Shown here: positions 1 through 44,255 of the stretch, piece by piece
Layout of the letters: each line of letters starts with the position of its first letter
How positions within the stretch are numbered: position 1 is the first letter of the stretch
Source: a virus
Taxonomy: Duplodnaviria > Heunggongvirae > Uroviricota > Caudoviricetes
Virus record (IMG/VR): IMGVR_UViG_2874920711_000009
Span: 1-44,255 of that record
Direction: 5' to 3' (one strand)
Length of the DNA: 44,255 nt
Notes under the pieces: generated by a model
What the model saw: only the letters and a program-made list of their open reading frames with translations
Told to the model about the DNA's origin: nothing
Database searches by the model: none
Program-made: the position numbers and the translations under genes

Positions 1-600
1 TCACCCCGGAAAGTTCCAGCATCGATTGCCAGATCTGTTTGCTGGGTTCCCCGTTGCCGCCGCAAGTTTGGTCACCAGCTGTTTTAGCGCATTGTGCTCC
101 GCCGGTAATAAAGGACGGTCGGTCGCCTCGCGCTGCTGTGGTTGCGGAATAACCATCTTCCCTTCCTGCAACAGGGTGAGAATGGTTTTTAATTGCTCCG
201 GTGAGAGCTGATTCAGCGGCGTCTGACCAAAGTTATGACGGATATAATCCGTGACCGCCTGACGATTATTCCCCAGACGTAAATACTCCCCTAATTGCGC
301 TAAAAGCTGGCGGGCAGAATGGCTTTTTTGCGCGGCCAGCAGACGTTGCGCCAGATTATGCTCAGCGGCAGGGAAGTGACGCGAAAGCAGCGGTGAATCT
401 CCCGACAGACCAATATCGTGCCTGATACCCGCCCACAGTTCTGCTCTTTGTTGTTGCGTCAGTGAGGTCACTTTCGTCATTAAGCTTTCCAGCGAAGTAC
501 GTTGCTGACTGGATAAAGGCTGATTGCCCGCGCCAGACGGCAGGTTATCTCCCTGACCTGGTGGCTGCCCAGGAGGAGGGCCGGAAATAGGTTGTATCAT
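1..600 (-). CDS. hypothetical protein, N-terminal 199 codons only (ORF runs off the window start)
   Basis: ORF track 1..600 minus, ATG at 600; Pro/Gln/Gly-rich N-terminus; lies outside the left att-like repeat so probably host flank. Confidence 0.4.
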   Translation of the reverse strand: MIQPISGPPPGQPPGQGDNLPSGAGNQPLSSQQRTSLESLMTKVTSLTQQQRAELWAGIRHDIGLSGDSPLLSRHFPAAEHNLAQRLLAAQKSHSARQLLAQLGEYLRLGNNRQAVTDYIRHNFGQTPLNQLSPEQLKTILTLLQEGKMVIPQPQQREATDRPLLPAEHNALKQLVTKLAAATGNPANRSGNRCWNFPG

Positions 601-765
601 TACGTATCCTTATACCTGAAATCTTCGCAAGTATGCCTGGCCGCGAGATTATGGCACACTTGTCCGGTTAACTCTCGTCTCATACAGGTAACACAAACGT
701 GAAAATCCTTGTTGATGAAAAAAATGATGACTTAATTTATTGATGTAAAAGGATTTATGTCAGCG

Positions 766-785
766 AGTGTCCACGCAGTGACCAC
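766..785. repeat. candidate prophage attachment core, left copy
   Basis: AGTGTCCACGCAGTG is identical (15/15; 19/20 over the extended CCAC) to 44226..44245 at the 3' end of int. Confidence 0.4.
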
Positions 786-995
786 ATTTTCGAGTACAGA
801 TAACACAAAGCCCGTTTTCACGGGCTTTGTGTTATCTGTGATTGTGGCTAAGCCACATGATTTAATACTATTTCCAGTTACAAGCAGCTTGAAGCGGTTT
901 TAGCGCGTTTGACAGGCCGTTTAAATTGAAAGTTGCACTTACGGGGCTCTCATTATAAGGCGTTATTTTTGTATACATTTTGCTTGAGTTGGCTA

Positions 996-2148
996 AATAG
1001 CTGCGCTTAATACCGCTACACTTTTGCCAGTCCATGTTTGCCTCCGGGGAATGGGCTGACGGTTTCCATAAAATGGCGAACTTTTTTCAACAGTTGCCAC
1101 ATTGAGCGGCACTGATGATTACGCGTTATTGTGTCGTGAAGTGCCTGCCATAGCCGTTCAACATGATTCACCCATGGCGAGTAAACCGGCTGATAAATGA
1201 CCCTGAACTTCGGGTTCTCCTTCAGCCAGCTCTGTGTTTCCCGGCTTTTGTGGATAATGTAGTTGTCCACGATCAGCGTGATGGTTTTCGCCCGACGGTA
1301 TGTCGCTTTAAGCCGCTTCAGCAGGCTGATGAACAGCGCCGAACTTTTGCTGTTGCCGCCCACATAGCTGACTTTACCTGTCCCGCTGTGCAGCGCTCCG
1401 GCCAGATAATATTTTTCATTCTGTCCCGGCGTGACCACCCGTTTTTGCTGTCCGCGCAGTTGCCAGTCCGCACCGATTTTGGGATGAAGATGGATATCCA
1501 CTTCATCTTCATAAAAGACCGGATGCTCTGCGCTGCATTCGTCCAGTGCTTTATGGATTGCTGCCATCTTTTCATCTTTATGCGGGTCACGGATACGCAG
1601 AGTTGGCGCAGCCCTTCGCCACACAATCCCCGCAGACGGCAACCAGCGGCGAACGGTTCCGGCATTTAACTGGCAACCGGTTATCTCATTGATTTTTATT
1701 GCCAGCAGTTCTGTACTCCAGCGTGAACGCTGGTAGACAAAGTCGCCGGGAGAATGTTTTACCAGCTCACGTAACAGTGTGCAGATATGCTCAAACGGCC
1801 AGCGACGGGCACGCCCGGCAGGTAATGATTTCAGTCCCTCAACACCCGACTGCGTGAACCAGTTAATCCAGCGTCCAACAGAGGAACGGGCGCAGCAGAG
1901 CGTTCTGGCAACGTCGCTGACACGGTCGCCCCGGTGCAGCATCAGCATGGCAGTCAGTCTGCGGGCATAATTTTTATCGTGTGTTTTATGGATGGCTTTC
2001 TGCATCAGGCGTCGTTCGTCACGGGAAATTGGTGCTATGATCGGCATTGCTCAGTCCGGTTGGTGATTTGTTTTGATTTGGCGATTGATCAGATCGCACA
2101 ATCCGGGCTAAGTTCCCTCAAAGTGATCTACTATTCCGCGCAGCTATT
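996..2148 (-). mobile_element. IS630-family insertion sequence, 1153 bp
   Basis: 343-aa IS630-type transposase inside; terminal inverted repeats AATAGCTGCGC; flanked by TA on both sides within a CTAG target (993..995 and 2149..2151). Confidence 0.85.
1016..2047 (-). CDS. IS630-family transposase
   Basis: 343-aa ORF of typical IS630 transposase length and sequence character, bounded by the IS inverted repeats. Confidence 0.9.
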   Translation of the reverse strand: MPIIAPISRDERRLMQKAIHKTHDKNYARRLTAMLMLHRGDRVSDVARTLCCARSSVGRWINWFTQSGVEGLKSLPAGRARRWPFEHICTLLRELVKHSPGDFVYQRSRWSTELLAIKINEITGCQLNAGTVRRWLPSAGIVWRRAAPTLRIRDPHKDEKMAAIHKALDECSAEHPVFYEDEVDIHLHPKIGADWQLRGQQKRVVTPGQNEKYYLAGALHSGTGKVSYVGGNSKSSALFISLLKRLKATYRRAKTITLIVDNYIIHKSRETQSWLKENPKFRVIYQPVYSPWVNHVERLWQALHDTITRNHQCRSMWQLLKKVRHFMETVSPFPGGKHGLAKV

Positions 2149-2916
2149 TAGTTTTCGGATGAAATCAATGTCATTACCTTTATAAAAAACAGCCTTTGTA
2201 TCTGTAGATACTAGCCAGTTTCGCTCAACTGCTTTCTGTTTATCAAGGCGATAAAGCATGCTGGTTTGTTCAAGGCCTAAATATACATCCCAACTAAGAA
2301 ATACTTCGGTTTTCTTTTCTCGGCAAGCTATAAACAGAGTAGGAGTAACCGCTTCTCCAAATGGAGTTCTGATATAATCATCACTTTCTAACGATAAAAT
2401 TACATTTTTCGAATCATCAATTGGCGATGTAGTAATGGATGTGTGCCATTTTCCTACATCTGTGGCTTTCTCTAATTTTGATTCAGCTTGAACGGCTTTA
2501 TCCTGTGGGAATAGTTTATCGTAGCAGTTTAGTCTGGCTTCTTTATCATTTTCTGCACGACATTTAGATATCTCAGAAAAATTTGGTTGCTGAGCCTCTG
2601 TTGTTACTGGCTTTTCCGTTTTAGATTTTGAGTTTACAGATGGAGTAAATGTTGGAGAAAAGAAACGATCATAACAAGATAAACGTCTATCATCATCTTT
2701 CTCATCAGGGCATTGATCTCTGCTTTCGAATTTTTCAGCAACTTTCGTTCGAGTCGGTTGTATTGACTTATCGTAACAAGAAAGTCTGTCTTTATTATTT
2801 TCTATTGCTCGGCACTGGAGTACTGCATTGAAGTTCTTATGTTCAGTTGCTGCGTGAACAGGCAGTACACTAATTGATATAAATGATGCACCTATAGAAA
2901 AAATTATATTTTTCAT
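2131..2916 (-). CDS. secreted protein with three Cys-containing repeats (C-x8-9-RLxCYD[KR]); 3' end replaced by IS630
   Basis: N-terminal signal peptide MKNIIFSIGASFISISVLPVHA; last 6 codons and stop (KLNSCAE*) are encoded by the IS630 terminal repeat; low GC. Confidence 0.6.
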   Translation of the reverse strand: MKNIIFSIGASFISISVLPVHAATEHKNFNAVLQCRAIENNKDRLSCYDKSIQPTRTKVAEKFESRDQCPDEKDDDRRLSCYDRFFSPTFTPSVNSKSKTEKPVTTEAQQPNFSEISKCRAENDKEARLNCYDKLFPQDKAVQAESKLEKATDVGKWHTSITTSPIDDSKNVILSLESDDYIRTPFGEAVTPTLFIACREKKTEVFLSWDVYLGLEQTSMLYRLDKQKAVERNWLVSTDTKAVFYKGNDIDFIRKLNSCAE

Positions 2917-2920
2917 TTTA

Positions 2921-3253
2921 TTATCCCTTTGGTTTAGTAAGAAATACTAAAATTCCGATAATGATATCGCCAATAACCCATAAGCTTCCAATGGTAATTA
3001 AACCTAAGCCTGTACCAATAACTGCACCGGCTTTTTCGGCATCGGATGTGGCATTATTTATTATTTCACTAGTGCCTCCTAGTCCAACTAAAAGCGTATA
3101 GGTCATAAAAATATTAAATAATATAAAAACCCACTTAATGATCCGTCCAAAAAATGAACGCTTAAGTTTTTGTAGTTGTTTACCACAAGCAGGGCAATAC
3201 AATGCTGAATCGCTTACCTCTTTCTGGCATTCAGGACATTTGATTAATGCCAT
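2921..3253 (-). CDS. zinc-ribbon membrane protein
   Basis: CPEC..x13..CPACG ribbon followed by two hydrophobic helices; 4 bp upstream of the secreted-protein gene, same strand; low GC. Confidence 0.6.
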   Translation of the reverse strand: MALIKCPECQKEVSDSALYCPACGKQLQKLKRSFFGRIIKWVFILFNIFMTYTLLVGLGGTSEIINNATSDAEKAGAVIGTGLGLITIGSLWVIGDIIIGILVFLTKPKG

Positions 3254-3513
3254 GTAATCCGCCTCCTTTGGATTAATACGAGTTGATATTTGTTACAAAA
3301 CATTTTGATTTTATCAGATTTTTTTTATTGATAAGTGTCAATTGATTAGCTGGTATAGAGTGAGGCATATAGAAGGGCTGAGCTGCGTCAGTATGTGATG
3401 CAAAAATCCCACAGTTTCATGGAATTTTTGCATTTAGAGCTGTGAGATAGGGTGCCTTATCGACCTTACCCTGGCAACCGATTGACGGGGATTGCTCCCC
3501 CGTCGCGGTTTCC

Positions 3514-3654
3514 TTACTGCTTACACTGTAAGAACGCCGCAAACTCCGCTCCCCAGAAGCTCATCCGTATTTCACACAGCGAACCGTGTAGCATCCAGAT
3601 GATGAGGATTACCGTCACGCAGAACGTGATGGCCGTAAGCGATTTTTGCGACAT
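3514..3654 (-). CDS. Hok/Gef-family type I toxin-like peptide (46 aa)
   Basis: Hand translation MSQKSLTAITFCVTVILIIWMLHGSLCEIRMSFWGAEFAAFLQCKQ: N-terminal TM helix then LCEIR..x6..EFAAF, matching the Hok/Gef motif LCE[IV]R..EVAAF; not in the ORF track (under 60 aa). Confidence 0.5.
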   Translation of the reverse strand: MSQKSLTAITFCVTVILIIWMLHGSLCEIRMSFWGAEFAAFLQCKQ

Positions 3655-3845
3655 AGCGCTTGCTCCTTTGTTGGAGAGGCGCTAACCTATCACTTGCTTA
3701 AGGTAGATATGTTAGGGCCTCGGTTAAACAAAAATGTTTTCCGGGGCCTTTCCACATCTGGCCTTCGGGTATTCCCTCCGACCATCAGCCGAAAGGCACC
3801 CGCGCGTAATCTATCGCTTTTTTGTTACTCCGGCAATTCTGCCTG

Positions 3846-4106
3846 TTAATTCTGAGGTAAAGGCAAACTCATCTGATTGTTTCCCCTGTGTGAAGCTGGC
3901 AGTTCATGCCACGGGATACCTTCTGAAGAGTGAACGCCGGAGGCATGTTTCGATGTGAATTTATGGAAAGCTTCCAGTGTTGAGAAGCATACGCCGCATT
4001 CCAAGTTGTTACACTGGTAATACTTTTGCCGCACGGTGTTTGAATCATTTTCCGGACGACTGGTGCGGATACGGGCAGATGCGCCACAAAGCGGACAACG
4101 GAACAT
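3846..4106 (-). CDS. ogr: Ogr/Delta-family zinc-finger late-gene activator
   Basis: MFRCPLCG...YYQCNNLECG zinc-finger pattern; GGGAGG RBS; adjacent to gpD as in P2. Confidence 0.8.
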   Translation of the reverse strand: MFRCPLCGASARIRTSRPENDSNTVRQKYYQCNNLECGVCFSTLEAFHKFTSKHASGVHSSEGIPWHELPASHRGNNQMSLPLPQN

Positions 4107-4148
4107 AGCGACCTCCCTTAACGTGGTGCTGCCGCTATTCTAAGTTGC

Positions 4149-5258
4149 TCACTCTGTTTCCGCTATCCATTCCGGGATTTTTGCCTCAAGCTCAAGCTGC
4201 GTGGTAAAGCCGCTGTTATCAATGGTGTGCTCGACTTTCGCAATAATCCAGTCCTGATTATCAATCTCGCTTTTAAATCCTGTTACCGTGCCATGCATTT
4301 CGGGGTAGAGTTCTGCGCGTCCACGTGCCAGTGTGATGGAGAACGCTGCGGCTCCGCGTTGTAGCTGCTGCCACTTTGCCGCCGCTGCGCGTCTTGCTGC
4401 CTGCTCGTTCTGATAAGTCTTGCGTAACACAAACACATTGCCTTCCGCGCCTTCCATATAATCACCTTCACGGCTGCTGCTTTTCTCCTTTTTCGGTTTG
4501 GGTGGTTTGCGGCGTTTCACGCTGACTTTTTTCTTTTTCCCATAGTTAAGATCAAGCCAGTAGGCGCGCACCCCCGTATACGCCTCGCGGTCAGCAATGC
4601 GGAACTGATGGCGATCGCCGCTGCTGCGTGTGATGGCGAACGATGGCAACGGCTGGCCCTGTGCGTTCACGCCACCACCTGGCATGATGAATAACAGATT
4701 GCCGCTTTTTACCGTGGTGATTGCGCCCAGCATTTCCGCCATGCGCGTAAGGAAGGACATGTCGCTTTCTTCGGTCTGGTCGGCGTGGTCGATTTCGATC
4801 TCCATCAGCATTTCGCTGATTTGCGGTTTCAGACCGTACCGATGAGCGATGGCAGATACCACGCGCTCAACGGTCACATCATGCCAGGATACTTCATGTT
4901 TAACGTTAAATTCATCCCGAAAATCTGCGCTTCTGGCTGAAACAGTCAGCCTGTCCGGCGGTCATTCGTGAGCGATTTCATCAACAATGTAAGTGCCTTT
5001 TTCTGTCAGCGGTTCTCCTTTCCAGCCAATGAGAACCGTCAGGCGCGCGCCCCGTGGCGGTAGCTGCAACTGACCATCCGCATCATCCAGCGTGATGGTG
5101 AGCTGGTCCGCCTCAAATCCCCGGTTGTCGGTCAGTGACAGGCTCATCAGGCGCTCTGCCACGCCTGACAGCGCTTTACCCTCCGCGAGAATATCAAAAT
5201 CCGGCATTTTCACGGGGTCTGTGCCCTGACTGAGCAATTGCATGGTGGTGTCGGTCAT
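4149..5258 (-). pseudogene. D: tail protein gpD (late control D), frame broken between about 4880 and 4960 as given
   Basis: N-terminal fragment from ATG 5258 (GGGAGG RBS) ends at 4962; C-terminal 242-aa fragment 4149..4877 in another frame. Confidence 0.75.
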
Positions 5259-5414
5259 CTGTTCCCTCCCTGTGCGGCATGGTCGCATGTGCGTGCGGAG
5301 GGGGTTACTGCTTTTTGTTGTCGCCGTGGCGGGAGAACGGCGCAGGGGTGAGATTACGCGCGTGGTGGGTGATGATTGTTGCCGAATCATTTAACGGATA
5401 CAAGGGCTGAAGCT

Positions 5415-6599
5415 ATGAGTGAAACTCGTTTTCATGGTGCCCGTGTTACGGCAAATACCGACCTGGTAACAGCGATTAACGATGTTGATTCCAGCATTAT
5501 CGGTATCGTGGCAACGGCGGATGATGCGGACGCGAAGCTGTTCCCGCTGAACAAGCCCACACTGCTGACCCGCGTCAATGACGTGCTGGGAAAATGCGGG
5601 ACAACGGGGACGCTTTATCGTGCGCTTAAGGCCATCGCAGACCAGGTGAGCACAAAGGTGATCGTCGTTCGCGTGGCTGAACACAAAGAAGAAGACGGAA
5701 AGACGCAGGATCAACTGGTTATCGGTGGTTCTGAGGATGACGGCAGCTATACGGGGATGTATGCGCTGCTTGTTGCAGAGCAGGATGAAAGCATCGGATA
5801 CCGTCCGCGTATTCTGGCCGCGCCGGAGCTGGACACGGAGGCGGTAACAAAATCCCTGTGCGTGATTGCGGGTAAACTGCGCGCGTTTGTGTATGCCTCA
5901 TGTCACGGCTGTAACACGATGGCTGAGGCGATTACCTACCGCCAGAAATTCAACGAACGTGAGGTGATGCTTCTGTGGCCGGATTTTATCGCTTACAACC
6001 CGAAAAGTGGTAAAAACGAAACGTTCCCCGCGCCTGCTTATGCGTGCGGCCTTCGTGCGTATATTGACCATGAGCAGGGCTGGCACAAATCGCTGTCCAA
6101 TGTTCCGGTTAAAAATGTCCTGGGCATGTCAAAACATGTTTTCTGGTCGTTACAGGCCGAGGACAGTGACGCCAACAGCCTCAACAACAAGGAAATCACC
6201 ACCATCATTCGCCGCAACGGGTTCCGCTTCTGGGGCAACCGCACACCGGAAACGAACGCCTACATCTTTGAGGTGTATACCCGAACCGCACAGGTGCTGG
6301 CTGATTCAATTGCGGAAGCGCAGTTTGAAACCATCGACAGTCCACTGACACCTGCGAACGTGAAGGATGTTATCAGCGCCATCAGGGCAAAACTGGATTC
6401 GCTGGTTACTGCCGGGAAACTGATTGGTGCGGAGTGCTGGTATGACGTGGTGGATAACGGCACCACGGATTTACGTCAGGGACGTGTGCGTATTCGCTAC
6501 AAATATACGCCCGTTCCGCCACTGGAAGACATGGAGCTTTACCAGACGTTTACTGATGAATTCTTTGGTCCCGCATTTGCGGTGCTGGGAGGTGCCTGA
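5415..6599 (+). CDS. FI: contractile tail sheath protein gpFI
   Basis: Intact ORF; strong similarity to recalled P2 FI (FPLNKP..., AIADQ..., LRAF.Y.S..GC.T..E...YRQ.F..RE.M..WPDF, GWHK.LSNV, IRR.GFRFWGNRT, Y.YTPVPPLE). Confidence 0.9.
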   Translation: MSETRFHGARVTANTDLVTAINDVDSSIIGIVATADDADAKLFPLNKPTLLTRVNDVLGKCGTTGTLYRALKAIADQVSTKVIVVRVAEHKEEDGKTQDQLVIGGSEDDGSYTGMYALLVAEQDESIGYRPRILAAPELDTEAVTKSLCVIAGKLRAFVYASCHGCNTMAEAITYRQKFNEREVMLLWPDFIAYNPKSGKNETFPAPAYACGLRAYIDHEQGWHKSLSNVPVKNVLGMSKHVFWSLQAEDSDANSLNNKEITTIIRRNGFRFWGNRTPETNAYIFEVYTRTAQVLADSIAEAQFETIDSPLTPANVKDVISAIRAKLDSLVTAGKLIGAECWYDVVDNGTTDLRQGRVRIRYKYTPVPPLEDMELYQTFTDEFFGPAFAVLGGA

Positions 6600-7108
6600 T
6601 GGCTGTACCAAAACATCTTCGCTTTTTTACGTTGTTTGTGGATGGTGAAAACGAAGTGGGCAAAGTGACATCCGTCACGCCGCCCAAACTGACGCGCAAA
6701 ACCGACAGCTATCGTGGTGGTGGCATGATGGGGCGGTAAGTATTGATCTCGGTCTGGACGACTCCGCGCTTGATGCGAGTTTTGTCATGGGGGAGCTGTT
6801 CGTGCGCTGTTCCTTAAATATGGCGGCACGATTGACGGCACGCTGCTGCGTTTTGCGGGTGAATACTACACCGATGCAGAAAGCGATCTGTATGAAATCG
6901 AGATGCGCGGGCGTGTGACGGAAATTGATATGGGGAAGCCAAACAGGGCGAAGCCACATCACACACTTACGCTGTCAAAAACACCTACTACAAGCTGAGC
7001 GTTAACGATCGCCCGCTGTGGGAAATCGACCTGTTGAACCACATCTACCGGAAGGACGGCAAGGACATTGTGCCTGACCGTATCCGTTCCGCGCTTGGGC
7101 TTGGCTGA
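6600..7108 (+). pseudogene. FII: tail tube protein gpFII, several frame breaks as given
   Basis: Starts MAVPKHLRFFTLFVDGENEVGKVTSVTPPKLTRK (FII-like) then loses frame; no long ORF in 6600..7110. Confidence 0.65.
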
Positions 7109-7163
7109 TAAGTAATATGCAGGCGGCGCAGTGCGTCGCCTCTGACTGAAAAGGAGACAACTA

Positions 7164-7538
7164 ATGAAAGACATCGATACTGAAACCCGGAATAACACCG
7201 TGGCGGATGATGTGACGGCAGGTGAGGATATGGCTGTCGAACGTGGCGTAAAACTGACCCGACCAATTGAGCGTGGTGGCGAAAAAATCACGTATGTGGA
7301 GATCACCGGGGCTATTGAGCAGGGTGGATCCCTGCGTGGTCTGTCGCTGTCTGATGTGCTGAATCTGAAAGCGGATACCATGTTTACGCTGTTGCCTCGC
7401 GTGACCTCGCCACGACTGGATGAAGTGATGATTAAAAAAATGTCGTCACGCGATTTTATTCAGTTGTGCGCTGTGGCTGTAAATTTTATGAGCGAGCCAG
7501 ACTCTGGCGCGAAGAGCGTGCAGGAGACGGCAGCGTAA
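7164..7538 (+). CDS. E: tail assembly chaperone gpE
   Basis: 124-aa ORF after FII with RBS AAAGGAGA; position and size class as P2 E. Confidence 0.75.
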   Translation: MKDIDTETRNNTVADDVTAGEDMAVERGVKLTRPIERGGEKITYVEITGAIEQGGSLRGLSLSDVLNLKADTMFTLLPRVTSPRLDEVMIKKMSSRDFIQLCAVAVNFMSEPDSGAKSVQETAA

Positions 7539-7702
7539 TCACCCTGGTGTGCTTTGAGCACATCGAAGATCTGGTGGCGGATATTGCCGCCATTTTTAAC
7601 TGGTCGCCCGCCGAAATCTTCATGATGACGCCCGGCGAAGTGGTTAGCTGGCGCGAGCGGGCGGCACTTCGCAGCGGGAATGCAGATAATGAAGACTCTT
7701 GA
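7164..7702 (+). CDS. E': gpE+E' fusion via programmed -1 ribosomal frameshift near the A7 run 7434..7440
   Basis: -1 frame opens exactly at the A7 run (stop TAA 7433..7435 just before) and continues to 7702, overlapping the T start at 7680. Confidence 0.5.
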
Positions 7703-10492
7703 TATCCGGGTCGCTTTCAGCGCCGTTGACAGGCTGACCCGGCCTGCCGAAAACGCCCGCCGCCTGATGGGGCAGTTTGGTGACTCCATCCAGCGAACTC
7801 AGGGGCGATCAAAAATCTCGAGCGTCAGGCGCGTTCATTTGAGCGCGCCCGTGACGCTGTCAGTAAAGCGGATGCGGGCATCGTGAAAGCACGACGCCAG
7901 CTTAACGCCCTTAATCAGTTACAACGCACGGGTACAGTGCTCAGCGAAAAACAACAAAAGCTGATGCAGCAGTTAAGCACCCGGCTTGAACGCCTGAATG
8001 AATCGCGCACACGGGAAATTCAGAAAATGCGGGAGCTTGGCGGAGAGCTGAAACGCCACGGCATTTCCCTGACAGGCAGCGATAACACCATCCAGCAGGC
8101 CATCAGACGCACCGAACAGTACAACAACCAGCTTGAACGCGAACGGCAGGCGCTTGCGCGTGTAACGCGGGCGCGTGAGCGGTATTCGCGCGCGCAGGAA
8201 ACAGCGGGAAAACTGAAAACAGGTGGTGCGCTGGCAATTGGGGCGGCAGCGGCGGGCGGCTATGCTGCCGGGCGTTTTTTGCAGCCCGCGATCGGGTTCG
8301 GCAAAGAGATGTCCCGCGTTCAGGCACTGACGCGAATAGACAAAAACAGCCCGCAGTTTAAAGCGCTGCGTGAGCAGGCGTTAAAACTTGGCTCTGAAAC
8401 ACAGTTTACTGCGAGTGATGCCGCCAGTGGGCAGAGCTTTCTGGCAATGGCTGGTTTTACTCCGCAGACCATTCAGGCCGCATTGCCCGGTGTTCTTAAT
8501 ATGGCGCTGGCAGGTGGCGTCGAACTCGGCGAGACAGATGATATAGGCTCCAATATCCTCACACAGTTCAACCTGACAGCCGATCAAATGGACCGGGTCG
8601 GCGATACGCTGACAGCGGCATTCACCCGGACCAATACTGATTTACGCGCGCTGGGCGAAACCATGAAGTATACCGGTCCGGTTGCCGCAAAACTTGGTAT
8701 CAGTCTTGAAGAAGCGGCAGCCATGGCCGGGATGCTTGCCAATAATGGTCTTCGTGGAAGCGATGCTGGTACGGCCATGCGCGCAAGTCTGTCCCGCCTT
8801 GCATCACCGCCAAAAGCTGTGGCTGATGCGCTGAAAGAGCTTGGGGTGTCAGTTGCTGACGCCAGAGGCAAAATGCGCCCGATGGAGGATGTGCTGCTTG
8901 ATCTCTATAAGGCGACACAAAAATACGGACAGGTGGACCAGGTCTCCTTCTTCAAGGACATCGCCGGAGAAGAGGCGTTCGTTGGTTTGCAGACGCTTGT
9001 TGCGGCGGCTGGTTCAGGAGAGCTGCAAAAACTGACCAGAGAATTGCAGGGGCAAGGGGAGAGGCCGATCGCGTTGCAAAAGTAATGGCCGATAATCTTG
9101 ATGGGGACCTGAAAAATCTCGACAGCGCATGGGAAGGTCTTCGTATTCGCATCAGTGATCTGGTTGACGGTCCGCTGCGTTCTGTCACGCAGTGGCTCAC
9201 GCGGGTGCTTGAAAAAATCACCTCGCTGGCGCAGGCCCATCCGGTACTGACGCGCCAGCTACTGATAGCAGGCGGTGCGTTGCTGGCAATGACTGCAACG
9301 ATTGGCTCATTGTCGCTGGTTATTGGGGCGCTTTACGGGAAGCTGGCCACCCTGCGTCTTGGTTTTGACATTCTTACCCGGTCAATGAATGTCGTCAGGG
9401 TTTTGCCTGCGCTGTGGGGAATGGTGACGGGTTCCGTTTCTTTACTGGGAGGCGCTATCGGGGCGCTGTTCAGTCCGGTTGGTCTTATCGTAGCTGCGCT
9501 TGCCGGAGCTGCCGTTCTTATCTGGAAATACTGGGATCCCATCAGGGCATTTTTTGCCGGGGTGTTCAGCGGGATTATGGAAAGGCTGACCCCGTTGCGC
9601 GAAACCTTTGAACGGTTTGGTCCTGTTTTTGAAGCAATCGGAAGCGGGATCAGCCAGGTGTTTAACTGGTTTAAATCGCTGCTGTCACCGATGGAGTCCA
9701 GCAAGGAAACGCTGGATAAATGTACCAGTGCTGGCGAGATATTCGGTAACGTTCTTGGCGGTGCGTTACAACTTGTTCTGACACTTGCAAAAATGTTGCT
9801 GGATACGCTGGCGTGGATACTTGAAAAGCTCGGTGTGCTTCCGGATGAAGCGGAAAGGGCGCGCAAGAAAATCGAAGACGCACAGCGTGCGGCCATTCTT
9901 CAGGACAAGGTTGCCTTGCTTCAGGGGGACCTGGCGAAAATCAATCCGCCGAAGCCTGTGGAAAATGGCAATGGCACCGGAGGTGATAAGCCCAAAGACA
10001 ACAAACCGCTCACAGATAGCAATACCGGTACGCTACGCAGACTCAGCAAAATTGCTGATAACACAGGTAAGCTGGTTGATGAGACGAAAAAACGCATTGG
10101 CCCCGGCGATATTGTCTTTAAGAACCTGCCCGCGCACTTGCTGTTCGTGGGGAGTGGCAGGAGCGGAAGATTGCGCAGGTCAGTAAGCCTGCCCCCGCAA
10201 TTAATATCACCCCGTGGTTCCGGCTCCGCTGCCTCCTGCGCTGGTCCCTGTTATTGCGGCCAGCTCCCGCCCGGTGGCGGAGGCCATACGATCGCCAGTG
10301 GCATCAGTTCCTGCAACTTCCCGTAACCGGGAGCCTGTTGCCTCCGGATTTGGCGGTGAAATTCATGTTCATCTGCATAACGTTGTTACGCAGAATCCCC
10401 GCGAACTGGCGAAACTGGTCGGTGAAATGGTCAGGGCAGAAATGGAACGGCGCGCCCGTGCCTGGCGTGGCAGTTTTTACGATAAAGATTGA
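7680..10492 (+). pseudogene. T: tail tape-measure protein gpT, at least three frame breaks as given
   Basis: Fragments 7680..7886, 7883..9085, 9085..10326, 10214..10492; coiled-coil and Gly/Ala-rich TM-like stretches typical of tape-measure proteins; break near 9050 sits in G4 runs. Confidence 0.8.
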
Positions 10493-10498
10493 GGAGTC

Positions 10499-10993
10499 AT
10501 GGCCATGATGATGATCTACGGCATGTTTGTTTTTGAGCTGCGCACGTTGCCGCATCAGCAGTTACAGCAAAACAAAAGCTGGCGACATGTGAAAAATGAA
10601 CGCGTTAACCGTTCAGCAAGCTGGCAGTATATCGGTGCAGGTGATGATCGCATCGTTCTTTCTGGTGTTCTTTATCCTGAGATTACTGGTGGCGAAGTGT
10701 CGCTGTCGTTGTTGACCACGCAGGCATATACAGGACGTCCTTGGCCTTTGATTGATGGCGTCGGGCAGATTTACGGCATGTATGTCCTGACCGGAACGAA
10801 TACGACCCGCTCCGAGTTTGATCGCTACGGTAAGGCGAAAAAGATAGAATTTTCACTGACTCTTGAACGCTGTGATGAGGATTTGCGGGAGCGCCTGCAA
10901 TCCTCATCGTTCAGCGATATGCTGTCCGGCTTCAAAGATAAGGTGACATCATCCCTTAATAGCGCGGCCAGCTCAGTTAAGGGGCTGCTCTGA
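10499..10993 (+). CDS. U: tail protein gpU
   Basis: 164-aa ORF with GAGGAG RBS; MMMIYGMFVFELRT... resembles P2 gpU. Confidence 0.85.
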   Translation: MAMMMIYGMFVFELRTLPHQQLQQNKSWRHVKNERVNRSASWQYIGAGDDRIVLSGVLYPEITGGEVSLSLLTTQAYTGRPWPLIDGVGQIYGMYVLTGTNTTRSEFDRYGKAKKIEFSLTLERCDEDLRERLQSSSFSDMLSGFKDKVTSSLNSAASSVKGLL

Positions 10994-11149
10994 TTTAACG
11001 TATGTCGCCAATTTCCTGATGAAGGTGACTGGCGACTTGCTGTTGTATGTCCTTCTCAGAAAATTGTTTTTGAATAACAAATAACAGGATTTTATAATCT
11101 CTTAACCTTATAACATGTGTGGTCTGAAATAATAATTAAGGAGATTATC

Positions 11150-11722
11150 GTGCTATCTTACTTAATGGCAATTCACTTTGTTTTATTTGGAAACTCTACT
11201 AATTTAAAAAACTTCTGGAAACATGAAGTAATTCGGCGGAAACGTATGGATATCTGGAGGCTTTTAAGAGAGAAAAAGCAGCGTAACCGGAATTTCCTTT
11301 TCTGGTGGCGGTTGGCTAACGAAATGTATATTAATGGTAATAAATTACATAAGAAAGCAGCCAAAAAGTTAAACAGTAAAATAATTAACAAGTTTGGTTG
11401 TGAAATAGGATTGGGCGCAAATATTGGAAAAGGGTTGACAATTCCCCATCATGCTGGAATTGTTGTTCATTTTGCTGTTGATGCGGGTGAAAATCTGGTA
11501 TTACGACAGAATACTACCATTGGACAGATAGATGGTGATATGCCTGGTTCAAGAGTAAAAATTGGTAGTAACGTTGATATCGGAGCTAATTGTTGCATCA
11601 TTGGATTATCACGTAAAATTGGGGATAATGTAAAAATAGGTGCAATGTCTTTTATAAATAAAGATATACCATCAAATTGCACATATATAACTAAAAAGAG
11701 TGGTGTTGTATTGTATAAATAG
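11150..11722 (+). CDS. hexapeptide-repeat acetyltransferase (serine O-acetyltransferase / WcaB-like), low-GC cargo
   Basis: IGLGANIGKGLTIPHHAGIVVH...IG.N..IG hexapeptide repeats; AAGGAG RBS 7 nt before GTG 11150 (ORF track frame opens at 11117); AT-rich. Confidence 0.65.
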   Translation: MLSYLMAIHFVLFGNSTNLKNFWKHEVIRRKRMDIWRLLREKKQRNRNFLFWWRLANEMYINGNKLHKKAAKKLNSKIINKFGCEIGLGANIGKGLTIPHHAGIVVHFAVDAGENLVLRQNTTIGQIDGDMPGSRVKIGSNVDIGANCCIIGLSRKIGDNVKIGAMSFINKDIPSNCTYITKKSGVVLYK

Positions 11723-11729
11723 AGTACAT

Positions 11730-11769
11730 AAAGCCATCGATATTTTTGTCGATGGCTTTTTCTTTTTAT
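11730..11769 (+). terminator. rho-independent terminator
   Basis: 11-bp stem AAAGCCATCGA/TCGATGGCTTT with 8-nt loop followed by a T-run. Confidence 0.55.
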
Positions 11770-12343
11770 TGTGGGGCGACTGGCCACTCAACATCCGCTG
11801 CTACTGTTGTATCAACACGATTCAACAATACCCGATATGTCTTCCATGCAGCCAGTAACGATGCCTCTTCCTCCGTCGCAATATCCAAATCTACGGCATC
11901 CTGAAGTGGCGCAATATGCTCACTGGCTACCTGCATCAGGCTGTTTTTTGTTTCTTCTGCCTCCCGTACCCGAAACAGTTTTTCTGCTTCTGCATCTTTC
12001 GCCCAGGATGTGCCGTTCCACTTCTGACACTCTCCATCCGGCGACAACTAGGTAACATTTTCCGGTAACGGACCGAGTTCAGAAATAAATAACGCGTCCC
12101 CTGATGCCACGTCATAAACAGTTTTACCCCGATGATCTTCAACGAGATGCCACGATGCCTCATCACTGTTGAAAACAGCCACGAAGCCAGCCGGAATATC
12201 TGGCGGTGCAATATCGGTACTGTTTGCAGGCAGACCTGTATGAGGTGGAATGTATGCATCACCTTCCCCAATAAATTCATTAGTTCCGGCCAGCAGGTTA
12301 TAAATTTTTATGGCCGTGATTGTTCACTCATTCTGAAATCCAT
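11766..12343 (-). pseudogene. tfa: tail fibre assembly chaperone (Tfa family), inactivated
   Basis: Body ...[22 protein letters not shown]...[27 protein letters not shown] is Tfa-like; frame break after codon 11 at a T5/A5 run and an in-frame TAG (ENVT*LSPDG) near 12051. Confidence 0.7.
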
Positions 12344-12351
12344 GTTCACCT

Positions 12352-13254
12352 CTACTTAATATCAGAGACAGAATATTGTTTATTGAGCGTATGGGTGGGA
12401 GTACCAATAACGATGCTACTTCCGTGGCTATGTGCGCCAGAGGTGACATTACCTACGGGATTTTCTGGATTAATCCGGTGTATATGCGAACCAGGGCGAA
12501 AACGGTTATTAGCCTGATGTTGTATCAGTACATCATCAGCCTGATGTTCAGGGTTAATACAGACTTGCCCGGAACGTGAGCAACACGTCCGATAATCGCC
12601 GCATCCAATATATTTAGTATCCGCATAACGGCAAACAGAATTACCCGGACAGTATGCATATGTGCCAAATACTGCCGACTGGCGAGATTGTGCGTATTCC
12701 CAGTTAATTGATTCTGTTTTTTTATTAAAGTTATCCCATGCCTGCTTCATCTGTCGTGCAACACTTTCAAACGGCACCTGACCACATCCGGCCCCCATTG
12801 CAGGGAATACCACTGTTTTTATTTTCATGTCTGTCGTTGCGTTTTTATTGTGCTGAAAGATGGCAAGCAGAGCGGCCCAGGTTGCGTTATATACAGCGTC
12901 TGTTCCGTCAATTGTCAACGGAACACGCATTGTTGGCGCATGTACCAGCCAGGGGTGATGATTATGCCCCGTTTCAATGACAAATGCAGAACCTACAGGC
13001 TGTTCGCCGAGATATTCACGAAGAATATGATTCTGAACGCGGGACTGTAACTGAGTACCGAAGAATGCGGTAATGGCGGCATCAACGCCACCATCCATCA
13101 GGCCGAAACTATTTGCCGCACTTACCATGCAGTCAAATTGTCTGATTGTTTCAAATGGCTTTCCGACAATATTCACACTATCTGCATTTGCAAATATCCG
13201 TTTAAATGCTTCAGCCATTTCTGTTACTGGTGCAGAAAGAATGAGCGTAATCAT
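12352..13254 (-). CDS. macro-domain protein with C-terminal Cys/His-rich extension
   Basis: Macro-domain motifs [62 protein letters not shown]; start ATG 13254..13252 overlaps the H stop TGA 13253..13251. Confidence 0.7.
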
Positions 13255-15397
13255 GCAAGCCTCACAATATAGTTAAATGCGATGTTTTTTACGGTGTTTT
13301 CTGCGTTACCCGTAGCGTTAACGGTGATGGTATGCCCGTGTGAACCTATCGCAACGGAGTGTGTGTGTGCACCAATTCCTACCGTATGAGTGTGTGCGCC
13401 AATATTTACTGTGTGAGAGTGCCCCCTGCGTTACTTGTTTTTCCAGTGCCAAGCCCTGAGTTATAACCAGCCGAAACACCATTACCAGCACCAGTGTTAC
13501 CAACAGGAATATTGTGTGAATGATCCCCGGCGCTATTCGTGGTTTTAGTGCCATGGTTAAATGAACTGGACGTCTTGGTACCGTAATCAAACGACGATGT
13601 GGTTTTCGTCCCCAAATCCGTACTGGATGCACTGGCGCTGTGGGTGTGCGATTTAATGCCGTCCTGTTCCTGAGACAATACTGCACGACCACTGGCGGGC
13701 TTGCCCTTAATCGTCCAGCTACGCATATCAGGGATCACGCCTGACGGATAAGCGGCTGCAAGTTTCGGGTATGCAGATTTGTCAAAAGTCTGCCCCTGCA
13801 TCAGGGCATAACCAGACGGAACGGTATCTGATGGCCAAGGGATCGGTGCGCCAACCGGATAAAGTTCATGAGGCGAAATATACAGCGAATAAACAGAACC
13901 GTCCGTTAATCCTTCCGGCTTATTAGCAGAATATGCTGGTGAAGTATGAATCGTTACGCTGGCGTTACTGGTATAATCCCACTGAATATTAACACCTGTG
14001 GCGTAATTACCTATTTCAACATAAACATCATAGGTATCACCGGATGTATTCACCCATGCAAAATTAGTAAATCCAACCGATGTCCGTCGCCATAACGCAC
14101 CAGTAAGACCTTTTGGATTTCCATTTCCCGCACGAAGAACAAGTTCAGATATACCTGCCTGTTGAGGTGACTCTACGTTAAATCCCGCGCCACCAATCAA
14201 CGTAATTGAAACAACAGAACTCGCCTGCGGCATGGTTACCGTTGCTAATTTGAACCAACCAGCACCACCGCTGAATGACATAGTTGTTGAGTTAAGCGTA
14301 CCAATATCTTTCGGCGTCAGTGTAATATCCGCTGAAAGCGCCTTACCATTCACCTTACGGGCAGAAGGTACCCGACCATTCGCATTGTCATTAGCTGCTT
14401 TCACTGCTTTCGGTGTCGCGGCAAGCGTTTCAGATGTGCTGTTAGTCGCGCTGCTTAGCTGGACAATCCCTTTTTGTGCTGTCGTAGCGTCCTGAGCGGT
14501 ATATTTCCCGTTAGCAAGGTCATATGCTGTCTTTACCGCTTTCGGTGTTGCGGCCGGTGCTTCAGACGTGCTGTTGGTGGCGCTACTGAGCTGGACAAGG
14601 CCTTTCCGCGCTGTGGTGGCATCCTGCGCAGTATATTTCCCGTTAGCAAGGTCATATGCTGCCTTTACCGCCATTGGTGTTGCCGCCAGCGTTTCAGAAT
14701 CGCTGTTGGTGGCGCTACTGAGCTGGACAAGGCCTTTTCGCGCTGTGGTGGCATCCTGCGCAGTATATTTCCCGTTAGCAAGATCATACGCGGCCTTTAC
14801 TGCTTTCGGCGTTGCAGCCTGCGTTTCAGACACGCTGTTAGTGTCGCTACTGAGTTGAACAAAGCCTTTTGCGGTCAGCGAGGCGTCCGGGTGACGTCGT
14901 GACTGTTCATGTTCTTTCAGTTTGTCATTCACGTAATCCACTGTGGCCATAACCATGGTGTTATCCACGGTAAGCGCCACGGTGGCAGTGCTGGATACGG
15001 TCAGAATGGTGCGAAATGTTTGTGCACGTCCGGATCCTTCGGCAACGGTTGGTTTGTAACTTTCGGCAGTATTGCCCACCGCGATCAAATCGCCGTGCTC
15101 ATCAAATACACCAATTTCCCGGATCCAGAATCCGCCCGTTTCAGGAGGAATAACCAGCTCCGCAATAATGCGGTTCTGATGTGTTGCGTCCAGGATGACG
15201 CGATTAACAGTATGTCGCCACACCTCATGCACCAGACGGGTCTGCTTACTGTCTGGTGTGGGCAACGTGCCGCCACCGTCGCCCACGGCCATATGAGTCA
15301 GGCGGACAGGATTACCATCTGGCGCGGCAGCCTGAGCTAATTTTTTGGCACCAGTATCAGTGATAATGGTTTTAAATTTTCGTGTTGTGGTACTCAT
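13251..15397 (-). pseudogene. H: tail fibre protein gpH, frame break at a C5/G5 run near 13422..13426
   Basis: 663-aa ORF 13406..15397 plus out-of-frame C-terminus [57 protein letters not shown]; one extra G would restore the frame. Confidence 0.85.
14410..14890. repeat. four tandem copies of a ~114-bp coding repeat inside H
   Basis: Repeated 38-aa unit KG[FLI][36 protein letters not shown] visible in protein and DNA. Confidence 0.7.
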
Positions 15398-15399
15398 GC

Positions 15400-15930
15400 T
15401 TAATCGTCCGGATAAATGGTAATGACTTCACCGTCGTAAGTTGCTGCCGCCGCGAAAATATCCCCCGGGATCTCCTGAATGATATTCAGCCCTGTCATGT
15501 GGCGGCTGACCGGGCGGGCATCAGCAATCAACCGCTCCATTTCCAGATACATTTCCTCCGTCACGCCACTGTCCAGCGTGCCGACTTCAACGGTAAATGT
15601 TCCCGGTTCTCCGCCGAACTCCCACCACTCAGACACGCGAATGAGGTATCCCAGCGGCTCAATGGCCCTGCGCAGTGCGCTGATGGTCCCTTTGTGTCGG
15701 TGTATCAGCCATGCATCACGAATCACCTGTCGCTTTGTCTCTTCCGGCCAGTTGCGATCCCAGCGGTCAACGGAAAACGCCCAGGCGAGATAAGGCAGCA
15801 GGTGCACCGGGCAGGTGTCCGGCGACCACAGCGTGTTGAGGTCTACCGGAATGTCTGTAATGCGTGTTCCGACTGCTTCGGCACAACGCATGAAACTGCT
15901 GGCTGATGGCGGTAACAGTGAATTACTCAT
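15400..15930 (-). CDS. I: baseplate assembly protein gpI
   Basis: ORF track 15400..15963; likely start is ATG 15930, which overlaps the gpJ stop (ATGAGTAA). Confidence 0.8.
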
Positions 15931-16742
15931 TGCGCCCACCTTCGCTGATGGTAAATGACTCACAGCGCGCCGCCTGTATGTCGCTGATGGCCATATTCTG
16001 TGTGGGTTCGATTATCTCCACGCGTTGCACGCCGTGCACATGCAGTGCGGCAGCAATGGCGGACAACGCCACGTCCTGACCGATAAGCCCCTGTTCAGCC
16101 AGCCACTTCCTGAATGACGATTCTGGCGCTCTGTACCGTCAGGCGGTCGGCCACCGGGCGGGTATCCTCTGCATTCAGAACGGCGCGAACGGTATTAAGC
16201 AACGCCTCCGTTGCTGTGCCGTCGCCTTCAGTGGACAGGATGGAAACCGTCACACAGGCCGGAGACGGACTGATAGCCCGCGCATCGCGCACCAGACCGC
16301 TGGCGCTGCGGGCAAAATACTCGTATGCACCTGACGGGCCAGCAACACTCAGGCCGTCGTACGCCCGCTGCGCCCGCAGTCTCAGCGAGGTGTCGCTCTC
16401 CATCACCGCGTCGGTGGTATCCGTTGCCGGAGTGATAACCAGGCGCTTTGTGTTCATATTGCCCGCGAGGTTGTCCAGGTTTGTCCCTGAACCGTGGCTT
16501 AACATACAGGCGCGTGCGCCCTCATTGACCCGCTGGCGTAACAGCATTTCACGAAACGACATGGTTTGAGCGATAACGTTAAGGGGTTCCGATTCCAGCT
16601 CCAGCGCGGCGGAAACGGCTTCACGCTGTTCGGCGGGATAGGACGCAATCATCATGGCCTTTGTGTCAGCCAGAATTGCTTCAAAGTCAGGCTCCGCGAT
16701 GATGGCGGGTTCCGGTAACTGGGAAAGGTCAACGGCGGGCAT
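15923..16742 (-). pseudogene. J: baseplate protein gpJ, frame break near 16095
   Basis: 215-aa fragment 16095..16742; remaining C-terminus (...LIGQDVALSAIAAALHVHGVQRVEIIEP...) continues in another frame to 15923. Confidence 0.8.
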
Positions 16743-16745
16743 GAT

Positions 16746-17095
16746 TTACTCCCTCAGCGTGATGGTTAACTCAACATTCTGCATGGTCTGCATGACAGTG
16801 CCCGACAGCGTCACCCCGGCGCGGCCTCCGCTTTCCAGACAACGTCGATGGCATCCAGGGCAATGCGGGGTTCCCATCGTGTCAGCGCAATCACGGCAGC
16901 ACTCATGCATTGCAGACGCGTGGTGTTATTCATGGGTTCGTCAATCAAATCAGGCACAAGGCTGCCATATTCCCGTCGCATAACCCGGCTTGCCAGCGGG
17001 GTGGTCAGGATGTCCCTGACTGACTGTTTCAGGTGCTCCATATCGTTCAGGTTTCCCGTTCCGTCCGGGTTCATTCCTGTGTAGCGGGTTGTCAC
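16746..17095 (-). pseudogene. W: baseplate wedge protein gpW (gp25-like), frame break near 16811
   Basis: 94-aa ORF 16811..17095; C-terminus continues in +1 frame to the TAA just before the J start; break at a CCGGGG run. Confidence 0.7.
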
Positions 17096-17673
17096 TGCGG
17101 GCCTCCTGTCGAATCGCTGCCGCCTTTAACGCCACCGTGTTTATGCGTATGCACTGTGATGCCGTTTGAGGTGAAATCGCCGCCGCTGTGCGTGATATTG
17201 CCGCTCATCTTTCCCCCTTTTGTGACGTCAAGCGTCGCTGTTCTCAGAAGGTCTGTGCATTCCACGACGGGCGTATCCAGTGTCACGCTGACGGATGCCT
17301 GCAGGGTGGCCGTTTTCATGCCGCTGGCGCTCAGTGCGCCTGCGTCCGCGTCGTAGCGGAACACCGCGCCATCCGGCGCGCTGACCACGATTTCTTTCAG
17401 GCTTTTTCCGGGGGCCGGATTGGCATCACTCCACAGGCTGCCAATTATCATGGCGGTTTCCGGGTTGCCGCCGATGCAGGCAATTACCACCTGTTCGCCT
17501 GGTGATGGCGGCAGCCACACATTGAAGGCTCCCGCGCGCGTGGTGTTCCAGCGCAACCAGCCTGTTTCCAGTTCGCCGCTGCGAACGCGAACGCGCCAGG
17601 ATTCCTCATCAACTTCAGAGATGATCCCGGTGCGGATGATGTTGCTCAGTAGCCGCATGAGTTCTGCGCTCAC
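17092..17673 (-). CDS. V: baseplate spike/hub protein gpV
   Basis: 193-aa ORF; position between S and W; P2 V-like sequence character. Confidence 0.85.
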   Translation of the reverse strand: MSAELMRLLSNIIRTGIISEVDEESWRVRVRSGELETGWLRWNTTRAGAFNVWLPPSPGEQVVIACIGGNPETAMIIGSLWSDANPAPGKSLKEIVVSAPDGAVFRYDADAGALSASGMKTATLQASVSVTLDTPVVECTDLLRTATLDVTKGGKMSGNITHSGGDFTSNGITVHTHKHGGVKGGSDSTGGPQ

Positions 17674-18314
17674 CGTACAGCCTCCGCAATCCGGCCCAGC
17701 ACCGTGTTATAAATCAGGCGTTCATCTGCCTGACTGATGCCCAGCAGCTCACGTACCGGGTAATCGGTGAAAATGCCCGGCGCAACCTGATCGCGCTCAC
17801 CGAACTGATGAACGCGTGCAATACGTGCAGCCACGCCGCTGTAACCCACCGTCACACCGGAAGCATCCGCACGGGCTTTCAGGTAGCGGGTGGTGCGCAG
17901 TTTTACGAACATGGGGACGCGCTTTGTGCTGTCCTGGTTGATGCGCCGGGTGCGTATTTCCAGAAAACGGTCGATGTCATCCCGGTAAAACGTGCGGATA
18001 TTGTTTTTATCCTCATCCCACCCGGTAATGGTTCGCCCGTATTTCCCCGTGTCGTGATGCCAGTTTTTCAGCGTGCGTGATTCGTTATTCCAGATAAAGC
18101 GAATGCGTTCCTGTATCCGGGTTACGCGGCGTCTGCGTGGTGTCCACGCGGTCCCGTCCGGCGCTTTCTGTGACCGGATACGCGCCTGCTGGGCGCGGCG
18201 TAAATCCTGTGCCAGCTTTCTGGCGATGTTATTGATGGCCTGCTGATTCAGGCTGTCGCGGATGGCCTCAAAGGTTTCATCCACGCGGGTGAATGCCTTA
18301 TCCATCGCTTTCAC
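17670..18314 (-). CDS. S: tail completion protein gpS
   Basis: 214-aa ORF overlapping V start and R stop as in P2 operon. Confidence 0.8.
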   Translation of the reverse strand: MKAMDKAFTRVDETFEAIRDSLNQQAINNIARKLAQDLRRAQQARIRSQKAPDGTAWTPRRRRVTRIQERIRFIWNNESRTLKNWHHDTGKYGRTITGWDEDKNNIRTFYRDDIDRFLEIRTRRINQDSTKRVPMFVKLRTTRYLKARADASGVTVGYSGVAARIARVHQFGERDQVAPGIFTDYPVRELLGISQADERLIYNTVLGRIAEAVR

Positions 18315-18765
18315 CCCACGTCACATCCTGGAATACATGCGACCAGTCGCCTTCGGAAGATGGCAGGCGGGGTTTTGGCTCCGGCAGGTGTTCTGCCTGC
18401 GGTGTGCCCTGATTGCTGCGCGTGATGCGAACGCGTTCCCGCAGGGGGAGCGTAAACAGGAGATCGGCGCTGTCATCGTCATTGATAACGGCGGAGAATT
18501 TGATGTCCTGATTACGCTCAGGGTTGAGCAACAACTGTGGCTGATTTTCGGATAACCACGCCAGCAGCGGCAGCGTGAGGTCATCCAGCTCCCCGGCGTA
18601 ATCCATGACAAACATCACCATCTGATAGCGGTAAACAAACGATGGGGTTTCTCCTGTCGTTTCAATGTTACCGCTCTCCACGAAAATGGTGAATTTTTCC
18701 GGGTTGGCCTGACACCATCGGCATGAACGGGTCATGGCTTCACGCAGGGAATCAGTTTTCAGCAT
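18298..18765 (-). CDS. R: tail completion protein gpR
   Basis: 155-aa ORF upstream of S, P2 order. Confidence 0.8.
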   Translation of the reverse strand: MLKTDSLREAMTRSCRWCQANPEKFTIFVESGNIETTGETPSFVYRYQMVMFVMDYAGELDDLTLPLLAWLSENQPQLLLNPERNQDIKFSAVINDDDSADLLFTLPLRERVRITRSNQGTPQAEHLPEPKPRLPSSEGDWSHVFQDVTWGESDG

Positions 18766-19042
18766 GGTTGTTGTCCTCGTTGTTCAGTCGTTGCAGCCTG
18801 CGCTGTTCCAGTAATTCAATGGCCCGTTTATCCGTGTTACAGGTTTCCAGTGCATCCAGAAGGCGGTCGCCCCATATACCGAGATTTCCCCATGTGGGAG
18901 TGTCAGGGAAGGGGGGAGGCGTTACCGGTATGGTCAGCGTCTGCGGTATAAGCCGGACTGACGGCGCTGGCCGTGGCGCGTTCTGCGTGCCTGCGCAACC
19001 TGTCAGTAAAACGAGCGTCAGGCAAAGCGTGGGCGCATTCAT
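18752..19042 (-). CDS. lysC: o-spanin lipoprotein (LysC/Rz1-like)
   Basis: MNAPTLCLTLVLLTGCAG lipobox, Pro-rich; embedded in and extending past the LysB region in another frame. Confidence 0.6.
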   Translation of the reverse strand: MNAPTLCLTLVLLTGCAGTQNAPRPAPSVRLIPQTLTIPVTPPPFPDTPTWGNLGIWGDRLLDALETCNTDKRAIELLEQRRLQRLNNEDNNHAEN

Positions 19043-19309
19043 CTTTTGCAATATCGTTGCGTAGCTGTTCACGTCTGGCCTCTCCGTCCTGATTTCGTTG
19101 TTGATTTTCCACGCGGAGTTGCGCCAGCACCTGCTGCATATCCTGTACCCGGTGCTGATGATATTCAGGGTGTCGACGGTGCTTTTCAGTGCGCTGGCCT
19201 GCGCTTCGTTTCTGGCGTTCTCCCGGCCCAGCGACCACGACAGACGCATGGATGTTCCCCATGCGGCAATCAGAAGGAAAGCGACGCCCAGCGTGGGCCA
19301 GAGCTTCAT
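18903..19309 (-). pseudogene. lysB: i-spanin (LysB/Rz-like), frame break as given
   Basis: N-terminal TM segment MKLWPTLGVAFLLIAAWG in one frame; coiled-coil remainder (QHRVQDMQQVLAQLRVENQQRNQ...) in ORF 18903..19262. Confidence 0.5.
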
Positions 19310-19698
19310 GCCGGATAGGCTCCGTGTGGTAACTGAAAATGCGGTCCGTCTTTCAGGGTCTTCCAGTCGCCGCCCCATTCCACCGGAATATTCAGTTCCC
19401 GGCTGGCCTGTCTGAATGCTGCTGCGATTTTTTCGTACAGCGGCCATTCCCATGACACCTGGCTACCGATATAAGCCACAACATCCACGGCATGCCCCGT
19501 AAGGTGGCGGCTGTTCATGGTCTGGCTCTTACCCGTGGCCACAAGTTGCTTCTGGCGGTAACGGCTGCGCAACCCTTCGGTGATACCAAAATCCACTTCC
19601 GAGATTTCCAGTGCCCGTCGGGTCACTTTCACCAGATCAGGATTTACGCCCTGCAAATTCTTTTCGCTCCGGCTGCTGAATTTAAATGTGTTGCTCAT
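19306..19698 (-). CDS. endolysin, peptidase M15-type (Zn-dependent peptidoglycan peptidase)
   Basis: HLTGHAVD ... WGGDW ... DGPHFQL motifs typical of M15 endolysins. Confidence 0.8.
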   Translation of the reverse strand: MSNTFKFSSRSEKNLQGVNPDLVKVTRRALEISEVDFGITEGLRSRYRQKQLVATGKSQTMNSRHLTGHAVDVVAYIGSQVSWEWPLYEKIAAAFRQASRELNIPVEWGGDWKTLKDGPHFQLPHGAYPA

Positions 19699-19711
19699 TC
19701 GTCCTTCTCCT

Positions 19712-20017
19712 TCACCCTGCGATTAAAGGCCGCAATAACCTTGTCGTGTGCTTTCTCTGCCCCATAAAACCGATTGATGCGCCGATAAACGTCACGGCAT
19801 CTTCAGGAAAACCGAAGAAGCGCAACGACCCGGCCACGGCCATGGCAAGAACGCCGCACGCCAGCGATCCCGTTACGGTCTGAACCAGTGTTCGTCCGTC
19901 ATAAAGACTCATCAGCGCGGAAATGCTGACCGCCGCGCCTACTGCATACACCGTTGGCAGGTGGTCAAAGAGCCATGCAATAACCTGCTCTGTGATCCCT
20001 GTTTGAATGGTGCTCAC
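19712..20017 (-). CDS. holin
   Basis: 101-aa ORF with two hydrophobic helices directly upstream of the endolysin. Confidence 0.55.
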   Translation of the reverse strand: MSTIQTGITEQVIAWLFDHLPTVYAVGAAVSISALMSLYDGRTLVQTVTGSLACGVLAMAVAGSLRFFGFPEDAVTFIGASIGFMGQRKHTTRLLRPLIAG

Positions 20018-20038
20018 TGCTACTCCCCCACAACTGAA

Positions 20039-20251
20039 TCATTTCTCGTTTCTTCTTCTCCGGCTCCGGCATCTCCACTTCCTGCCCGGCGTCCAGAAAT
20101 ACCTGCTGACAGAGTCCGGGTTGGCATCCAGCACCTTTTCGGTGACGCCCTGCGTCGTGCCGTAGTACCGGAAACAGAGCGAATCCACGGTGTCGCCTTC
20201 CAGTGCCTTAACTTTCATCAGCACAACTCCGCAAAGATTCGCGGGCGGCAC
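20039..20251 (-). CDS. X: tail protein gpX (LysM-like); C-terminus looks frame-shifted
   Basis: MKVKALEGDTVDSLCFRYYGTTQGVTEKVLDANP matches gpX; tail ...RKWRCRSRRRRNEK looks out of frame. Confidence 0.7.
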   Translation of the reverse strand: MPPANLCGVVLMKVKALEGDTVDSLCFRYYGTTQGVTEKVLDANPDSVSRYFWTPGRKWRCRSRRRRNEK

Positions 20252-20721
20252 AGAATGTCAGAGATGGCCCAGCTCACATCGCGCCACAAATCCGATGGCT
20301 GTATATCCAGTGCGTCCGCCCGGCGGTCGCCCTTGTCCGTTGTGTCCGCATCGCGGTAACGCTCCAGTATCAGGGCGCGTGTGGCGGTATAAACAGCATT
20401 GCGCCAGTGCCAGAGATTGACGCTTTCTCCGTTAATTACGGGTGCCGGAACATCGGCCAGCGTCTGATGGCCAGCCGCCTGCTGTTCCTGCTGCCACGCT
20501 TCCAGCTCGCGGGTAACGTGTGCCACGGCCCCGGTGGCGGTATGCAGCAGGCGGGAGGTGGTCACACGGCCCGGCAGTCGTATCGCCAGACGCAGCTCAC
20601 GCAGCACAATATCCGGCCAGAATGCGCCCGCTGAAATACGGGTATCACCATCATCGGTATCGGTGATGTCGTTCTCTGCGGGTCCGGGGTTGGTTCTGGC
20701 AACCATACTCATGGGGTTCAC
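20218..20721 (-). CDS. L: head completion protein gpL
   Basis: 167-aa ORF between M and X in P2 order. Confidence 0.8.
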   Translation of the reverse strand: MNPMSMVARTNPGPAENDITDTDDGDTRISAGAFWPDIVLRELRLAIRLPGRVTTSRLLHTATGAVAHVTRELEAWQQEQQAAGHQTLADVPAPVINGESVNLWHWRNAVYTATRALILERYRDADTTDKGDRRADALDIQPSDLWRDVSWAISDILCRPRIFAELC

Positions 20722-20813
20722 TCCTGAAAAAATCGGGCGGTGGGTGCGCGGTGTAAACGGTCACGGAGTCAAACCGGAACACCGCGCACGCCGCCCGCTG
20801 ACGGGGTCAGTCG

Positions 20814-21614
20814 TTAACCGCGCTTCGCCTTCTGCGTCGCGGTGGTTTTTCGTGTTGCAGGCTTCCGCGTTGTCTTTTTACTTTTGCTGCTTTCGTCCTG
20901 CGTCTGCGGTGTGCTGGCATCTTCTGGTGCGGCTGCAGAATCAGCTTTTTTCAGGGCGCGGGAAAGGGTTGCAATCTCGCGTTTCACACCTGCGTTCGGG
21001 TTCAGGTGCATTGCTTCGCGCAGCAGCTTCAGTGACAGGGCCATGCTGTCCGCATCGCTCAGGCCACGGCGGGCAAAGGCGCACGCCTTGCATAATTTGG
21101 CGCGCACTTCGTCCGGCATGTCCTGGTCGGTGACAATCTCCCGGAGGGTATCCAGTGGTTCGATAAAGGCGGACAAATCCGCGTCGGCATCCGTCCCGGC
21201 CTGCGTCAGTACCGGGTTGCAGATTTCTTCGGTCAGCACTGTGGCAGCAGTACGGCCAAAGTTATCCGGCATGATGAGGTTGTGACGGACCACATACGCG
21301 CCAATACGCAGCGCAAGCGGAAGATCGCCGCAGTCAATCGCCCACACCATCAGCATGGCAATCACTTCGTCCTGCTGCCCACCGTCAGCCTCCAGCGTTC
21401 CCTCAATCCAGCCGGAAAAGTCCGGCAACAACTCTTTTTTGATGGCGGCTTTCGCGCTTCTGGCCTGTACGCCCTTAAGCCGGGCCTGTGCCAGACGCAG
21501 ACGATACAGCACCTCTTCATGCGCGGTACGCGCGGCATGGTCCACGCCTTCATTCGCCCGGCCTGCGCGCTGTGCCATCACGTTCTGCCAGTGTTGCTGT
21601 GCAGGAGTAATCAT
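20814..21614 (-). CDS. M: terminase small/endonuclease subunit gpM
   Basis: 266-aa ORF with basic C-terminal tail, between N and L. Confidence 0.8.
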   Translation of the reverse strand: MITPAQQHWQNVMAQRAGRANEGVDHAARTAHEEVLYRLRLAQARLKGVQARSAKAAIKKELLPDFSGWIEGTLEADGGQQDEVIAMLMVWAIDCGDLPLALRIGAYVVRHNLIMPDNFGRTAATVLTEEICNPVLTQAGTDADADLSAFIEPLDTLREIVTDQDMPDEVRAKLCKACAFARRGLSDADSMALSLKLLREAMHLNPNAGVKREIATLSRALKKADSAAAPEDASTPQTQDESSKSKKTTRKPATRKTTATQKAKRG

Positions 21615-21659
21615 TTTTTCTCTCCGTTACAGGCGGGCATGATGCCCGCCGTGAGTTGA

Positions 21660-22711
21660 TTAGCTGTCGGCGAACTTCAGGCCAGTGACCATCGCGTACT
21701 TGCCATAGTCTTCAACGACATAAGCGTCATTGATGGACTGGTAGGTGGCGATGCGGTTGTATTCCGGTTCGTCTTTCATCAGACGACGCATTGAACCTTT
21801 CTGCCAGTAAATCGACAGGTTGTTGAACGAGGTGATCAGCATCGTTGAATCCGGGAAGAACGGCGCAAGGAACACGCCCAGCCCGCCAATGGTGCGCGAT
21901 GACAGAATGAGCTGCCCGGCGAGTAATTCCGCATTAGGATTCTGGCCGCTGATGCTGTTCAGCACGGACAGACGCAGCGAGTTAAACAGGTTGCGCCCCA
22001 TAATCACCACGAGGTCGTCAGCTTCCTTGTGCCATTCATCCAGCAGGGATGAGCGCGCGTCCTGTACCAGAGCATCAGCGTTCGCATACTTACCGCGTGC
22101 GCCACGGTGTTGTCCATGTTACGGGAGGTCAGCGTCACGTCATTCATAACGCGTTCGCTGGCGTCGGTTCTGATGTGCTCCAGCCACCCCACGTTAACGT
22201 CCTGAAGCAACTTGTTGGTGCTGAAGTTGGACTCATCCGCGTGAGACGTGCCGTTGAAACCGATCATGATGCGGTCAAGTGCCACCTGTCGGGCAATCTG
22301 TGCGCTGATGCGGGACTGAAAATCAGGGTGTGCCGCCCAGGCATCAAGCTGCGGATATGAAATAAACGTGTCGTAGTTCACCTGTTCGCACTGGTATTTG
22401 CGGTTTTTCAGATCAACCACGTTATTCGGGTTACGGCGTTTTGTGCCGTCATAACTGGTATTCGTGCGCGCAATCGGCCCGGTGGTATCCAGGAGGATTT
22501 TTTCGCCTTTCTGGTCGGTCACGCCGATCACGTTAATTCTTTTTGTAAATTCGGTGCTTTCCTTTGAGGCGTTTTCAAAACGCTGCTGTACCGAGGGTTC
22601 CACGGTAAATCGCGATACCAGTGCGGAAACCGGGATATTGTTAAGCGACGCCTGCTGCGCCATATAGCAACCCAGCTTGTTGCGGGTAATATCTGACATC
22701 ACCAGATTCAT
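21660..22711 (-). pseudogene. N: major capsid protein gpN, frame break near 22005
   Basis: N-terminal 235-aa fragment 22004..22711 and C-terminal 116-aa fragment 21660..22010 both resemble P2 gpN (e.g. LQDVNVGWL, YVVEDY). Confidence 0.85.
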
Positions 22712-22734
22712 AAAAAATTTGCTCCTTTGTCTTA

Positions 22735-23569
22735 TCAGAAGTCAGCCAGCTGGTCGGAGGCAGCGCCCGTTGCGGTGAACCGGTTCTGCGGATCGCCGTC
22801 CTGCGTGCGCAGTTTTTCCTTCAGTGCTGCCAGCTCTGTGGTCAGTAAAGTGATTTTCTGGCTGTCCTGTTGATGGCGGGTTTCCAGCACATTAAAACGG
22901 TCGATAATGTCGGCCTGTGACGTTGCGACACCTTCCACCGCTTCCTGAATACGGGAGAAACTGGCGTCATCCGCTTTGCGTCCACGGCCAATAATCCCAT
23001 AACGCGGTTAAACCACTGGGTGCCTTCTTCCTGACGTTGTTCGGTGAGTTCGATAAGTTCTGACTCCATAGCGGCGGTAAACATCGCTACGTCTCCCTGC
23101 TGACAGTTGAATGTCATCAGTTGCATACGTTGTTGTGCCGCAAAGGCCAGACGTTCCGTGCCCAGGCTGGCAGGGGTGTCGGTCATTGCCAGCCCGCGCA
23201 GGTAAGGGCCTCCCGTGATGGTTGACTGTGGTTCCAGCTCAATACTGGAGTAAATTTTTTTACCATCGTTAAGCAGGGACATCATGCGAGCGGTCGGCTC
23301 AATTTCGGCATACAGTGCCGTGCGACCTGCCAGCGGGCCATCGGTTATGTCTTCGGTGCTCAACCCCACAACATCGCCCATAGCGGAAAACTCGCTGCCG
23401 GGAGTGGTGACAGGATGTGCTCAATATTCACACGTGCACCATAAACGGACGGGTTATAACTGGTGGCGGCAGCTTTCAGCATGTCGCCGTTGATTTCGCG
23501 CCCGTCTGCCGTTACACCGGAGACAGCCACGCGAAACTTTTTGCGGGATGTCTTTTTTTCATTAGCCAT
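22735..23569 (-). pseudogene. O: capsid scaffolding protein gpO, two frame breaks
   Basis: Three consecutive fragments 23360..23569, 22842..23381, 22735..22938 in different frames. Confidence 0.8.
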
Positions 23570-23720
23570 AGTTTTTGCCCTCTGACTGGTTCTTCAGTCA
23601 TGATGGCAAAGCGTAACAGGCTGATACAAAGGGCTTTTGTTGTAAGAAAACGGCCAGAACAGGGGTTAAGGAGAACAGTTTCGCGCGCGGGTAATCTTCC
23701 TGTAATTACTCAGGGGAGCA

Positions 23721-25471
23721 ATGATTCAGGACGCTTTTGTGCGCCAGCGTGCGCGGCAACTTTACTGGCAGGGTTATCCGCCCGCAGAGATATCACGTCT
23801 GATGGGAATAAACCCGAACACGATTTATGCGTGGAAAAAACGCGACCAGTGGGATGAAACACCACCCGTGCAGCGTGTTACGCAGTCCATCGATGCGCGC
23901 CTCATCCAGCTTACTGAAAAACAGAATAAAACAGGCGGTGACTTTAAGGAAATAGACCTGCTGACCCGGCAGCTTAAAAAGCTGCATGATGGCCAGCCGG
24001 ATGTGATGGCCGCAGGAAAGAAAGGCCGGGCGAAAAAACTCAAAAATCATTTCACGCCGGAACAGATTGCCGCACTGCGGGAAAAAATCATCAGCAGGCT
24101 GGAGTGGCATCAGCGGGCTGGTTTGACTCCCTGACACTTTGCAGGGAAGCCGGGATACGTAACAGGATGATCCTGAAATCCCGACAGATTGGGGCGACCT
24201 GGTATTTTGCACAGGAAGCTCTGCTGACGGCGCTGCGTGACAATGTGGCGCAACCTTACCAGCGTAACCAGATTTTTTTGTCTGCGTCGCGTCGTCAGGC
24301 GTTCCAGTTTAAAAGCATTATTCAGAAGGCCGCGGCTGAAGTTGATGTGGAGCTGAAAGGGGGCGATAAAATCATCCTCTCCAACGGCGCAGAGCTGCAT
24401 TTTCTCGGCACTTCTGCTGCGTCGGCACAGTCCTATACGGGCAATTTTTATTTTGATGAATTTTTCTGGGTCAGTCGCTTTGCTGAACTGCGCAAGGTGG
24501 CTGGCGCTATGGCAACCCTCAGCGGACTGCGGCGCACCTACTTCTCCACGCCATCCACCGAAACGCACGAGGCATACGCCTACTGGAACGACGACCGCTG
24601 GAACGAGAAAAAGGCCTCGCATAAACGCCAGCGTTTTTCTGTGGACTGGAAAACGCTGCATAACGGGCTTATCTGCCCTGACCGGACGTGGCGGCAAATT
24701 GTCACGCTGGAAGATGTGGTTAATCACGGCTGGAAACACACCGATATTGACGAAATCCGTGATGAAAACACCGAAGACGAGTTCCTCAATCTCTATATGT
24801 GTGAGTTTGTTCGCGAAGGGGAATCGGCATTTAACCTGAATATCCTGATTGGCTGCAGTGTTGACGGATACGACGACTGGAAAGACTGGAAACCTTTTGC
24901 TCCCCGCCCGATGGGGAATCGTCCGGTATGGATTGGGTATGACGCAAACGGCAGCAGTGGCAACGGCGACAGCGGCGCTGTGTCCGTGGTGGTTCCTCCG
25001 GCTGTTCCTGGTGGCCGTTTTCGAACGGTGGAGACGCGACGCGTTCAGGGGCTGGAGTTTGAAGAACAGGCCAGAGTCATTGAAGAGTTCACGTATCGCT
25101 ACAACGTGGAACACATCGGCATTGATGTGACGGGCGGGAACGGGGAGGCTGTTTATCAGATAGTGAAACGGTTTTTCCCTGCTGCTATTCCGTACACCTT
25201 CACGCTGTCATCAAAACGGTCGCTGGTACTGAAAATGCTGCAAATAATGCGTGCCGGGCGGTGGGAATACGATCGCGCCGAACGCGAGCTGGTCGCGGCC
25301 TTTAACGCCGTGCGTAAGGTGAAAACACCGGGCGGCTTTATCACTTACGAAACGGACCGCGCGAGGGGGATCAGCCACGGCGACCTTGCGTGGGCAACCA
25401 TGCTTGCTGTCATTAACGAACCGATTGGCGGCGAAGGAGAAAACGAGCGTTTCACGGTTATGGAGTTCTGA
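23721..25471 (+). pseudogene. P: terminase large (ATPase) subunit gpP, frame break near 24110
   Basis: Fragments 23721..24134 and 24104..25471; divergent from O across a 150-bp promoter region. Confidence 0.85.
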
Positions 25472-26513
25472 TGAGCAGAAAAAATAAAAAAGTGCGCATG
25501 AGTTCACGCATTGATCTCGCTGATGCGCTCAGGAAAGAATCATCGCTCAGTGCATTCACATTTGATGGTCCTTATCGCCTGACCGGGCATGACCTGCTGG
25601 ACAATATGTACTGTGCTGATAACGGACGGTGGTATGAAACCCCGGTGGACTGGTACGGTCTGGCAAGAGCAGCCCGGCAAACGTCCTGGCATCAGTCTGC
25701 GCTTTACTTTAAGCGCAATGTATTACTCGGTTGCTACATCCCGCACCCGCTGCTTTCCCGGCAGGATTTCTCGGCGCTGGCGCTGGACTGGTTTGTGTTC
25801 GGTAACGCATTCCTTGAGCTTAGAAGCAATATGCTCGGCGAACCGCTTAAATTACGGCACGCACTGGCGAAATACATGCGACGCGGAAGCGATCTTGAAT
25901 CATGGTGGTATGTGCAGGATGGCAAGGACGCGTTCCAGTTTCGCCCTGGCAAAGTGTGCCACCTGATGAATCCGGATATTAACCAGGAAATCTACGGCAT
26001 GCCGGAATATCTTGGCGCATTACTCTCGGCCAGCCTTTCTCATTCGGCGGACATGTTCAGAAAACTGTACTACGACAACGGATCCCACGCCGGGTGCATC
26101 ATCTACATCGGTGCAGCGCAGGTAAACCGCGAAAGCATGGACTCCCTGAAAGAAACGTTACAGGGCGCGCGTGGTGGTGCGTTTAAAAACGTGCTCATCC
26201 ATGCGCCCAACGGGGCAAAGAAGGTGTGCAAATTTTGCCGTTCCAGCAGATCACTGCAAAGGATGAGTTCATGAATGTTAAGGCGGCATCCCGTGATGAT
26301 GTGCTGGCTGCGCACCGCGTTCCGCCGCAACTGATGGGGGCGATGCCGGGCGAAAAAAGTGCGTTTGGTGATGTGGAGAAGGCCGCGCGGGTTTACGCAA
26401 TTAACGAGCTGATGCCCGTCATGGAGGCCATGAAGCACATCAATGACTGGCTTGGCGAAGAGGTGATCCGCTTTAACCCTTACGCACTGCTAGATACCCA
26501 GCCCACATCCTGA
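25471..26513 (+). pseudogene. Q: portal protein gpQ, frame break near 26230..26270
   Basis: Fragments 25471..26274 and 26226..26513; start overlaps the P stop. Confidence 0.85.
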
Positions 26514-26934
26514 CGCGCTTCGCTTGTCTGCTGCTTCGCCGGGCATAAAAAATTTATGCCCCGACTCTCCAGCTCCTGTATCAATCAGATAATTTCACGA
26601 CGCTTTTCTGCTTATTGTCATCATCGGCGGTCAGACTCTTACGCAATCCCACCGCGTTGACTGCATGTTCTCGCCGCCTCAGTGCGATTTTGACGGCCTT
26701 ATCTGCCACCCATCAAATCAAAAGCCCTCACGTCTTTTTCACGCTCAGCGTAAGAAATATAGCCATTCTGTTGTGTCTCTGCGACATCGTTCAGGGAATG
26801 CTATTTACCCCTGAAACGCGGGCTGTTCCCCCGTCACCTGCGCGCAGAAAAAGCGCGTTTTTTTGTGCACGCACGGATCCTTGACGGATCCAGCCGCCAC
26901 GCGGGCTGGAAGGGTAAAAAGTCGTTCAAAAAAA

Positions 26935-26961
26935 TTGTGCAAATTTGTGCACTATTGTGCA
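26935..26961. promoter_or_regulatory. three TTGTGCA direct repeats at exact 10-bp spacing (a fourth at 26863)
   Basis: ATTGTGCAAAT / TTTGTGCACT / ATTGTGCATTA; candidate protein-binding iterons next to the cos-proximal end. Confidence 0.3.
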
Positions 26962-26968
26962 TTAAAAT

Positions 26969-26991
26969 AAACGCCCTGGAAGAGGGCGTTT
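26969..26991 (-). terminator. hairpin terminator for the minus-strand cargo operon
   Basis: AAACGCCCT-GGAAG-AGGGCGTTT, followed on the minus strand by ATTTTAAT. Confidence 0.45.
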
Positions 26992-27001
26992 GGGCTCATT
27001 T

Positions 27002-27262
27002 CTATAGCTTTGATGCAGGCTGGGCTAGATGCAAGGGTTGGACATACCAGCCTTTTGATAACCAACTCTCTGCAACCTCTTTACTCCTTGTTATTGCTGG
27101 TATTCCGATGCCGTTATTTACATGCATCCATGCTACTGGCTCTGCTTCCAGTGATACCAGTGCAATTTCATAAGCACGGCGCTCAATATTGTCTCGAACG
27201 TCCAGGCTGCCTATGCGCTCTTTGATTTCTTTAATCAGTTCTTTGTCGGTGAAAGTTGTCAT
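27002..27262 (-). CDS. hypothetical protein (86 aa)
   Basis: ORF track; last gene of tightly packed minus-strand operon. Confidence 0.5.
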   Translation of the reverse strand: MTTFTDKELIKEIKERIGSLDVRDNIERRAYEIALVSLEAEPVAWMHVNNGIGIPAITRSKEVAESWLSKGWYVQPLHLAQPASKL

Positions 27263-27272
27263 GTGTTAGTCC

Positions 27273-27536
27273 TTATCCTGCTGTGCTTTCAACTGATGAG
27301 GGGAACAAAATCTTTTCATCAAACCCTGCATTCATATCATGAACAGCAACACACCAATCCATTGACGAACGATTATCAAGAGCCTCCATGATTTCATCCA
27401 TGTGGCGCAGGTCATACAGGTAAATGCTTTTATCGCCAATGGTGTAAAAACCAATTTTTTTCGGTGATGGGCAGCGATCAAGAACGTCCTGTAATTCATT
27501 CAACCATGCCCGTTCTTTTTTTGTTAAAGTTGCCAT
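27273..27536 (-). CDS. hypothetical protein (87 aa)
   Basis: ORF track; AAGGAG RBS; start 1 nt after preceding stop. Confidence 0.5.
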   Translation of the reverse strand: MATLTKKERAWLNELQDVLDRCPSPKKIGFYTIGDKSIYLYDLRHMDEIMEALDNRSSMDWCVAVHDMNAGFDEKILFPSSVESTAG

Positions 27537-27537
27537 A

Positions 27538-27954
27538 TCACTCTCCTTTGATGCGAATGCCAGTGGTACTCATTCTCCTGATTTCCCAGAGCACACGAGG
27601 AACACCACCGTTTCCGACCGGATCGCGTTTACTCCGCAGGGCGACGCTTGATTCCGCCCAGCTTTTTCTTGGAGGAAGCTCTTTCACACGAACAAAACCA
27701 GCTGCGCGAAGAGATGCTCCTGATTCATCTGCCCGGGTGTACGTAATACAACGTTGATAACCCATAGCTTTTGCTGCCCGCCAGACAGCACCATAAAGCG
27801 CGCTGTTAGCGTTGCGTTCTCCTGTGGTACATGTGCGATTTACTTCAAGCGTTAATCCATCGTCCAAATGTCGTGCAACAGGTCGACCGGCTGTCGCCAC
27901 ACCTATCAATTCTCCGGCATCATTTCTCAGACCAATGCTGAATTTATGCCCCAC
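27538..27954 (-). CDS. hypothetical protein, possible acetyltransferase-like fold; 5' end uncertain
   Basis: GTG start without RBS; a short upstream ORF with AAGGAG RBS (from about 28024) in another frame suggests a frame break at a CCCCGG run. Confidence 0.45.
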   Translation of the reverse strand: MGHKFSIGLRNDAGELIGVATAGRPVARHLDDGLTLEVNRTCTTGERNANSALYGAVWRAAKAMGYQRCITYTRADESGASLRAAGFVRVKELPPRKSWAESSVALRSKRDPVGNGGVPRVLWEIRRMSTTGIRIKGE

Positions 27955-28030
27955 CGGGGTTTATTGTGTCGGTGATGTCTGGATATAAATGCCTTCGCAA
28001 CACGAAGAGTAACCGGTGAAATCTGCACTC

Positions 28031-28345
28031 TCACTCTCCTTTGATACCAATGTTTACAGTCTGGCAAGCTTCTCTGAGCACCCAGTCAACAGCGTCTTTC
28101 CATGCTCCGGTTTCAGTTGGCGGATTCTCACGCTTTACCAGTTCATAGAAACGTACTGCTCTAACCAGTCCATCTGACGGTTTTGCCTGTAGTGCAGCCT
28201 GAGCTATACGGTATGCCTGGAGCATACGGGCGTCGTTGATATCCATTCCGAACGGAATTTCTGATGATCGTGATTCTGCATCTTCAAGCCTGGCAATTTC
28301 TTTACGTAAAAAGTATTTCAACTCTTGTTTTTGTTTTCTGTTCAT
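28031..28345 (-). CDS. hypothetical protein (104 aa)
   Basis: ORF track; start overlaps stop of upstream gene. Confidence 0.5.
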
Positions 28346-28710
28346 GTGTTTTTTCCCTTTTTGTCTGCCACTTCTCTCCTGATAATTTCATTGCACAAAT
28401 CCACGCACTCATTGCAGATGTAAACAGACGGTCCAGCAATCACCTTTGTGACTTCGTACTGGGATTTATTGCAGAAGCTGCAATAAATCGTTTCCTCGCC
28501 TGAAGCCCATGTTTTGCTGGTTTTGCCAGACATCAGTTGTTTGAGGTCTTTTTCACGACGAAGAACTATCTGGCCACATTCAGCTATTTTTTGGATGTTG
28601 ACATTTTCTTCTTTCGCCAGCGCTTCCATCCGCTCAATCAGTCGCTGCGCTTTTTCTCTGTCAATGTGTTGCATTGTGTCCCCTTGTTTATGTTCCCGGG
28701 TTAAAGTCAT
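28342..28710 (-). CDS. small protein with C-terminal ClpX-type C4 zinc-binding domain
   Basis: [41 protein letters not shown] closely matches the ClpX N-terminal zinc-binding motif (CSFCGK...ICDEC). Confidence 0.6.
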
Positions 28711-28736
28711 CAGGGCGGATGCGCCCTGATGTTGTG

Positions 28737-29048
28737 TTATTCGGGAAATAACGCCCGGATATTTCCGGCCATCTGACTGGTTATCTGTGCGGTTGATACT
28801 GGCTGTGATGCGGGGCGTTCTGTCCTGGTTTGTGTCACTGATAACGCCTCATCATCAGCCCATGCAGCCAGTCGGTAAGCCTCTGCCGGATTCATTTTCA
28901 GAAGTGCCAGCCCGGCCAGAAAAGCCACGCGTTGGCCGCTTTTGCGGGCTTCTGGTGTAAGGCTGTCCAGCCAGGCGCATGCTTCGCCTTCGTTCTTGAC
29001 GGCGGCGGGCTTCAGATAGAAACTTATTCGTCTGGTTGGTGTCGTCAT
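28737..29048 (-). CDS. ParR-like partition adaptor
   Basis: Directly downstream of parM homologue; [14 protein letters not shown]...[13 protein letters not shown] resembles ParR; AGGAG RBS before ATG 29048. Confidence 0.5.
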
Positions 29049-29052
29049 TGAT

Positions 29053-30035
29053 TTACTCCTTGTCCATTGCGTACAGCCCATTAACCAGAGCAAACTGTGG
29101 CACCCCGTCCGCGATGAAAGTCGCATTAACTCCGCAGGCTTCGCGGATAGCGGGTGCCACAATCTCCGCTCCTCCACCTACAACCATCACCCGCCCGTAA
29201 CCCGAAAAACCCGCCAGCGCGCGGATCACGCGTTGTTTCAGTGTTTCTTCCTTTTCACGAATAACCGCCATCAGGCTGGCGTAATGTGCGTCATTGTGGA
29301 TGTGCTGGCGCAGCCAGGCTTCATCATGGCGATGTTCGATAATGGTATTGGCGATGTGGTGACTGGTACGCATACCGTTAGTGGCCATCACCGACAGTAC
29401 GGCATCGGCCATCAGGGAAACGCCTACGTGTGGATCGCAAAATACCTGGCTGATACCTGCCAACTGCCCCTGAACCTTTGCCACATCCAGCGTGGTTCCG
29501 CCCAAATCCACAATCAGCAGGGATTCAAACGGACTCATGTCAGCCAGTGTTTTAAAGCCAGTTGGAATGGATTCAGGCATAACCCGTACGTTACGGATAG
29601 TGAATGCTTCGCCGTTCTGGTACTCCACCGGGCGCATAACGTTCGCTTTTTTGCGGTTGATGTTGGCCATGTCCGGCTGTGCGTTTGTGTCGAAATACTC
29701 GCTCAGTGGCAGGGTGACAACCACATCCACCTCCTGTGGCGTGATGCCTGATTTGACCAGCGCGTGATGCCTGATTTGACCAGCGCGTGATGAATGGCAA
29801 TGACATTCACATCGCTGTACTGGTATTGCGTGTCGGTCGTCTGGACAAAGCGATCGCTGACCGGATCAAAACCATAGCGCACGCCATCAAGCATGTAGTT
29901 CGCGGGCTGCGTGCCACCGAACGGCGCAGACCATTCCGACTTGAAGCTGTTCGGGCTGATGGCGTTGCGGCGTTCGCCGTTCTCAGTCCATGCCAGCTTG
30001 ATGTTGGTGGAGCCGTCGTCGATACAAATTTTCAT
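29053..30035 (-). pseudogene. ParM/StbA-family actin-like ATPase, disrupted by a 23-bp tandem duplication
   Basis: MKICIDDGSTNIKLAW...SPNSFK.EW...YSDVNVIAIHHAL and C-terminal LLIVDLGGTTLD, VVGGGAE match ParM; removing one copy of 29741..29763 restores a 319-codon ORF. Confidence 0.75.
29741..29786. repeat. perfect 23-bp tandem duplication (GTGATGCCTGATTTGACCAGCGC x2)
   Basis: Read directly; flanked by GCGTGATG microhomology. Confidence 0.85.
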
Positions 30036-30178
30036 GTCGCTTTTCCTTATGTTGATTAATTAATCGTTTACGGGATTCTGAAATCCCGTTTTTTCCGTAA
30101 GCGCCCCATCAGCGACGTCTTGTGAAAATTGTCCTGTCTGGCAACAATCGCGCCCATCTATATTGATGGACACGAACG

Positions 30179-30781
30179 ATGAATTCCCAGACAACAAAAG
30201 ATATTCCCTGCTTCCGTTCTTATTTGCCTGATGCCCTGCGTTTAAGATTTGAAGATAAACTGACCATCCGGGCCATCGCTCAGCGTCTGGGTCTCAGTCA
30301 TTCCACAATACATACGCTTTTTCAGCGATTTCTTGCATCCGGTATCGCATGGCCATTGCCCGATTCAGTTTCATTCGCTCAACTTGACGCCATCCTTTAT
30401 GCCAACAGAAAGAAGGAATTAACAGAGCCTCAAATCAGAGAAGGCTCATGGCGAAAAGAACGGCGAACCAGCTATAGCCGTGAATTTAAGGTCCGTCTGG
30501 CTAAGCAGGCGTTACAGCCTGGGGCTGTTGTTGCCCGGATCGCCAGAGAACACGATATCAATGATAACCTGCTGTTTAAATGGAAAAGCCAGTACGAGGA
30601 CGGCTTACTGAGCGATGATGACATACAGGAATGCATGCCTGTCCCGGTGGCACTGACTGATACGCCGGAGCCGACCAGACCAGTTACAAATCCCTTCTGG
30701 CGTAACAAGCATGATGAGCGCCCTGAGGGGCTCCCGGAAACGTCCCACGGTGCGAGCTGCATCTTAAATCAGGTGTGGTAA
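30179..30781 (+). CDS. IS66-family TnpA-like protein (HTH)
   Basis: ORF track; 3' end differs from copy B by a G4/G5 homopolymer length. Confidence 0.7.
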   Translation: MNSQTTKDIPCFRSYLPDALRLRFEDKLTIRAIAQRLGLSHSTIHTLFQRFLASGIAWPLPDSVSFAQLDAILYANRKKELTEPQIREGSWRKERRTSYSREFKVRLAKQALQPGAVVARIAREHDINDNLLFKWKSQYEDGLLSDDDIQECMPVPVALTDTPEPTRPVTNPFWRNKHDERPEGLPETSHGASCILNQVW

Positions 30782-30847
30782 AACTGTTTGACCCTCTCAC
30801 TCCGGAACTGTTACGGGCGCTAATCCGCGAAATGAAAGGGGTATCCG

Positions 30848-31195
30848 ATGATAACGCTGCCGACCGGTACCAGAATCTGGATCATCGCTGGCATCACAGA
30901 TATGCGTTGTGGCTTCAATGGCCTGGCTTCGAAGGTGCAGAACACGCTGAAAGATGACCCGTTCTCCGGGCATATCTTCGTCTTCCGGGGCCGCAGTGGC
31001 AAAATGGTGAAAATACTGTGGGCCGATCGTGACGGGTTATGCCTGTTCGCCAAACGCCTGGAACGGGGCCGCTTCGTCTGGCCGGTGACCCGGGAAGGGA
31101 AAGTGCACCTGACGCCAGCTCAGTTATCCATGCTACTGGAGGGGATCGCGTGGCAACATCCCAAACGGACAGAACGGCCTGGCATCCGGATATAA
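30848..31195 (+). CDS. IS66-family TnpB
   Basis: 115-aa ORF typical of IS66 orf2. Confidence 0.8.
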   Translation: MITLPTGTRIWIIAGITDMRCGFNGLASKVQNTLKDDPFSGHIFVFRGRSGKMVKILWADRDGLCLFAKRLERGRFVWPVTREGKVHLTPAQLSMLLEGIAWQHPKRTERPGIRI

Positions 31196-31214
31196 CCCGT
31201 GATAAAACAAGGGA

Positions 31215-32770
31215 ATGAACAATGAACTCCCCGATGATATTGAGCTGCTTAAAGCCATGTTGCGTAAGCAACAGAGTCGGCTTCGACAGTATGCCTGTCA
31301 GGTCGCGGGCTATGAGCAGGAAATTGAACGGCTGAAAGCGCAACTCGACAGGTTGCGTCGTATGTTGTTCGGCCAGAGTTCAGAGAAAAAGCGTCATAAG
31401 CTTGAAAATCAGATCCGACAGGCAGAAAAACGACTGTCGGAACTGGAAAACCGGCTGAACACAGCCAGAAATCTTCTGGAAGATGCATCGTCAGTCACAG
31501 ATTCACCTGACACCAGTCCCCCGTCAGAAAACCCGATCGCCAGTAAGCCTGAATCCCCGGGAGACACATCGCCTTCTGCCTGCTGAAACCAGTTGCCCGG
31601 CCTGTGGAGGTGTTCTGAAAGAAATGGGGAAACAATCTCAGAGCAACTGGATATCATTAATACCGCCTTTAAAGTTATCGAAACCATACGTCCCAAACTG
31701 GCCTGTAGCCGGTGTGATGTCATCGTTCAGGCACCACTTCCCCCTAAACCGATCGAACGCGGTTATGCCAGTGCAGGGTTACTTGCACGGATCCTGGTCA
31801 GCAAATATATGGAACATATCCCTTTATATCGCCAGTCAGAAATATACGCGCGACAGGGCGTGGAGCTGAGCCGTAATACCATGGTGCGCTGGGTATCAGA
31901 AATGGCAGACAAACTCCGTCCTCTGTATATAGCGCTGAATGACTATGTTCTGGAGGCAGGAAAGGTGCACGCAGATGACACTCCGGTGAAAGTACTGGCC
32001 CGGGGAACGGAAAGACGAAAACGGGTCGTCTGTGGGTATACGTCAGGGATGATCGTAATGCGGGTTCATCCCTGCCGGCAGCCGTCTGGTTCGCGTATTC
32101 GGCAGATCGCAAAGGAGAACATCCGCAGCTCCACCTGGCAAAGTATCAGGGCGTACTGCAGGCTGATGCCTATGCAGGTTATAACGTACTGTACGAAACG
32201 GGCCGGGTGAAGGAAGCCGGGTGCCTGGCCCACGCCCGCCGAAAAATCCATGACGAGGATGTGCGCCGTCCGACAGAAATGACTCAGGAAGCGCTCAGAC
32301 GGATAGCAGAGTTATACGACATAGAAGCGGAGATACGTGGCAGTCCGGCAGAGGAACGGCTTGCAGTCAGAAAAGCCAGAAGCGTCCAGTTGATGCAGTC
32401 GTTGTACGACTGGATACAGTTGCAGAGGAAAACGCTGTCGAAATATGCGGAGATGGCGAAGGCGTTCGACTATATCCTGAATCACTGGAATGCGCTGAAC
32501 GAGTTCTGTCGTGACGGCTGGGTGGAAATAGACAACAACATCGGTGAAAACGCGTTACGATCGGTGGCGGTTGGAAGAAAAAATTATCTCTTTTTCGGCT
32601 CAGACAAGGGAGGAGAAAGTGCGGCGATCATCTACAGTCTGCTGGTCACCTGCAAACAGAACGAAGTGGAGCCGGAGGACTGGTTGCGCGAAGTGATCGA
32701 GAAGCTCAATGACTGGCCGTCGAACCAAGTGCATGAACTGCTGCCCTGGAACTTCTCGTCTGTAAAATAA
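31215..32770 (+). pseudogene. IS66-family transposase TnpC, frame breaks at homopolymer runs
   Basis: Fragments 31215..31586, 31593..32210, 32207..32770; copy B has the corresponding 504-aa ORF intact. Confidence 0.8.
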
Positions 32771-32798
32771 TCCTTACGCTACGTACTTCTCGGGGCGC

Positions 32799-35090
32799 TT
32801 ACTTATCAGGCAAAGGCCGCTGCTGTTTGCGGCTCTGTGTCCAGCTCTGCATTTCATCACTGCTGTTTTTTGCCTGTTTGTCACGAAGCGAACGCATCAG
32901 CGCCCGGCGTTCGTGCCGTTTCAGTGAGCGCATCCATTCGTTCACTTCAACGCCGTCAGGGAGCTGCGGCCACGGTGCTGGCCGTTCTTTCGGCTGTTCT
33001 GTCCCGTTGTTGTCCGTTTCCTGTACACGGGGACAGTTATTGCCACGAGTCCAAGGGGCGGCAGGGCCGCCCTGAAGGTCAAAACCATTTTCGCGGGTGC
33101 TGTCCTCCGCTTCCGGTTTACGTCTTACCAGCTTCCAGTTATCCGGATGCGTGCACACACGGGAGGATTCCCCGATGAATGGCGACCAGATCCCGTAAAT
33201 CTGTACACTCTGTTCGCCGTAATCGTTCAGCTCATCTGCGAGGTCGTAGGCTGTGCGAATCAGGTAGTCCTTGCGCGGAACAAGTACGCCACCCTGTTTT
33301 TCAATGTAGGTGGCAAAACACCCGGCATCAGCGGCAGCAAGAACCGCATCCATTGCGTCATCCTTCAGCCGTTGCGGGCCTTCTGGGTTGCGTGCTATCT
33401 GGCTGGCAAGGCGGCGGAGTTCACGCCACACCTGACGGGAGGGGATGCCAAAGAACTGGAACTGGCGGACCCGGTGAAGGCGCGCCCAGCCGATGGCGCG
33501 CTCCACGCTCTCGGCCATTGATTTACCTGTTTCGTGGTCAACGCGTGGCTTGCCCGTTTTCGGGTCGATGCCATCCACGGCGCGGCTGTCCAGGTTCTTT
33601 CCGATGTAGGTGGCGATGTAGCTGGTTGGCGTGCCTTTTGAGCCGTCGACGTACTCCGCCTTAAAGCGTGGGGTAATATCATCACCCAGCTCGTGACGAT
33701 CTTCCTGAATGGCAATATCGCGGGTGTGGGACACAATGGTGTCGATTTCTTCCGGATGAGCAAAGACCATCATATGCCAGTGCACGGTGCCGTCATGGTG
33801 AGGCTCCACCGTGCGGATGCCATACCAGCGCAGGCCGTCGCGGTTCAGTTTCTTGCGGACCGCTGCAAAAAACGTGTTAACCAGGTAATCGCTGGAGTCG
33901 CGCATGGTGGCCCCGTTCCATTTGGGATTCGGATGACTGTTCTCTGTTGTGGCGTGGTATTTTGACGGGCAGGTGACAGTCAGAAACACCGCTTTGTCGC
34001 CACGGGCTTCGGCCAGAAGTTCCAGCCCCTTCATGGTGGCCATCATTTCTGCCTTACGGTGAACCGGGTTACTTACTCCCGCGTAATACACTGTCTCGAG
34101 ATCAATCGTGAACCCGTCTTCGTTTTCCAGCATGAAACTTTTCAGGAAATCGCGTGTTTTCTCGCGCTGTGCGCGAAACTCGCTTAACGCGTCCTGGCTC
34201 AGATAGGGTGATGTTTTTCTGGAAACCAGACAGGCGGCGCGGAGTTGTTCTTCTCTCCACTCGCAACGTAACAGCCACAGTTTGCGTTTCCACCATTCCG
34301 CACAGGTCAGGCGAAGGATTGCGCCCGGCAGCAGCTCCGTGTCCGGTTCGTTCCTCCGGTCTTTGTCTGTTGTCAGTGCGTCATAATGTGGAGGCATGGC
34401 GTGCAGGTGTAACGCCATGCGGGCCAGCATCTGATACGCCTTCAGCGTTACATCCATGGTCAGTTCGCCATCGGTCGCGCCAAAGCCATCGCAGAGTTTT
34501 TCGAAGGTGCTGCTGAACATCGCCGCCGTCATGGTGGCCAGCGTCTGTATCTGGTGTTTGTTGAGCTGCGGCAGGTAAAGCAAATCGTCCAGGCGTTCGC
34601 GTCCGGCAAGGGAGCGATAACCCGGTGTCAGCCAGTGTCCGTCAGTGCGATCCAGACGTTCGAATATTTTGCGCAGGGTTCCGCGTGCATAGCGTTCCGC
34701 CTGCCAGCTCTTTTTGCCTTTCCGGCGATCGGCTTCCTGTTTTTTGCGCAGGAAGGAGAGGTGGCGAATAAGCGGATCGCGCAGATAGGACGGCAGCAGG
34801 TGCAGCGAGGCCATGGCTTCATCCACCGCGCCGCGTGCCTGTTTTCTGGCGTCTCCTGCCAGTGTGATGGTTTTGTCCTGTTTTTCCTGTGCGTCCAGGC
34901 TTTTATTAATCAGGTTGCCCAGCGGCGTGGCGGAGAACGCCGCATTAGCCATTTCCTGGCGGCGCTCGTTCTCTACCCGGTAGGCATCCAGCCAGGAGGA
35001 AAGCACGGATTCAGGAGCGGGGATCCCCGTTCCTTCACGCCCCACTGCGTGGCGCGGTTGTTGCCAGTCCCTGATGTACTCTGCCGTCAT
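32799..35090 (-). CDS. A: rolling-circle replication initiation protein gpA
   Basis: 763-aa ORF of gpA size and character; stop codon TAA is formed by the IS66 terminus (G-TAA-GCG). Confidence 0.85.
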   Translation of the reverse strand: MTAEYIRDWQQPRHAVGREGTGIPAPESVLSSWLDAYRVENERRQEMANAAFSATPLGNLINKSLDAQEKQDKTITLAGDARKQARGAVDEAMASLHLLPSYLRDPLIRHLSFLRKKQEADRRKGKKSWQAERYARGTLRKIFERLDRTDGHWLTPGYRSLAGRERLDDLLYLPQLNKHQIQTLATMTAAMFSSTFEKLCDGFGATDGELTMDVTLKAYQMLARMALHLHAMPPHYDALTTDKDRRNEPDTELLPGAILRLTCAEWWKRKLWLLRCEWREEQLRAACLVSRKTSPYLSQDALSEFRAQREKTRDFLKSFMLENEDGFTIDLETVYYAGVSNPVHRKAEMMATMKGLELLAEARGDKAVFLTVTCPSKYHATTENSHPNPKWNGATMRDSSDYLVNTFFAAVRKKLNRDGLRWYGIRTVEPHHDGTVHWHMMVFAHPEEIDTIVSHTRDIAIQEDRHELGDDITPRFKAEYVDGSKGTPTSYIATYIGKNLDSRAVDGIDPKTGKPRVDHETGKSMAESVERAIGWARLHRVRQFQFFGIPSRQVWRELRRLASQIARNPEGPQRLKDDAMDAVLAAADAGCFATYIEKQGGVLVPRKDYLIRTAYDLADELNDYGEQSVQIYGIWSPFIGESSRVCTHPDNWKLVRRKPEAEDSTRENGFDLQGGPAAPWTRGNNCPRVQETDNNGTEQPKERPAPWPQLPDGVEVNEWMRSLKRHERRALMRSLRDKQAKNSSDEMQSWTQSRKQQRPLPDK

Positions 35091-35096
35091 AGTGAT

Positions 35097-35462
35097 TTAC
35101 TTCGTCATGCCATTCAGGGTGTCGCGGCAGACTGTAGCCAGCCGCTGAATTTCCAGCACGGTGTCTTCTGTGTCGGCATGGCGATGTGTGATGCGGATGC
35201 TGTCGGCAATCACATCGACGATTGCAGAGGATGGGCGCTGGTAAATGCCAATAACGGACGGGGTGCCACCTTCAATGCGGTAAAGCCTGTAATTTCCCTC
35301 GTGGCTGTCAATCATGTAGCGACCATCAATAACAATCTTTCCGTCAGCGAGCTGCGGTACAGGCAGGGATTTCAGGTACATGTCATAACGATCACGCACG
35401 CGAGCGGCAAGATCACGCTCTGTGTTGAGCAGGTATTCAAGAAAGTCGTTGGCGAGAATCAT
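35097..35462 (-). CDS. hypothetical early-region protein (121 aa)
   Basis: ORF track; immediately upstream of A. Confidence 0.5.
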   Translation of the reverse strand: MILANDFLEYLLNTERDLAARVRDRYDMYLKSLPVPQLADGKIVIDGRYMIDSHEGNYRLYRIEGGTPSVIGIYQRPSSAIVDVIADSIRITHRHADTEDTVLEIQRLATVCRDTLNGMTK

Positions 35463-35534
35463 TGCGGCAATCCTCTTGTTACAGATGTGCGAAGGCCTCC
35501 CGCCGCAAGGTGCAGGAAAGGCCCGGAACAGGAA

Positions 35535-35765
35535 TTAATGGAGTTTGTTTTGCTGCTGGATGAGCTGTTGAAGCTCGTGCAGATCATCCGCCAGATAGCT
35601 GAAAACAGAGGCGGAATAAATGTTTGATAGTGCGTGGCTGCGCTCATGCAACATATTGATGTGCATGATTTGCGCGACGCGTGATGCGCGGGAAAGTCTG
35701 CGGTTGATTTCAGTCTGGATGTGACGACGCTCCGCGATAGCGCGGTGTGGTTTGCGGTTTGCCAT
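35535..35765 (-). CDS. hypothetical early-region protein (76 aa)
   Basis: ORF track. Confidence 0.5.
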   Translation of the reverse strand: MANRKPHRAIAERRHIQTEINRRLSRASRVAQIMHINMLHERSHALSNIYSASVFSYLADDLHELQQLIQQQNKLH

Positions 35766-36087
35766 GGTGTGGCCCCTTGTGTAGTAAGTTGTGAAAACTC
35801 ACCATCCAGAGCTGCGAAACTGTGGGTGGCGAGACGTACGAGGTTCGCAGTACCGGCTACACAAGAACCCGGCCCGACCGAAGTCGGCCCCGTACGCCCC
35901 GCCATAATTCTGACGCGAAAAAAACGTAGCAATACAGTACGCACAAAAAAACCGCTGGCGCGGTTGTGCGCTTGTGTAGTCAGCAGGCTGCGAAACCCGG
36001 CACCCGTTTTGTGAGGTGCAGCGGAAATGTAACCTGACTGATTGCGGCATGGCAAGCGGTTTTTTTGTGTGTGCATGTTCTGGTTTC

Positions 36088-36387
36088 TTAGTGGTTCAGA
36101 AAAAAATCAAAAACCTTGTCAATGCGTTGCAGCAGCTCTTGCTGTATTGCTTCCGGCGTTTCCGGTTCGCCTGGCGCCTCCAACGTCGCGCAGAAATCCT
36201 CGATTTCATGACGGAGCGTCAGGCGAATGGCGAGAGGTGTGGTTCTGGCGTGCTCCAGCTCATCCAGCAGCGCCAGCACAGCAGACGGCGAGAGCATTGC
36301 GCGAAACGCCAGTAATTTTTGAGGCGTTGCCATTCGTTGCAGGTCAGTCGCCAGTTCGCGTAATTCCTGGTGGTTGATGGCGCTCAT
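36088..36387 (-). CDS. hypothetical early-region protein (99 aa)
   Basis: ORF track; overlaps next gene by 4 bp. Confidence 0.5.
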   Translation of the reverse strand: MSAINHQELRELATDLQRMATPQKLLAFRAMLSPSAVLALLDELEHARTTPLAIRLTLRHEIEDFCATLEAPGEPETPEAIQQELLQRIDKVFDFFLNH

Positions 36388-36629
36388 GCTCTGGCTTCCT
36401 TCAGTAGCTGGTTAAACGTGTTGGTAAGTGGATTGCCGCACCCGAACGGCATCGGGTTTATCTGGTAAGAAAAGCGACCGCCTGTTTTGCGCTCTTTTCT
36501 TATGACTGAACCACTGCGCCAGAGTCGGCGTAACTCCGCATTAATGGCTGTGGTTGGGGTATTCAGTGCTGCGGCGATTTCTCCACCGCTACACCCCGGA
36601 TTGGCGGCGATATAGTCCAGAATGGTCAT
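36384..36629 (-). CDS. putative winged-helix DNA-binding protein (81 aa)
   Basis: MTILDYIAANPGCSGGEIAAALNTPTTAINAELRRLWRSGSV has HTH character. Confidence 0.5.
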   Translation of the reverse strand: MTILDYIAANPGCSGGEIAAALNTPTTAINAELRRLWRSGSVIRKERKTGGRFSYQINPMPFGCGNPLTNTFNQLLKEARA

Positions 36630-36829
36630 CTGCGTGACTCCTGTACCTGTCGGATAAGGTTCACCCGCACCACATTCGTGGCGCAGAAGTAAGTGCCGTC
36701 AGTGAGATAGATGTGATGTGCATCCTTTTCTGAACGGTGTTTGTCGATTGTGGTAATCAGGCGTTCGTCGACTTCGTATTCACGCCCTCTGGAGGTAAAA
36801 CGAACGACAGGAAAATGCTTAATTGCCAT
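36626..36829 (-). CDS. hypothetical protein (67 aa)
   Basis: ORF track; overlapping start/stop with neighbours. Confidence 0.45.
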   Translation of the reverse strand: MAIKHFPVVRFTSRGREYEVDERLITTIDKHRSEKDAHHIYLTDGTYFCATNVVRVNLIRQVQESRR

Positions 36830-36915
36830 TACGCCTCCTTGGCGTGTGCGAATACCTCCGCGAATGCGGATTGTTTTTACATTTTCTTATTTAATCTGTG
36901 GTTTTATTTGCTCTG

Positions 36916-37029
36916 TTATTCGCCAGTGAAAAAGCGTTCAATCTTTTTTATTGAATGAATAATTCGCATAATCCCAATAGCGCAGGCCACCGAAATAATC
37001 AGAACAAGCCATGAGATAAATATACTCAT
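36916..37029 (-). CDS. small hydrophobic peptide (35 aa), single TM
   Basis: Hand translation MSIFISWLVLIISVACAIGIMRIIHSIKKIERFFTGE; ATG overlaps stop of upstream gene (ATGA). Confidence 0.3.
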   Translation of the reverse strand: MSIFISWLVLIISVACAIGIMRIIHSIKKIERFFTGE

Positions 37030-37271
37030 GCGATATTCCCCAGCTTATACGGTTCAATATGTTCCCCGCATTCTGCGGCACAGATCAGCTCGGAAAGTTC
37101 GTTAAGTGCATCCAGATCATCAGCGTAAAAAGCCACGTCATACAGACTTCGGATTGCTCTGGTCAATGAGTCACGGGCCGCACGTTCAGCATGAGCGCCT
37201 GATGCACTTAAGCGAAAATAAAAACGCTCAAGTGCTTTGTTAATGAGAGTTTTATATTCTTTGCCCATCAC
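37026..37271 (-). CDS. hypothetical protein (81 aa)
   Basis: ORF track. Confidence 0.45.
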   Translation of the reverse strand: MMGKEYKTLINKALERFYFRLSASGAHAERAARDSLTRAIRSLYDVAFYADDLDALNELSELICAAECGEHIEPYKLGNIA

Positions 37272-37279
37272 AACGCCCT

Positions 37280-37567
37280 TTAATCTGCTTTCTGTATTTC
37301 AGCTTCTGAATCCATACAAATAATTTCGATATAGGGTTCATCGCCATTAACCTGGCGTGCCTTTTCAGCTTCGCTAATGATTTTTCGTACGGTCTGGTAC
37401 GGAAGTTCCACAAGCAGTCGCGTGCCGTTCAGATAAACGTAAGTGGCTTCGTCGGCTCCGTTTTTACCCGCCGGAGTCACTCCGTCAATAGCGGATGCAC
37501 GTAATAACAGTTCACCGCGAAAATCAATAAAACGGATAAATACACCTTGTGCATGGTCTTTGGTCAT
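37280..37567 (-). CDS. hypothetical protein; probable start ATG 37567
   Basis: ORF track frame 37280..37681 overlaps the upstream gene; internal Met at 37567 follows its stop by 10 nt. Confidence 0.4.
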   Translation of the reverse strand: MTKDHAQGVFIRFIDFRGELLLRASAIDGVTPAGKNGADEATYVYLNGTRLLVELPYQTVRKIISEAEKARQVNGDEPYIEIICMDSEAEIQKAD

Positions 37568-37577
37568 AAAGCACCTG

Positions 37578-37919
37578 TTATAAATCAGCCTGTTTAATAA
37601 AACTTTGCCCGCGAAGCAGACGATCAACCGTGCGAAGTGCTTCGTATAATGTGAAATCCTGCCCGAACTGATTGTCGCCACAGCTTAGAGCAAAAATGCG
37701 GTTTCCGGTAAACGGATTGCGTGGGCATTTGTGGATCACGATTCCAGCTTTCTCAATCAGCCAGGCATGCTCGCCGATTTGTTTTACTGGGTAGCCATCC
37801 GGCGTTGCGCGTGTATCACTCAGGCTGTAGCGGATGTTGCTGCGTGATGCACTGGTAGCAAAACGGTTAGCGTGGCGTTCTGCACCATTGCGAAAGCGTG
37901 AATTACGTTGCTGTTTCAT
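37578..37919 (-). CDS. hypothetical protein (113 aa)
   Basis: ORF track. Confidence 0.45.
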   Translation of the reverse strand: MKQQRNSRFRNGAERHANRFATSASRSNIRYSLSDTRATPDGYPVKQIGEHAWLIEKAGIVIHKCPRNPFTGNRIFALSCGDNQFGQDFTLYEALRTVDRLLRGQSFIKQADL

Positions 37920-38173
37920 GTTAAAGACTCTGTACAGATTTAATTATTCCGGCATAGAGGCCGAACTCAAAATATTTGCGATTAAATCGCATCGCATTGT
38001 TTTCACGTTTTGCGGACTGCTGGTTCATTTTCGTTTGCCTCCGCACATGAGAATTGCGCCGCTTAAGAGGTAACCGAAGTTAATTGATAGTATTACAATT
38101 AACATAAGGTCCAATTTGTCCATGCCACACATAATTACCCTCATTGCAGTAGTTGTGGGTTGTGGATTTGCCC

Positions 38174-39079
38174 CTATATTTCCAGACATCTGTTATCACT
38201 TAACCCATTACAAGCCCGCTGCCGCAGATATTCCCGTGGCGAGCGATAACCCAGCGCACTATGCGGATGCCATTCGTTATAATGCTCGAACGCCTCTGCA
38301 AGGTTCTTTGCTGCCGTTAACCCGTCTGGTTTGGGCATGATACTGATGTAGTCACGCTTTATCGTTTTCACGAAGCTCTCTGCTATTCCGTTACTCTCCG
38401 GACTCCGCACCGCCGTGTTCTTCGGTTCAAGTCCCAACATCCGGGCGAACTGGCGTGTTTCATTAGCCCGGTAGCATGAACCATTATCCGTCAGCCACTC
38501 CACTGGAGACGACGGAAGATCGTTGCCGAAGCGGCGTTCCACCGCTCCCAGCATGACGTCCTGTACTGTTTCACTGTTGAAGCCGCCGGTAGTCACCGCC
38601 CAGTGCAGTGCCTCACGATCACAGCAGTCCAGCGCGAACGTGACACGCAGTCTCTCTCCGTTATCACAGCAGAACTCGAACCCGTCAGAGCACCATCGCT
38701 GATTGCTTTCTTTCACGGCCACTCTGCCTGTATGTGCCCGTTTCGATGGCGGTACAGCAGGTTTTCGCTCAAGCAACAGCGCATTCTGGCGCATGATCCG
38801 GTAAACACGTTTGGCATTAATCGCAGGCATACCATCAAGTTCTGCCTGTCTGCGAAGCAGCGCCCATACCCGACGATAACCATACGTGGGCAGCTCTCCG
38901 ATAACATGGTGTATACGGAGAAGCACATCCGTATCATCAGTGTGACGACTGCGGCGGCCATCCATCCAGTCATCGGTTCGTCTGAGAATGACGTGCAACT
39001 GCGCACGCGACACCCGGAGACAACGGCTGACTAAGCTTACTCTCCATCCCCGGGCAATAAGGGCGCGTGCGCTATCCAC
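38174..39079 (-). CDS. insD: IS2 transposase OrfB
   Basis: 301-aa IS3-family transposase with DDE region. Confidence 0.9.

Positions 39080-44255: not shown

Follow-up and report, generated by a model that had tools for sequence, protein, structure and literature searches.

The window, the whole 44,255-nucleotide stretch of DNA analyzed here (IMG/VR virus record IMGVR_UViG_2874920711_000009), carries at the ogr-proximal end of a prophage a conserved operon of two genes, one encoding a zinc-ribbon membrane protein and the other a secreted VasI/TagO-like protein. The pair is found widely as cargo in P88/phiSM-like and other P2-family prophages, where it has already been annotated. The copy in the window is a fresh pseudogene within a decaying prophage, its VasI-like gene having been inactivated by a very recent IS630 insertion. 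As an overall explanation, a P2-family cargo operon whose products would protect the lysogen at its envelope fits best, and we hold it with somewhat less than even confidence. Coordinates of all features are given in Table 1.

Table 1. Features at the cargo end of the prophage, in window coordinates
Feature	Position	Strand	Description
flk	1..600	minus	
VasI/TagO-like gene, 3' remnant	868..995	minus	Part of codon 256, codons 257-297, stop at 868-870
IS630 element	996..2148	minus	1153 bp, TA duplication, terminal inverted repeats AATAGCTGCGC
IS630 transposase ORF	1016..2047	minus	NF033545 match
Interrupted ORF as it stands	2131..2916	minus	261 aa, terminal NSCAE foreign
VasI/TagO-like gene, 5' portion	2151..2916	minus	aa 1-256: signal peptide, three hairpins, most of β-sandwich
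Zinc-ribbon membrane protein gene, intact	2921..3253	minus	110 aa; Zn_Ribbon_1, phrog_6586
Operon upstream region	3254..3450	minus	Low GC (0.35); strong Shine-Dalgarno AGGAGG
ogr	3846..4106	minus	

A low-GC operon in a variable prophage slot

A previous description made without database searches (the sequence-only reading) had placed a low-GC two-gene operon between ogr and the prophage end, and both the operon and its location held up. The 110-aa zinc-ribbon ORF lies upstream, 4 nt from the start codon of the VasI-like gene, the GC content of the two coding regions is 0.36 (2151..3253) versus 0.527 for the phage backbone, and ogr and flk flank the region on either side. The operon is bounded by the last conserved phage gene and the attachment site, deviates in composition, and is present in some and absent from other similar prophages, the combination that defines P2-family "moron" genes. 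It is almost certainly accessory cargo of this kind, filling the variable slot that separates ogr/hok from attR in a P88/phiSM-like P2-family prophage. In sampled relatives the same slot was either empty or filled by a RES toxin, a Com/DNA methyltransferase pair, or a TM2 protein.

Out of 5,426 E. coli genomes, only 240 carried the module, compared to 1,202 E. coli genomes with this ogr/gpD type. The module was also found in Klebsiella and Enterobacter, as well as in environmental and plant-associated Enterobacterales (Pectobacterium, Dickeya, and Pantoea). All enterobacterial homologs that were looked up followed gpD-ogr at a prophage end, at four different att sites and in forms with one, two, or three repeats. 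The same module is present in Citrobacter phage phiSM (ORF1, annotated as a "T6SS VasI family protein"), Escherichia phages PhiR44_2 and 500465-2, and Xuanwuvirus P884B11. In these described phages, both genes share 93 to 99% DNA identity with the window and occupy the same position after ogr, but their copies are intact, whereas the one in the window is broken by IS630. Relatives of the VasI-like gene were found on 122 IMG/VR contigs, and among the best 80 of these loci the zinc-ribbon gene was immediately upstream in 65.

Relatives also adjoin the integrase of a second element type, and one lies beside an NsnB-like defense ATPase (PADLOC E value of 2e-51). PADLOC returned no match for either protein of the pair itself. 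Because the cargo slot also holds genes unrelated to defense, guilt by association within it is weak.

The secreted protein belongs to the VasI/TagO family

A domain search, proposed in the sequence-only reading as a check on the repeat protein, placed it in the VasI/TagO family. The match to Pfam VasI (PF11319) scored 89 bits against a gathering threshold of 26.5, with residues 118 to 296 covering profile positions 1 to 184 and the two extra hairpins contributing further matched stretches. The gene also matched phrog_1848 (E value of 3e-37). A Sec signal peptide could be read at residues 1 to 22, ending in VHA/AT, and three C-x8-RLxCYD motifs begin at residues 35, 69, and 119, in agreement with the earlier description of a signal-peptide protein with three C-x8-9-RLxCYD[KR] repeats.

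Sequence searches of the PDB returned nothing meaningful. In the AF2 model, the repeats form helical hairpins, and residues 150 to 297 have a pLDDT above 90. The predicted layout is that of three disulfide-stapled helical hairpins on disordered linkers, followed by a C-terminal IalB/VasI β-sandwich, so that the modeled protein has the arrangement characteristic of PF11319, an exported chain with a Cys-bracketed RLxCYD hairpin and then a β-sandwich with a conserved C...C-x-W. Across the family, the Cys pairs C119/C131 and C198/C294 are invariant, as are R128, L129, and D133, and W296 is nearly so. It is close to certain that the product is a Sec-exported protein of the VasI/TagO (PF11319) family, with a predicted periplasmic location, and that its C terminus is an IalB-like β-sandwich closed by the conserved Cys198-Cys294 pair.

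A zinc-ribbon membrane partner under purifying selection

The 110-aa product of the upstream gene matched Zn_Ribbon_1 (31.8 bits) and phrog_6586 (E value of 8e-41). Its layout consists of a C4 zinc ribbon at residues 1 to 27 followed by a two-helix membrane hairpin (residues 34 to 66 and 71 to 105) in which Asp96 is invariant, and the zinc-ribbon membrane protein called from the sequence alone was thus confirmed. There is little doubt that this is an inner-membrane protein with its zinc ribbon predicted to face the cytoplasm. At dS of at least 0.05, dN/dS was 0.08 to 0.35 for the VasI-like gene and 0.2 to 0.57 for its partner, placing both genes under purifying selection. The two genes form a conserved operon. 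Some prophages, however, carry the VasI-like gene without the zinc-ribbon gene (loci L068, L070, and L093), and the partnership is therefore not obligate.

No Ogr-type late promoter site (TGT-N12-ACA) was found upstream of the operon, and sigma-70 and terminator matches around it were no more numerous than in shuffled controls, so no promoter is claimed. Two candidate links between zinc ribbons and VasI-like proteins were set aside. One was a 243-aa protein (P0052) that joins a zinc ribbon to a VasI signal peptide and resembles a "Rosetta stone" fusion; it was given little weight because it comes from a single contig, lacks the two-TM part, and looks like a deletion. The other was a protein combining a zinc ribbon with a TM2 domain beside an E. 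coli two-repeat form (L007), considered as an analogous partner and dropped because the TM2 gene is convergent rather than cotranscribed and also occurs in the absence of any VasI-like gene (L109).

A very recent IS630 insertion inactivated the VasI-like gene

The transposase ORF scored 255 bits against NF033545 (cut-off of 100), identifying it as an IS630-family DDE transposase. The element has perfect 11-bp terminal inverted repeats and is flanked by a TA duplication (994-995 and 2149-2150) within CTAG, the target site named in the sequence-only reading. Identity to IS630 copies already annotated elsewhere is 99.7%. Its junction was absent from all complete RefSeq E. coli genomes.

Deleting 996..2150 in silico, which removes the element plus one TA, joined 2916->2151 to 995->868 and produced a minus-strand ORF of 297 aa ending in LQAACNWK and a stop codon. 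The restored 894-nt gene had no mismatches to an intact allele beside flk in E. coli C7 (WP_000789402.1). The earlier expectation that splicing would recover the C terminus was therefore correct, and the uninterrupted allele suggested as a check exists. The insertion did replace the end of the secreted protein, as had been claimed, but the number of codons lost is 41 (residues 257 to 297) rather than about 38, with five foreign codons (NSCAE) gained. In the AF2 model, the lost segment comprises two strands and the last helix, and it contains the invariant residues P268, Y269, F278, and C294 along with the nearly invariant tryptophan. Because these 41 residues include invariant core positions, the gene in the window is dead.

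A tentative role in envelope protection or exclusion

When intact, the operon may serve as an envelope-protection or exclusion module of the lysogen, a proposal that we put forward tentatively, and "candidate lysogenic-conversion or exclusion module," the label chosen from sequence alone, is still a fair description. Both products would be made together and act in the envelope of the lysogen, where the periplasmic VasI-fold protein could attach to the cell wall or to a structure spanning the envelope, with the zinc-ribbon/two-TM protein as its inner-membrane partner, presumably through physical interaction. The outcome would be a lysogen protected from incoming contractile injection machines, meaning phage superinfection and possibly T6SS attack. 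On this view the phage would not be contributing a component to the T6SS of its host. PG_binding_1 and TonB/TolA C-terminal domains are fused to VasI relatives, which argues for a periplasmic adaptor role, and the export of V. cholerae VasI points the same way. Precedents for the proposal are SDIC4B, a phage-protective protein reported to have a VasI-like fold, and the uncharacterized proteins with this fold in virulent T4-like phages. Counting against the mechanism, the authors who described phiSM saw no fitness phenotype in K-12 lysogens during laboratory growth (PMC6456863).

A more specific form of this proposal, which we consider doubtful, is that the pair constitutes a previously unrecognized prophage-borne envelope immunity system. 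Here, the flexible disulfide-stapled hairpins would let a periplasmic adaptor catch or detect the tip of an incoming contractile machine, either a phage tail or a T6SS spike, and entry would be blocked, or a signal passed on, by the DrpB-like membrane partner. If correct, the proposal would account for the role of the VasI fold within T6SS clusters as well. Several phages encode periplasmic or inner-membrane proteins that exclude superinfecting phages, such as T4 Sp and Imm, P22 SieA, and HK97 gp15. These share with the proposed module the logic of small phage envelope proteins, one in the membrane and one in the periplasm, that shield a lysogen or an infected cell against additional injections. 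The likeness is in the proposed mode of action alone, and no homology between these proteins and the pair is expected.

Weighing other functions

Homologs with a housekeeping role, named beforehand as the finding that would count against the sequence-only reading, did not turn up, and among characterized proteins the nearest relatives are accessory proteins of the T6SS. Both the name given by RefSeq, "T6SS-associated protein TagO," and the phiSM paper, which places ORF1 among "virulence" cargo genes as a T6SS VasI-family member (PMC6456863), imply that the prophage TagO plugs into the T6SS of the host and raises killing, thereby acting in virulence or competition. The protein does belong to PF11319 and shares the architecture of T6SS VasI/TagO proteins (V. 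cholerae VCA0118 and ECs_0222 of E. coli Sakai), which are exported with a signal peptide and carry one C-x8-RLxCYD disulfide hairpin followed by a β-sandwich ending in C-x-W. In V. cholerae, exported VasI boosts killing without affecting secretion: Hcp and VgrG are still secreted when it is missing, but killing falls short of its full level (PMC3166118). Against this, the window protein scored 76.2 bits on the TIGR03360 equivalog model (cut-off of 124.2) and other prophage forms scored 32 to 57, compared to 257 for ECs_0222, the same-species TagO encoded between clpV and tssA. The two E. coli proteins align end to end at only 26% identity, and the single hairpin of the T6SS protein is triplicated in the prophage protein. 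None of about 100 homolog loci examined was in a T6SS cluster, the window gene itself lying between ogr/hok and flk, and the adjoining zinc-ribbon membrane gene, conserved with the prophage form, is not a T6SS gene. Hosts with a T6SS-2 cluster already encode their own TagO, and K-12 strains are not known to have a T6SS. It was K-12 strains that were lysogenized by phiSM (PMC6456863). A contribution to host T6SS killing is thus improbable, and judged by its sequence the prophage protein is a VasI/TagO-family paralog, not the T6SS equivalog.

Two further proposals take the zinc-ribbon partner or the β-sandwich as their starting point. If the partner resembles DrpB (YedR), a small protein of the E. 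coli divisome that also activates Rcs, the operon could modulate the envelope state of the lysogen, with the membrane protein and its periplasmic companion altering cell division or Rcs envelope stress, for example by inducing capsule, and any phage resistance arising indirectly. Multicopy DrpB activates Rcs via the periplasmic domain of RcsC (PMC11709261), peptidoglycan-binding domains are fused to VasI domains elsewhere, and a weak two-TM similarity to DrpB/YedR recurred: NF038392 matched over nearly the full length at 19.2 bits (E value of 0.001), several partner-family members carry precomputed "weak" PF28000 matches, and hhalign aligned the partner with DrpB over 76 columns (E value of 0.0011), with a two-helix inner-membrane hairpin of similar length and matching RSxxGK, SD..AG, and TRP(K/R) flanking motifs. 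The hhalign probability was only 21%, however, and the NCBIfam score fell far under its cut-off of 50, so that the similarity falls short of significance. A zinc ribbon is absent from DrpB, none of 25 members had a DrpB match in a local Pfam copy, and two-helix membrane hairpins can easily resemble each other through composition, leaving the modulator proposal unlikely. It is very improbable that the secreted protein is a host-interaction factor of the IalB type, acting on eukaryotic host cells or surfaces during adhesion or invasion. Such a role has been proposed for IalB of Bartonella and suggested speculatively for VCA0118 of V. cholerae. IalB (PDB 3dtd) is the closest solved fold, and a VCA0118 mutant was avirulent to amoebae (PMC3166118), but identity to IalB is 14 to 18%, IalB lacks the hairpin repeats, and the PF06776 (IalB) score of 20.4 bits is below the gathering threshold. 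The plain Sec signal peptide offers no outer-membrane route, the inner-membrane partner points to a periplasmic role, and the module occurs in the environmental and plant-associated hosts listed above. The same fold is also found in uncharacterized proteins of virulent T4-like phages (RB16 and KP15), which have no lysogen to convert.

A prophage branch of VasI/TagO and comparison to SDIC4

These data define a distinct, well-conserved branch of VasI/TagO that travels on P2-family prophages and other integrative elements, accompanied by an inner-membrane partner of its own and varying in how many hairpin modules it has. Annotation pipelines call this branch "T6SS-associated" even though its scores are below the equivalog cut-off, and a 2026 review still lists the T6SS accessory role of VasI/TagO as "Unknown" (PMC13584744). 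Should the intact operon protect lysogens, about 4% of complete E. coli genomes would carry this defense or exclusion system, and its two genes would provide a simple route to what the VasI fold does biochemically.

SDIC4, a system from Serratia defense islands that is now in DefenseFinder, is likewise a small operon keyed on a signal-peptide protein. This protein, SDIC4B, has a reported VasI-like fold and by itself gives 10- to 200-fold protection from phages (bioRxiv 10.1101/2024.01.28.577318), and our inspection of the published construct sequence showed a small membrane protein in subtype II as well. Homology between the two systems was rejected after both single-sequence and profile-profile tests gave no match: with the family profile of the window protein, hhalign probability was 0.13% against SDIC4B alone and 2.4% against the SDIC4B family profile. 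SDIC4B belongs to PF27224, whereas homologs of the window protein carry PF11319 and not PF27224. The accompanying proteins also differ, in a comparison of architecture only, SDIC4A being a 150-aa signal-peptide protein with neither a zinc ribbon nor a Pfam match and the window partner having a zinc ribbon and two TM helices. SDIC4 is chromosomal and is found in defense islands, often adjoining BrxR.

A prophage cargo operon recently disrupted by IS630

The low-GC stretch beyond ogr carries a known, catalogued prophage cargo operon that has been freshly inactivated by IS630, and both its identity and its state are secure. GC content over the two genes is 0.36 against 0.527 in the phage backbone, as expected from the sequence-only reading of a low-GC two-gene cargo. 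That reading also had IS630 inserted at a CTAG with one extra TA, and this was upheld by the terminal repeats, by the transposase match, and by duplication of TA within CTAG at both flanks (994-995 and 2149-2150). With 996..2150 deleted in silico, the minus-strand segments 2916->2151 and 995->868 form one 297-aa ORF ending in ...LQAACNWK, so splicing out the element does restore a C-terminus. An uninterrupted allele was found in a related strain, E. coli C7, where the intact flk-adjacent gene (WP_000789402.1) has no mismatches to the restored 894 nt. Because of this identity, and because the 70-nt junction of the restored gene is present verbatim in C7, the insertion is judged to be very recent.

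The proposed truncation of the secreted protein was correct, but its extent was not ~38 codons; the present-day ORF retains aa 1-256 followed by NSCAE, and 41 residues are gone. These comprised two strands and the terminal helix, with invariant P268, Y269, F278, and C294 and nearly invariant W296, and the truncated product should not fold. The inverted repeat just beyond the original stop codon has no T-run; it could act as a terminator or belong to the attachment site.

Features of the cargo operon and adjoining regions in the window
Feature	Position	Strand	Details
flk (host gene)	1..600	(-)	frameshifted
Inverted repeat	803..838		perfect 14 bp (AACACAAAGCCCGT...ACGGGCTTTGTGTT); just beyond VasI-like stop codon, flk-prophage junction
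IS630	996..2148		1153 bp; terminal inverted repeats AATAGCTGCGC
IS630 transposase ORF	1016..2047	(-)	NF033545, 255 bits (cut-off, 100)
VasI-like ORF, present-day	2131..2916	(-)	261 aa
Zinc-ribbon partner gene	2921..3253	(-)	intact, 110 aa; 4 nt upstream of VasI-like ORF
hok/gef-family toxin ORF and overlapping sok-like antisense RNA	3514..3654 and 3644..3801	(-)	toxin, 46 aa; between cargo operon and ogr
Late control gene D	4149..5390	(-)	premature stop

A VasI-family protein and its membrane partner

A domain search placed the restored repeat protein in the Pfam family VasI (PF11319; 89 bits, cut-off 26.5), and it also matches phage family phrog_1848. In an AlphaFold2 model built from an alignment of 38 homologues, aa 150-297 form a beta-sandwich with pLDDT above 90, and the C-x8-RLxCYD repeats fold individually as helix-turn-helix hairpins, separated by disordered linkers. 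The family's invariant cysteine pairs (C119/C131 and C198/C294) fit a predicted arrangement of one disulfide per hairpin plus one closing the beta-sandwich. Homologues have one, two, or three hairpins, corresponding to about 210, 250, and 297 aa.

The VasI family is large, counting 6449 clusters (50% identity, E no higher than 1e-3). In some members (P0198, P0223, and P0157), the VasI domain shares a polypeptide with the peptidoglycan-binding domain PG_binding_1 and/or TonB/TolA C-terminal domains, and three others (P0242, P0234, and P0255) have long N-terminal extensions lacking a Pfam match. Together with a resemblance to flagellar rings, the fusions suggest that the protein serves as a periplasmic adaptor, docking on the wall or on structures that span the envelope. 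The partner starts with a C4 zinc ribbon (aa 1-27), and two long helices (34-66 and 71-105) come after it, with an invariant Asp96 in the second. Its family is narrow, occurring in Enterobacterales and one Haemophilus, and members are nearly always 110 aa.

Distribution of the operon

The window prophage is P88/phiSM-like, of the family Peduoviridae. Complete E. coli genomes contain the operon DNA in 240 of 5426 cases, and the described phages PhiR44_2, phiSM, 500465-2, and P884B11 carry it too. All enterobacterial homologues looked up follow gpD-ogr in the terminal part of a P2-type prophage, with four different attachment sites: flk/pdxB, yccJ, fieF/pfkA, and tamB/ytfP. In IMG/VR, a relative is encoded on 122 contigs, with the zinc-ribbon gene directly upstream in 65 of the best 80 loci. 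Loci without it are either solitary VasI-like copies after ogr or part of a second type of integrative element. This type, represented by L087 and L090-L100, runs from RHH and HTH regulators (the HTH protein a repressor) through a 200-aa gene to a one-hairpin VasI-like gene and its neighboring tyrosine integrase; in L097 (5669..7517), an AAA_15 ATPase matching the PADLOC defense model NsnB (E 2e-51) and a 172-aa gene are inserted between the VasI-like gene and the integrase. Both operon genes are under purifying selection: where dS was at least 0.05, dN/dS ranged over 0.08-0.35 in the VasI-like gene and 0.2-0.57 in its partner. The operon represents a separate, phage-borne VasI-family branch in which the hairpin is multiplied and a membrane partner comes with it.

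In E. coli 67-1 (NZ_CP035826.1, 3245..4155), the VasI-like gene is split into ORFs of 282 and 567 nt beside an intact zinc-ribbon gene, which is another, independent inactivation. Product names in Citrobacter phage Shae_phiSM (OR565851.1, 165..4595) seem displaced by one gene: the 333-nt zinc-ribbon gene bears "tagO", a 1110-nt gene of gpD size bears "ogr", and the gene in tail-sheath position, truncated where the examined stretch ends, bears "late control gene D", with the true VasI-like gene labeled hypothetical.

Possible functions

Protection of the lysogen at its envelope, or exclusion, ranks first among the candidate roles, as a tentative mechanism. A preprint reports that SDIC4B, a signal-peptide protein of an anti-phage system, protects 10-200-fold against phage on its own and describes its fold as VasI-like (bioRxiv 10.1101/2024.01.28.577318). 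hhalign showed no homology to SDIC4B (0.13% for single sequence and 2.4% for profile versus profile), whose own Pfam family is PF27224 rather than VasI. SDIC4 is a precedent for the use of such a fold, not the family of the VasI-like gene.

An accessory role in type VI secretion, as the database name implies, is unlikely. V. cholerae VasI is an exported protein (PMC3166118), and a 2026 review enters its role as unknown (PMC13584744). Against the curated cut-off of 124 bits for the T6SS equivalog TIGR03360, the window protein reaches 76 and other prophage forms 32-57, versus 257 for E. coli Sakai ECs_0222, which sits between clpV and tssA in the T6SS-2 cluster and is 26% identical to the window protein. 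The window protein belongs to the VasI family without being its T6SS representative. The VasI fold also occurs in uncharacterized proteins of virulent T4-like phages, an occurrence that fits poorly with a role purely in host virulence; an IalB-type host-interaction factor is the least probable of the alternatives. Equally doubtful as the secretion role is an envelope modulator like DrpB, a small membrane protein that in multicopy switches on the Rcs envelope response (PMC11709261); the resemblance of the partner's two-TM part to DrpB is weak and nonsignificant. As a pseudogene, the window copy is ordinary; its use is as a pointer to a widespread two-gene module and to a database name that is probably misleading.

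The ogr-attR slot and decay of the region

The ogr/gpD type of this prophage occurs in 1202 E. coli genomes. Among eight sampled relatives, five states were seen in the space after hok: empty, small unknown genes, a RES toxin with the zinc-ribbon/VasI-like pair, a TM2 protein alongside Com and a DNA methyltransferase, and a frameshifted VasI-like copy. The slot behaves as a small hotspot of conflict-type cargo. In related E. coli prophages (NZ_CM169499.1, 3427..4254, and NZ_CM181219.1, 3097..4534), its cargo can be an NAD+ phosphorylase toxin of the RES family, or else a TM2-domain/zinc-ribbon protein accompanied by a Com regulator and a DNA methyltransferase. The hok/sok stretch, whose hok is kept beside ogr in many related prophages, has backbone-like GC, unlike the cargo; its sok-like RNA scores 47.6 bits on RF01794, below the gathering score of 59.

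Compared with an intact 369-aa allele, late control gene D is interrupted in frame by a premature stop at codon 99 (...IAHE*PPDR...), and the prophage is therefore probably defective. Five of eight sampled E. coli relatives have, in RefSeq, a shortened 266-aa gpD (WP_244448995.1) accompanied by a small fragment annotated as a pseudogene. The gpD stop, the IS630 insertion, and a frameshift in flk near codon 184 of the intact 331-aa E. coli protein together suggest a source genome undergoing gene decay. In the source chromosome, flk is called as two ORFs of 199 and 138 aa.

Follow-up and report, generated by a model that had tools for sequence, protein, structure and literature searches.

What lies in the short stretch of DNA between the ogr gene and the cargo genes at one end of a P2-like prophage, and could it hold a toxin together with the means of keeping that toxin silent? 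A sequence-only reading of the window (the whole 44,255-nucleotide stretch of viral DNA that was analysed) had proposed here a Hok/Gef-like type I toxin peptide encoded by a 46-codon minus-strand ORF and followed by a hairpin and a 36-bp near-perfect palindrome, with room upstream for a leader of ~200 nt that would carry an overlapping mok frame and an antisense Sok RNA. Comparison with homologous loci suggests that the region is, very probably, a hok/sok-type type I toxin–antitoxin module, which the prophage carries at its ogr end as accessory cargo. The positions of its parts are collected in Table 1.

Table 1. Elements of the locus, with their positions in the window and the basis of each assignment
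Feature	Position	Strand	Basis or remark
hok promoter (predicted)	3808..3836	-	read from the sequence; inferred
hok mRNA 5' leader	3655..3801	-	147 nt; Rfam RF01794 match, helices and covariation
tac	3801..3787	-	in hok leader
ucb	3753..3743	-	in hok leader
GGCCCCGG/CCGAGGCC hairpin	3748..3716	-	GAGG at 3721..3718
Sok-target hairpin	3715..3682	-	YUNR-type loop UUAAGCAAGU at 3701..3692
GCCUC (dcb-like) and CUCC anti-SD	3680..3673	-	in hok leader
hok SD AAGGAG	3668..3663	-	in hok leader
hok toxin gene	3514..3654	-	46 codons and stop; Pfam, PHROG, homolog comparison
3' stem-loop directly after hok stop	3484..3504	-	consensus helix 13, 9 pairs, 5 compensated
3' UTR regulatory segment	3450..3483	-	complementarity, MFE fold, covariation
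AAUCGGUUGCCAGGGU	3483..3468	-	partner of Sok-target loop region in full-length fold
fbi GGUCGAUAAGGCACCC	3465..3450	-	partner of tac
palindrome, 15-bp hairpin	3398..3433	-	at the position of the homologs' intrinsic terminator
sok antitoxin gene (predicted)	3660..3756	+	positional homology to annotated K-12 sokB and sokC; inferred

The ORF is present exactly where it had been placed (3514..3654, minus strand) and its 46-aa product (MSQKSLTAITFCVTVILIIWMLHGSLCEIRMSFWGAEFAAFLQCKQ) has the layout described, with a transmembrane segment at the N terminus followed by SLCEIR...AEFAAFLQCKQ, within which LCEIR and EFAAF can both be read. The proposed family assignment also holds: the peptide passes the cut-off of the Pfam HOK_GEF profile (PF01848; 30.1 bits, gathering score 22, E 3.7e-7), with residues 7-44 aligned to profile positions 5-42 of 42, and it matches PHROG 251 (E 2.5e-23), which is labelled 'MokW-like host killing' and placed in the class 'moron, auxiliary metabolic gene and host takeover'. 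Taken together, these two E-values put the Hok match far beyond chance. The top NCBIfam matches are HokA and the Hok family, at scores below the curated cut-offs (35.8 vs 89 for the HokA equivalog NF007290 and 23.6 vs 73 for the Hok subfamily NF007279); the peptide thus belongs to a divergent 46-aa subfamily and is no HokA orthologue. Of the 75 unique homologous loci, 71 retain an intact hok ORF, and the dN/dS of the peptide is 0.22, which together argue that the peptide is under selection. Shortened Hok variants of 25-29 aa are present in some genomes. A search of the window revealed no second hok-like ORF. As judged from its sequence, the minus-strand peptide is a membrane toxin of the Hok/Gef family, with toxicity predicted.

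Further clues come from the surroundings of the gene and from its distribution. The ogr gene (3846..4106), identified by its Ogr/Delta zinc finger in Pfam, lies directly upstream of hok on the same strand, with hok 45 nt downstream of ogr and no terminator-like site between the two. Beyond ogr come gene D and then P2-type tail genes, as identified from Pfam matches and from the annotated sequence of E. coli C7 (98.8% identity to the window over 3.2 kb). Gene D carries a nonsense codon in the window's prophage, which may for that reason be unable to complete a lytic cycle. Downstream of hok are found genes for a zinc-ribbon membrane protein, a VasI/TagO-like protein and an IS630-family transposase, and then the host gene flk. 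Of 5426 complete E. coli genomes, 1544 carry the 481-nt locus, a single genome having as many as 7 copies, and PGAP names the gene next to ogr 'Hok/Gef family protein'. The P2-like phages 500465-2, P88, Chuche and P884B11 also carry the locus, whilst Stx2a phages have an 83% identical copy of the 46-aa locus. In 86 of 115 IMG/VR loci hok is immediately preceded by ogr on the same strand, and the ogr–hok order recurs in a P2-like prophage of Salmonella that has inserted elsewhere; other copies are found at the ends of lambdoid prophages, as tandem pairs or beside other toxin–antitoxin genes. Altogether, loci with the 46-aa ORF span E. coli, Salmonella, Klebsiella and Citrobacter. PADLOC gave no match. 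For comparison, the number of Hok/Gef genes in E. coli O157 Sakai was put at 14 by Fozo et al. (PMC2887945).

The hok promoter and the sok promoter were both placed by homology, as a consensus promoter scan of 3250..3950 called neither. The predicted hok promoter begins 10 nt past the ogr stop codon (3848..3846) and consists of a -35 element, TTGCCG (3836..3831), a 17-nt spacer and a -10 element, TAGATT (3813..3808), located 6 nt from +1. A TAGA(T/A)T hexamer is found 6 nt 5' of GGGTGCC also in homologs with unrelated upstream DNA, and the spacing from -10 to +1 is the same in K-12 hokC (TATAAT) and hokB (TAGGAT). From these similarities, TTGCCG/TAGATT is plausibly a weak promoter for the hok mRNA.

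Evidence for a hok-type leader comes from the Rfam model RF01794, which matches 3644..3801 on the minus strand over its full length (positions 1-157) with an E-value of 2.2e-9 (901 nt scanned). The covariance-model search that had been suggested as a check thus gives a full-length match, but at 47.6 bits it lies under the gathering score of 59: a gathering-threshold scan of the whole window returned no hok/sok match, and RF01794 was found by the E-value scan of the region alone. A Stx-phage homolog scores 42.1 bits, and K-12 hokB and hokC 110-118 bits. In K-12 the match falls on the hok mRNA strand and extends from +1 of the mRNA as far as the hok AUG, from which it follows that the model describes the leader and that the window's leader starts at G3801. 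The expectation of a leader of ~200 nt within 3655..3845 is therefore borne out as to its presence but not its length, which is 147 nt; the remaining segment, 3802..3845, is not leader but the predicted hok promoter and the end of ogr.

To analyse the fold of this RNA we used homologous loci from RefSeq E. coli and phage records, GTDB genomes, contigs that encode divergent members from Salmonella and Klebsiella, and at least 120 IMG/VR contigs. The scan of GTDB contigs gave 7 loci, several under implausible organism names, and the diversity of the set was drawn from the other contigs and IMG/VR. The comparative set comprised 75 unique loci with both mRNA ends, of which 31 at <97% identity were aligned. 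Folded as a single sequence, the 362-nt RNA from 3801 to 3440 has a minimum free energy of -154.9 kcal/mol (z -7.2) with both ends paired, and the 5' end of the mRNA, GGGUGCCUU, is complementary at 9/9 positions to the 3' region (3793-3801 with 3450-3458). The RNAalifold consensus of the 31 sequences has 75 pairs, with 97.9% of cells paired as against 35-42% when the partners are slid; 18 pairs are compensated, and none of 500 shuffles reached the observed pairing or covariation. In this consensus the tac/fbi pairing (helices 1-2) comprises 11 pairs, 4 of them compensated, three of which change in 10 of the 31 sequences and the fourth in 7. The GGCCCCGG/CCGAGGCC hairpin and the hairpin that encloses the hok SD are both supported helices, and the Sok-target loop region pairs over a long range with 3483..3468 (helices 6-7, 4 covarying pairs). 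The region of the hok start (AUGUCGCAAA) pairs with the EFAAF codons at 3543..3534 (helix 9), a helix that is invariant and hence uninformative on covariation.

When the alignment is cut after the 3' stem-loop, it folds to tac/ucb and GAGGC/GCCUC helices. Columns 10-11 then pair with ucb columns 50-51, with changes from UA to CG and from CG to GC in 8 sequences, and the same tac columns covary with fbi columns 364-365 too. As read from the alignment, this coupled tac/fbi and tac/ucb covariation is the hallmark of the switch in hok mRNA; coupled covariation of that switch was reportedly described by Gultyaev, Franch and Gerdes (RNA, 2000; reference 13 in PMC1635323). The minus strand is predicted to give rise to a highly structured mRNA of about 350-400 nt encoding the Hok peptide, and a full hok-type mRNA locus can be read on that strand from 3801 to about 3398.

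Both structures that had been noticed at the 3' end are present. The hairpin after the hok stop is the conserved 3' stem-loop, with five covarying pairs; as scanned in the window it spans 3483..3505 on the plus strand and has 8 pairs, 6 of them G-C, whilst its 3' arm is one C shorter than in every relative. With no U-tract after it on the minus strand, this stem-loop is not the terminator. In R1 the stem-loop after the stop protects the processed mRNA (PMC9841398), and by analogy the window's stem-loop would protect the 3' end of the mRNA in its processed, active form. The 36-bp palindrome has arms (3398-3411 and 3420-3433) that are 13/14 complementary and 8 nt apart, and as RNA it folds with -19.8 kcal/mol (z -5.4). 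It aligns with the canonical GC-rich terminators of related loci (CCCGCAG...CTGCGGGTTTTCTTTTT). In the window the terminator-like hairpin is without a trailing U-tract and the U-run falls within its 3' arm, so that the efficiency of termination at this site is uncertain.

The antisense Sok RNA and the mok frame, both of which had been expected in the leader region, fared differently: a Sok candidate can be placed on the plus strand at about 3696..3756 by homology with K-12, but there is no mok. The predicted sok promoter has a -35 hexamer, TTGCTC (3660..3665), a 17-nt spacer and a -10 hexamer, TAACCT (3683..3688), with a start near G3696. Only 6 of 12 consensus positions are matched by the two hexamers, 3 of 6 in the -10 element. 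Across the 75 loci, the -10 reads TAACCT in 72 and TATCCT in the other 3, whilst 57 have TTGCTC as the -35, and the 17-nt spacing is kept in every one. The arrangement resembles that of K-12 sokB, which starts 8 nt past a TAAGAT -10 element and whose -35 (TTGCCG) is directly adjacent to the hok SD of the other strand. The Sok-like RNA is predicted to be ~60 nt long and to consist of a single-stranded 5' tail of 18-20 nt and a hairpin (GGGCCUCGG...CCGGGGCCU, 3715..3749) followed by UUCC; its predicted fold of -21.8 kcal/mol (z -3.1) compares with -22.2 for SokB and -21.6 for SokC. The tail is complementary to the target loop, which in the aligned homologs reads UUAAG, CUAGA, UUCGC or similar, sequences that fit the YUNR motif found in the R1 target loop (PMC5668327).

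The case of mok is quite different. In R1 the mok AUG is located 7-8 nt after GAGG (PMC9841398), and it has the same position in hokB, hokC and the intact hokA of O55:H7. At this site the window has AUAUC where hokC has AUAUG, and each of the three frames closes ahead of the hok SD; among the related loci the canonical mok start is absent in 74 of 75, with one locus possessing it. Other starts in the leader were considered. The window's leader contains ORFs beginning at AUG17 (31 codons) and AUG45 (19 codons), which stop 35 and 43 nt short of the hok AUG, respectively, but start and stop positions of leader ORFs vary between homologs and neither AUG is found in Salmonella-type loci. The 31-codon ORF (3690..3785, minus strand) was rejected as mok because its AUG is missing from those loci, its stop varies and it ends short of hok, and the AUG45 ORF because it is closed in the window and likewise absent from Salmonella-type loci. 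A mok frame read from a non-canonical AUA or AUC start after GAGG was also rejected, as such a start is not conserved and runs into stops. In a minority of loci, for example in E. albertii, the AUG45 ORF is open into hok. In lacking mok, the subfamily truly departs from the architecture that defines hok/sok.

How, then, might Hok be made? In R1, synthesis of Hok needs translation of mok, and loss of the mok start or premature stops in mok abolish toxicity (PMC9841398). Partition-function folding of the 31 sequences revealed only a weak trend towards release of the hok SD upon 3' truncation, with the SD paired in all states: the mean unpaired probability of the SD is 0.02 in the full-length RNA, 0.08 in the truncated RNA and 0.02 in the truncated RNA with the Sok target blocked, whilst for the window each of the three modelled states gives 0.0. 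With mok absent from the 46-aa subfamily, Hok would have to be translated from its own SD directly or be helped in some other way. We tentatively propose, with somewhat less than even confidence, that the 46-aa prophage Hok subfamily is a mok-independent variant of hok/sok in which GAGG, no longer a ribosome-binding site, serves the RNA switch and the Sok target alone, and in which Hok is made from its own CUCC-sequestered SD or after read-through from ogr.

The paradigm of type I toxin–antitoxin systems is hok/sok (parB) of plasmid R1, and the window's locus can be compared with it: both have a Hok/Gef peptide and a structured mRNA of ~350-400 nt, with 5'-3' pairing of tac and fbi, the alternative tac/ucb pairing and GAGG...GCCUC boxes (for R1, see PMC9841398 and PMC5668327). 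The order at the 3' end, with a stem-loop after the stop, then fbi and then the position of the terminator, is also shared, as are an antisense promoter over the hok SD and a Sok-like RNA whose 5' tail and hairpin face a YUNR-type loop, these last being predicted in the window. The differences are that the R1 peptide has 52 aa and the window's 46; that hok starts at nt 174-176 in R1 (PMC9841398) but after a leader of 147 nt in the window; that the window has no mok frame and its hok SD is paired with the adjacent CUCC; and that R1 hok/sok is plasmid-borne whereas the window's subfamily is prophage-borne.

The closest chromosomal paralogue is hokA/mokA/sokA, HokA being the best NCBIfam match with 43% peptide identity, even though the window's peptide scores far below the equivalog cut-off given above. 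The window shares with hokA, hokB and hokC the 5' GGGUGC start and the spacing from -10 to +1, and its predicted Sok hairpin, GGCCUCGG...CGGGGCC, is common to SokB and SokC. These chromosomal loci possess the mok AUG at its usual distance past GAGG, however, whilst the window's subfamily is without it, and the Rfam leader scores of hokB and hokC are more than twice that of the window. Among prophage-borne systems, hokW-sokW of the Stx2 prophage Sp5 (O157:H7 Sakai) has been characterised as a toxin–antitoxin pair that depends on RNase III and Hfq (Takada et al., PMC8621323). HokW appears only after induction, and hokW-sokW raises Sp5 release about two-fold and aids lysis (PMC8621323). The window's gene resembles this pair in its prophage location and is labelled 'MokW-like host killing' by phage databases, but HokW is a HokC-like peptide of 51 aa (the primer sequences encode MKQQKAM...) compared with 46 aa in the window, and Sp5 is a lambdoid phage whereas the window's prophage is P2-like. 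The 83% identical 46-aa copy of Stx2a phages is separate from hokW-sokW and outside the scope of that study. In our literature search, the lysis and release effect of hokW-sokW was the only experimental precedent for a role of a prophage hok/sok.

How the locus might work can be pieced together from the comparison of homologs and an analogy with R1. The comparison shows a full-length form with its 5' end (tac) clamped to the 3' end (fbi), its Sok-recognition loop masked by the 3' UTR segment, and the hok SD and AUG base-paired; with its ends clamped, its loop masked and its SD and AUG paired, the primary transcript should be inert. The tac bases can pair with the internal box ucb instead, and coupled compensatory changes keep both pairings. 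The later steps follow R1 hok/sok by analogy: the 3' end would slowly be trimmed as far as the conserved stem-loop, with the loss of fbi, after which the leader would refold (tac/ucb, GAGGC/GCCUC) and expose the target loop. A short, unstable cis-antisense Sok, transcribed from a promoter that overlaps the hok SD, would bind this loop, and the duplex would be cut by RNase III. On the same analogy, Hok would be made and the cell depolarised or killed only when the supply of Sok fails, whether through loss of the element, transcription shut-off or prophage induction.

Several alternatives have to be weighed against this reading. That the ORF and hairpins are chance features of a spacer between ogr and the cargo genes has next to no probability: the ORF is short and could escape gene callers, and the promoter scan and the Rfam gathering scan are both silent at the locus, but the idea is refuted by the Pfam and PHROG matches and the covarying consensus fold, and it sits no better with the Rfam E-value or with the existence of thousands of homologous loci with covariation-supported structure. 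It is also improbable, if less extremely so, that the locus is an evolutionary remnant, hok-like but untranslated since the loss of mok and hitch-hiking in P2-like prophages. A dead toxin would not keep an antitoxin, and here the antisense promoter hexamers are conserved; all the RNA switch elements are maintained through compensatory changes; and the ORF has stayed intact, at a low dN/dS, in nearly all unique loci from E. coli, Salmonella, Klebsiella and Citrobacter. These observations have to be set against the near-universal absence of the canonical mok start, the loss of toxicity that follows loss of the mok start or premature mok stops in R1 (PMC9841398), the predicted pairing of the hok SD in each modelled state, the truncated variants of 25-29 aa in some genomes and the nonsense codon in gene D of the window's prophage, all of which would fit decay.

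A different kind of alternative is that the locus serves as a phage lysis or host-takeover accessory and not as an addiction module, with Hok made mainly in lytic growth, owing either to the decay of Sok or to a flood of 5'-extended hok mRNA from read-through of ogr, and with membrane damage and release speeded as a result. We consider this rather unlikely. The two-fold effect of hokW-sokW on Sp5 release and the appearance of HokW only post-induction (PMC8621323) offer a precedent; hok follows ogr by 45 nt on the same strand with no terminator-like site between them, an adjacency kept in 86 of 115 viral contigs; and the PHROG class includes host takeover. The subfamily is also found away from ogr, however, at lambdoid prophage ends, in tandem copies and with other toxin–antitoxin genes, and the stop codon in gene D means that the window's prophage may not finish a lytic cycle. 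Moreover, this alternative concerns biological role and not molecular nature, and so is compatible with a hok/sok module. The sequence-only reading had suggested that the module might stabilise the prophage or act in abortive infection. By analogy with other members of the family, its most likely role would be to stabilise the prophage end, to aid lysis and release on induction, or to exclude other phages.

What does this add to what is known of the family? The hok element is already catalogued, by PGAP and in PHROG 251, and with the Hok/Gef gene publicly annotated the locus is an ordinary discovery, apart from the missing mok. A literature search, which covered the older work on hok RNA in part, found nothing on the 46-aa subfamily or on an ogr-linked hok. 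The RNA parts of the subfamily (leader, Sok, fbi and terminator) score under the Rfam threshold, and no record that was examined has them annotated; for annotation it also matters that the Rfam 'sok' model matches the hok mRNA strand and not the Sok strand. If the mok-independent variant proposed here is real, the coupling of Sok to the toxin would differ from the textbook mok relay. A mok-less subfamily that is common in P2-like phages provides a natural test of whether hok/sok regulation needs that relay.

The Rfam model RF01794, although named 'sok antitoxin', matches the sense strand of the hok mRNA, from +1 to the hok AUG, both in the window and in the E. coli K-12 loci carrying hokB/sokB and hokC/sokC, whose sokB and sokC RNAs are annotated on the opposite strand. 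Members of the 46-amino acid prophage hok subfamily score 42-48 bits with this model and are missed at its gathering score. In other parts of the window, an Rfam scan at gathering level gave hits to the C4 antisense RNA, the Hfq-binding RNA isrK and IS009, with C4 adjoining isrK.

Copies of the 46-amino acid hok locus are also found elsewhere. In Stx2a-converting phages, a copy that is 83% identical lies near one end of the genome (77 records named as 'Stx2a-converting' and 12 as 'Stx2-converting' phages, plus the Stx-like phage Lyz12581Vzw). The peptide encoded by this locus is unlike the 51-amino acid HokW of the experimentally studied hokW-sokW system from Stx2 prophage Sp5. Two Salmonella loci (L011 2501..3131 and L012 2501..3135) each possess two complete 46-amino acid hok loci in tandem, about 490 nt apart and adjoining YafO-toxin or DUF genes, whilst loci of the type represented by L014 have lost the promoter and the tac portion of the leader. 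Copies were also recovered under unlikely organism names: those from a Planococcaceae MAG (L004) and a Vagococcus sp. (L005) encode peptides 100% identical to the Hok of the window, and in that from Xanthomonas pisi (L008) 74% of residues match. All three are copies of an enterobacterial locus and most likely represent contaminating contigs.

Features of the window and of related loci
Feature	Sequence	Position	Strand	Remarks
IS630-family transposase ORF	window	1016..2047	-	DDE_3 plus HTH; between flk and VasI/TagO-like gene
VasI/TagO-like cargo gene	window	2131..2916	-	T6SS-associated; Pfam VasI, E 9e-17
Zinc-ribbon protein	window	2921..3253	-	C-terminal membrane segments; PHROG 6586
RF01794 match	window	3644..3801	hok mRNA strand	
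RF01794 match	K-12 L022	602..754	hok mRNA strand	
RF01794 match	K-12 L023	1067..1218	hok mRNA strand	
Gene D	window	4149..5258	-	late control D / baseplate hub; P2-like prophage
IS009	window	11803..12001	-	Rfam, 191 bits
C4 antisense RNA	window	35822..35909	-	Rfam, 83 bits
isrK RNA	window	35945..36019	-	Rfam, 64 bits
hok locus, phage Lyz12581Vzw	L003	2021..2375		

Neither of the cargo proteins encoded downstream of hok, the zinc-ribbon protein and the VasI/TagO-like protein, was matched by PADLOC. The product of the VasI/TagO-like gene is 261 amino acids long in the window compared to 297 (894 nt) in relatives lacking the IS element, and the gene thus appears to have been truncated by the IS630-family insertion.

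Compared to its closest relative, the window carries two single-base homopolymer deletions, one in a C-run at ~3490, within the hok 3' stem-loop, and the other in an A-run at ~3326, upstream of the zinc-ribbon gene; both may be sequencing artefacts. In gene D, codon 99 is an in-frame TGA (window 4962..4964) where E. coli C7 encodes glycine, the remainder of the gene being nearly identical to that of E. coli C7. Barring sequencing error or suppression of this stop codon, the prophage is probably tail-defective.

Follow-up and report, generated by a model that had tools for sequence, protein, structure and literature searches.

An inverted FI–U tail block as the lineage-wide gene order of P88-type P2-like prophages, and a candidate bidirectional late promoter between D and FI

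Gene content and orientation

The window, that is, the whole 44,255-nucleotide stretch analysed here, contains the P2-type tail genes FI, FII, E/E′, T, U and D together with a gene for an Ogr-type activator, all identified by tblastn with the proteins of phage P88 (74-99% identity) and by Pfam. Judged by its sequence, the window carries a P88-like (Xuanwuvirus-type) prophage of the P2 family. Its leftward unit of D and ogr begins with D (4149-5258, minus strand, ATG at 5258), which encodes the tail/baseplate hub protein gpD (Pfam Phage_GPD) and is 97.6% identical to P88 D over 366 amino acids (tblastn). Codon 99 of D (4962-4964) is an in-frame stop, at a position where the relatives have an invariant glycine in the alignment (G99). 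Downstream of D by 42 nt, and on the same strand, lies ogr (3846-4106), whose 86-residue product is an Ogr/Delta-type zinc-finger late activator (Pfam PF04606, Ogr_Delta; 52.4 bits against a cutoff of 26.3, E = 5e-14). Its cysteines are spaced C4-X2-C7-X24-C32-X4-C37, i.e., CX2C-X24-CX4C, compared with CX2CX22CX4C in P2 Ogr (PMC3931495). In the collinear E. coli locus, the annotation of this gene is likewise ogr/Delta-like.

Sequence inspection confirmed that D diverges from FI across a 156-bp spacer (5259-5414), which holds the D Shine-Dalgarno sequence GGGAGGG (the reverse complement of about 5263-5269). On the far side of this spacer, the rightward block opens with FI (5415-6599, plus strand, ATG at 5415), an intact gene of 394 codons for the tail sheath (Pfam Phage_sheath_1, Gp18_domIII_N and sheath_1C; 98.2% identity to P88 FI by tblastn). 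It is followed on the plus strand by FII (6599-7108), the tail tube gene; by E (7164-7538) and the E′ extension (7547-7702), tail assembly chaperones matched by tblastn to P88 gp47 and gp46 (E and E′); by T (7689-10492), the tape measure gene; and by U (10499-10993), an intact tail protein gene (Pfam Phage_P2_GpU, E = 1.5e-38; 99.4% identity to P88 U by tblastn) with which the block ends. The frames of FII and T are broken, the tblastn match to FII being split over three frames and that to T falling into five pieces. Compared with E. coli CP148331, FII has three 1-nt deletions, at about 6734, 6794 and 6936, each of which turns G5 or G6 into G4 or G5, and T has four, at about 7806, 9053, 10132 and 10211. 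All of these deletions fall in G/C runs, and the frameshifts in both genes are, on the sequence, probably sequencing errors. Elsewhere, the prophage carries several IS insertions and a truncated A gene.

The junction between U and the tail-fibre genes is filled by a cargo gene of low GC content (37%) on the plus strand (11117-11722, probably starting at the GTG at 11150), in the place where P88 has a DNA invertase and a tail-fibre shufflon. This gene resembles hexapeptide/serine acetyltransferases: it has a weak Pfam Hexapep match and is called serine acetyltransferase in collinear E. coli loci. A promoter scan assigned it a sigma-70-like promoter of its own (11070-11098), and a terminator scan found a hairpin (11730-11759) common to it and the convergent tail-fibre assembly gene. 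The latter gene, a macro-domain gene (12352-13254, Pfam Macro) and the tail-fibre gene H occupy 11766-15397 on the minus strand (tblastn, Pfam and E. coli annotation). H, which reaches 15397, closes the leftward V-W-J-I-H-G unit and converges on U. From 13406 to 23569, the minus strand carries H, I, J, W, V, S, R, the lysis genes, L, M, N and O.

These assignments, from tblastn with P88 proteins and from Pfam, bear out the original prediction that D, ogr, H, the baseplate genes and the head genes read on the minus strand and FI to U (5415-10993) on the plus strand. As far as the head genes are concerned, it holds for O, L, M and N, but not for P and Q, which read on the plus strand and diverge from O, as they do in P2. 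The orientation of FI to U stands throughout, with FII and T being placed on the plus strand by homology only, as their reading frames are not intact.

Gene order in related phages and bacterial genomes

The canonical order was correctly given as lying on one strand: in L-413C, H and G, and then FI, FII, E, T, U, D and ogr, all have the same orientation. The P_F operon of P2 and L-413C, FI FII E E′ T U D (ogr), consists of genes homologous to those of the window in the same internal order, also with an Ogr-type gene downstream of D (PMC3931495), and the encoded proteins are 31-49% identical to those of the window. In P2, however, D closes the FI operon on the strand of H and G, and the start of D overlaps the end of U, whereas in the window D is detached from U, has a ribosome-binding site of its own and faces away from FI. 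Thus, the predicted inversion of about 5.7 kb is real in the sense that FI to U is inverted relative to P2 and L-413C and D no longer follows U; its collinear relatives show that it is not an event in this genome.

The closest of these relatives are P88 (Xuanwuvirus P88), phiSM, P884B11, 500465-2 and 520873, in which gene content, gene order and strand agree with the window over two stretches, ogr and D through FI-U, and H to Q. This group is 91-95% identical to the window in DNA sequence over 3800-10999 and has the same 156-bp spacer between D and FI. Across the left junction, one-strand collinear matches were found to 11 phage records (91-95% identity), P88 and phiSM among them, and P884B11 and 500465-2 are further collinear complete phage genomes. 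P88 and the Citrobacter phage phiSM are functional temperate phages (PMC5285337; PMC6456863). Collinearity with the Xuanwuvirus references thus extends over the left junction and the whole block, but the right junction is unlike that of P88 itself, in that cargo replaces the invertase: the window lacks the invertase and shufflon between U and H, and has acetyltransferase-like and macro-domain genes instead, like many E. coli prophages. The window also differs from P88 in its IS insertions, its truncated A gene, the stop codon in D and its many single-base frameshifts, as well as in its integrase (44% identical) and immunity region.

The same arrangement was observed in bacterial genomes. A place in which at least 80% of window positions 3300-13300 is covered on a single strand, both junctions included and in the orientation of the window, occurs in 307 complete E. 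coli genomes. We also surveyed 52 D-centred loci from GTDB species representatives, 50 of which contain FI and are therefore informative. All but one of these (49/50) have the order V W J I H (+) / U T E FII FI (-) / D ogr (+). They are spread over about 20 genera of Enterobacterales, which include Salmonella, Serratia, Klebsiella, Pantoea, Erwinia, Pectobacterium, Brenneria, Edwardsiella and Xenorhabdus. Among phages, the inverted order is common to members of three ICTV genera, namely Xuanwuvirus, Senquatrovirus and Reginaelenavirus: SEN5 (Senquatrovirus; D 62-64% identical) and Klebsiella phage Kp4871-3 (Reginaelenavirus; D 70% identical) have the same block divergent from D, although they belong to other genera, infect other hosts and have proteins that are only 28-70% identical to those of P88. 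The canonical order is kept where the identity of D is 52% or less, as in P2/L-413C, Elveevirus, Gegavirus, Cartapus and the Orbus prophage L053. Throughout the branch, that is, in the window, P88, phiSM, SEN5, Kp4871-3 and 49 genomic loci, D and FI are separated by a divergent spacer of about 125-160 bp.

The inverted FI-U block is therefore the usual gene order, fixed long ago, in a large branch of P2-like phages, comprising P88, SEN5 and relatives in Klebsiella and Serratia. Because the order is invariant across this clade, plaque-forming phages included, it is not a recent rearrangement, a switchable segment or an assembly artefact. The rearrangement originally proposed is thus replaced by what the synteny comparison found, namely an arrangement that is the norm of the lineage. 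The orientation of the tail block is not mentioned in the papers on P88, phiSM, SEN4/5 and Serratia PP4, and a keyword search of the literature for inverted tail genes in P2-like phages returned nothing relevant to the arrangement or its promoter.

Several other explanations of the block were weighed against this conclusion. An inversion of about 5.7 kb private to this genome would fit the orientation of the block relative to P2/L-413C, in a prophage with other real damage (the IS elements, the truncated A gene and the D stop codon). Both junctions, however, have the same layout in, and 91-98% sequence identity to, many independent phage and E. coli genomes, and the spacer is conserved and structured across about 20 genera. 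Inverted repeats or IS copies were sought at the block ends and none were found; the repeat search agrees with the original observation that no inverted repeats bracket the block. We consider a private inversion to have a negligible probability, and the same is true of an assembly misjoin that placed an FI-U contig in the wrong orientation. The misjoin had been offered as the alternative, and the sequence does seem to be of modest quality, with many 1-nt deletions in G/C homopolymers; but the order recurs in finished genomes and in isolated phages, and the junction sequences 5259-5414 and 10994-11150 both align without a break to E. coli CP148331.

It is also highly improbable that the block is a phase-variable segment flipped by a Gin/Cin/Hin-type invertase. 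The likeness to the invertible tail-fibre segments of that kind lies in an inverted segment of tail genes with, in several members of the clade, an invertase alongside: a DNA invertase gene adjoins U in P88, phiSM and several loci, and Cartapus, which has the canonical order, carries one immediately upstream of FI. Unlike those segments, the block has no crossover sites or inverted repeats at its ends, and the window contains neither an invertase (no tblastn match to that of P88) nor a crossover core resembling AAACC-NN-GGTTT (gix/cix/hix). In P88, the only two gix-like cores (23833 and 26904) flank the tail-fibre segment rather than the FI/D or U/invertase junctions, and a single orientation was seen in 49/49 inverted loci and in all phage records of the clade. 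Somewhat less improbable, but still doubtful, is that recombination with another phage, whether illegitimate or homologous, replaced the FI-U module or reinserted it the other way round. In favour of this are the mosaic nature of P2-like phages, the hot spot for cargo at the U/tail-fibre junction (invertase and shufflon in P88, the acetyltransferase gene in the window), and the 76% identity between the invertases of P88 and Cartapus, as against about 50% for structural proteins. Yet P88 FI, FII and U have diverged from their counterparts in canonical phages as much as D, J and I have (all about 42-59% identical), which argues that the block shares the history of its flanks. In addition, the distance from P_F to FI has been kept, and a single inversion accounts for everything in one event.

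The spacer between D and FI

The late promoters of P2 contain the dyad TGT-N12-ACA (PMC3931495). In the window, the candidate equivalent in the D/FI spacer is GTTGT-N12-AGAAC (5317-5338), which is centred between 5327 and 5328. It has the form TGT-N12-AGA and so agrees with the consensus at 5/6 positions; the dyad of relatives is GTTGT-N12-ACAAC or GTTGT-N12-AGACC, and in many of them the homologous place holds TGT-N12-ACA without a mismatch. A perfect TGT-N12-ACA is absent from the spacer of the window, and the eight matches in the whole window, none of them in a late intergenic region, are at chance level. The distance from the dyad to the FI ATG is 87.5 nt in the window, about 82 nt in relatives and 81.5 nt for P_F of L-413C; in this respect the branch resembles P2. 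In P2-type Ogr/Delta-dependent promoters, the dyad is centred about 55 nt upstream of the start of transcription, a -35 element is missing, and transcription requires Ogr as well as the alpha subunit of RNA polymerase. A generic sigma-70 scan likewise found no -35/-10 promoter in the D/FI spacer, as is expected of activator-dependent promoters. The promoter search proposed for the region upstream of D therefore came out negative for a sigma-70 pair, and instead revealed a P2-type dyad with mirrored -10-like hexamers.

On the FI side, the hexamer GATGAT (5371-5376, plus strand; consensus GA.tAT) starts 43 nt from the dyad centre and belongs to the predicted P_F. The predicted start of the FI transcript is near 5383, inside a conserved CGAA(C/T)TCA, which would put the dyad at about -55. 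On the D side, the predicted P_D (5279-5287, minus strand) consists of TG (5287-5286), one nucleotide and the hexamer GACCAT (5284-5279), which again starts 43 nt from the dyad centre. The consensus here is C.CgCGcgC.TG.aA.caT, in which a conserved GC-rich block precedes the hexamer. Transcription of D is predicted to start near 5272, so that the leader would be short, at about 13 nt, and would include the D Shine-Dalgarno sequence. A small ORF annotated in P88 as gp50 (5305-5412 in the window, minus strand) overlaps this region; its counterpart in SEN5 is on the other strand, and, from this comparison, it is probably not a gene.

This geometry is conserved. Among 49 distinct spacers, NANNNT occurs at offset 43 in 82% on the FI side and 78% on the D side, and in at most 16% at every other offset. 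An alignment of 41 distinct spacers likewise shows conserved blocks; as these sequences are related by descent, part of the conservation is inheritance, but the surrounding columns vary freely. By hand, the same arrangement of dyad and hexamer was found in Xenorhabdus and SEN5, and also in L-413C at the dyad that precedes V, the position of P_V in P2. The O/P spacer of the window (151 bp, dyad at 23639-23660) has the same layout too, within 1 nt on the O side. The extended dyad pattern has three exact matches in the window and was built from two of them, which makes its enrichment there partly circular. The remaining match, at 9751-9772 within T, lacks hexamers at the right offsets and was dismissed as chance. 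Upstream of R or V in the window, we found no convincing late-promoter dyad; the sole candidate has one mismatch (19217-19238) and lies about 460 nt upstream of R.

The layout has a counterpart at P_P and P_O of the P2 family, where a spacer of about 150 bp likewise separates divergent late genes and contains a central dyad of the TGT-N12-ACA type; in P2, the status of P_P and P_O as late promoters is established, whereas P_D of the window is a predicted one. For the Stenotrophomonas phage Smp131, a single dyad was assigned by its authors to both P_P′ and P_O′ (PMC3931495). We infer from the sequence that the elements described here act as promoters, that Ogr binds the dyad and that transcription begins at the predicted sites. 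The spacer would then be a bidirectional late promoter, in which one Ogr-type dyad at about -55 serves two mirror-image core promoters, GATGAT for FI-U and TG-n-GACCAT (5287-5279) for D-ogr.

Rather than from a shared site, D might be transcribed from an independent promoter, either constitutive or located within the FI coding sequence, or the conserved block on the D side might be an operator or an RNA element, with the gene order still being the lineage norm. The start sites and Ogr dependence of the shared-dyad model are predictions from sequence, one half-site of the dyad in the window is imperfect, and the D-side hexamers (GACCAT, AATCAT, GATCCT) match TATAAT weakly. The CGCGCGC block ahead of the D-side hexamer, moreover, has no counterpart that we know of in the described P2 promoters. 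What speaks against such a separate origin of D transcription is the exact mirror symmetry, with the offset of 43 on both sides and a TG at the extended -10 position on the D side; the conservation of this mirror layout from Escherichia to Xenorhabdus while neighbouring positions vary; and its presence, within 1 nt, in the O/P spacer of the same phage. We regard an independent origin of D transcription as unlikely, though clearly less so than any of the alternatives for the gene order, and conclude that the late promoters of FI-U and D-ogr, which diverge from each other, are probably both driven from one activator site.

Origin and significance of the arrangement

The order FI-FII-E/E′-T-U, with its P_F, opposite to D-ogr and to V-W-J-I-H-G was fixed in a common ancestor. 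The most economical origin would be a single inversion, with breakpoints just upstream of P_F and at the boundary between U and D. If an inversion occurred, it would have occurred once, in a deep ancestor of this branch of the Peduoviridae; that it arose in situ is likewise something we infer from sequence comparison. Such an event would have moved P_F beside D, and, because the activator site is a dyad, late expression of D could then have come from the other face of the same site. D would separately have gained a strong ribosome-binding site of its own, in place of the translational coupling to U seen in P2. An Ogr-dependent promoter for D-ogr would, furthermore, preserve the positive feedback on ogr that is provided in P2 by read-through from P_F. 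We are confident in the overall account, i.e., a P88-like prophage with an ancestrally fixed inverted FI-U order and a 156-bp spacer that would act as a bidirectional Ogr-type late promoter. With more reserve, we lean towards the specific proposal that a single Ogr-binding dyad, midway between mirror promoters, activates both units, and that its symmetry allowed the ancestral inversion, which detached the essential gene D, to persist and reach fixation in a whole branch of P2-like phages.

The inverted tail block is thus the normal map of P88-type prophages, and these prophages are very common, being present in hundreds of complete E. coli genomes and across the Enterobacterales. Its recurrence elsewhere is no reason to report a rearrangement or an assembly error. 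It represents an incremental variation on a well-understood system: a deep branch of the Peduoviridae manages with D outside the FI-U operon. A way of doing so is suggested by the conserved spacer, namely one activator site for two divergent late promoters, which would refine the model of late transcription in P2. If the shared-dyad reading is true, the D/FI spacer would clearly illustrate how, in nature, a shared promoter can rescue a rearrangement that breaks an operon.

Orientation of the tail block in the window and in its relatives

A P2-family prophage makes up nearly all of the window. Positions 3800-10999 share 91-95% DNA identity with Escherichia phage P88, Xuanwuvirus P884B11, Escherichia phage 500465-2 and Citrobacter phage phiSM, and prophages of complete E. 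coli chromosomes are up to 97.7% identical to the window. A gene map was created by tblastn with all P88 proteins, together with Pfam. The minus strand encodes a hok-like toxin (3514-3654), ogr (3846-4106) and D (4149-5258). These are followed on the plus strand by the tail block, i.e., FI (5415-6599), FII (6599-7108), E/E' (7164-7702), T (7689-10492) and U (10499-10993), and by an acetyltransferase-like cargo gene (11117-11722). The genes for tail-fibre assembly, a macro-domain protein, H, I, J, W, V, S, R, lysis, X, L, M, N and O occupy 11766-23569 on the minus strand, and P and Q lie at 23721-26510 on the plus strand. Beyond 26510 are early genes, mostly on the minus strand, and then a different immunity and integrase region at the end (40065-44255), unlike that of P88 (C-like 32%, int 44% identical). 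The flk flank (1-995) matches the E. coli strain used for comparison at only ~94% identity.

The original prediction placed FI-U on the strand opposite to D and ogr, and explained this by a ~5.7-kb inversion in this genome or, alternatively, by an assembly misjoin. The layout is correct, because the ATG codons of D and FI are at 5258 and 5415, with the D ribosome-binding site seen in the 156-bp spacer between them (5259-5414). Both explanations fail, since the order is exactly that in the maps of P88 and phiSM, temperate phages that yield infectious particles (PMC5285337; PMC6456863), and is shared far beyond them. Eleven phage records match window 3800-12500, and 307 complete E. coli genomes match window 3300-13300, each in a single same-strand place with at least 80% coverage; the latter query spans both junctions, so that an oppositely oriented block could reach only ~57% one-strand coverage. 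The annotation of the closest E. coli relative, CP148331, likewise reads ogr and D (minus), then sheath, tube, E, E', T, U and acetyltransferase (plus), then tfa, macro, H, I, J, W and V (minus).

In the canonical P2 order, H G ... FI FII E E' T U D ogr, all genes are on one strand and the start of D overlaps the end of U, as in L-413C, Cartapus/Elveevirus and a Gegavirus. To assess how far the inverted order extends, D homologues were aligned, D-centred loci were taken from one genome per species, and P88-type genes were located in each. The order V W J I H (plus) ... U T E FII FI (minus) D (plus) ogr (plus) was found in 49 of the 50 FI-containing loci; that is, it is the norm of the lineage. 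These loci, whose D is 62-99% identical to that of P88, come from Salmonella, Trabulsiella, Symbiopectobacterium, Edwardsiella, Serratia, Kluyvera, Erwinia, Enterobacter, Pantoea, Mixta, Kosakonia, Citrobacter, Pectobacterium, Brenneria, Izhakiella, Klebsiella, Raoultella, Yokenella and Xenorhabdus. The sole exception, an Orbus prophage with a D 48-49% identical, is canonical. Among deposited phages, SEN5 (Senquatrovirus; D 62-64%) and Klebsiella phage Kp4871-3 (Reginaelenavirus; D 70%) are inverted, and the canonical order is found in Elveevirus, Gegavirus and Peduovirus (D 49-52%). The genome scan relied on peptide patterns that are particular to this D clade, so that the survey gives uniformity inside the clade and not how common the order is in P2-like phages at large. 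Of the 526 records in the phage collection that have a D homologue, 48 belong to the identity bands above 60%. We conclude that the orientation of FI-U is genuine and usual in this lineage. The inverted order is already displayed in ICTV-classified reference genomes; the literature searched on such phages passes over the orientation of the tail block without comment.

As for the origin of the arrangement, FI, FII and U of P88 have diverged from their canonical counterparts to the same degree as D, J and I (all 42-59% identical), and the block therefore has a history as deep as that of its flanks. The simplest origin is a single ancestral inversion, with breakpoints just upstream of the late promoter P_F and at the U/D boundary. 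A switchable element is ruled out: the orientation is one and the same in all clade members examined, no inverted repeats were found bracketing the FI-U block, as originally predicted, and the window contains neither an invertase gene detectable by tblastn nor a gix-like site. P88 has only two gix-like cores, and both flank its tail-fibre segment.

Cargo genes and damage to the prophage

Beyond U, the window departs from P88. In P88 and phiSM, U is followed by a DNA invertase gene and a tail-fibre segment that can invert, whereas the window, like many prophages of E. coli, has at this point the low-GC (37%) hexapeptide/serine acetyltransferase-like cargo gene (11117-11722, plus), with its own sigma-70-like promoter at 11070-11098. 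A strong hairpin terminator (11730-11759) separates it from the convergent tfa. The U/tail-fibre junction is a cargo site, and has no bearing on a recent inversion. The same gene adjoins tail-fibre assembly genes in the unrelated large E. coli phages JL22 and Ro157c2YLVW, and so may be an O-antigen-modifying moron. Between H and the tail-fibre assembly gene lies the macro-domain gene (12352-13254, minus; 300 aa), an unusual site for an ADP-ribose-binding or -hydrolysing domain; many such prophages of E. coli have the gene there too.

In the regions compared with the closest E. coli relative, the window differs by 14 single-base indels. Each is a base missing from the window, and 12 of them shorten a run of at least three G or C (e.g., G5 to G4). 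Such deletions, at 6734, 6794, 6936, 7806, 9053, 10132, 10211, 12314, 13422, 16830 and 19148, interrupt FII at three places, T at four, and W; tblastn also shows frame changes in lysB, Y, X, N, O, P, Q and ParM. That the deletions are one-directional and bound to homopolymers points to probable sequencing error, with homopolymers under-called in the assembly, and not to decay and real pseudogenes.

Other damage looks real. Codon 99 of D (4962-4964, minus) is an in-frame stop in place of a Gly invariant in 14 aligned homologues; as this is a substitution and not a homopolymer error, D may be truly inactivated. J lacks ~77 bp that are present in P88 and E. coli relatives (16117-16129), and the 13-base overlap of the alignment pieces at the joint suggests a deletion between short repeats. 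The prophage is also ridden with insertion sequences. An IS630-family element (~996-2148, minus; DDE_3 transposase of 343 aa, ORF 1016-2047) splits a VasI/TagO-like cargo gene that is uninterrupted in phiSM and E. coli relatives. Two IS66-family copies lie in inverted orientation, at 30036-32804 (plus; its transposase itself split into several ORFs) and 40539-43131 (minus), and an IS3-family element at 38174-39447 (minus). The first IS66 copy abuts replication gene A, of which the last ~180 codons are gone (residues 1-762 at 35090-32805). With or without real frameshifts, the prophage is probably defective.

The D/FI spacer and late transcription

The late promoters of P2 lack a -35 box, and their upstream element has its centre near -55. 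P2 has four late promoters dependent on the zinc-finger activator Ogr, with the element TGT-N12-ACA (PMC3931495). A motif search found no perfect copy in the D/FI spacer, but GTTGT-N12-AGAAC is present there at 5317-5338. When 41 distinct spacers are aligned, this dyad is the best-conserved element, mostly as GTTGT-N12-ACAAC or AGACC, and it lies ~82 nt from the FI ATG, as compared with 81.5 nt for the P_F dyad of L-413C. Given this equal distance, P_F appears to have travelled along with the inverted block.

Next, 49 distinct spacers were anchored on the dyad centre and offsets 30-59 were scored for NANNNT. A hexamer starting at offset 43 is found in 82% of the spacers on the FI strand and in 78% on the D strand, and in at most 16% at every other offset; several of the misses are anchoring errors. 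Inspection by hand showed CAACAT and AATCAT at offset 43 in Xenorhabdus, whose TGT-N12-ACA is perfect, and AATGAT and GACGAT at that offset in SEN5. The D-strand consensus, ACAAC-AAaaa ... C.CgCGcgC.TG.aA.caT, is an extended -10 (TG-n-hexamer); that of the FI strand is ...gCGtGa...gggGA.tATcac..cgaAcTCA. In L-413C the dyad upstream of V, at the site of P_V in P2, has CATCCT at the same offset. In the window, the predicted -10 of FI is GATGAT (5371-5376, plus), with a start at ~5383, and that of D is TG (5287-5286) plus GACCAT (5284-5279, minus), with a start at ~5272, ~13 nt before the D ATG, so that the leader would carry the Shine-Dalgarno sequence GGGAGGG.

This mirror symmetry puts a single dyad at ~-55 for both directions. 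Judging from the sequence, the best explanation is that one Ogr site would drive both FI-U and D-ogr, allowing D to be expressed without its operon. Because the gene for an Ogr-type zinc finger (C-X2-C-X24-C-X4-C) follows D at a distance of 42 nt, D-ogr transcription from the predicted promoter would be self-reinforcing. Small "hypothetical protein" ORFs annotated across the spacer (window 5305-5412, minus; P88 gp50; SEN5_27) are probably artefacts; they overlap conserved promoter elements, and their strands differ between P88 and SEN5.

The same extended dyad recurs at 23639-23660, in the middle of the divergent O/P spacer (23570-23720, 151 bp), which is laid out alike, with -10-like hexamers ~43-44 nt either side of a central GTTGT-N12-AGAAC. 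In P2, O and P are transcribed from two divergent late promoters, P_O and P_P, and the layout suggests that one dyad may serve both in this phage group. The window has three exact matches to the extended motif against 0.24 expected, an enrichment that is partly circular because two sites of the window itself gave the motif; the third match lies inside T and appears fortuitous. No convincing dyad was found upstream of R/S/V (18766-19300), where S and V overlap in this lineage and the only gap is upstream of R; the nearest similar site, with one mismatch, is ~460 nt upstream, within the lysis genes (19217-19238). The bidirectional late promoter that we infer around a shared dyad is the only new element of this analysis, and would constitute a small, testable refinement of the P2 model.

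Follow-up and report, generated by a model that had tools for sequence, protein, structure and literature searches.

Acetyltransferase-mediated seroconversion is a classical theme, and the clearest precedent for a left-handed beta-helix (LbH) enzyme as a lysogenic-conversion gene is NeuO, the K1 polysialic acid O-acetyltransferase of prophage CUS-3. NeuO is a hexapeptide-repeat enzyme that modifies a surface polysaccharide and is phase-variable via a 5' heptanucleotide repeat; CUS-3 is P22-like. Oac (Sf6) and GtrC are also prophage products that O-acetylate LPS and thereby alter phage adsorption and serotype, and they are integral-membrane acyltransferase-3 proteins, not LbH enzymes, encoded next to int/att. 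Phage O-antigen acetylases of the Oac/GtrC type have been cited in general terms (PMC12373910, PMC4413052), seroconverting prophages employ acetyltransferases (PMC12373910), and prophage acetyltransferases are predictors of capsule type in Klebsiella (PMC13123978). With respect to genomic position, the Z/fun hotspot of P2 and its mixed cargo are already well described (PMC9122126; bioRxiv 10.1101/2024.10.15.618418; PMC13586616). Two genes of the same family as the one analyzed here, sacF of the P1-like phage-plasmid JL22 (91.6% identity) and sat of Citrobacter phage phiNP (44%), occupy the same position convergent with tfa, although their phage backbones are different. The only papers that mention the gene describe it as a fitness factor or state that its role is unknown (PMC6456863, PMC9603915), the JL22 authors noting that it is unknown why sacF is present (PMC9603915), and we found no functional studies of this acetyltransferase family in the literature.

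We analyzed a window of 44,255 nucleotides, positions 1 to 44,255 of the IMG/VR virus record IMGVR_UViG_2874920711_000009. The DNA is that of a P2-family prophage of P88-like (Xuanwuvirus) type, whose D through U genes are 90-95% identical to those of phages 500465-2, phiSM, P884B11 and P88. In annotated relatives, ogr and D (both on the minus strand) are followed by FI, FII, E, E', T and U (plus strand) and by the acetyltransferase gene (plus strand), which converges with tfa, a macro-domain gene and H (all on the minus strand), after which come I, J, W, V and further genes. The prophage copy in the window is defective and decayed: FII, T, J, W, lysB, holin, X, N, O, P and Q are split into several frames, and several IS elements lie within the window. 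The acetyltransferase gene and its surroundings comprise the following features:

10499-10993, plus strand: gpU tail gene, the left flank of the slot (Pfam Phage_P2_GpU, E = 1.5e-38)
10994-11050, plus strand: hairpin directly 3' of gpU (-21.2 kcal/mol, z = -4.6), followed by a weak U-tract
11000-11779 (approximate), no strand: low-GC cargo island (GC 0.34), delimited by composition and homology breakpoints
11070-11098, plus strand: candidate sigma70-like promoter TTGAAT-17-TATAAT (consensus scan, 10 of 12 matches)
11138-11143, plus strand: ribosome-binding site (RBS) AAGGAG, read from the sequence, 6 nt 5' of the likely GTG start
11150-11722, plus strand: acetyltransferase coding sequence (CDS), 190 aa, LbH with five N-terminal helices, predicted catalytic His100 and Glu85
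11730-11769, no strand: intrinsic terminator separating the stops of the convergent acetyltransferase gene and tfa
11766-12344, minus strand: tail-fibre assembly (chaperone) gene tfa/G, a pseudogene here (Pfam Caudo_TAP, E = 5e-34)

The gene lies directly downstream of the tail-fibre assembly gene, the two being convergent, and on its other side is gpU, the final gene of the FI-FII-E-T-U tail operon. The tfa copy of the window no longer has its start and is interrupted by an in-frame TAG at 12048-12050. The left edge of the island is marked by the loss, at 10999, of homology to relatives that bear an invertase (L103), and its right edge by the beginning of tfaQ/tfaR-type homology at about 11779-11782. 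The acetyltransferase CDS has a GC content of 0.34 and a GC3 of 0.28, compared with 0.50 for gpU, 0.48 for tfa and 0.52 for the whole window. The initial annotation had described an AT-rich gene with its own RBS and terminator, situated between the tail operon and the fibre chaperone gene, and all of these features were recovered. The interval that it had assigned to the gene, 11117-11769, agrees with the longest open reading frame (ORF) at its left end (11117-11722, plus strand); its right end takes in the terminator, whereas the CDS stops at 11722. We regard the GTG at 11150 as the likely start codon, since the resulting 190 aa equal the RefSeq models in relatives and the N-termini of the homologues fit.

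The expression signals were examined individually. The hairpin behind gpU plausibly ends the tail-operon transcript and would shield the cargo gene from late transcription. The site at 11070-11098 is only suggestive as the acetyltransferase promoter, since shuffled sequence yields about as many promoter-like sites; it does appear to travel with the gene, because homology to an unrelated myovirus-type prophage (L102) begins at 11066. The P2 late-promoter activator motif TGT-N12-ACA was absent from 10990-11160, giving no sign of Ogr-dependent late control of the gene. At the 3' end, the terminator scan identified a 13-bp stem at 11730-11759 followed on the plus strand by TTCTTTTT (U5CU5), with a folding energy of -19 kcal/mol and z = -6.7 against shuffles. 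The minus strand gives -16.1 kcal/mol and z = -5.7 with a weaker U-tract, and the terminator probably acts in both directions. Tandem Repeats Finder detected no tandem repeats in 10950-11800, so that the region is without a phase-variation tract like that of NeuO, an enzyme to which we liken the acetyltransferase by description and not by sequence. Taken by its anatomy, the unit is a moron with a putative promoter: it combines a promoter-like site, a terminator, a GC content of 0.34 against 0.52, and presence or absence among near-identical phages.

The ORF is a genuine gene and more than a chance ORF, as judged from its matches to PHROG 2154 and to NCBIfam models, from 337 clusters of homologous proteins and from its low dN/dS. 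Against four alleles, dN/dS was 0.02-0.13, indicating purifying selection. The intactness of the gene within a decayed prophage was dropped as proof of selection, because a 573-bp gene would escape about 20 disruptions spread over about 24 kb by chance in about 60% of cases; dN/dS was used instead.

To describe the contents of this junction, we surveyed 80 IMG/VR loci that share at least 99% gpU identity with the window. The acetyltransferase of the window (allele 1) followed gpU in 26 of the 80 loci, at 96-100% identity, and a second allele, 36-37% identical, was present in five, so that 31 loci carried one or the other. The commonest alternative, found in 34 loci, was a DNA invertase gene, behind which fibre-tip and chaperone genes lay as an invertible pair. 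Seven loci contained a GT9-like glycosyltransferase (361 aa, GC 0.33) that passes the Pfam GT9 threshold, and the remaining eight had other content or were too short to classify. GT9 is the heptosyltransferase family, and the glycosyltransferase of the slot is of LPS type. With four or more alternative contents at one junction, the site qualifies as a hotspot.

This bears out the earlier suggestion of a variable cargo slot, and the proposed equivalence with Z/fun holds on one side. As in P2, where fun(Z) is cargo, the gene is directly downstream of and convergent with G, a terminator lies between the two, and the content varies between relatives (bioRxiv 10.1101/2024.10.15.618418). The far flank differs, being the 3' end of U here and pF-FI, with its pF promoter, in P2, because the P88-like lineage carries the FI-U block in the orientation opposite to that of P2. 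The occupants differ as well: Fun(Z) is an unrelated protein with a 1,587-bp CDS that blocks T5, whereas in the present slot the most frequent other content is a DNA invertase together with an invertible fibre segment. New in the present analysis are the census of what competes for the slot after gpU, the finding that the acetyltransferase gene travels with a fibre chaperone across phage families, and the demonstration that its label "serine acetyltransferase" is wrong.

We placed the protein in a family by ranking its scores against curated HMMs. The top-scoring NCBIfam model was EpsC (75.8 bits, cut-off 150), followed by CysE TIGR01172 (61.7 bits, cut-off 210.65) and WcaB (54.9 bits, cut-off 196; second score 53.5, cut-off 194.65), with E values of 3e-21 to 7e-15 for the EpsC, CysE and WcaB matches. 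PRK11132 scored 36.8 bits against a cut-off of 397, and the NeuD, LacA, WbbJ, Maa and WcaF models scored lower than the leading three, at 19-31 bits. By this ranking, the protein is a member of the CysE/WcaB/EpsC branch of LbH enzymes, in line with the serine acetyltransferase/WcaB type given by the initial annotation, and the nearest models are those of the polysaccharide-locus enzymes EpsC and WcaB, well above LacA, Maa, WcaF, WbbJ and Vat/CatB. It resembles WcaB (colanic acid) and EpsC in being a short LbH enzyme similar to serine acetyltransferases, those models spanning 146-168 positions and representing polysaccharide pathways. It is assigned to neither, because its 55-76 bits fall below equivalog cut-offs of 150-196 and its locus is a prophage tail region rather than a wca or eps cluster; instead, it belongs to a separate clade of phages and mobile elements, PHROG 2154 (function unknown; E = 2e-87).

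The LbH fold is supported in several ways. The Pfam models Hexapep (24 bits) and Hexapep_2 (17.7 bits) both remained under the gathering score of 27 for the allele of the window, and this score was exceeded in allele 2 (47.6 bits). The AlphaFold2 model, built from a 43-sequence alignment, has a pLDDT of 85 and consists of five N-terminal helices followed by a beta-helix, with short beta strands from residue 84 onward. Foldseek matched it to LbH serine acetyltransferases with a probability of 1.00, and a Foldseek search of the BFVD viral structures returned nothing at E <= 0.001. The top PDB matches, by fold and by sequence, were serine acetyltransferases, over the LbH part only.

Comparison with CysE (TIGR01172; PDB 1t3d, 8i04, 6wye) showed which features of that enzyme are shared. 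Both have an LbH domain, a His/acid dyad and a helical N-terminal domain. In the profile alignment with Salmonella CysE (8i04), His158 aligns with H100, which is nearly invariant in the family (at least 90% conserved), and the counterpart of Asp143 is E85; among the alignment rows listed, half of the 43 members, this position holds D or E. The protein thus looks like an active O-acetyltransferase. In CysE, Asp157, Arg192 and His193 have roles in serine binding; here Asp157 aligns with P99, and Arg192/His193 align with S134/R135, which fall within a stretch that varies among family members. The acetyltransferase has 190 aa against about 273 in CysE. The SATase_N domain is absent, the Pfam search having given no match besides Hexapep; PDB alignments start at profile position 54, and only about 80 helical residues precede the LbH. 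The C-terminus reads ...VVLYK, without the C-terminal tail through which CysE binds CysK. Because the protein falls below the CysE score cut-offs and lacks these features, the database name "serine acetyltransferase" is unjustified for this gene.

We lean towards the view that the acetyltransferase is a lysogenic-conversion moron that O-acetylates an envelope glycan, and such genes are a familiar kind of phage cargo. The enzyme would be soluble, cytoplasmic and probably trimeric, and would use acetyl-CoA for O-acetylation, with His100 acting as the general base and Glu85 positioning it, the same dyad as His158/Asp143 of CysE. The acceptor would not be serine and would most likely be a sugar hydroxyl on an envelope-glycan precursor that is assembled on the cytoplasmic side of the inner membrane; the LPS core, the O-unit, enterobacterial common antigen (ECA) or an exopolysaccharide repeat would be examples. 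Expression from the prophage would lead to O-acetylation of the surface glycan, that is, to lysogenic conversion; the range of adsorbing phages would shift with the altered surface, phages that employ the linked fibre/chaperone module being plausible candidates, and antigenicity might change too. We infer the acceptor, the expression in the lysogen and the effect on phage adsorption. Unlike Oac and GtrC, the enzyme would be a soluble LbH protein, and its gene lies next to a fibre chaperone gene.

A glycan acceptor is proposed because the nearest families, EpsC and WcaB, serve polysaccharide pathways, and because the LPS-type GT9 enzyme is alternative cargo in the identical slot. It is further suggested by a Xenorhabdus prophage in which a 50% identical homologue is directly upstream of a same-strand GT25 LPS glycosyltransferase and convergent with a tail fibre gene; by distant homologues that reside in glycan loci, some of them adjoining NeuB, GT2, GT9 or Kdo/WaaP-kinase genes; and by the way prophage acetyltransferases track capsule type in Klebsiella (PMC13123978). 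The initial annotation had suggested that the enzyme could modify surface polysaccharide and so mask receptors; the glycosyltransferases found as alternative and partner cargo lend this suggested role indirect support. The strains that carry the gene span many O-serogroups and include O157:H7, O55:H7, O39, O84 and O22. This makes a conserved target, such as the LPS core, ECA or colanic acid, seem more likely than a serotype-specific O-unit. Of 5,426 complete E. coli genomes, 495 contain the 2-kb locus in full; if the LPS core or another conserved envelope glycan is O-acetylated, about 9% of complete E. coli genomes would harbour an uncharacterised gene for surface modification. Its effects could extend to phage susceptibility, the host range of phages in therapy and antigenicity, and a widespread mis-annotation as "serine O-acetyltransferase" would be corrected. 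The tfa-adjoining junction in P2-like, P1-like and other myoviruses would then be a recurrent site for LPS-modifying cargo (acetyltransferases, GT9, GT25), so that predictions made there from location would be more specific than the general label of a defence hotspot.

The distribution of the gene bears on how closely it is tied to the fibre module. At E <= 1e-5, almost all of the 337 protein clusters were named "serine acetyltransferase". Close relatives were found in prophages, phage-plasmids and plasmids, a phage-linked distribution that does not fit orthology to a housekeeping enzyme. A 71% identical allele occupies the same slot in other P2-like prophages, the 91.6% allele (sacF) is found in P1-like phages, and alleles of 35-44% identity occur in phiNP, Hafnia phage yong2 and ESSI2 Peduoviridae. 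The L102 prophage shares 11066-12343 with the window at 91.7%, and P1-like JL22 shares 11151-12337 at 91.3% as well as the fibre tip (13247-13999) at 90%. These homology breakpoints imply that the acetyltransferase gene and the chaperone gene, sometimes together with the fibre tip, are transferred between phage families as a single block. JL22 has the acetyltransferase gene between its two convergent chaperone genes, next to cin.

This co-transfer raises the possibility that the acetyltransferase is the matched self-exclusion partner of the adjoining receptor-binding module, masking the glycan receptor of the very fibre to which it is linked. Fibre tip, chaperone and acetyltransferase would then form a single mobile cassette exchanged among P2-like, P1-like and other myoviruses, so that the specificity for a receptor would be passed on together with its masking. 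An analogy is provided by T5, in which Llp is encoded beside the receptor-binding protein gene. We consider this stronger form of the proposal possible, if on the doubtful side.

Alternatively, glycan acetylation may be real and the proximity to tfa a matter of hitch-hiking, in that adjacency could simply reflect a permissive convergent junction and frequent exchange of fibre modules. The benefit would then be host fitness; immune evasion, colonisation or biofilm formation would be gained, not the exclusion of phages that use the linked fibre. The same tfa type (tfaQ/tfaR) is indeed common without the acetyltransferase gene, occurring at about 90% identity in thousands of lambdoid prophages, and one identical allele, P0007, accompanies two different fibres. 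Homologues also occur away from tail genes, a 57% allele being at a prophage end beside hok, adjoining host copA, and a 50% allele next to the bfp operon of an EPEC plasmid. Linkage to phages is absent for most distant homologues: when one genome was taken per species, which gave 80 loci of mostly 40-50% identity, a recognisable tfa was present in only six, about 74 being without an adjoining one, and many of the other homologues were orphan chromosomal genes. However, in five of the six tfa-bearing loci, tfa was convergent at the 3' end of the gene, with 7-17 nt from stop to stop, and across the data the gene recurs at a convergent tfa in at least five unrelated backbones (P2-like, P1-like, phiNP, Hafnia yong2 and the L102 type). 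In the gpU census, the acetyltransferase and tfa alleles also co-vary, acetyltransferases of 96-100% identity occurring with tfa of 93-99% and those of 37% with tfa of 78%, though physical linkage alone could account for this pattern. On balance, we consider mere proximity unlikely as the full explanation.

A target other than an envelope glycan appears more unlikely still. The enzyme might act inside the cell in anti-phage defence or counter-defence, or it might acetylate a xenobiotic or antibiotic. Such a role would fit the defence-rich hotspots of P2: numerous defence systems reside in Z/fun and the other hotspots of P2, and a considerable proportion of the hotspot genes without a known function proved defensive (PMC9122126, PMC13586616, bioRxiv 10.1101/2024.10.15.618418). 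The adjoining macro-domain cargo is another candidate for phage-host conflict, and LbH enzymes include the Vat/CatB resistance enzymes. However, a scan of the acetyltransferase against PADLOC-DB v2 gave no family even at E <= 0.1, and matches to Vat/CatB were weak and limited to allele 2, at about 25 bits against cut-offs of 300-475. The acetyltransferase is also a single small enzyme without a sensor or effector partner, and the genes found as its partner or as alternative cargo are glycosyltransferases, not defence genes.

Finally, a genuine serine O-acetyltransferase, serving as an auxiliary metabolic gene that raises the supply of O-acetylserine and cysteine, is very improbable: the RefSeq and GenBank names, the CysE enzymes among the top PDB matches and the retained dyad speak for it, but the CysE model scores, the N-terminal region, the serine-binding positions and the C-terminus described above all speak against it.

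We also considered the acetyltransferase and the macro-domain protein as a functional pair in O-acetyl-ADP-ribose chemistry and rejected this. The macro gene is a separate, precise insertion that is missing from the loci L087, L090, L101 and L102; it is present in just 10 of the 26 loci with allele 1, and it is also missing from phiNP, yong2 and JL22.

In near-identical P88-like prophages, the position downstream of gpU is occupied by a Cin/Gin-type recombinase together with an invertible segment; this arrangement was found in E. coli AR_0081 (locus L103) and in 34 IMG/VR loci. Because this unit fills the same post-gpU slot as the acetyltransferase of the window, the acetyltransferase and the host-range switch represent alternative occupants of one junction. 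A GT9-like (heptosyltransferase family) glycosyltransferase was identified in the slot in 7 of the 80 loci with identical gpU (L184, L123, L127, L135, L141, L145 and L151).

Alternative occupants of the post-gpU slot in related prophages
L103 5623-8326: recombinase and invertible segment; a second fibre tip and two chaperone genes lie within the segment
L184 5592-6677, minus strand (the strand of tfa): GT9-like glycosyltransferase, 361 aa, GC 0.33

In L135 and L141, the GT9-like gene is frameshifted at a poly-A tract (A7 or A8 versus interrupted or longer versions), which could reflect phase variation or sequencing error.

Further observations concern the surroundings of acetyltransferase homologues. 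In prophages with the 71%-identical allele, a class I SAM-dependent methyltransferase gene (L087 5937-6605, plus strand) is flanked by two tfa genes, one truncated (87 aa) and the other full-length, and several E. coli genomes (H119-H121) share this layout. A 50%-identical homologue (L096-L100 5001-5594), surrounded by IS66 fragments, is located directly downstream of the bundle-forming-pilus (bfp) genes of an EPEC EAF-type plasmid. In Xenorhabdus bovienii prophages (L106-L108 6001-7393), an acetyltransferase homologue and a GT25 LPS glycosyltransferase form an int-proximal two-gene unit that is convergent with a tail fibre gene.

Within the late fibre operon of the window, we identified an additional cargo gene.

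Macro-domain cargo of the window
12344-13249: precise insertion of ~906 bp between the H stop and the tfa start, encoding the macro-domain protein
12352-13254, minus strand: macro-domain protein gene, 300 aa; Pfam Macro at residues 44-169

The insertion was present in 10 of the 26 loci with the window-type acetyltransferase, and comparison of loci showed that it is missing in L087, L090, the phage-plasmid JL22 and the myovirus-type prophage L102. The protein matched PHROG 2613, its top PDB match was the TTHA0132 macro domain, and its match to DarG was weak (E = 0.007); the C-terminal ~120 aa lie outside assigned domains. A possible role is counter-defence, as an enzyme expressed late and able to reverse ADP-ribosylation.

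The window prophage itself is heavily decayed, with FII, T, J, W, lysB, holin, X, N, O, P and Q each split across frames, and contains IS630-, IS3- and IS66-type transposase genes. Its tfa (11766-12344, minus strand) is a pseudogene, in which the start region reads HGFQNE* in place of MDFRMSEQS and a nonsense change converts TGG to TAG at 12048-12050. The pattern is reminiscent of genome decay as in Shigella, or of an assembly with many errors; among complete E. coli genomes, none matched the window above about 97-99%. Further cargo is located near the ogr/att end.

Decay and further cargo of the window
5400-26500; 1016-2047, 30179-30781, 38174-39079, 40539-42053, 42457-43131: decay and transposase regions
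2131-3253 and 3517-3654, both minus strand: VasI/TagO-like protein, zinc-ribbon protein and hok/gef toxin gene

The VasI/TagO-like gene is disrupted by an IS630-type transposase gene, and relatives carry a RES-domain gene as extra cargo (L002 18602-19429).

Follow-up and report, generated by a model that had tools for sequence, protein, structure and literature searches.

Results

The tail fibre cassette of the window, the whole stretch of 44,255 nucleotides of viral DNA that was analysed (Caudoviricetes; IMG/VR record IMGVR_UViG_2874920711_000009), contains a gene for a macro-domain protein placed exactly between tail fibre gene H and the tail fibre assembly gene tfa. The macro gene is a precise optional 0.9-kb insert in the fibre cassette. 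Its product is predicted to combine a conserved macro core, a Cys4 knot and a variable tail of GxHxH repeats. We tentatively read it as a late-expressed accessory ADP-ribose hydrolase or binder, serving counter-defence against late-acting ADP-ribose-based immunity, and we give this reading somewhat less than an even chance.

The macro gene and its coupling to the fibre gene

The open reading frame is uninterrupted over 300 codons on the minus strand (12352..13254), and the peptide motifs quoted for it in an earlier note on this DNA were all found in its translation. The following features are considered.

12352..13254, minus strand: macro-domain ORF, 300 amino acids and a stop codon; PHROG 2613, NCBI 'macro domain-containing protein' family
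13251..13254, minus strand: ATGA overlap of fibre stop and macro start, translational coupling; same overlap in 89/89 loci
12670..13254, minus strand: predicted macro core, aa 1-195; Pfam E=9.5e-19, pLDDT ~97, Foldseek match to 1NJR with E=2.7e-11, dN/dS 0.08-0.15
12535..12669, minus strand: Cys4 knot, aa 196-240; C202, C208, C225, C232 and H237, invariant or nearly so in the alignment; dN/dS 0.15-0.27
12352..12534, minus strand: variable GxHxH-repeat tail, aa 241-300, and the stop codon; 2-4 HxH units, dN/dS 0.27-1.0, likeness to the fibre needle
13251..15397, minus strand: tail fibre gene H; P2-type N-terminus, fibre repeats, T4 gp37/lambda Stf-type collar, HxH needle and variable tip
11766..12343, minus strand: tail fibre assembly gene tfa; Caudo_TAP family, disrupted in the window

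The macro ATG (13254..13252) overlaps the fibre TGA (13253..13251), forming ATGA. The same 4-nt overlap is present in every one of the 89 related loci collected, in agreement with the earlier proposal that the ORF lies between H and tfa and is translationally coupled to H. A fusion of fibre and macro protein by frameshifting was rejected on sequence inspection only, as the ATGA junction contains no slippery site. One of the cases that would have undone the earlier proposal, a mis-framed segment of the fibre, was ruled out as well, since the ORF encodes a full macro fold under purifying selection.

Like tfa and the 3' end of the fibre gene, the macro gene has a GC content of ~45%. Matches resembling promoters or terminators are no more frequent in this region than the shuffled expectation. 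The neighbour of tfa on the other side, a convergent gene for a hexapeptide acetyltransferase (11117..11722), has a GC content of 33-37%, a sigma-70-like promoter matching at 10 of 12 positions, and a terminator with a 13-bp stem. Unlike this gene, the macro gene has neither a deviant GC content nor an excess of promoters and terminators of its own, and thus a classic moron was rejected. In mutagen-treated Salmonella, STM2586-STM2587-STM2588 are reported from microarray data to form one co-regulated operon (PMC2225428), and by gene order STM2587 would be the macro ORF. From the ATGA coupling and the lack of an own promoter or terminator, the macro gene is predicted to be expressed with the late fibre operon.

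The fibre module

The last ~230 amino acids of H constitute a receptor-binding module of the T4 gp37/lambda Stf type, including the collar, the HxH needle and a conserved 11-letter C-terminal end. A profile of seven fibre C-termini matched the gp37 tip structure 2XGF across the whole module (E=2.7e-87). In tblastn the module is 67% identical with T4 gp37 and 72% identical with lambda Stf, and H has a Pfam Collar match with E=3.5e-12. The HxH motifs of gp37 coordinate seven iron ions along the trimeric needle, and folding needs gp38 and gp57A (PMC6957217). Between the outgoing and the returning HxH strands of the module sits a hypervariable insert, the receptor-binding tip, which is widely different among the macro-linked fibres.

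Frame breaks in the window

The window differs from its close relatives at ~29 isolated single bases. Each of these differences is a deletion, mostly in a G/C run, and such 1-nt deletions disrupt 12 of ~24 prophage genes plus the chromosomal gene flk. Judging by this pattern, the breaks look like read or assembly errors rather than decay. At ~0.9 deletions per kb, a 0.9-kb ORF stays unhit with a probability of ~0.4. The earlier note had pointed to an ORF intact among broken neighbours; given this escape probability and the homopolymer-type deletions also in flk, that observation carries no weight. For the same reasons (breaks mostly in homopolymers, flk affected too), we rejected the idea that selection keeps the macro gene intact while its neighbours decay.

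Breaks also fall in the fibre cassette. H is split near 13422 by a 1-nt deletion (G5 against a G6 run). The frame of tfa is disrupted by a 1-nt deletion after codon 10 (GGACC to GGCC near 12314), which is outside homopolymers and unique to the window, and the gene also has a TAG codon in place of TGG at 12050..12048. It is intact in every relative examined. The reported inactivation of tfa thus holds for the reading frame, and the gene may be genuinely inactive in the strain from which the window comes.

Distribution of the cassette

Under the annotation 'macro domain-containing protein', the macro gene was found in 128 of 5,426 complete E. coli genomes (2.4%), in 109 chromosomal and 22 plasmid places. 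The 1,712 relatives retrieved by a protein search come mainly from Escherichia, Salmonella, Citrobacter, Enterobacter and Erwinia, and many bear the name 'phage tail protein'. PHROG 2613 matches over its full length (E=7.4e-146, aa 1-271 on profile positions 1-272 of 274), and the function of this family is unannotated.

The gene order fibre-macro-tfa is observed in P2-like prophages (O157:H7 and O55:H7 strains are among their hosts), in the isolated Peduoviridae phages SEN4, SEN5 and Chuche, in the lambdoid Salmonella prophage Gifsy-1 (LT2), where the macro gene STM2588.1n, with a product of 274 amino acids, lies between Stf and Tfa, and in one P1-like phage-plasmid. The macro ORF is intact in all 89 loci, which come from three phage lineages. 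In each of them the upstream ORF ends with ...Y[IL]VRLA, and tfa follows wherever the sequence continues intact. The survey for homologues beside tail fibre genes, suggested earlier, gave P2-like, lambdoid and P1-like elements, and these backgrounds show that the cassette is horizontally mobile. On the other hand, the statement that such a protein is not a described P2 component has to be corrected, as the family is already widely annotated (PHROG 2613, Gifsy-1 STM2588.1n, SEN4/SEN5, Chuche).

Macro proteins of jumbo phages labelled 'tail protein' or 'phage tail assembly-like' were considered as an independent link to tails and rejected: these homologues are stand-alone genes in non-structural contexts, and so the 'tail' labels on macro homologues are probably copied, transitive annotation.

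The macro gene is optional

We scanned IMG/VR with the fibre C-terminal module and scored the gene after the fibre stop. This gave 70 informative loci, nearly all with fibre C-termini (230 aa) 99-100% identical to one macro-linked type. In 67 of them tfa comes immediately after the fibre gene, and in the other three the macro gene comes next. The junctions are clean: macro-less loci read '...gcaTAATGgcattcag' and macro-carrying ones '...gcATGA[903 nt]TAGaggtgaacATGgatttcag' or, in the longer form, '...cttgcaTAATGgcattcagaatgagt' and '...cttgcATGAttacg...[macro]...TAGaggtgaacATGgatttcagaatgagt', respectively. The Tfa alleles are equally similar with and without the macro gene (~89-91% identity to the reference).

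The same alternation is seen in individual genomes. In E. coli CP66-6, an otherwise collinear P2-like prophage at the same flk-adjacent site has fibre followed directly by tfa, with no macro gene. In PhiR26_1, an isolated lambdoid phage that was grown on MG1655, the last 230 aa of the fibre are 100% identical, and Tfa comes next, again with no macro gene. Finally, T4 and lambda carry the homologous fibre module without it.

As identical fibres occur without the macro gene, its product is not a required assembly factor or structural partner for this fibre type. The earlier note had offered a fibre-associated accessory module; in the sense of a fibre that needs it, this is argued against by the absence from 67 of the 70 loci, PhiR26_1, lambda, T4 and the isogenic prophage.

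The tails of the macro protein also combine freely with the receptor-binding tips. Identical macro tails pair with up to three unrelated tip inserts, and one tip insert pairs with two different macro tails, or with none. Hence, by sequence comparison, the macro tail does not co-vary with the receptor tip, the fibre and Tfa appear not to be co-adapted to the macro protein, and the latter is predicted not to be the receptor-binding determinant.

The macro core

Firstly, profile searches place aa 44-169 in Pfam Macro PF01661 (67.9 bits against a cut-off of 22, E=9.5e-19, profile positions 1-118 of 118). Secondly, an AlphaFold model from a 76-sequence alignment has pLDDT 92-99 over aa 1-190; it superseded an earlier poor model from 15 close homologues (mean pLDDT 58). 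Thirdly, Foldseek with this model gave 203 matches in PDB at E<=0.001, and every one of the 50 best (E<=9.4e-6) is a macrodomain or a design derived from one. The top match is the yeast ADP-ribose-1''-monophosphatase Ymx7/YMR087W (1NJR; E=2.7e-11, 201 columns, rmsd 2.8 Å), followed by TTHA0132, macroH2A, an Oceanobacillus MacroD-type domain, MacroD2, YmdB and DarG. PDB sequence searches concur. The core is thus predicted to have the three-layer alpha/beta/alpha macro fold and to belong to the superfamily, as the earlier note had claimed: both the profile search (E=9.5e-19) and the structure search (1NJR) returned macro folds.

The ADP-ribose-binding/hydrolase signature Nx6GG[VLI]D is present as N48-SFGLMD-G55 G56 V57 D58, and there is a second glycine loop, G154-A-G-C-G158. 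Both ADP-ribose-binding loops are invariant in the 15 aligned members of the fibre-linked clade. In the wider family of 76 sequences, N48, G56 and D58 are conserved in at least 90%, and G158 is invariant. The histidine of the MacroD motif 'GGGVDGAIH' is replaced by Thr62.

The dN/dS ratios, Nei-Gojobori estimates made each against the window copy, are 0.08-0.15 in the core and 0.15-0.27 in the Cys knot. They point to purifying selection on both parts across Escherichia, Salmonella and Erwinia, and thus to a protein under selection. In Izhakiella the core is likewise conserved, and the Cys-rich segment is strongly diverged (dN 0.84).

The substrate cannot be inferred by orthology, since no NCBIfam equivalog cut-off is reached and the protein is not DarG-like. 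Among the equivalog models, the best score is 52.2 bits against 246 (PRK00431 models, covering MacroD/YmdB/AF1521), so that an orthologue of these enzymes was rejected. A DarG-type antitoxin was rejected too: the PADLOC DarG model gives 13.9 bits (E=0.007), and the neighbours are the fibre gene and tfa, with no DarT. The core belongs to a very large family of ~200-aa stand-alone macro proteins. Among cluster representatives it has 2,349 matches, which come from Chloroflexi, cyanobacteria, Acidobacteria and protists. The domain fusions of these homologues (Hpt, DUF6508, TPR; in protists WD40, phosphatase, RRM) give no functional clue. Neither do the gene neighbourhoods of 73 cellular homologues, among which none is conserved.

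The Cys4 knot and the GxHxH tail

The stand-alone cellular homologues end with '...RQxxIRYGGD...' and have no further domain. In the fibre-linked clade this end is replaced by a Cys knot and a GxHxH tail. Both are missing from all homologues that are not fibre-linked, including the closest one, which is 64% identical and resides in a ParB/methyltransferase accessory region of another phage.

The knot has the pattern YCPx4-5C...YIGxGDxRTxCx3Gx2CIx3HQ, where C202, C208, C225, C232 and H237 are invariant or nearly so. Its beta-hairpin 211-225 was modelled with pLDDT 63-74. The knot is possibly a zinc-ribbon-like element.

The tail consists of 2-4 GxHxH units, and its length varies among clades. 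The window copy is short of one HxH motif (GAHTHT to GTPTHT). In the AlphaFold model aa 239-300 have pLDDT <50. The dN/dS of the tail is 0.27-1.0, and values of up to 1.0 mean that it evolves fast. The tail of the Izhakiella protein has an unrelated sequence, yet it is again rich in Cys and HxH.

The resemblance to fibre-tip HxH motifs, suggested in the earlier note for the Cys/His-rich end, is borne out by profile comparison. The HxH repeats of the macro tail align with the returning needle strands GAHxHxVxIGxHxH of the fibre (hhalign 93.9%, E=1.6e-7, 31 columns; BLASTP E=4e-4). As this match rests on short repeats, convergence and common origin both fit. Outside homologues of the tail were not found: a search with the C-terminal 113 amino acids alone gave just three fragments, and a PDB profile search with the tail alignment gave no match.

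Discussion

Possible functions

The gene is dispensable yet conserved, and the most economical reading of this is a conditional benefit. Counter-defence is preferred because of the roles of macrodomains in other phages. Indeed, the T4 macrodomain AdfM acts against DarTG2 (bioRxiv 10.1101/2025.11.20.689424), and according to a recent preprint it depends on the side tail fibres, folded with their chaperones, how sensitive Pseudomonas phages are to type II Thoeris, a system in which a macrodomain reads the His-ADPR signal. An enzyme that reverses ADP-ribosylation, as had been suggested earlier, is plausible from the sequence.

In the reading that we prefer, the core would bind a ligand that contains ADP-ribose and probably hydrolyse it, the conjugate being a phosphate, an ester or a glycosidic one. 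The tail would be a metal-dependent, needle-like element for oligomerisation or docking, folded by the same Tfa/gp38-type chaperone as the fibre. Such folding would explain both the slot exactly between the fibre gene and tfa and the absence of the tail outside fibre cassettes. The pay-off would be conditional, most plausibly the neutralisation of ADP-ribose-based host immunity, that is, of ADP-ribosylation or NAD-derived signals. This immunity would act, or be set off, in the late phase of infection, as fibres and chaperones build up.

Several observations speak against counter-defence. A protein that is made late and not injected could counter late-acting immunity only. The needle-like tail keeps its general character from genus to genus, which hints that the protein is physically linked to the fibre; a purely cytoplasmic enzyme would have no obvious need of that. 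The substrate is not readable by orthology (52 bits against 246; DarG E=0.007), and Thr62 stands in place of the MacroD histidine. Finally, the model of the tail has low confidence (pLDDT <50 for aa 239-300).

In a more specific, 'trigger-tethered' form of counter-defence, which we consider quite unlikely, the needle-like Cys/HxH tail would tether an active macrodomain hydrolase to the complex of fibre and Tfa during folding, or to the fibre once it is finished, and immune signals derived from ADP-ribose, or ADP-ribosyl marks, would be destroyed at source. The fibre-Tfa complex is the kind of structure reported to set off immunity of the TIR/Thoeris type, and the macro gene would be a plug-in module of host-range cassettes, exchanged among P2-like, lambdoid and P1-like phages.

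The strongest competitor of counter-defence, although an unlikely one, is a virion-borne decoration of the fibre. The HxH/Cys tail would dock on the distal fibre, possibly via Tfa or the needle, and the macro domain would work outside the cell, as a lectin or esterase whose target is a surface glycan, sugar-phosphate or O-acetylated, so that host range or adsorption is modulated. The slot and the coupling are those usual for an accessory protein of the fibre tip, the tail looks like strands of the fibre needle, its fast evolution (dN/dS up to 1.0) is that of surface-exposed fibre parts, and many database entries name the macro protein a 'phage tail protein'. However, these labels look transitive, since the labelled homologues of jumbo phages stand alone in non-structural neighbourhoods. 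Moreover, the fibre and Tfa alleles are the same with or without the macro gene, which leaves no vacant site or co-adapted docking surface, and there is no co-variation between macro tail and receptor-binding tip. The residues of the ADP-ribose site are invariant, whereas adhesins diversify.

An auxiliary assembly factor or metallochaperone is unlikely. Its tail would bind Fe2+ or Zn2+ and deliver it to the HxH needle or template the latter, improving the fibre yield in some conditions. Metal-binding protein tails, such as that of SlyD, are similar in composition to the Cys/His-rich tail of the macro protein, which is a lead only. The gene lies between the fibre gene and the chaperone gene, and the homologous needles hold seven iron ions and require gp38 and gp57A (PMC6957217). 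Against this, identical fibres dispense with the macro gene, and the strongly conserved ADP-ribose site would be left without a role. Copies differ in having between 2 and 4 HxH repeats, and that in the window has lost one motif (GAHTHT to GTPTHT).

A functionless hitch-hiker, brought by illegitimate insertion into the fibre 3' end, with the tail as a fibre-derived scar and persistence by linkage, would agree with the in-frame likeness of the tail to the fibre HxH repeats and with the low prevalence (2.4% among the complete E. coli genomes and, for one fibre type, three of the 70 loci), but it is very improbable in view of the strong purifying selection (core 0.08-0.15, Cys knot 0.15-0.27), the intact ORF in 89 loci from three phage lineages, and the Cys/HxH character kept despite the unrelated tail sequence in Izhakiella. 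The probability left over from counter-defence and the decoration, metallochaperone and hitch-hiker readings is assigned to an explanation not yet thought of.

Comparison with known systems

The T4 gp37-gp38 and lambda Stf-Tfa cassettes share with the present locus the fibre module (67% and 72% identity, respectively) and a Caudo_TAP Tfa. These classical cassettes consist of two genes, fibre and then chaperone, whereas here a 903-nt macro gene lies precisely between them. A small gene beside the distal fibre gene is also known for the T2/S16-type gp38 adhesin, which associates with the gp37 tip. However, this gp38 is hypervariable and determines the receptor, whereas the macro protein is conserved, its sequence is not coupled to that of the tip, and its cassette retains its own Tfa.

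Stand-alone macrodomains of phages thought to remove ADP-ribose marks include AdfM/Tk.4 of T4, which counters DarTG2, and the DarG2-like antitoxins of chimalliviruses. These are DarG/ALC1-like and not linked to fibres. The present protein, in contrast, is not DarG-like, is encoded in a late operon and has a Cys4 and HxH tail; relatives in T4-like phages were not found at E<=1e-5. The best matches of the core, N-terminal extension included, are yeast YMR087W (1NJR) and the ~200-aa stand-alone macro proteins such as TTHA0132 (2DX6), but with 20-26% identity only, and the cellular members, which end with '...RYGGD', lack a Cys/His tail.

Databases already contain the family, and macrodomains as such are not new among phages. 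On the other hand, full-text literature searches (macro domain with tail fibre, Gifsy, Appr-1-p) retrieved no study of this macro family. The architecture of macro core, Cys4 knot and HxH tail, the location as a precise optional insert between stf/H and tfa, and the plug-in role in gp37/Stf-type host-range cassettes across three temperate lineages appear to be undescribed in the searchable literature.

Phage macrodomains are emerging as counter-defence enzymes. The macro gene is present in the well-studied Gifsy-1 (LT2) and O157:H7/O55:H7 prophages and in phages SEN4, SEN5 and Chuche. Together with the natural isogenic pairs with and without the gene, this makes the hypotheses directly testable. 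If the macro gene is neutral, it would be an ordinary accessory gene. If its tail is a Tfa-dependent mini-needle, the macro protein would be the first protein other than a fibre to be served by a fibre chaperone.

Organisation of the tail region

The tail genes of the window form two convergent blocks, between which lies a gene of another type:

about 5376..10993, plus strand: tail genes FI-FII-E-T-U
11070..11759, plus strand: hexapeptide-repeat acetyltransferase gene (11117..11722) with its flanking signals
11766..19453, minus strand: V-W-J-I-H-(macro)-tfa

This convergent arrangement of FI-FII-E-T-U and V-W-J-I-H-tfa distinguishes the window from P2. The isolated phage SEN5 has an identical layout, and thus the arrangement is normal within this subgroup of Peduoviridae.

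The acetyltransferase gene, annotated in relatives as 'serine acetyltransferase', has a GC content of 33-37%. It is preceded by a sigma-70-like promoter of its own (11070-11098), and a strong terminator follows it (11730-11759). By these sequence features it is a classic moron. In P2-like prophages it accompanies the fibre-tfa cassette whether the macro gene is present or absent, and it does so in a P1-like phage-plasmid too.

Macro proteins in other contexts

One Izhakiella australiensis genome contains three copies of the fibre-macro-tfa cassette. The macro tails there are unrelated in sequence, but their content of Cys and HxH is higher still (CGC.., CDCGCG, GRHNHY, GAHTHS, GCHDH, GAHHHG), and they resemble metal-binding tails.

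In P0006, a protein of 463 aa encoded on an 8.4-kb Logan contig, ParM/StbA domains are joined to approximately the last 240 aa of the window macro protein (100% identity). As ParM-like partition genes also occur in the prophage lineage of the window, P0006 probably arose by misassembly or comes from a rearranged prophage.

Disrupted genes

Compared with close E. coli relatives, the window has about 29 isolated single-nucleotide deletions, mostly in G/C homopolymers (e.g. positions 49, 3487, 6789, 7802, 13422, 20025, 39983). Of about 24 prophage genes, 12 are interrupted by these deletions, and so is flk on the chromosome. This pattern probably reflects sequencing or assembly error and not prophage decay.

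The lesions in tfa and the in-frame stops in holin genes are as follows:

12048..12050, minus strand: TGG to TAG nonsense codon in tfa
about 12314, minus strand: non-homopolymer single-nucleotide deletion in tfa (GGACC to GGCC)
near 19700-20000, minus strand: holin gene with in-frame stop
17089..17412 in L002, an O157:H7 relative: holin gene with in-frame stop, a pseudogene in RefSeq

Neither tfa lesion was found in any relative examined, and thus the gene may really be non-functional in this strain. The holin gene carries an in-frame stop in both the window and the O157:H7 relative, and this prophage lineage may have a lysis defect.

Follow-up and report, generated by a model that had tools for sequence, protein, structure and literature searches.

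The interval between replication gene A and the portal/cos region of P2-family phages (the A-Q interval) is a known hotspot, and about a quarter of P2-like phages carry a partition system (Rousset et al. 2022, PMC9122126). Table S5A of that paper lists for the UTI89 prophage the arrangement StbA, Plasmid_stab_B, zf-C4_ClpX, and four hypothetical proteins (WP_000686511, WP_000211273, WP_001163786, WP_001080499, WP_001167297, WP_000224227, and WP_000206716). In the portion of the paper available to us, the hotspot systems that show activity are DUF4238, a three-gene system, DprA-PRTase, the AC1 system, and old-tin, and the parMR arrangement is not among them (PMC9122126). An actin-like protein and its DNA-binding adapter (AlpC/AlpA) encoded by the Corynebacterium prophage CGP3 are, according to the accessible parts of the two reports, needed for efficient viral DNA replication (PMC4446434, PMC5539076). 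The Mom protein of phage Mu depends on residues R111, S124, and R151 and on a helix-turn-helix (HTH)-like insertion at 175-209 (PMC13219725), while in the zinc-binding domain (ZBD) of ClpX, F16 and I46 form the patch that binds adaptors and lambda O (PMC7804408). The locus described here carries the UTI89 arrangement; the arrangement is already known and catalogued, and this copy of it is broken.

Genomic context and organization of the operon

The DNA analyzed (hereafter the window) comprises the 44,255 nucleotides of IMG/VR record IMGVR_UViG_2874920711_000009. It is 100% identical to NCBI record CP026824.1 and holds an IS-riddled P88-like prophage (Xuanwuvirus, Peduoviridae) whose nucleotide sequence is 96-97% identical to those of the UTI89 prophage and of phages PhiR44_2 and P88. 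The window contains four IS elements and has an integrase gene at its end, and the ORF homologous to gpD matches the Phage_GPD model over its C-terminal two-thirds only. Between the portal gene (25471-26513) and gene A (32799..35090, minus strand; Phage_GPA domain, E 1e-130), as in the definition of the hotspot, a tightly packed string of genes runs on the minus strand from 30035 to 27002. The gene order is A, parM, parR, a ClpX-ZBD protein, p104, an XF1762-family Mom-like GNAT, p87, p86, terminator, and cos.

The preliminary description of this DNA had placed a tightly packed minus-strand operon in the variable A-cos interval of a P2-like phage, and both the string of genes and its location in a recognized hotspot were borne out. 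The eight genes counted there are in fact seven, since two ORFs of 46 and 138 aa are pieces of a single XF1762-family gene (163 aa in UTI89, where all seven genes are intact and annotated). The overlapping or 1-10 nt spacing holds at all junctions except the 62-nt spacer between parR and the ClpX-ZBD gene, and the start of the latter was moved from 28710 to 28674. The hairpin proposed to close the operon is a good intrinsic terminator (26969..26991, minus strand; a 9-bp stem followed by ATTTTAAT), located before the cos region and also present in UTI89. A consensus scan of the coding strand from A to this single terminal terminator revealed no sigma-70-like promoter. In our preferred reading, to which we assign a probability of roughly 80%, the interval forms the far end of the early (replication) transcription unit in a P88-like prophage and is built in two layers, a fixed parMR module and a swappable cargo.

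The fixed layer: a parM-parR module

The ParM-like, ParR-like, and ClpX-zinc-finger-like assignments of the preliminary description were all correct. The parM gene (29053..30035, minus strand) has StbA_N and ParM_N matches; in the window it consists of two ORFs of 110 aa (30035 to 29703) and 225 aa (29730 to 29053) rather than a full-length ATPase of the ParMRC type, and, as had been noted, it would need repair. Intact orthologues are 319 aa long, align over their full length with R1 ParM (E 2e-92), and contain the nucleotide-binding motifs DDGSTNIK, DLGGTTLD, and GGGA. The parR gene (28737..29048, minus strand; 103 aa), which encodes an StbB-type adaptor (PF10784, Plasmid_stab_B, E 3.8e-24; phrog_2515, E 3e-58), begins 4 nt after parM, and its product aligns with the ParR proteins of R1 and D6. 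A small ParR adaptor directly downstream of parM, as in ParMRC systems, is therefore present.

The order A-parM-parR is identical in every Xuanwuvirus record examined (P88, P884B11, 520873, 569R5, Chuche, Shae_phiSM, and PhiR44_2), and the content after parR differs between them. ParM identity is 94-99% across all 14 P88-like phage records, and remains 97% where gene A falls to 82-85%. The module is found in 1,307 of 5,426 complete E. coli genomes (about 24%), with 1,453 of its 1,455 copies located on chromosomes. Outside the genus, the nearest phage homologue of ParM (48%) belongs to phage D6, which we take to be a phage-plasmid; its 91-kb record has an annotation mentioning P1-like genes and partition proteins. 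Homology to other Xuanwuvirus phages stops at the parR stop codon or just beyond the spacer that follows it, and a perfect palindrome with 10-bp arms in this spacer (28708..28731) lies where the conserved module gives way to the variable cargo. Comparison of the same locus among related P2-like prophages, as the preliminary description had proposed, thus upholds a variable slot for the genes from the ClpX-ZBD gene through p86, but not for parM-parR; parMR is a lineage-typical fixed module, and the variable slot starts after parR. The cargo interpretation was to be given up if the genes proved to be common genes of this phage lineage, and for the parMR half this is largely what was found.

The residual intergenic DNA between A and parM (30036..30096, minus strand; 61 bp) holds a 20-bp palindrome, ACGGGATTCTGAAATCCCGT, at 30070-30089. 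In intact relatives a second copy lies 73 bp further upstream, inside the end of gene A, and the two share the form ACGGGATT-N4-AATCCCGT; two 20-bp palindromes at this distance have a chance expectation of 0.04, and one of them remains in the window. On the basis of sequence, the palindromes are candidate ParR sites of the parC type. There are alternative readings: on the plus strand the palindromes resemble intrinsic terminators facing against the operon, and the 42-nt repeat in which they lie includes a second copy of the last coding stretch of gene A (KQTETGFTNPVNE / KQAKTGFQNPVND) and might therefore be a scar of recombination. The repeats are different in a divergent Serratia relative, and the N-terminal strand of ParR is unchanged in an E. 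albertii variant.

In intact phages, parMR would be transcribed together with gene A by read-through from the early promoter. ParR may bind centromere-like sites, for which the two palindromes straddling the end of gene A are the candidates, and, following infection or induction, ParM filaments might shift circular phage genomes or pull them apart. The role of ParMR would probably not be the long-term upkeep of the phage as a plasmid; we infer that the module acts in the lytic or early phase.

The variable layer: an array of early accessory genes

The cargo is made up of five lambdoid 'ea'-type early accessory genes. They encode a ClpX zinc-finger protein, a Mom-related protein with a GNAT fold, two proteins resembling Ead/Ea22, and an 87-aa protein. 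This result comes from protein family and structure searches of the kind that had been suggested, which identified 'ea'-type cargo and a Mom-like fold. The complete array is present in only 30 of the 5,426 complete E. coli genomes.

The ClpX-ZBD protein (28342..28674, minus strand; 110 aa; PF06689, E 3.7e-18) has an N-terminal segment without a family match (residues 1-58) and, after it, a C4 zinc-binding domain of the ClpX type. The alignment of residues 59-104 to the ZBD of E. coli ClpX (1ovx, E 2.5e-19) shows about 80% identity, as counted by eye, and all four cysteines as well as the F16/I46 patch are kept. The AAA+ ATPase module is absent from the 110-aa protein, which matches only positions 6-52 of the 414 in the model. 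Full-length relatives were found only in Escherichia/Salmonella prophages and D6-like phage-plasmids. The protein may be a decoy for ZBD-dependent adaptors and substrates; a free-standing ZBD captured from the host could titrate SspB, RssB, trigger factor, lambda O, and MuA. If true, such a decoy would reprogramme ClpXP or exclude rival phages that depend on ClpX.

The XF1762-family gene (27538..28028, minus strand; 163 aa when intact) matches NF045478 (E 1e-60) and the 'Mom-like' phrog_1384 (E 1e-30), the latter only over profile positions 47-173 of 245. An AF2 model of the protein (pLDDT 83.8) has Mu Mom as its best PDB match in Foldseek (8bv8, E 1e-8, TM 0.71), while the score against Pfam Mom (PF25680) is 22.1 bits, below the gathering cut-off of 27.1. 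The family is large, with >5,000 proteins matching at E<=0.001. R67, the counterpart of Mom R111, is invariant, as is a nearby serine (S78). No clear equivalent of R151 was found in XF1762, and a conserved basic loop of 26 residues stands where Mom has its long insertion; the essential residues and insertion that define Mom are accordingly not all present. Judging from the modelled fold, the protein may be a nucleic-acid or protein acyltransferase, and the family could be related to Mom as a shorter sister, modifying nucleic acid but using a different donor or target.

The remaining cargo genes are small. The lambdoid 'ea'-type accessory p104 (28031..28345, minus strand; phrog_26213, phrog_660) is 94% identical to P88 gp20 and 59% identical to 689R5 hyp119, and its C-terminus carries a junction and a ribosome binding site (RBS). 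A structure search found no structural relative of p87 (27273..27536, minus strand), a small alpha/beta protein that is 95-100% identical to the products of VSe13 and 689R5 genes that are preceded by an Ead/Ea22-like gene with the ending GIRIKGE*. The Ead/Ea22-like N-domain protein p86 (27002..27262, minus strand; phrog_5117, 660, and 60) nearly equals the 146-aa 'Ea22 protein' of 689R5 in its first ~42 residues, with an overall identity of 58%. Homologues in the 'ea' region and shared junction sequences, the features expected of lambdoid Ead/Ea22 genes, were both found.

The 15-mer ATCAAAGGAGAGTGA occurs exactly twice in the window (chance expectation 0.05), in both cases on the minus strand, once at the end of p104 as the RBS for XF1762 (28031..28045) and once at the end of XF1762 as the RBS for p87 (27538..27552). 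The suggestion that the shared ...IKGE* tails are marks of cassette assembly gained support, as the same 15-mer lies at gene boundaries in >120 IMG/VR contigs, where at least 24 different gene families are found downstream, and 106 of 118 junctions have the C-terminal domain of p104 on their upstream side. In P88 itself, gp20 equals p104 fused at the junction to the last 8 residues of p86. Short RBS-containing junctions probably act as recombination joints in a swappable array, whose genes belong to the lambdoid/P22/D6 'ea' gene pool. To judge from folds and domains, host takeover or counter-defence would be the most likely roles of these genes.

Decay of this copy and errors of assembly

An IS66-family element (copy A; 30097..32802, plus strand) starts 61 bp upstream of the parM ATG, and its flanks (TTTTTTCC / TTATCAGG) confirm the earlier observation that it lacks a target-site duplication. 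An inverted copy at 40507-43213 (copy B) has an 8-bp target-site duplication, ATTTCTCC. The alignment of the window with UTI89 runs to 30093, restarts at 32803, and skips positions 10576-11128 of the UTI89 sequence (L003), corresponding to a deletion of 553 bp beside the IS66 that removed 18 bp of intergenic DNA and 535 bp of the 3' end of gene A; copy A has no target-site duplication because of this adjoining deletion. Gene A keeps 762 of its 940 native residues (97.6% identical to UTI89 A over residues 1-762) and then reaches a stop within IS66. Proteins identical to this 763-aa truncated product have been named from Shigella dysenteriae strains, and the product was found on 52 contigs. Between them, IS66 and the deletion have eliminated the distal palindrome and the end of gene A and have severed the link to the early promoter. 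The frame of parM is broken by a 23-bp tandem duplication (GCGTGATGCCTGATTTGACCAGC x2; 29739..29784) that is common to three independent assemblies, that of the window and two sister assemblies (CP027027.1 and JAAOUC010000094.1), and is therefore real. The operon in this window is a fossil.

Other lesions belong to the sequence record. The XF1762 gene is split at ~27956 by the loss of 1 nt in a G5 run, and this split is almost certainly an assembly error. Where the window and UTI89 align well, most indels are losses of 1 nt in G/C homopolymers (the others cluster within a divergent stretch at 23072-23490), and the two IS66 copies differ only in seven 1-nt homopolymer lengths, in both directions. 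In the two sister assemblies of the same lineage, the 163-aa XF1762 gene and the portal gene are intact, as are the cargo ORFs. Several 'pseudogenes' in the window are thus homopolymer errors of the assembly.

Alternative explanations and significance

The preliminary description had emphasized the anti-phage functions known from this locus, and the operon or its variable half could be read as defence or exclusion cargo like P2 old/tin, expressed from the prophage and protecting the lysogen. The A-Q hotspot holds many validated defence systems, the content after parR differs between related phages, other StbA/StbB loci in the Rousset table also hold protease- or ATPase-type genes, and a ZBD decoy could conceivably block phages that need ClpX, such as Mu. 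However, none of the seven proteins has a match in PADLOC, the genes share the strand of A and have no predicted promoter, all five cargo genes come from a pool found in the early lytic operons of lambdoid, P22-like, and D6 phages, and the Mom-like fold is tied to counter-defence rather than defence; we consider this explanation improbable. That ParMR allows P88-like phages to persist as low-copy plasmids, exactly as ParMRC does for R1, was suggested by Rousset et al. (PMC9122126) and is in keeping with the full-length homology to R1 ParM and the relationship to D6. The almost exclusively chromosomal copies in complete E. coli genomes, the integrase gene, and the position of the module in an early operon behind the rolling-circle initiator A, with no theta-type plasmid replicon seen, make long-term plasmid persistence unlikely.

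A third explanation, that the interval is non-functional junk of a dying prophage whose organization is meaningless in any host, draws on the dead parM and gene A, the four IS elements, and the partial gpD-homologous ORF of the window. It is nevertheless highly implausible given that about 24% of complete E. coli genomes maintain intact versions, as do viable phages such as P88, PhiR44_2, Chuche, and Shae_phiSM, that ParM is more conserved than gene A, and that sister assemblies have undamaged cargo ORFs. The junk explanation is contradicted at the level of the family and applies only to the parM and gene A of this copy. The two-layered early operon remains our preferred reading. A more ambitious version of it, in which the ClpX-ZBD protein and XF1762 represent unstudied kinds of phage host manipulation and ParMR is an early-phase genome positioner whose centromere overlaps the end of gene A, is put forward tentatively, at well below even odds.

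As found, the locus matters little, being a broken copy of an arrangement common in E. coli/Shigella prophages. The useful corrections are that the variable slot starts after parR and that the cargo is a lambdoid 'ea' array and not a recognizable defence system. Of wider interest in the intact relatives are the plasmid-type actin segregation module that a quarter of complete E. coli genomes carry inside an integrating phage, the host-derived ClpX zinc finger in a phage, and the very widespread XF1762, a short relative of Mom.

Comparison with known systems

The closest known locus, UTI89_RS04530-RS04555, has the same seven genes in the same order and position at about 97% nucleotide identity, while the window adds the 23-bp parM duplication, the IS66 with its 553-bp deletion, and the assembly-error frameshifts. 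The orf91, tin, and old genes of P2 occupy the same slot from A to cos, and orf91 is appended to gene A on the same strand; unlike the operon genes, old and tin converge and are transcribed from a promoter of their own, with mapped starts. As the preliminary description had stated for tin and old, there is no resemblance to these genes, with tblastn giving no match to P2 tin, old, or orf91. The 'ea' region of lambdoid and P22 phages contains p87, p86, p104, and the ...IKGE* junctions at 93-100% identity, and ClpX-ZBD and XF1762 genes also occur after the same junction. In lambdoid phages, p87 and its neighbours adjoin integrase/recombination genes, whereas here the array stands behind parMR in a P2-family early operon. 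XF1762 shares the GNAT fold of Mu Mom, but has a core of ~154 aa against 231 aa and lacks the HTH-like insertion essential for momylation.

The module resembles the type II (actin-like) partition system ParMRC of R1/NR1 (stbAB) in the full-length homology of ParM, the kept actin-fold ATP-binding motifs, the ParR/StbB gene directly downstream, and the repeated DNA upstream. It differs in belonging to an integrating P2-family phage, right behind the rolling-circle initiator gene, and in having only 76 bp of upstream space with two 20-bp palindromes (one within gene A) as its candidate centromere, compared with the ten 11-bp iterons of the R1 centromere. A precedent for a role other than plasmid maintenance is offered, as far as the available parts of the reports extend, by AlpC/AlpA and alpS of the Corynebacterium prophage CGP3; host and phage type differ, and the resemblance to the P88-like module is functional only.

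Organization of the operon and quality of the assembly

The minus-strand operon between the replication initiator gene A and the cos/portal end of the P88-like prophage comprises parM (30035-29053, in two pieces), parR (29048-28737), a gene for a ClpX zinc-finger protein (ClpXzf; 28674-28342), p104 (28345-28031), an XF1762-family gene (28028-27538, in two pieces), p87 (27536-27273) and p86 (27262-27002), directly followed on the same strand by an intrinsic terminator (26991-26969). From parM to p86 the successive spacings are 4 nt, 62 nt, a 4-nt overlap, 2 nt, 1 nt and 10 nt. Phages PhiR44_2 and P88 match the region at 96-97% identity, as does a prophage of Escherichia coli UTI89, in which all seven genes are intact (ParM, 319 aa; ParR, 103; ClpX zinc finger, 110; hypothetical, 104; XF1762 family, 163; hypothetical, 87; hypothetical, 86). 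The preliminary description was right about the operon and its terminator, and Pfam and PHROGs bore out its ParM-like (StbA_N, ParM_N), ParR-like (Plasmid_stab_B) and ClpX-zinc-finger-like (C4) assignments, but its count of eight genes falls to seven: the 46-aa and 138-aa ORFs, which both match PHROG 1384 ("Mom-like"), are a single XF1762 gene. Rfam and tRNA scans gave no match within the operon, and the P2 cos 19-mer was absent with up to 4 mismatches allowed. The operon is a real yet ordinary feature that has already been catalogued, and the copy in the window is a fossil within an IS-rich Shigella genome.

The window is 100% identical to NCBI CP026824.1, an assembly that looks unpolished. 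Where the alignment with UTI89 is clean, the indels are mostly 1-nt losses within G or C runs, and the remainder cluster at a divergent stretch (23072-23490). Systematic 1-nt G/C-homopolymer errors are seen against UTI89, against the sister assemblies CP027027.1 and JAAOUC010000094.1 (whose differences from the window are almost all gaps), and between the two inverted IS66-family elements, copies A and B, which have no substitution and differ only at seven homopolymers, each 1 nt longer in one copy or the other (e.g., 20025, 23578, 24115, 26212, 26541, 27956, 28680; copy A versus B at 30727-31999). These errors give false frameshifts to the portal, terminase, XF1762 and IS66 transposase genes. 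Because XF1762 (163 aa), portal (347 aa) and terminase (583 aa) are intact in both sister assemblies and the indels follow the homopolymer pattern, the XF1762 and portal "frameshifts" are assembly errors; real decay is ruled out on the same grounds for these two genes and for the IS66 transposase. All three assemblies share the IS66 junction and a tandem duplication of 23 bp at 29739-29784 in parM, both of which are therefore real.

The IS66 junction and gene A

IS66 copy A (30097-32802; flanks TTTTTTCC and TTATCAGG) leaves 61 bp 5' of parM and lacks a target-site duplication, as had been described, and comparison with UTI89 accounts for this: the element stands in for 553 bp, made up of 18 bp of the A-parM spacer and 535 bp of the gene A 3' end, so that the missing duplication results from a deletion at the junction. 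Inversion between the IS66 copies was considered as the cause and ruled out, because gene A and the early genes are oriented as in UTI89 and a simple deletion of 553 bp accounts for the junction. Copy B (40507-43213, inverted, minus strand) has a clean 8-bp duplication, ATTTCTCC.

Gene A in the window (32799-35090) keeps 762 of 940 native residues. The P88-like protein (940 aa; positions 10594-13416 of the UTI89 prophage reference, L003, in its own coordinates) is longer than that of P2 (761 aa), which aligns only at residues 77-800, implying a lineage-specific C-terminal extension of ~140 aa. This extension was lost through the IS66-linked deletion; gene A still has, at about nt 2021-2058, a segment that looks like the nick region of the P2 ori. 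The truncated protein, seen on 52 contigs, is identical at every residue to one named from Shigella dysenteriae 155-74 and 1012. The prophage shows the heavy decay typical of Shigella. Insertion sequences within or beside it, other than copy A, are IS66 copy B, an IS3-family element (38174-39447, minus strand) and an IS630-like (DDE_3) element (1016-2047, minus strand). The gpD-homologous ORF (4149-4877) covers no more of the Phage_GPD model than positions 87-304.

Fixed partition genes and a variable slot

The order A, parM, parR is identical in P88, P884B11, 520873, 569R5, Chuche, Shae_phiSM, PhiR44_2 and UTI89, with an A-parM spacer of 76 bp (about 100 bp in Chuche) and a parM-parR gap of 4 nt. 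ParM is 94-99% identical across all 14 P88-like phage records, and still 97% identical where gene A is down at 82-85%. Among 5,426 complete E. coli genomes, 1,307 carry the parMR module (1,453 of its 1,455 places being chromosomal), only 30 carry the full five-gene cargo 3' of parR, and 2,099 carry cargo fragments. Given this order after gene A, the conservation of ParM and the genome counts, parMR is a core gene pair of the lineage. The content 3' of parR varies by phage, from ClpXzf with one to four small genes to a 196-aa protein or opposite-strand genes. The preliminary interpretation, in which the whole interval between A and cos was variable cargo of modular origin, is therefore supported in part: comparison with the same locus in related P2-like prophages shows differing content after parR, whereas parM-parR is fixed in the Xuanwuvirus records compared. 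As judged from these alignments, the true variable slot extends from the parR stop codon to cos. A P88-like prophage segment (portal 99.7%, ParM 97% identical) was also seen in NZ_JBQPOM010000071.1, labelled Vagococcus sp., a Gram-positive; the label probably reflects contamination or a mislabelled assembly.

The proposal of modular cassette assembly proved correct, as indicated by the partners of the junction 15-mer and by a fusion in P88. The 15-mer, ATCAAAGGAGAGTGA, occurs exactly twice (28031-28045 and 27538-27552; chance expectation 0.05), encoding ...IKGE* tails together with a ribosome-binding site, and is present in >120 IMG/VR contigs. Its upstream partner is a p104-type C-terminal domain in 106 of 118 cases, while at least 24 different gene families lie downstream, among them p87 in 20 cases, XF1762 in 6 and a ClpXzf-like gene in 2. 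The stop codon and the start that follows it are usually 1 nt apart. In P88, gp20 is p104 fused at the junction to the last eight residues of p86. The cassettes derive from the lambdoid early accessory pool (the Ead/Ea22 or "ea" genes).

Proteins of the cargo

Residues 59-104 of ClpXzf share about 80% identity with the zinc-binding domain of E. coli ClpX, with all four Cys and the F16/I46 hydrophobic patch kept and the AAA+ module absent. Full-length relatives are found only in Escherichia and Salmonella prophages and in D6-like phage-plasmids; in D6, a phage-plasmid, the gene lies within an Ead/Ea22 array. In ClpX, the F16/I46 patch is the docking site for SspB, RssB, trigger factor and lambda O (PMC7804408). 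A search of the literature for phage-encoded free ClpX zinc-binding-domain proteins found no paper on them.

The XF1762 family, conserved and very large, has more than 5,000 protein matches at E<=0.001; the 120 matches listed are 71-99% identical and mostly from Enterobacterales. The best structural match to its AF2 model (pLDDT 83.8) is Mu Mom, followed by generic GNATs, and a PDB sequence search gave chance matches only. Mom, a Gly-tRNA-dependent DNA aminoacyltransferase, depends on an HTH-like insertion and on the residues R111, S124 and R151 (PMC13219725). Of these, XF1762 has a counterpart of R111; it has neither the long insertion nor any clear counterpart of R151. The hhalign alignment with Mom is weak (probability 3%) and served only to line up motifs, and the score lies under the Pfam Mom cut-off. 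XF1762 is a sister family of Mom and not its orthologue. No paper on XF1762 was found. The p87 protein, 95-100% identical to "ea"-region genes of a lambdoid and a P22-like phage, has a confident predicted fold for which no structural relative was found, and p86 and p104 are both Ead/Ea22-like; Pfam and NCBIfam gave no meaningful match for p104, p87 or p86.

The partition module and its candidate centromere

Intact ParM, in which the phosphate-binding and adenosine motifs are preserved, aligns over its full length with R1 ParM (E 2e-92). ParR aligns with the R1 and D6 proteins, N-terminal strand and C-terminal tail included, and a PDB sequence search with it gave chance matches only. In intact relatives, a 42-nt direct repeat straddles the gene A stop codon (L003 10546-10660): one copy is in the A-parM spacer, and the other, 73 bp upstream, falls inside gene A (chance expectation 0.04). 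A perfect 8-4-8 palindrome, ACGGGATT-N4-AATCCCGT, is present in both copies, of which the proximal one alone is left in the window (palindrome at 30070-30089). These palindromes are our candidate centromere, to which ParR would bind. Other explanations may apply: on the plus strand they resemble terminators facing against the operon, and so could act as antisense terminators, and each 42-nt copy also encodes ...TGF(T/Q)NPVN(E/D), a duplicate of the last codons of gene A, as might be left if the repeat were a scar of the recombination that joined parMR to gene A. Among the divergent ParR loci compared for covariation, that of E. albertii encodes a protein 53% identical to ParR of UTI89 whose N-terminal strand is unchanged, as are the palindromes, and a Serratia relative has unrelated repeats. 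The E. albertii parR (locus L014, 4965-5276) adjoins a 98% identical ParM and identical upstream palindromes, with its divergence concentrated outside the first ~15 residues, a pattern that suggests exchange within parR.

Other features of the window

Upstream of gene A, within the early region and close to a gene for a "derepression protein", are two RNA matches over the Rfam gathering score, a C4 antisense RNA (35822-35909, minus strand; 83 bits) and the Hfq-binding isrK (35945-36019, minus strand; 64 bits). They suggest that this P2-family phage has a P1/P7 c4-type circuit for antisense-RNA immunity or anti-repression. A low-GC stretch (GC 0.37) in the tail-gene region matches Rfam IS009 RNA (11803-12001, minus strand; 191 bits). 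A 663-aa ORF (13406-15397, minus strand), probably a tail-fibre gene, contains an imperfect three-copy tandem repeat (14376-14869; 132-bp period, copies 79-82% identical). Beside the IS630-like element, and outside the structural genes of the phage, are two ORFs (2131-3253, minus strand), one VasI-like (type VI secretion) and the other encoding a zinc ribbon.

Proposed function and relation to known systems

A consensus scan of the coding strand from gene A to the terminator gave no sigma-70-like promoter, and the operon has a single terminal terminator; from this, it would be co-transcribed with gene A from the early promoter. ParR would then bind the palindromes and ParM would drive positioning of the circular phage genomes early after infection or induction. 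P2-type replication gives monomeric circles. Such early or lytic positioning is our leading reading of parMR in intact phages, with a probability of about 0.4; maintenance of a plasmid state seems unlikely, and some other role takes up the rest. ClpXzf and XF1762 may serve in host takeover or counter-defence. A PADLOC scan of all seven proteins gave no match. The gpA-gpQ hotspot was defined by Rousset et al. 2022, whose Table S5A repeatedly lists the exact UTI89 seven-protein set by accession; in the available part of the text, this arrangement is not among the active anti-phage systems named (PMC9122126). The P88 paper contains no discussion of the partition genes, and for Xuanwuvirus biology passing mentions only, and no paper, were found.

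As far as the available account of it extends, AlpC/AlpA of prophage CGP3 provides a functional precedent for ParM-driven positioning. The nearest ParM homologue outside the genus is that of phage D6 (48%), which has iteron-like TCTCA repeats upstream. Within P2 itself, orf91 is appended to gene A in the manner of this operon, whereas old and tin are convergent and have their own starts.

Follow-up and report, generated by a model that had tools for sequence, protein, structure and literature searches.

A stand-alone ClpX-type zinc-binding domain protein of P2-like prophages: a candidate mimic of the ClpX docking domain

A P88-like prophage (P2-family, Peduoviridae, Xuanwuvirus) encodes a 110-aa protein that joins a ClpX-type zinc-binding domain (ZBD) to a family-specific helical hairpin and that probably interferes with the choice of targets by the host protease ClpXP. 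The prophage was found in the window, i.e. the entire 44,255-nt stretch of viral DNA analysed here (IMG/VR record IMGVR_UViG_2874920711_000009). Observation of the domain as such is not new, as the protein has been named by PGAP, belongs to a PHROG and figures in a published hotspot table; full-text searches of the literature turned up no functional work on phage ZBDs that stand alone.

Domain architecture and gene boundaries

An earlier note on this DNA had read the C-terminus of the protein as nearly the N-terminal C4 domain of ClpX, and this assignment held. The Pfam family PF06689 (zf-C4_ClpX) matched over profile positions 2–38 of 39 with 65.6 bits (E=3.7e-18; gathering cutoff, 27 bits), and a phmmer search of the PDB aligned all four cysteines with those of the E. 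coli ZBD structures 1OVX (E=2.4e-19) and 2DS5/6/8 (6.4e-19). Within the core YCSFC...IIRRE, 31 of 38 residues (82%) were identical to E. coli ClpX. Alignment to ClpX further showed the four zinc-ligand cysteines to be present in an intact CxxC-x18-CxxC arrangement, where Cys65, Cys68, Cys87 and Cys90 of the phage protein equal ClpX Cys14, 17, 36 and 39. In an AlphaFold2 (AF2) monomer prediction, computed from an 11-sequence family alignment, the ZBD part is modelled as a treble-clef fold that superimposes on the crystal structures 2DS5, 2DS6, 2DS7 and 2DS8—the last an XB-peptide complex—with rmsd values of 0.6–1.0 Å and target-normalised TM-scores of 0.88–0.92.

Positions invariant among 46 ClpX N-terminal fragments, a sample skewed to sequences having words in common with the query, were kept in the phage family except for L27V, G18N and E49R. 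Residues of the ZBD interface helix were conserved relative to ClpX, and the GPSVY segment was replaced by GDAVF, GPRVY or GPEVC in divergent family members. In so small a domain, much of the conservation could come from fold and dimer constraints alone; for the phage protein, we infer zinc binding, dimerisation, ligand binding and an effect on ClpXP. The description of the domain as a stand-alone copy was likewise borne out, since the AAA+ motor is absent: the ClpX equivalogs TIGR00382 and NF003745 matched at profile positions 3–52 only, scoring 49.7 and 47.7 bits relative to cutoffs of 370.75 and 359, respectively. Judged by its sequence, the 110-aa protein is not a ClpX unfoldase.

The ZBD is preceded by a hairpin of two helices and a flexible linker (Table 1). 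What had been described as a helical N-terminus of ~60 residues, unrelated to ClpX, is indeed helical and unrelated according to AF2 and homology searches, but comprises 48 helical residues followed by ~15 residues of linker. Mean pLDDT over the model was 78, dropping below 50 at linker residues 53–59, and the C-terminal helix of the ZBD extended to residue 109. Indels in the family alignments fell into linker residues 49–63, and the pTM of 0.38 for the 110-aa protein implies that the orientation of the two domains is not fixed. When the N-terminal 58 residues were searched with phmmer against 1.84 billion representatives, only family members and fragments were recovered; the hairpin structure had no match in the PDB or BFVD, and comparison with Pfam yielded sub-threshold noise only, with no recognisable DNA-binding or other motif. 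An XB-like motif (LKxh / LRVV) in the N-domain was considered for self- or ClpX binding and discarded, as the LKQL seen in the window is not kept by other family members.

Table 1. Coordinates of the ZBD gene, its parts and its neighbours in the window
Feature	Position	Strand	Basis or remark
ZBD gene, encoding a 110-aa stand-alone ClpX-ZBD protein	28342..28674	-	ORF; 333-bp CDS annotation in relatives
ClpX-type C4 zinc-binding domain, residues 64–101	28372..28485	-	PF06689, 1OVX/2DS5, AF2
Flexible linker, residues 49–63, variable in length and sequence within the family	28486..28530	-	AF2, alignments
Two-helix hairpin, residues 6–48, family-specific	28531..28659	-	AF2 helices 6–22 and 27–48; pLDDT 72–91
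Spurious 12-codon N-terminal extension; really 5′ leader with Shine-Dalgarno AAGGGG at ~28680–28685	28675..28710	-	
Perfect 10-bp GC-rich hairpin, CATCAGGGCG-n4-CGCCCTGATG	28708..28731	.	terminator-like scan, RNA fold
ParR-like partition protein gene (Plasmid_stab_B), directly upstream of the ZBD gene	28737..29048	-	
ParM (StbA) gene, frameshifted in the window by a 23-bp insertion	29053..30035	-	
104-aa gene, phrog_660/26213	28031..28345	-	ATG overlapping the ZBD stop
Terminator-like hairpin with T-rich tail, 11 nt past the last same-strand gene	26969..26991	-	

The open reading frame reported in the earlier note, 28342–28710, is present on the minus strand (122 aa), but its start lies 36 nt too far upstream. 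The CDS annotated in P88, PhiR44_2, UTI89 and ~112 E. coli genomes (PGAP and phage records) measures 333 bp and encodes 110 aa. An alignment of 5′ regions revealed the leader of the gene to read AAGGGGGACACAATG in P88, PhiR44_2 and UTI89 and AAGGGGACACAATG in the window, the G-run of which is one base shorter, and it is through this missing G that the upstream ATG at 28710 comes into frame. That ATG is embedded in the 3′ arm of the 10-bp hairpin and lacks a Shine-Dalgarno sequence, which together with the missing leader base led to the rejection of the 122-aa frame as the ZBD gene. The ATG at 28674, in turn, is preceded by AAGGGG five bases upstream, so that this site, the hairpin-bound alternative and the leader of the relatives jointly define the gene as 28342–28674.

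The hairpin lies within the 62 nt that separate the ZBD gene from the parR-like gene, is unchanged across four phages and has no T-run after it on the coding strand; the 91-nt stretch containing it folds with –28.7 kcal/mol (z=–5.9). Rfam gave no match at this hairpin, and a consensus scan found no promoter-like site adjoining the ZBD gene. At the opposite end, the stop codon of the ZBD gene overlaps the ATG of the next gene as ATGA.

Prophage setting, distribution and evolution

The window prophage is 96–97% identical to the UTI89 prophage adjoining dmsA, and its intact ZBD gene is 99% identical to that of UTI89. On the minus strand, gpA is followed by the genes for ParM (StbA) and the ParR-like protein, the 10-bp hairpin, the ZBD gene, the 104-aa gene (present downstream of the ZBD gene in part of the close relatives only), a Mom-like/XF1762 gene, two small hypothetical genes and the terminator-like hairpin, which is the likely end of the transcription unit holding the ZBD gene; the portal gene Q comes next, on the opposite strand. 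The Mom-like gene (27538–28029; phrog_1384, with a weak Pfam Mom match), two genes downstream of the ZBD gene, might bring a possible anti-restriction function into the cluster and is apparently frameshifted in the window by a G-run indel. The interval from gpA to gpQ is a hotspot of P2-like phages (Rousset et al. 2022, PMC9122126), and ‘StbA + Plasmid_stab_B + zf-C4_ClpX + hypothetical...’ is among the hotspot arrangements of Table S5A in that study, the main text of which does not mention ClpX and the reported defensive systems of which exclude the StbA/Plasmid_stab_B/zf-C4_ClpX arrangement.

Just upstream of parM, the window carries ISSfl3 (30094–32802; IS66-family, with tnpA, tnpB and transposase), which has taken the place of 553 bp of prophage DNA, the 3′ end of gpA (the last ~178 codons) among them, and has probably rendered the prophage replication-defective. 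ISSfl3, named after Shigella flexneri and with its closest copies found on E. coli plasmids and chromosomes, separates the ZBD cluster from the early operon in the window. Comparison of positions 16117–30093 with UTI89 revealed 21 indels, 19 of them single-base deletions that fell almost exclusively into G/C runs (e.g. at 20024, 23661, 26211, 27955 and 28679). The resulting apparent frameshifts affect the Mom-like gene and those for capsid, scaffold, terminase and portal; apart from the shifts, most of the products are 98–100% identical to their counterparts, although the N-terminal two-thirds of the scaffold are only about 70% identical to UTI89. Deletions in G/C runs are very likely sequencing or assembly errors (homopolymer under-calling) rather than pseudogenisation. 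The insertions of ISSfl3 and of 23 bp in parM appear to be real changes; the latter (~29739), flanked by repeated GCGTGATG and absent from UTI89, looks like a genuine mutation, unlike the homopolymer indels.

Further Rfam matches on the minus strand of the early prophage region comprised a C4 antisense RNA (35822–35909, 83 bits) and the Hfq-binding RNA isrK (35945–36019, 64 bits), resembling the C4 antirepressor control element of P1/P7 type. An IS009 match (191 bits) at 11803–12001 lies outside the examined part of the prophage.

The full-length protein matched phrog_6797 (function unknown; E=1.1e-58, profile positions 4–107 of 107). Near-identical chromosomal copies, in P2-like prophages, occurred in ~112 of 5,426 complete E. 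coli genomes (~2%). A further ~105 places were on plasmids, where diverged copies occur on roughly 100 records, and ~4% of genomes carry some form. Two-domain homologues of 48–51% identity were encoded by the phage-plasmid D6 and by elements of the p09EL50/CMS-2020a type (~108 kb). In 49 P2-family loci of IMG/VR, the ZBD gene was flanked by gpA and Q and shared the strand of gpA, a placement kept even where gpA and portal were only 30–70% identical to those of UTI89. Existing names of the protein are ‘ClpX C4-type zinc finger protein’ (RefSeq/PGAP) and ‘carboxylate-amine ligase’ (P88 gp19, D6 gp034 and many NCBI records); the latter is a legacy mis-annotation, as Pfam and NCBIfam show the ZBD only and no ATP-grasp or GCS2-type domain.

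ParM and ParR precede the ZBD gene in all close relatives and are absent from most divergent P2-like loci and from Salmonella and E. coli variants, with a ParR-like gene retained in L136 and L138. Downstream genes vary (the 104-aa phrog_660 gene, Mom-like genes and others), including HicAB-like modules in three loci. Across 14 divergent and 80 viral loci, no obligate phage partner gene was consistently linked; the sole recurring neighbour was hyp87, found inconsistently and in p09EL50. The lack of a consistently linked neighbour favours a host or core phage target over an adjacent partner, and the changing neighbours across divergent P2-like, D6 and p09EL50 backbones point to a host, not a phage, partner.

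Individual loci illustrated this mosaicism. L138 (IMGVR_UViG_2778261667_000012; ZBD gene at 5001–5354) encodes gpA and ParM 97–99% identical to those of UTI89, together with a ZBD protein of 36% and a ParR of 55% identity; the ZBD gene has thus undergone an allelic swap without a change of position, which suggests diversifying exchange. L139, L141 and L144 (~5405–6042), judged by eye from their sequences, have a Dam-like methyltransferase before the ZBD gene and a HicA/HicB-like pair after it. The 87-aa hypothetical phrog_1714 product encoded downstream of the ZBD gene in the window (27273–27536) is 96.6% identical to that of p09EL50 (L012, 4666–4929), compared with ~50% for the ZBD proteins, a contrast which indicates that unrelated phage backbones have recently exchanged neighbouring accessory genes in mosaic fashion.

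Over the ZBD codons, the gene shares 61% nucleotide identity with E. coli clpX, with saturated synonymous sites (pS=0.93) and a pN of 0.26. Saturation combined with retained protein identity argues for an old copy whose ClpX-like sequence has been held by selection, and the ZBD is thus best described, from codon-level comparison, as an old acquisition maintained as ClpX-like protein. Recent capture of host clpX was rejected, given these values and the absence of a blastn match to clpX. A word-11 blastn search of the ZBD gene against the 5,426 complete E. coli genomes matched 221, with a clpX annotation at the match in none of the 40 records listed; as clpX is present in every genome, the 221 matched genomes cannot include clpX matches. 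A scan of genome contigs yielded nothing but genuine clpX genes, which have the ICNECVDL motif in common. Within the family, both domains had dN/dS well below 1, the hairpin diverging faster than the ZBD, and the GC content of the gene was 43.5%, compared with 54% for the prophage.

Proposed docking-domain mimicry and its rivals

In ClpX, SspB, RssB and further clients that depend on the N-domain dock on the ZBD dimer. A nearly unaltered ZBD, devoid of the motor and flexibly linked to another conserved domain, is consistent with competition for such clients, and we put forward, as the best-supported of the readings, one that may well be true though we stop short of calling it probable, that the phage protein is a ZBD mimic competing for the ligands of the ClpX N-domain. 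A decoy or competitor, or else a new adaptor, had been proposed in the earlier note, and such functions seem plausible. The free phage ZBD would fold and dimerise like the N-domain of ClpX and compete with ClpX N-domains for proteins that dock there, among them the adaptors SspB (via its XB tail), RssB and UmuD, and N-domain-dependent substrates of the lambda-O or MuA type. The outcome would be a selective drop in adaptor- and N-domain-dependent degradation or remodelling by ClpXP, sparing pore-recognised substrates, while the helical hairpin might supply avidity (extra oligomerisation) or a second specificity.

Precedent comes from biochemistry with the E. coli domain. Isolated ZBD suffices for RssB binding and, supplied in trans at 5–20 µM to 0.6 µM ClpXP, inhibits RssB-dependent degradation of sigma-S in vitro (PMC7226468); XB-containing peptides and isolated ZBD interact with a KD of ~35–80 nM (PMC12373786). 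Inhibition by free ZBD in vitro took a ~10- to 30-fold molar excess (PMC7226468), meaning that a plain decoy must be abundant or gain avidity. The altered GPSVY segment of more divergent family members and the use of the ZBD as an add-on to DNA-binding proteins elsewhere also count against the mimic reading.

A broader claim, namely that temperate enterobacterial phages (P2-like prophages and phage-plasmids of the D6 or p09EL50 type) possess a natural trans-acting mimic that reprogrammes ClpXP substrate choice by adaptor titration or ClpX N-domain heterodimerisation, we regard as rather unlikely. In the titration version, the protein would be an Ira-like anti-adaptor stabilising sigma-S or SOS and replication factors; in the heterodimer version, a phage-specified hairpin would be plugged onto the ClpX machine. 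Among the proteins under ClpXP control are sigma-S, SOS components, antitoxins and several phage proteins of replication and transposition, and the ClpX N-domain mediates a large share of this control. If true, mimicry would let phages steer the proteolysis of their host, or keep out ClpX-dependent rivals such as Mu, by a new phage route that imitates the protease's own docking domain. It would equally offer a simple natural tool to switch off the adaptor-dependent branch of ClpXP alone and a ready-made reagent to dissect or engineer ClpXP targeting, and the ZBD gene may influence the stress physiology of clinical strains such as UTI89.

Rather than competing with ClpX, the phage ZBD could heterodimerise with the ZBD of a ClpX subunit and thereby attach the hairpin and its ligand to the ring, such that a specific host or phage protein would be brought in to be unfolded or degraded, or the entrance of the ring obstructed. 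In keeping with such tethering, the ZBD differs very little from ClpX in its C-terminal helix and hairpin residues, the layout, in which a flexible linker joins a cargo-type domain to a docking module, resembles adaptor logic as exemplified by SspB, and conservation of the N-domain under purifying selection argues for a specific role. However, subunit exchange may be inefficient if ClpX ZBD homodimers are as stable as has been reported, the 14 divergent and 80 viral loci disclosed no conserved phage partner gene, and no partner of the hairpin could be deduced from homology or structure searches, leaving this an unlikely explanation. The ZBD could alternatively be a generic, zinc-stabilised dimer interface, with a ClpX-independent activity—partition, replication or transcription control—residing in the N-terminal hairpin. 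Fusions of the ZBD to a ParB-like protein (L140), to HTH-like tails in actinobacterial proteins of 136 aa and to cyanobacterial sigma factors (PMC11119718) accord with this possibility, as does the invariable position after parM-parR in close relatives. Yet divergent P2-like phages and phage-plasmids have lost the parMR linkage, no motif, DNA-binding or other, could be recognised in the 48-residue hairpin, and 82% identity to the host ZBD despite saturated synonymous sites seems beyond the need of a dimer interface; a pure dimerisation role is conceivable, if doubtful.

Residence in a hotspot known for the defence genes old and tin, whose arrangements include ‘zf-C4_ClpX’ (Table S5A, PMC9122126), and the low GC content would suit an exclusion cargo, by which the prophage decoy would block superinfecting phages that need ClpX N-domain steps, e.g. 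remodelling of a Mu-type transpososome. Against this, a search of PADLOC-DB with the ZBD protein gave 0 defence families at E<=1, and the Mom-like neighbour represents counter-defence instead of defence. Moreover, the ZBD gene keeps its position even between P2-like backbones that have diverged widely, unlike typical hotspot cargo, and it runs in the direction of the early replication operon, with which it is apparently co-transcribed, in contrast to old and tin of P2, making exclusion cargo a quite improbable explanation. The many frameshifts and the IS insertion in the window prophage, finally, might suggest that the gene is what is left of the 5′ end of a captured clpX, without function and in decay. 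Most of these frameshifts look like homopolymer artefacts, however, while the ZBD gene is intact in the window and in >100 genomes, both domains evolve with a dN/dS well below 1, and DNA identity to clpX is down to 61% with synonymous sites saturated. Considered at the sequence level, the dead-remnant reading is effectively refuted, and we assign it a negligible probability.

Comparison with known systems

The candidate ZBD mimic shares with the ClpX N-domain the C4 treble clef (in the AF2 model, at an rmsd of 0.6–1.0 Å), the CxxC-x18-CxxC pattern, 82% core identity and nearly all ClpX-invariant residues. It differs from ClpX in having no AAA+ module, in the C-terminal rather than N-terminal position of the ZBD, behind a family-specific hairpin and linker, and in being encoded by temperate phages. 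Isolated ZBD was reportedly already used as a competitor in ClpXP assays by Wojtyra et al. in 2003. A functional parallel to the proposed decoy, recombinant isolated ZBD, is likewise a free ZBD dimer without the motor that titrates RssB and inhibits adaptor-dependent degradation (PMC7226468), but is a laboratory construct, whereas the phage protein occurs naturally, possesses one further conserved domain and has a putative activity.

The ZBD is a portable domain also outside ClpX, and other stand-alone or fused versions, 45–60% identical to that of the window, have other partner domains or none. The lambdoid Pseudomonas phage PP9W2 encodes a 65-aa ZBD-only protein (L013, 3495–3692), annotated ‘Clp protease’, in a nin-like region just downstream of replication genes, echoing the P2-like placement after a replication gene. 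A long viral protein (L140, IMGVR_UViG_3300047160_015042) combines a ParB-like N-terminus with a C-terminal ClpX-type ZBD (~3102–3227). In P0036, P0061, P0081, P0087 (136 aa), P0094 and P0104, an N-terminal ClpX-type ZBD is followed by a conserved HTH-like tail at the C-terminus (…GVSWARIGEALGMTRQSAWERFSGEE); this family looks actinobacterial, Streptosporangiaceae being the sole taxon named (for the related member P0094), and a 2.86-Mb contig carries one ZBD+HTH-like member. The zf-C4_ClpX domain has been described in cyanobacterial sigma factors as well (PMC11119718).

With the E. coli anti-adaptors IraD, IraM and IraP, which bind RssB and prevent delivery of sigma-S to ClpXP, the proposed decoy would have a functional analogy only, there being no kinship in sequence or fold; IraD and the ZBD have been proposed to share an overlapping site on RssB (PMC7226468). 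T5 Gp00X, a small phage protein, acts on ClpXP/RpoS (PMC11806420). In redirecting or inhibiting ATP-dependent proteolysis of the host, the proposed mimic would join Gp00X and the other small phage proteins of this kind. Known phage modulators of host AAA+ proteases include T4 PinA and T7 gp4.5 (acting on Lon), lambda RexB (ClpP-family) and the ClpC adaptor-like SPO1 Gp53. To our knowledge, none of these five proteins copies the docking domain of the protease itself or has homology to the phage ZBD, the feature by which the protein described here would stand apart.

Follow-up and report, generated by a model that had tools for sequence, protein, structure and literature searches.

A ParM-ParR partition cassette typical of P88-like phages, very probably decayed in a Shigella prophage through an IS insertion and a later slippage frameshift

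The partition genes described here are very probably the standard type II ParM-ParR cassette of a P88-like prophage, decayed to a pseudogene by the arrival of an insertion sequence and, later, by a frameshift due to slippage within parM. They lie in a stretch of 44,255 nucleotides, hereafter the window, which is positions 1 to 44,255 of the virus record IMGVR_UViG_2874920711_000009. The features on which the argument rests are collected in Table 1. Taken for itself the window is of little weight, since it shows the familiar decay of a prophage in Shigella, with an IS insertion first and then a frameshift by slippage in a gene already useless.

Table 1. Position of the features of the decayed partition locus in the window
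Feature	Position	Strand	Description
Hairpin, 10-bp stem	28708..28731		Downstream border of the par cassette; inverted repeat I6 in P88
parR, intact	28737..29048	-	103-aa adaptor of the StbB/ParR family; Pfam PF10784 (Plasmid_stab_B) 1.6e-24, 85.9 bits against a cut-off of 25
parM pseudogene	29053..30035	-	R1-type actin-like segregation ATPase; 319 codons after removal of one 23-bp copy
parM fragments	29703..30035 (110 aa) and 29053..29730 (225 aa)	-	From the ORF list
Tandem array, frameshifting mutation	29739..29792		TRF: period 23, 2.3 copies, 100% matches, no indels
Native remnant upstream of parM, 61 bp	30036..30096	-	Aligns to P88 8795..8855
Palindrome CGGGATT-N4-AATCCCG	30071..30088		Candidate ParR-binding (parC) half-site; pattern search
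ISSfl3 (IS66 family), copy 1	30097..32802	+	99.7% identity to annotated ISSfl3; between gpA and parM
Truncated replication endonuclease gpA	32799..35090	-	763 aa against 940 in P88; Pfam Phage_GPA

The element in the window is identified by its alignments as a P88-like prophage of the P2 family (Peduoviridae, Xuanwuvirus) residing in a Shigella dysenteriae-type chromosome. In the nucleotide alignment, P88 35142..2071 and window 3440..37898 share the same gene order at 92-96% identity, while the immunity/integrase end and part of the cargo diverge in the window prophage and the genes that follow the par cassette are unlike those of P88. The source contig encodes the Pfam families Phage_GPA, Phage_portal, Terminase_6, Phage_GPO_N, Phage_cap_P2, Phage_term_smal, Phage_GPL and Phage_tail_X, and this set of P2-type replication and morphogenesis genes, together with the collinearity with P88, bears out the P2-like nature that a previous reading of the sequence alone had proposed for the host element. 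In the annotated genome of P88 the order is gpA, a 76-bp spacer, parM and parR, and the arrangement in phages 520873 and phiSM is identical; more generally, the genes of the cassette and their position after gpA are alike in the Xuanwuvirus phages (P88, 520873, P884B11, Citrobacter phage phiSM and others), and the 61 bp upstream and the hairpin downstream are the same in P88 and in the window. The two differ in that only the window has the 23-bp duplication and in that ISSfl3 replaces there the 3' end of gpA and the distal upstream repeat. RefSeq names the P88 pair 'plasmid segregation protein ParM' and 'partition protein', and PHROGs covers it with entries PHROG 691 and PHROG 2515. The same sequence-only reading had also remarked that P2 is not known to carry a partition system; P2 is in fact devoid of ParM, but the novelty that was implied fails, because a parM-parR pair right after gpA is a constant and already annotated feature of Xuanwuvirus. 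On these comparisons the cassette is standard, previously known equipment of P88-like phages.

The par module was found in at least 741 of 5426 complete E. coli genomes, with 2110 of the matched places in E. coli being chromosomal. In 50,697 phage records, no integrating phages other than the P88-like ones have an R1-type ParMR, and the carrier of the window cassette is itself an integrated P2-like prophage rather than the low-copy plasmid expected of type II systems. The parM gene evolves with a dN/dS of about 0.05 (0.02-0.06), which indicates strong purifying selection, and all 81 related parM genes examined are single copy and intact. The module is therefore judged to be functional in the relatives of the window prophage, since parM is intact in every one of them, dN/dS stays within this range, and the strand and the tail of ParR are conserved.

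The first lesion of the locus is the insertion of ISSfl3, whose context the sequence-only reading did not include. The element lies 61 bp upstream of parM, is bounded by the terminal inverted repeats GTAAGCGCCCC and GGGGCGCTTAC, and its flanks, TTTTTTCC and TTATCAGG, show no 8-bp target duplication. At this point the alignment with P88 has a gap: P88 8245..8794 (about 550 bp) is missing, and with it the 3' end of gpA and the distal repeat of the candidate centromere. The gpA frame stops at a codon overlapping the end of the IS, so that the C-terminus reads ...QQRPLPDK* and the last 178 or so codons are cut off. Public assemblies contain an identical truncated gpA protein in 61 indexed blocks. 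The sister strain L090 has the identical gpA-ISSfl3 junction and parM intact with the single-copy sequence; the IS damage is thus the earlier event and the duplication the later one, because L090 shares the junction and the truncated gpA and yet retains an intact parM. The course of decay has three steps. ISSfl3 inserted between gpA and parM, with the loss of about 550 bp; replication as a phage would have been lost with the end of gpA, as the 178 missing codons suggest, and selection on parM would have been relaxed because the prophage was presumably no longer able to replicate as a phage; finally, in one sub-lineage, the 23-bp unit was duplicated and the frame shifted, probably through replication slippage between two 8-bp direct repeats (GCGTGATG) lying 23 bp apart.

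After repair the protein of the window allele of parM is 99.4% identical in amino acids to the ParM of P88, and the two genes differ at 17 of 960 nt; it is because of the 23-bp insertion that the parM region as a whole appears only about 96% identical to P88. The private amino-acid changes of the window allele are A151T and A155T. For the relaxed selection proposed above the numbers are small, non-synonymous changes making up two of the five private substitutions as against none of the 12 shared ones (Fisher p = 0.07). As for the products of the split gene, the 110-aa N-terminal fragment contains the phosphate-1 motif only and a possible 225-aa restart product would be without that motif, and neither is expected to form an actin-fold ATPase. 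ParR is left over intact but has neither its motor nor one half of the region to which it presumably binds, and its transcription from the early operon is probably lost as well.

A different explanation regards the cassette as cargo beneficial to the host, acting in defence or in plasmid incompatibility or exclusion, so that the demise of the prophage would have had no part in its loss from Shigella. The interval between gpA and the portal gene, in which the cassette sits, is where P2-like phages harbour variable cargo genes such as tin and old. The genes that follow the cassette differ from those of P88, and a ParR that binds the parC of a plasmid might in theory give rise to incompatibility; the specificity of ParR sets incompatibility among C. 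perfringens plasmids, for example (PMC9426499). We consider this explanation improbable. The cassette is constant, not variable, across Xuanwuvirus genomes, PADLOC gave no matches for ParM, ParR and five neighbouring ORFs, and parM decayed solely in a prophage that had lost gpA. Moreover, cross-reaction with plasmids is unlikely because the nearest plasmid ParM is at most 52% identical and the parC of the IncI plasmid examined has no repeat motif in common with the phage sites.

The second lesion is the tandem duplication in parM. The array consists of GCGTGATG followed by CCTGATTTGACCAGC, repeated twice and closed by a further GCGTGATG; the exact units GTGATGCCTGATTTGACCAGCGC occupy 29741..29763 and 29764..29786, and the 8-bp GCGTGATG recurs at 29739, 29762 and 29785. 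No other exact tandem duplication with a unit of 12-39 nt is present in the 44-kb window. In L090 the site reads GCGTGATG-N15-GCGTGATG, a single copy, and the window differs from it by one extra 23-bp unit, the site being otherwise unchanged. The array was absent from the 5426 complete E. coli genomes when searched with a 54-nt query under a strict E-value cut-off; this query was used in place of a 91-nt one spanning the array, which was non-discriminating since single-copy genomes tie with it at 100% through overlapping pieces. Likewise a 38-nt junction pattern had no match in the GTDB representative genomes, a result of little weight because Shigella is merged into E. coli there. The array is not a chance occurrence, as these searches and the single copy in all 81 related genes examined show.

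The assembly from which the window derives, CP026824.1, is full of G/C homopolymer deletions: about 35 other indels distinguish the window from P88, being 1-base deletions in G/C runs, and most of the apparent pseudogenes of the window are artefacts of this kind. The duplication too might then be an assembly or consensus error of error-prone long reads, with the gene in reality intact, an explanation to which we give very little credit. In fact, the identical array occurs in three assemblies, CP026824.1 itself, CP027027.1 and JAAOUC010000094.1, and the frameshifted 110-aa product is found in the same three. CP027027.1 is a clean assembly in which the genes for portal, terminase and capsid are intact, and JAAOUC010000094.1 is a draft contig; 22 of the homopolymer deletions fall within the stretch that these two cover and all of them are absent there. 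A perfect 23-bp duplication is moreover unlike a homopolymer error, and the single copy of L090 shows that both alleles exist. The duplication is therefore a real mutation and an assembly artefact is not its cause, as follows from its presence in three separate assemblies, the other two of which lack the homopolymer frame breaks of the window. The true lesions of the window prophage are the duplication and the IS elements only. The sequence-only reading had described the perfect duplication with its flanking microhomology, had predicted that deletion of one copy would give a 319-codon gene and had held the mutation to be probably real, unlike the homopolymer breaks; all three points were upheld, the first by TRF, the exact repeats and GCGTGATG, the second by a public protein identical to the repaired one, and the third by CP027027.1 and JAAOUC010000094.1.

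The three assemblies that bear the array are near-identical, with 0-3 SNPs in 10-20 kb, and could come from closely related isolates, for which reason the duplication was probably a single event. It has also to be asked whether it could be a reversible switch through which the expression of ParM is phase-variable, given that one-copy and two-copy alleles occur in closely related strains and that exact tandem repeats can in principle revert. This is very improbable: a single type of duplicated allele is known from three near-identical assemblies, against one copy in the 81 relatives and in about 1240 E. coli genomes, and switching would have nothing to regulate because the surrounding prophage is presumably replication-defective already.

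The decayed gene itself is recognised with little difficulty once the frame, which is shifted after codon 90, is restored. Removal of one 23-bp copy yields an ORF of 319 codons containing ...HHALVKSGITPQEVDVVVTLPLSEYFD..., and the exact protein that it encodes is present on 50 public contigs named for Shigella dysenteriae; since this protein exists in public data, the one-copy repair is taken as the true ancestral allele. Its matches to Pfam run from end to end, with StbA_N (1.9e-81, 272 bits) over residues 1-157 and the ParM C-domain (1.3e-68, 230 bits) over residues 159-316. It matches phrog_691 at 4e-90 and the R1 ParM structure PDB 1mwk at 3e-92, entries of R1 ParM being the only PDB matches, and it is 46% identical to R1 ParM over the full length. 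The nucleotide-binding motifs compared (phosphate 1, catalytic Glu region, phosphate 2 and adenosine) are IDDGSTNIKL, VMPESIP, DLGGTTLD and GGGAE, and they are identical or nearly so to those of R1 ParM. Plasmid ParM genes related to it number more than 5000 at 40-52% identity (tblastn), none being above 52%. That the ORFs belong instead to another ASKHA-fold family (Alp7/AlfA-type Alps, PRTRC protein D, MreB, FtsA or a sugar kinase), so that there would be no partition system, is hardly conceivable, as weak secondary matches to ALP_N (25.7 bits, below the cut-off), PRTRC_D (20.8 against a cut-off of 214.8) and MreB-like_C stand against end-to-end ParM-specific domains, PDB matches to R1 ParM only at about 1e-92, the large family of plasmid ParM genes and the matching StbB/ParR gene downstream.

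The parR gene follows with its ATG 4 nt past the parM stop and with AAGGAG just upstream of it. Its product matches phrog_2515 at 1e-58, and the exact parR sequence is present on at least 1000 public contigs. Conservation along ParR describes an invariant N-terminal strand, a helix, a hypervariable linker and a conserved C-terminal tail, in which NI(R/Q)A(L/F)FPE is kept among otherwise divergent variants; such a tail would fit a ParM-binding function. The earlier identification of the two split ORFs as ParM/StbA along their length and of the next gene as ParR-like is thus confirmed by both Pfam domains and the R1 ParM structures for the former and by the PF10784 match for the latter, and the weak profile matches to other ASKHA-fold families leave the R1-type assignment of ParM in place. 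The hairpin that closes the cassette is terminator-like on the opposite strand, and in a mosaic locus (L036) the block of homology stops at P88 10160.

Upstream of parM, intact relatives have two 42-nt repeats (family D1 in P88), each containing CGGGAYT-N4-AATCCYG, which are 73 bp apart and conserved in 79 relatives. In P88 the palindromes are at 8730..8747 and 8803..8820 and occur nowhere else in that genome. The remnant in the window holds the proximal repeat, its distal end clipped by the IS, and one palindrome is left of the two. In the mosaic locus the palindromes are co-inherited with the par cassette. Read on the opposite strand, both sites resemble terminators as well, and no sigma-70 promoter at consensus stringency was found between gpA and parM or between the two sites. 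The two palindromes are proposed as a candidate parC. A search of related prophages for intact parMR and an upstream iteron centromere, which the sequence-only reading had suggested, gives an intact parM in all of them and, upstream, two palindromes rather than iterated direct repeats.

The comparison with known systems bears on what the cassette may do when it is intact. The ParMRC systems of R1 and R100 (par/stbAB) are likewise ParM-then-ParR operons with repeated sites just upstream, and their ParR belongs to the same Pfam family, PF10784, as the phage protein; they reside on low-copy plasmids and the phage cassette on an integrating myovirus. The R1 centromere is composed of iterated direct repeats, with five iterons in each of its two sets (PMC2241845); the P88-type candidate has instead two palindromes of about 20 bp, 73 bp apart. 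In the CGP3 prophage of Corynebacterium glutamicum, AlpC and AlpA with alpS form a system whose adaptor binds upstream of its own operon, and AlpC/AlpA is expressed soon after induction, the excised phage circle depending on it to replicate efficiently (Donovan et al. 2015, PMC4446434). Like the P88 module it combines an actin-like ATPase and a DNA-binding adaptor from an integrated prophage, but there is no close sequence kinship between the two (ALP_N is below the Pfam cut-off), and host phylum and type of phage are different. CGP3 AlpAC is, by analogy, the best functional precedent for a possible role of the P88-type module. The sole other phage with an R1-type ParM among the phage records searched is the P1-like plasmid prophage D6, at 47.5% identity. 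D6 is maintained as a plasmid, for which the use of a partition system would be evident; P88-like phages differ in carrying an integrase and being found in chromosomes.

If the cassette of the intact relatives works as R1 ParMRC does, ParM filaments capped by ParR on the upstream palindromes would move phage genomes that are circular and not integrated, and the analogy with CGP3 AlpAC would place this after infection or excision. Whether intact P88-like phages really employ an actin-type segrosome on such circles, with a two-palindrome centromere and with the Shigella copy as a natural knock-out, is in our judgement evenly balanced. The segrosome could serve a short-lived phase in which the phage behaves like a plasmid, either before it integrates or after it excises, or it could position replicating circles, and its centromere would be unusually small, with one palindrome inside the end of the replication gene. 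If this is so, selection on parM would be tied to the ability of the phage to replicate, and ParM would serve the phage and not the host.

We found no paper asking of what use the partition machinery of a plasmid is to an integrating phage, and no experimental work on ParMR function in P88-like phages; the P88 and phiSM papers leave the partition genes undiscussed, save one that is listed as a 'fitness' gene, and phages go unmentioned in a 2025 paper on genome-encoded ParMs. The accessions of the source assemblies were likewise found in no publication. As inducible and genetically tractable phages, P88 and phiSM would allow the role of ParMR to be tested directly. Plasmid records having the cassette at 95% or more are few, and they hold a partial cassette or P88-like DNA. 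The one inspected is a circular 34.5-kb record with a whole P88-like genome, integrase included, which hints at an episomal state. A separate 1.4-Mb 'plasmid' record with the cassette is probably a mislabelled piece of chromosome.

The parM/parR module in the window is a decayed copy of a par cassette of the type found in Escherichia phage P88 (Peduoviridae, Xuanwuvirus), lying in an IS-ridden Shigella prophage. A sequence-only reading had taken two split ORFs together for ParM, and its identification holds: after removal of one copy of a 23-bp repeat, the "repaired" product matches the Pfam domains StbA_N (1.9e-81) and ParM C-terminal (1.3e-68) end to end, its only PDB relatives are R1 ParM entries (~1e-92; 46% identity across the alignment), and the phosphate-1 (DDGSTNIK), MPESIP, phosphate-2 (DLGGTTLD) and GGGAE motifs align with those of R1 ParM. 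That reading had named assignment to another ASKHA family as a refuting outcome; the searches speak for ParM instead, the other ASKHA families scoring no higher than their cut-offs. The product of the next gene, described as resembling ParR, matches Plasmid_stab_B (StbB/ParR; 1.6e-24), and the PHROG families of both proteins are already labelled 'partition protein'; ParM, ParR and five neighbouring ORFs gave no defence-system match.

The break in parM had been attributed to a real tandem duplication rather than to a homopolymer change, and its description proved correct in all details. Tandem Repeats Finder reports a single array at 29739..29792 (period 23, 2.3 copies, 100% matches, zero indels), with two units exactly at 29741..29763 and 29764..29786 and the flanking microhomology GCGTGATG at 29739, 29762 and 29785; removing one unit gives a 319-codon ORF with the predicted sequence, and for unit lengths of 12-39 nt the 44-kb window contains no further exact tandem duplication. 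An exact look-up of the frameshifted 110-aa product returned three NCBI assemblies: CP026824.1, whose 100% identity with window 19703..40035 marks it as the source of the window, CP027027.1, a separate assembly, and JAAOUC010000094.1, a separate draft contig. The 54-nt array is the same in all three; it has no match in the 5426 complete E. coli genomes searched and is found in 0 of 81 related loci examined.

The remaining frame breaks behave differently. Alignment with P88 reveals about 35 single-base deletions in the window. Nearly all of them fall within G/C runs, and they are spread over genes and intergenic DNA alike, the signature of systematic homopolymer under-calling. Over window 19718..40030, the part that both sister assemblies also span, CP027027.1 and JAAOUC010000094.1 concur and restore the missing base at each homopolymer site, and the portal, terminase and capsid genes are intact in CP027027.1. 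Most apparent pseudogenes (those of tube, tape measure, capsid, terminase, portal, holin and other genes) are therefore sequencing artefacts of CP026824.1, whereas the duplication, which persists in assemblies where these gaps are filled, is a real, inherited mutation.

Window 3440..37898 is collinear with P88 at 92-96% identity. In P88, gpA (replication endonuclease) is followed, after a 76-bp spacer, by parM, parR and a gene for a ClpX-zinc-finger protein; the related phages 520873 and phiSM share this gene order. At a coverage threshold of at least 80%, the module is present in at least 741 of 5426 complete E. coli genomes, where it is nearly always chromosomal and carries the annotations ParM and 'plasmid partitioning/stability family protein'. 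It also occurs in 14 phage records and at least 247 IMG/VR contigs. Among 50,697 phage records searched by tblastn, only Xuanwuvirus and the P1-like plasmid prophage D6 have an R1-type ParM. The implication that a type II partition system is unusual for such a carrier thus stands for P2 itself, which lacks R1-type ParM, but not for the P2-like genus Xuanwuvirus, all of which has it: in P88-like phages parMR is constant and has already been annotated. True plasmid ParMs are at most 52% identical to the phage protein; the phage clade is thus old and distinct rather than recently captured.

One circular record submitted as an E. coli plasmid, NZ_CP148288.1 (34,461 bp), turns out to be an entire P88-like phage genome that includes integrase, gpA, parM and parR. 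It may represent an excised or episomal form, and bears on the question of a plasmid-like state in these phages. In the record of phage 503458 parM is annotated in several pieces, and a 26.8-kb plasmid record from Shigella boydii, NZ_CP049283.1, has matches to parR and the 3' two-thirds of parM only; both may be further independent damaged copies, or sequencing errors.

A search of related prophages for an intact parMR had been suggested. In the 81 related loci, which represent 65 distinct nucleotide sequences, parM is without exception intact. Pairwise dN/dS is ~0.05 across this set, a value biased low because the IMG/VR parM set was picked by protein identity, and 0.02-0.05 among P88, 520873 and phiSM, independently isolated phages free of that bias. 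ParR variants share an invariant N-terminal 14-residue stretch, a conserved 11-residue helix, a hypervariable linker and a conserved C-terminal NI(R/Q)A(L/F)FPE tail, as would be expected if the N-terminus binds DNA and the tail binds ParM.

Upstream of parM, P88 and its relatives carry two 42-nt repeats spaced 73 bp apart, one within the last gpA codons and one intergenic, each containing the palindrome CGGGAYT-N4-AATCCYG, which has exactly two matches in the P88 genome. In a mosaic locus (L036), P88 homology restarts exactly at the first repeat and stops at a hairpin after parR, so that the cassette appears to comprise the two repeats, parM, parR and the hairpin. In the same P88-like contig (L036 3081..3860) the last ~520 bp of gpA are swapped for unrelated sequence, which suggests that the gpA C-terminal tail is exchangeable and that the cassette has a definite left boundary. 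The palindromes are candidate parC sites, although the R1 centromere is described as two sets of five iterons (PMC2241845), unlike the two palindromes here; they also resemble intrinsic terminators on the opposite strand. No sigma-70 consensus promoter for parMR was found between gpA and parM, so transcription may reach the genes by read-through from the early operon, which would suit a function early after infection or induction. A precedent for this putative role is the integrated prophage CGP3, whose early genes AlpC and AlpA are reported to be required if the excised circle is to replicate efficiently (PMC4446434). We found no paper testing the centromere or the early-role proposal for P88-like ParMR. 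What use a type II partition machine is to an integrating phage is a question about the phage genus rather than about this locus.

The exact repaired 319-aa protein occurs on 50 public contigs, named 'plasmid segregation protein ParM [Shigella dysenteriae]', which indicates that the repair reconstructs the true ancestral allele and that the host is of an S. dysenteriae-type lineage. This allele has five private nucleotide changes, two of them non-synonymous, vs none of the 12 differences from P88 that are shared (Fisher p = 0.07), weakly suggesting relaxed constraint. ISSfl3 copy 1 stands in place of P88 8245..8794, with no target-site duplication left, and shortens gpA from 940 residues to 763. 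This truncated gpA occurs in 61 indexed blocks of public assemblies; one of these contigs, UYIS01000011.1, from a sister strain, has a gpA-ISSfl3 junction identical to that of the window and an intact, single-copy parM. The duplication, which arose in a sub-lineage, is therefore younger than the IS insertion and deletion. In this contig the ancestral site reads GCGTGATG-N15-GCGTGATG, a classical substrate for slippage, and the duplication could have arisen by slipped-strand replication. The module in the window is a mix of damaged parts and remnants: parM is frameshifted past codon 90 and split off from the upstream operon by 2.7 kb of IS, the distal repeat is deleted, leaving a sole palindrome (30071..30088), and ParR, itself intact and the same as a widespread allele, has no motor.

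Features of the window
Feature	Coordinates	Strand	Remarks
parM N-terminal ORF	29703..30035	minus	110 aa
parM C-terminal ORF	29053..29730	minus	225 aa
parR	ATG at 29048, end at 28737	minus	103 aa, after split parM ORFs
ISSfl3 copy 1	30097..32802		IS66 family, 2706 bp, 61 bp upstream of parM
ISSfl3, second copy	40507..43220		99.7% identical to first; intact 504-aa TnpC
HTH repressor-like ORF	40065..40457		one side of second ISSfl3
Prophage integrase	43236..44255		other side of second ISSfl3
IS3-family element	38174..39447		HTH_Tnp_1 + rve; early region near cox
IS630-type DDE_3 transposase	1016..2047		near the other end
Segment not in P88	27029..28034		~1 kb, between ClpX-zinc-finger/phrog_660 genes and portal side
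Macro-domain protein	12352..13254		300 aa, Pfam 1e-18
Possible hexapeptide-repeat ORF	11117..11722		Pfam Hexapep 23.6 bits, under cut-off 27
VasI-like protein	2131..2916		type VI secretion associated; just past P88-collinear block, low-coordinate end
One-base deletions (examples)	6730, 6789, 6932, 20025, 22093, 24115, 26212

Besides the two ISSfl3 copies, the IS3-family and IS630-type elements lie within or next to the prophage, which has been struck by at least four IS copies. UYIS01000011.1 and the draft assembly L088 carry an 8-bp tandem duplication, CCTGTATG CCTGTATG, absent from the window, in tnpA of ISSfl3 copy 1 (~30622), splitting it into 72-aa and 161-aa products; the lineage thus has two small slippage duplications. 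In L088 and two other drafts (L089, L091) gpA-ISSfl3 runs straight into the integrase and a gene carrying PdxB Pfam domains; this reflects repeat collapse or else a genuine rearrangement mediated by the IS.

The segment not in P88 codes for an XF1762-family protein (NCBIfam 5e-48; best PHROG 'Mom-like DNA modification protein'), whose start is lost through a homopolymer error at 27956 and which two small ORFs adjoin; a cargo or anti-restriction function is possible. The Macro-domain and hexapeptide-repeat ORFs, candidate cargo genes, lie in the tail-fibre/invertase variable region, unaligned to P88. The VasI-like protein matches the 'T6SS VasI family protein' in the phiSM gene list (PMC6456863).
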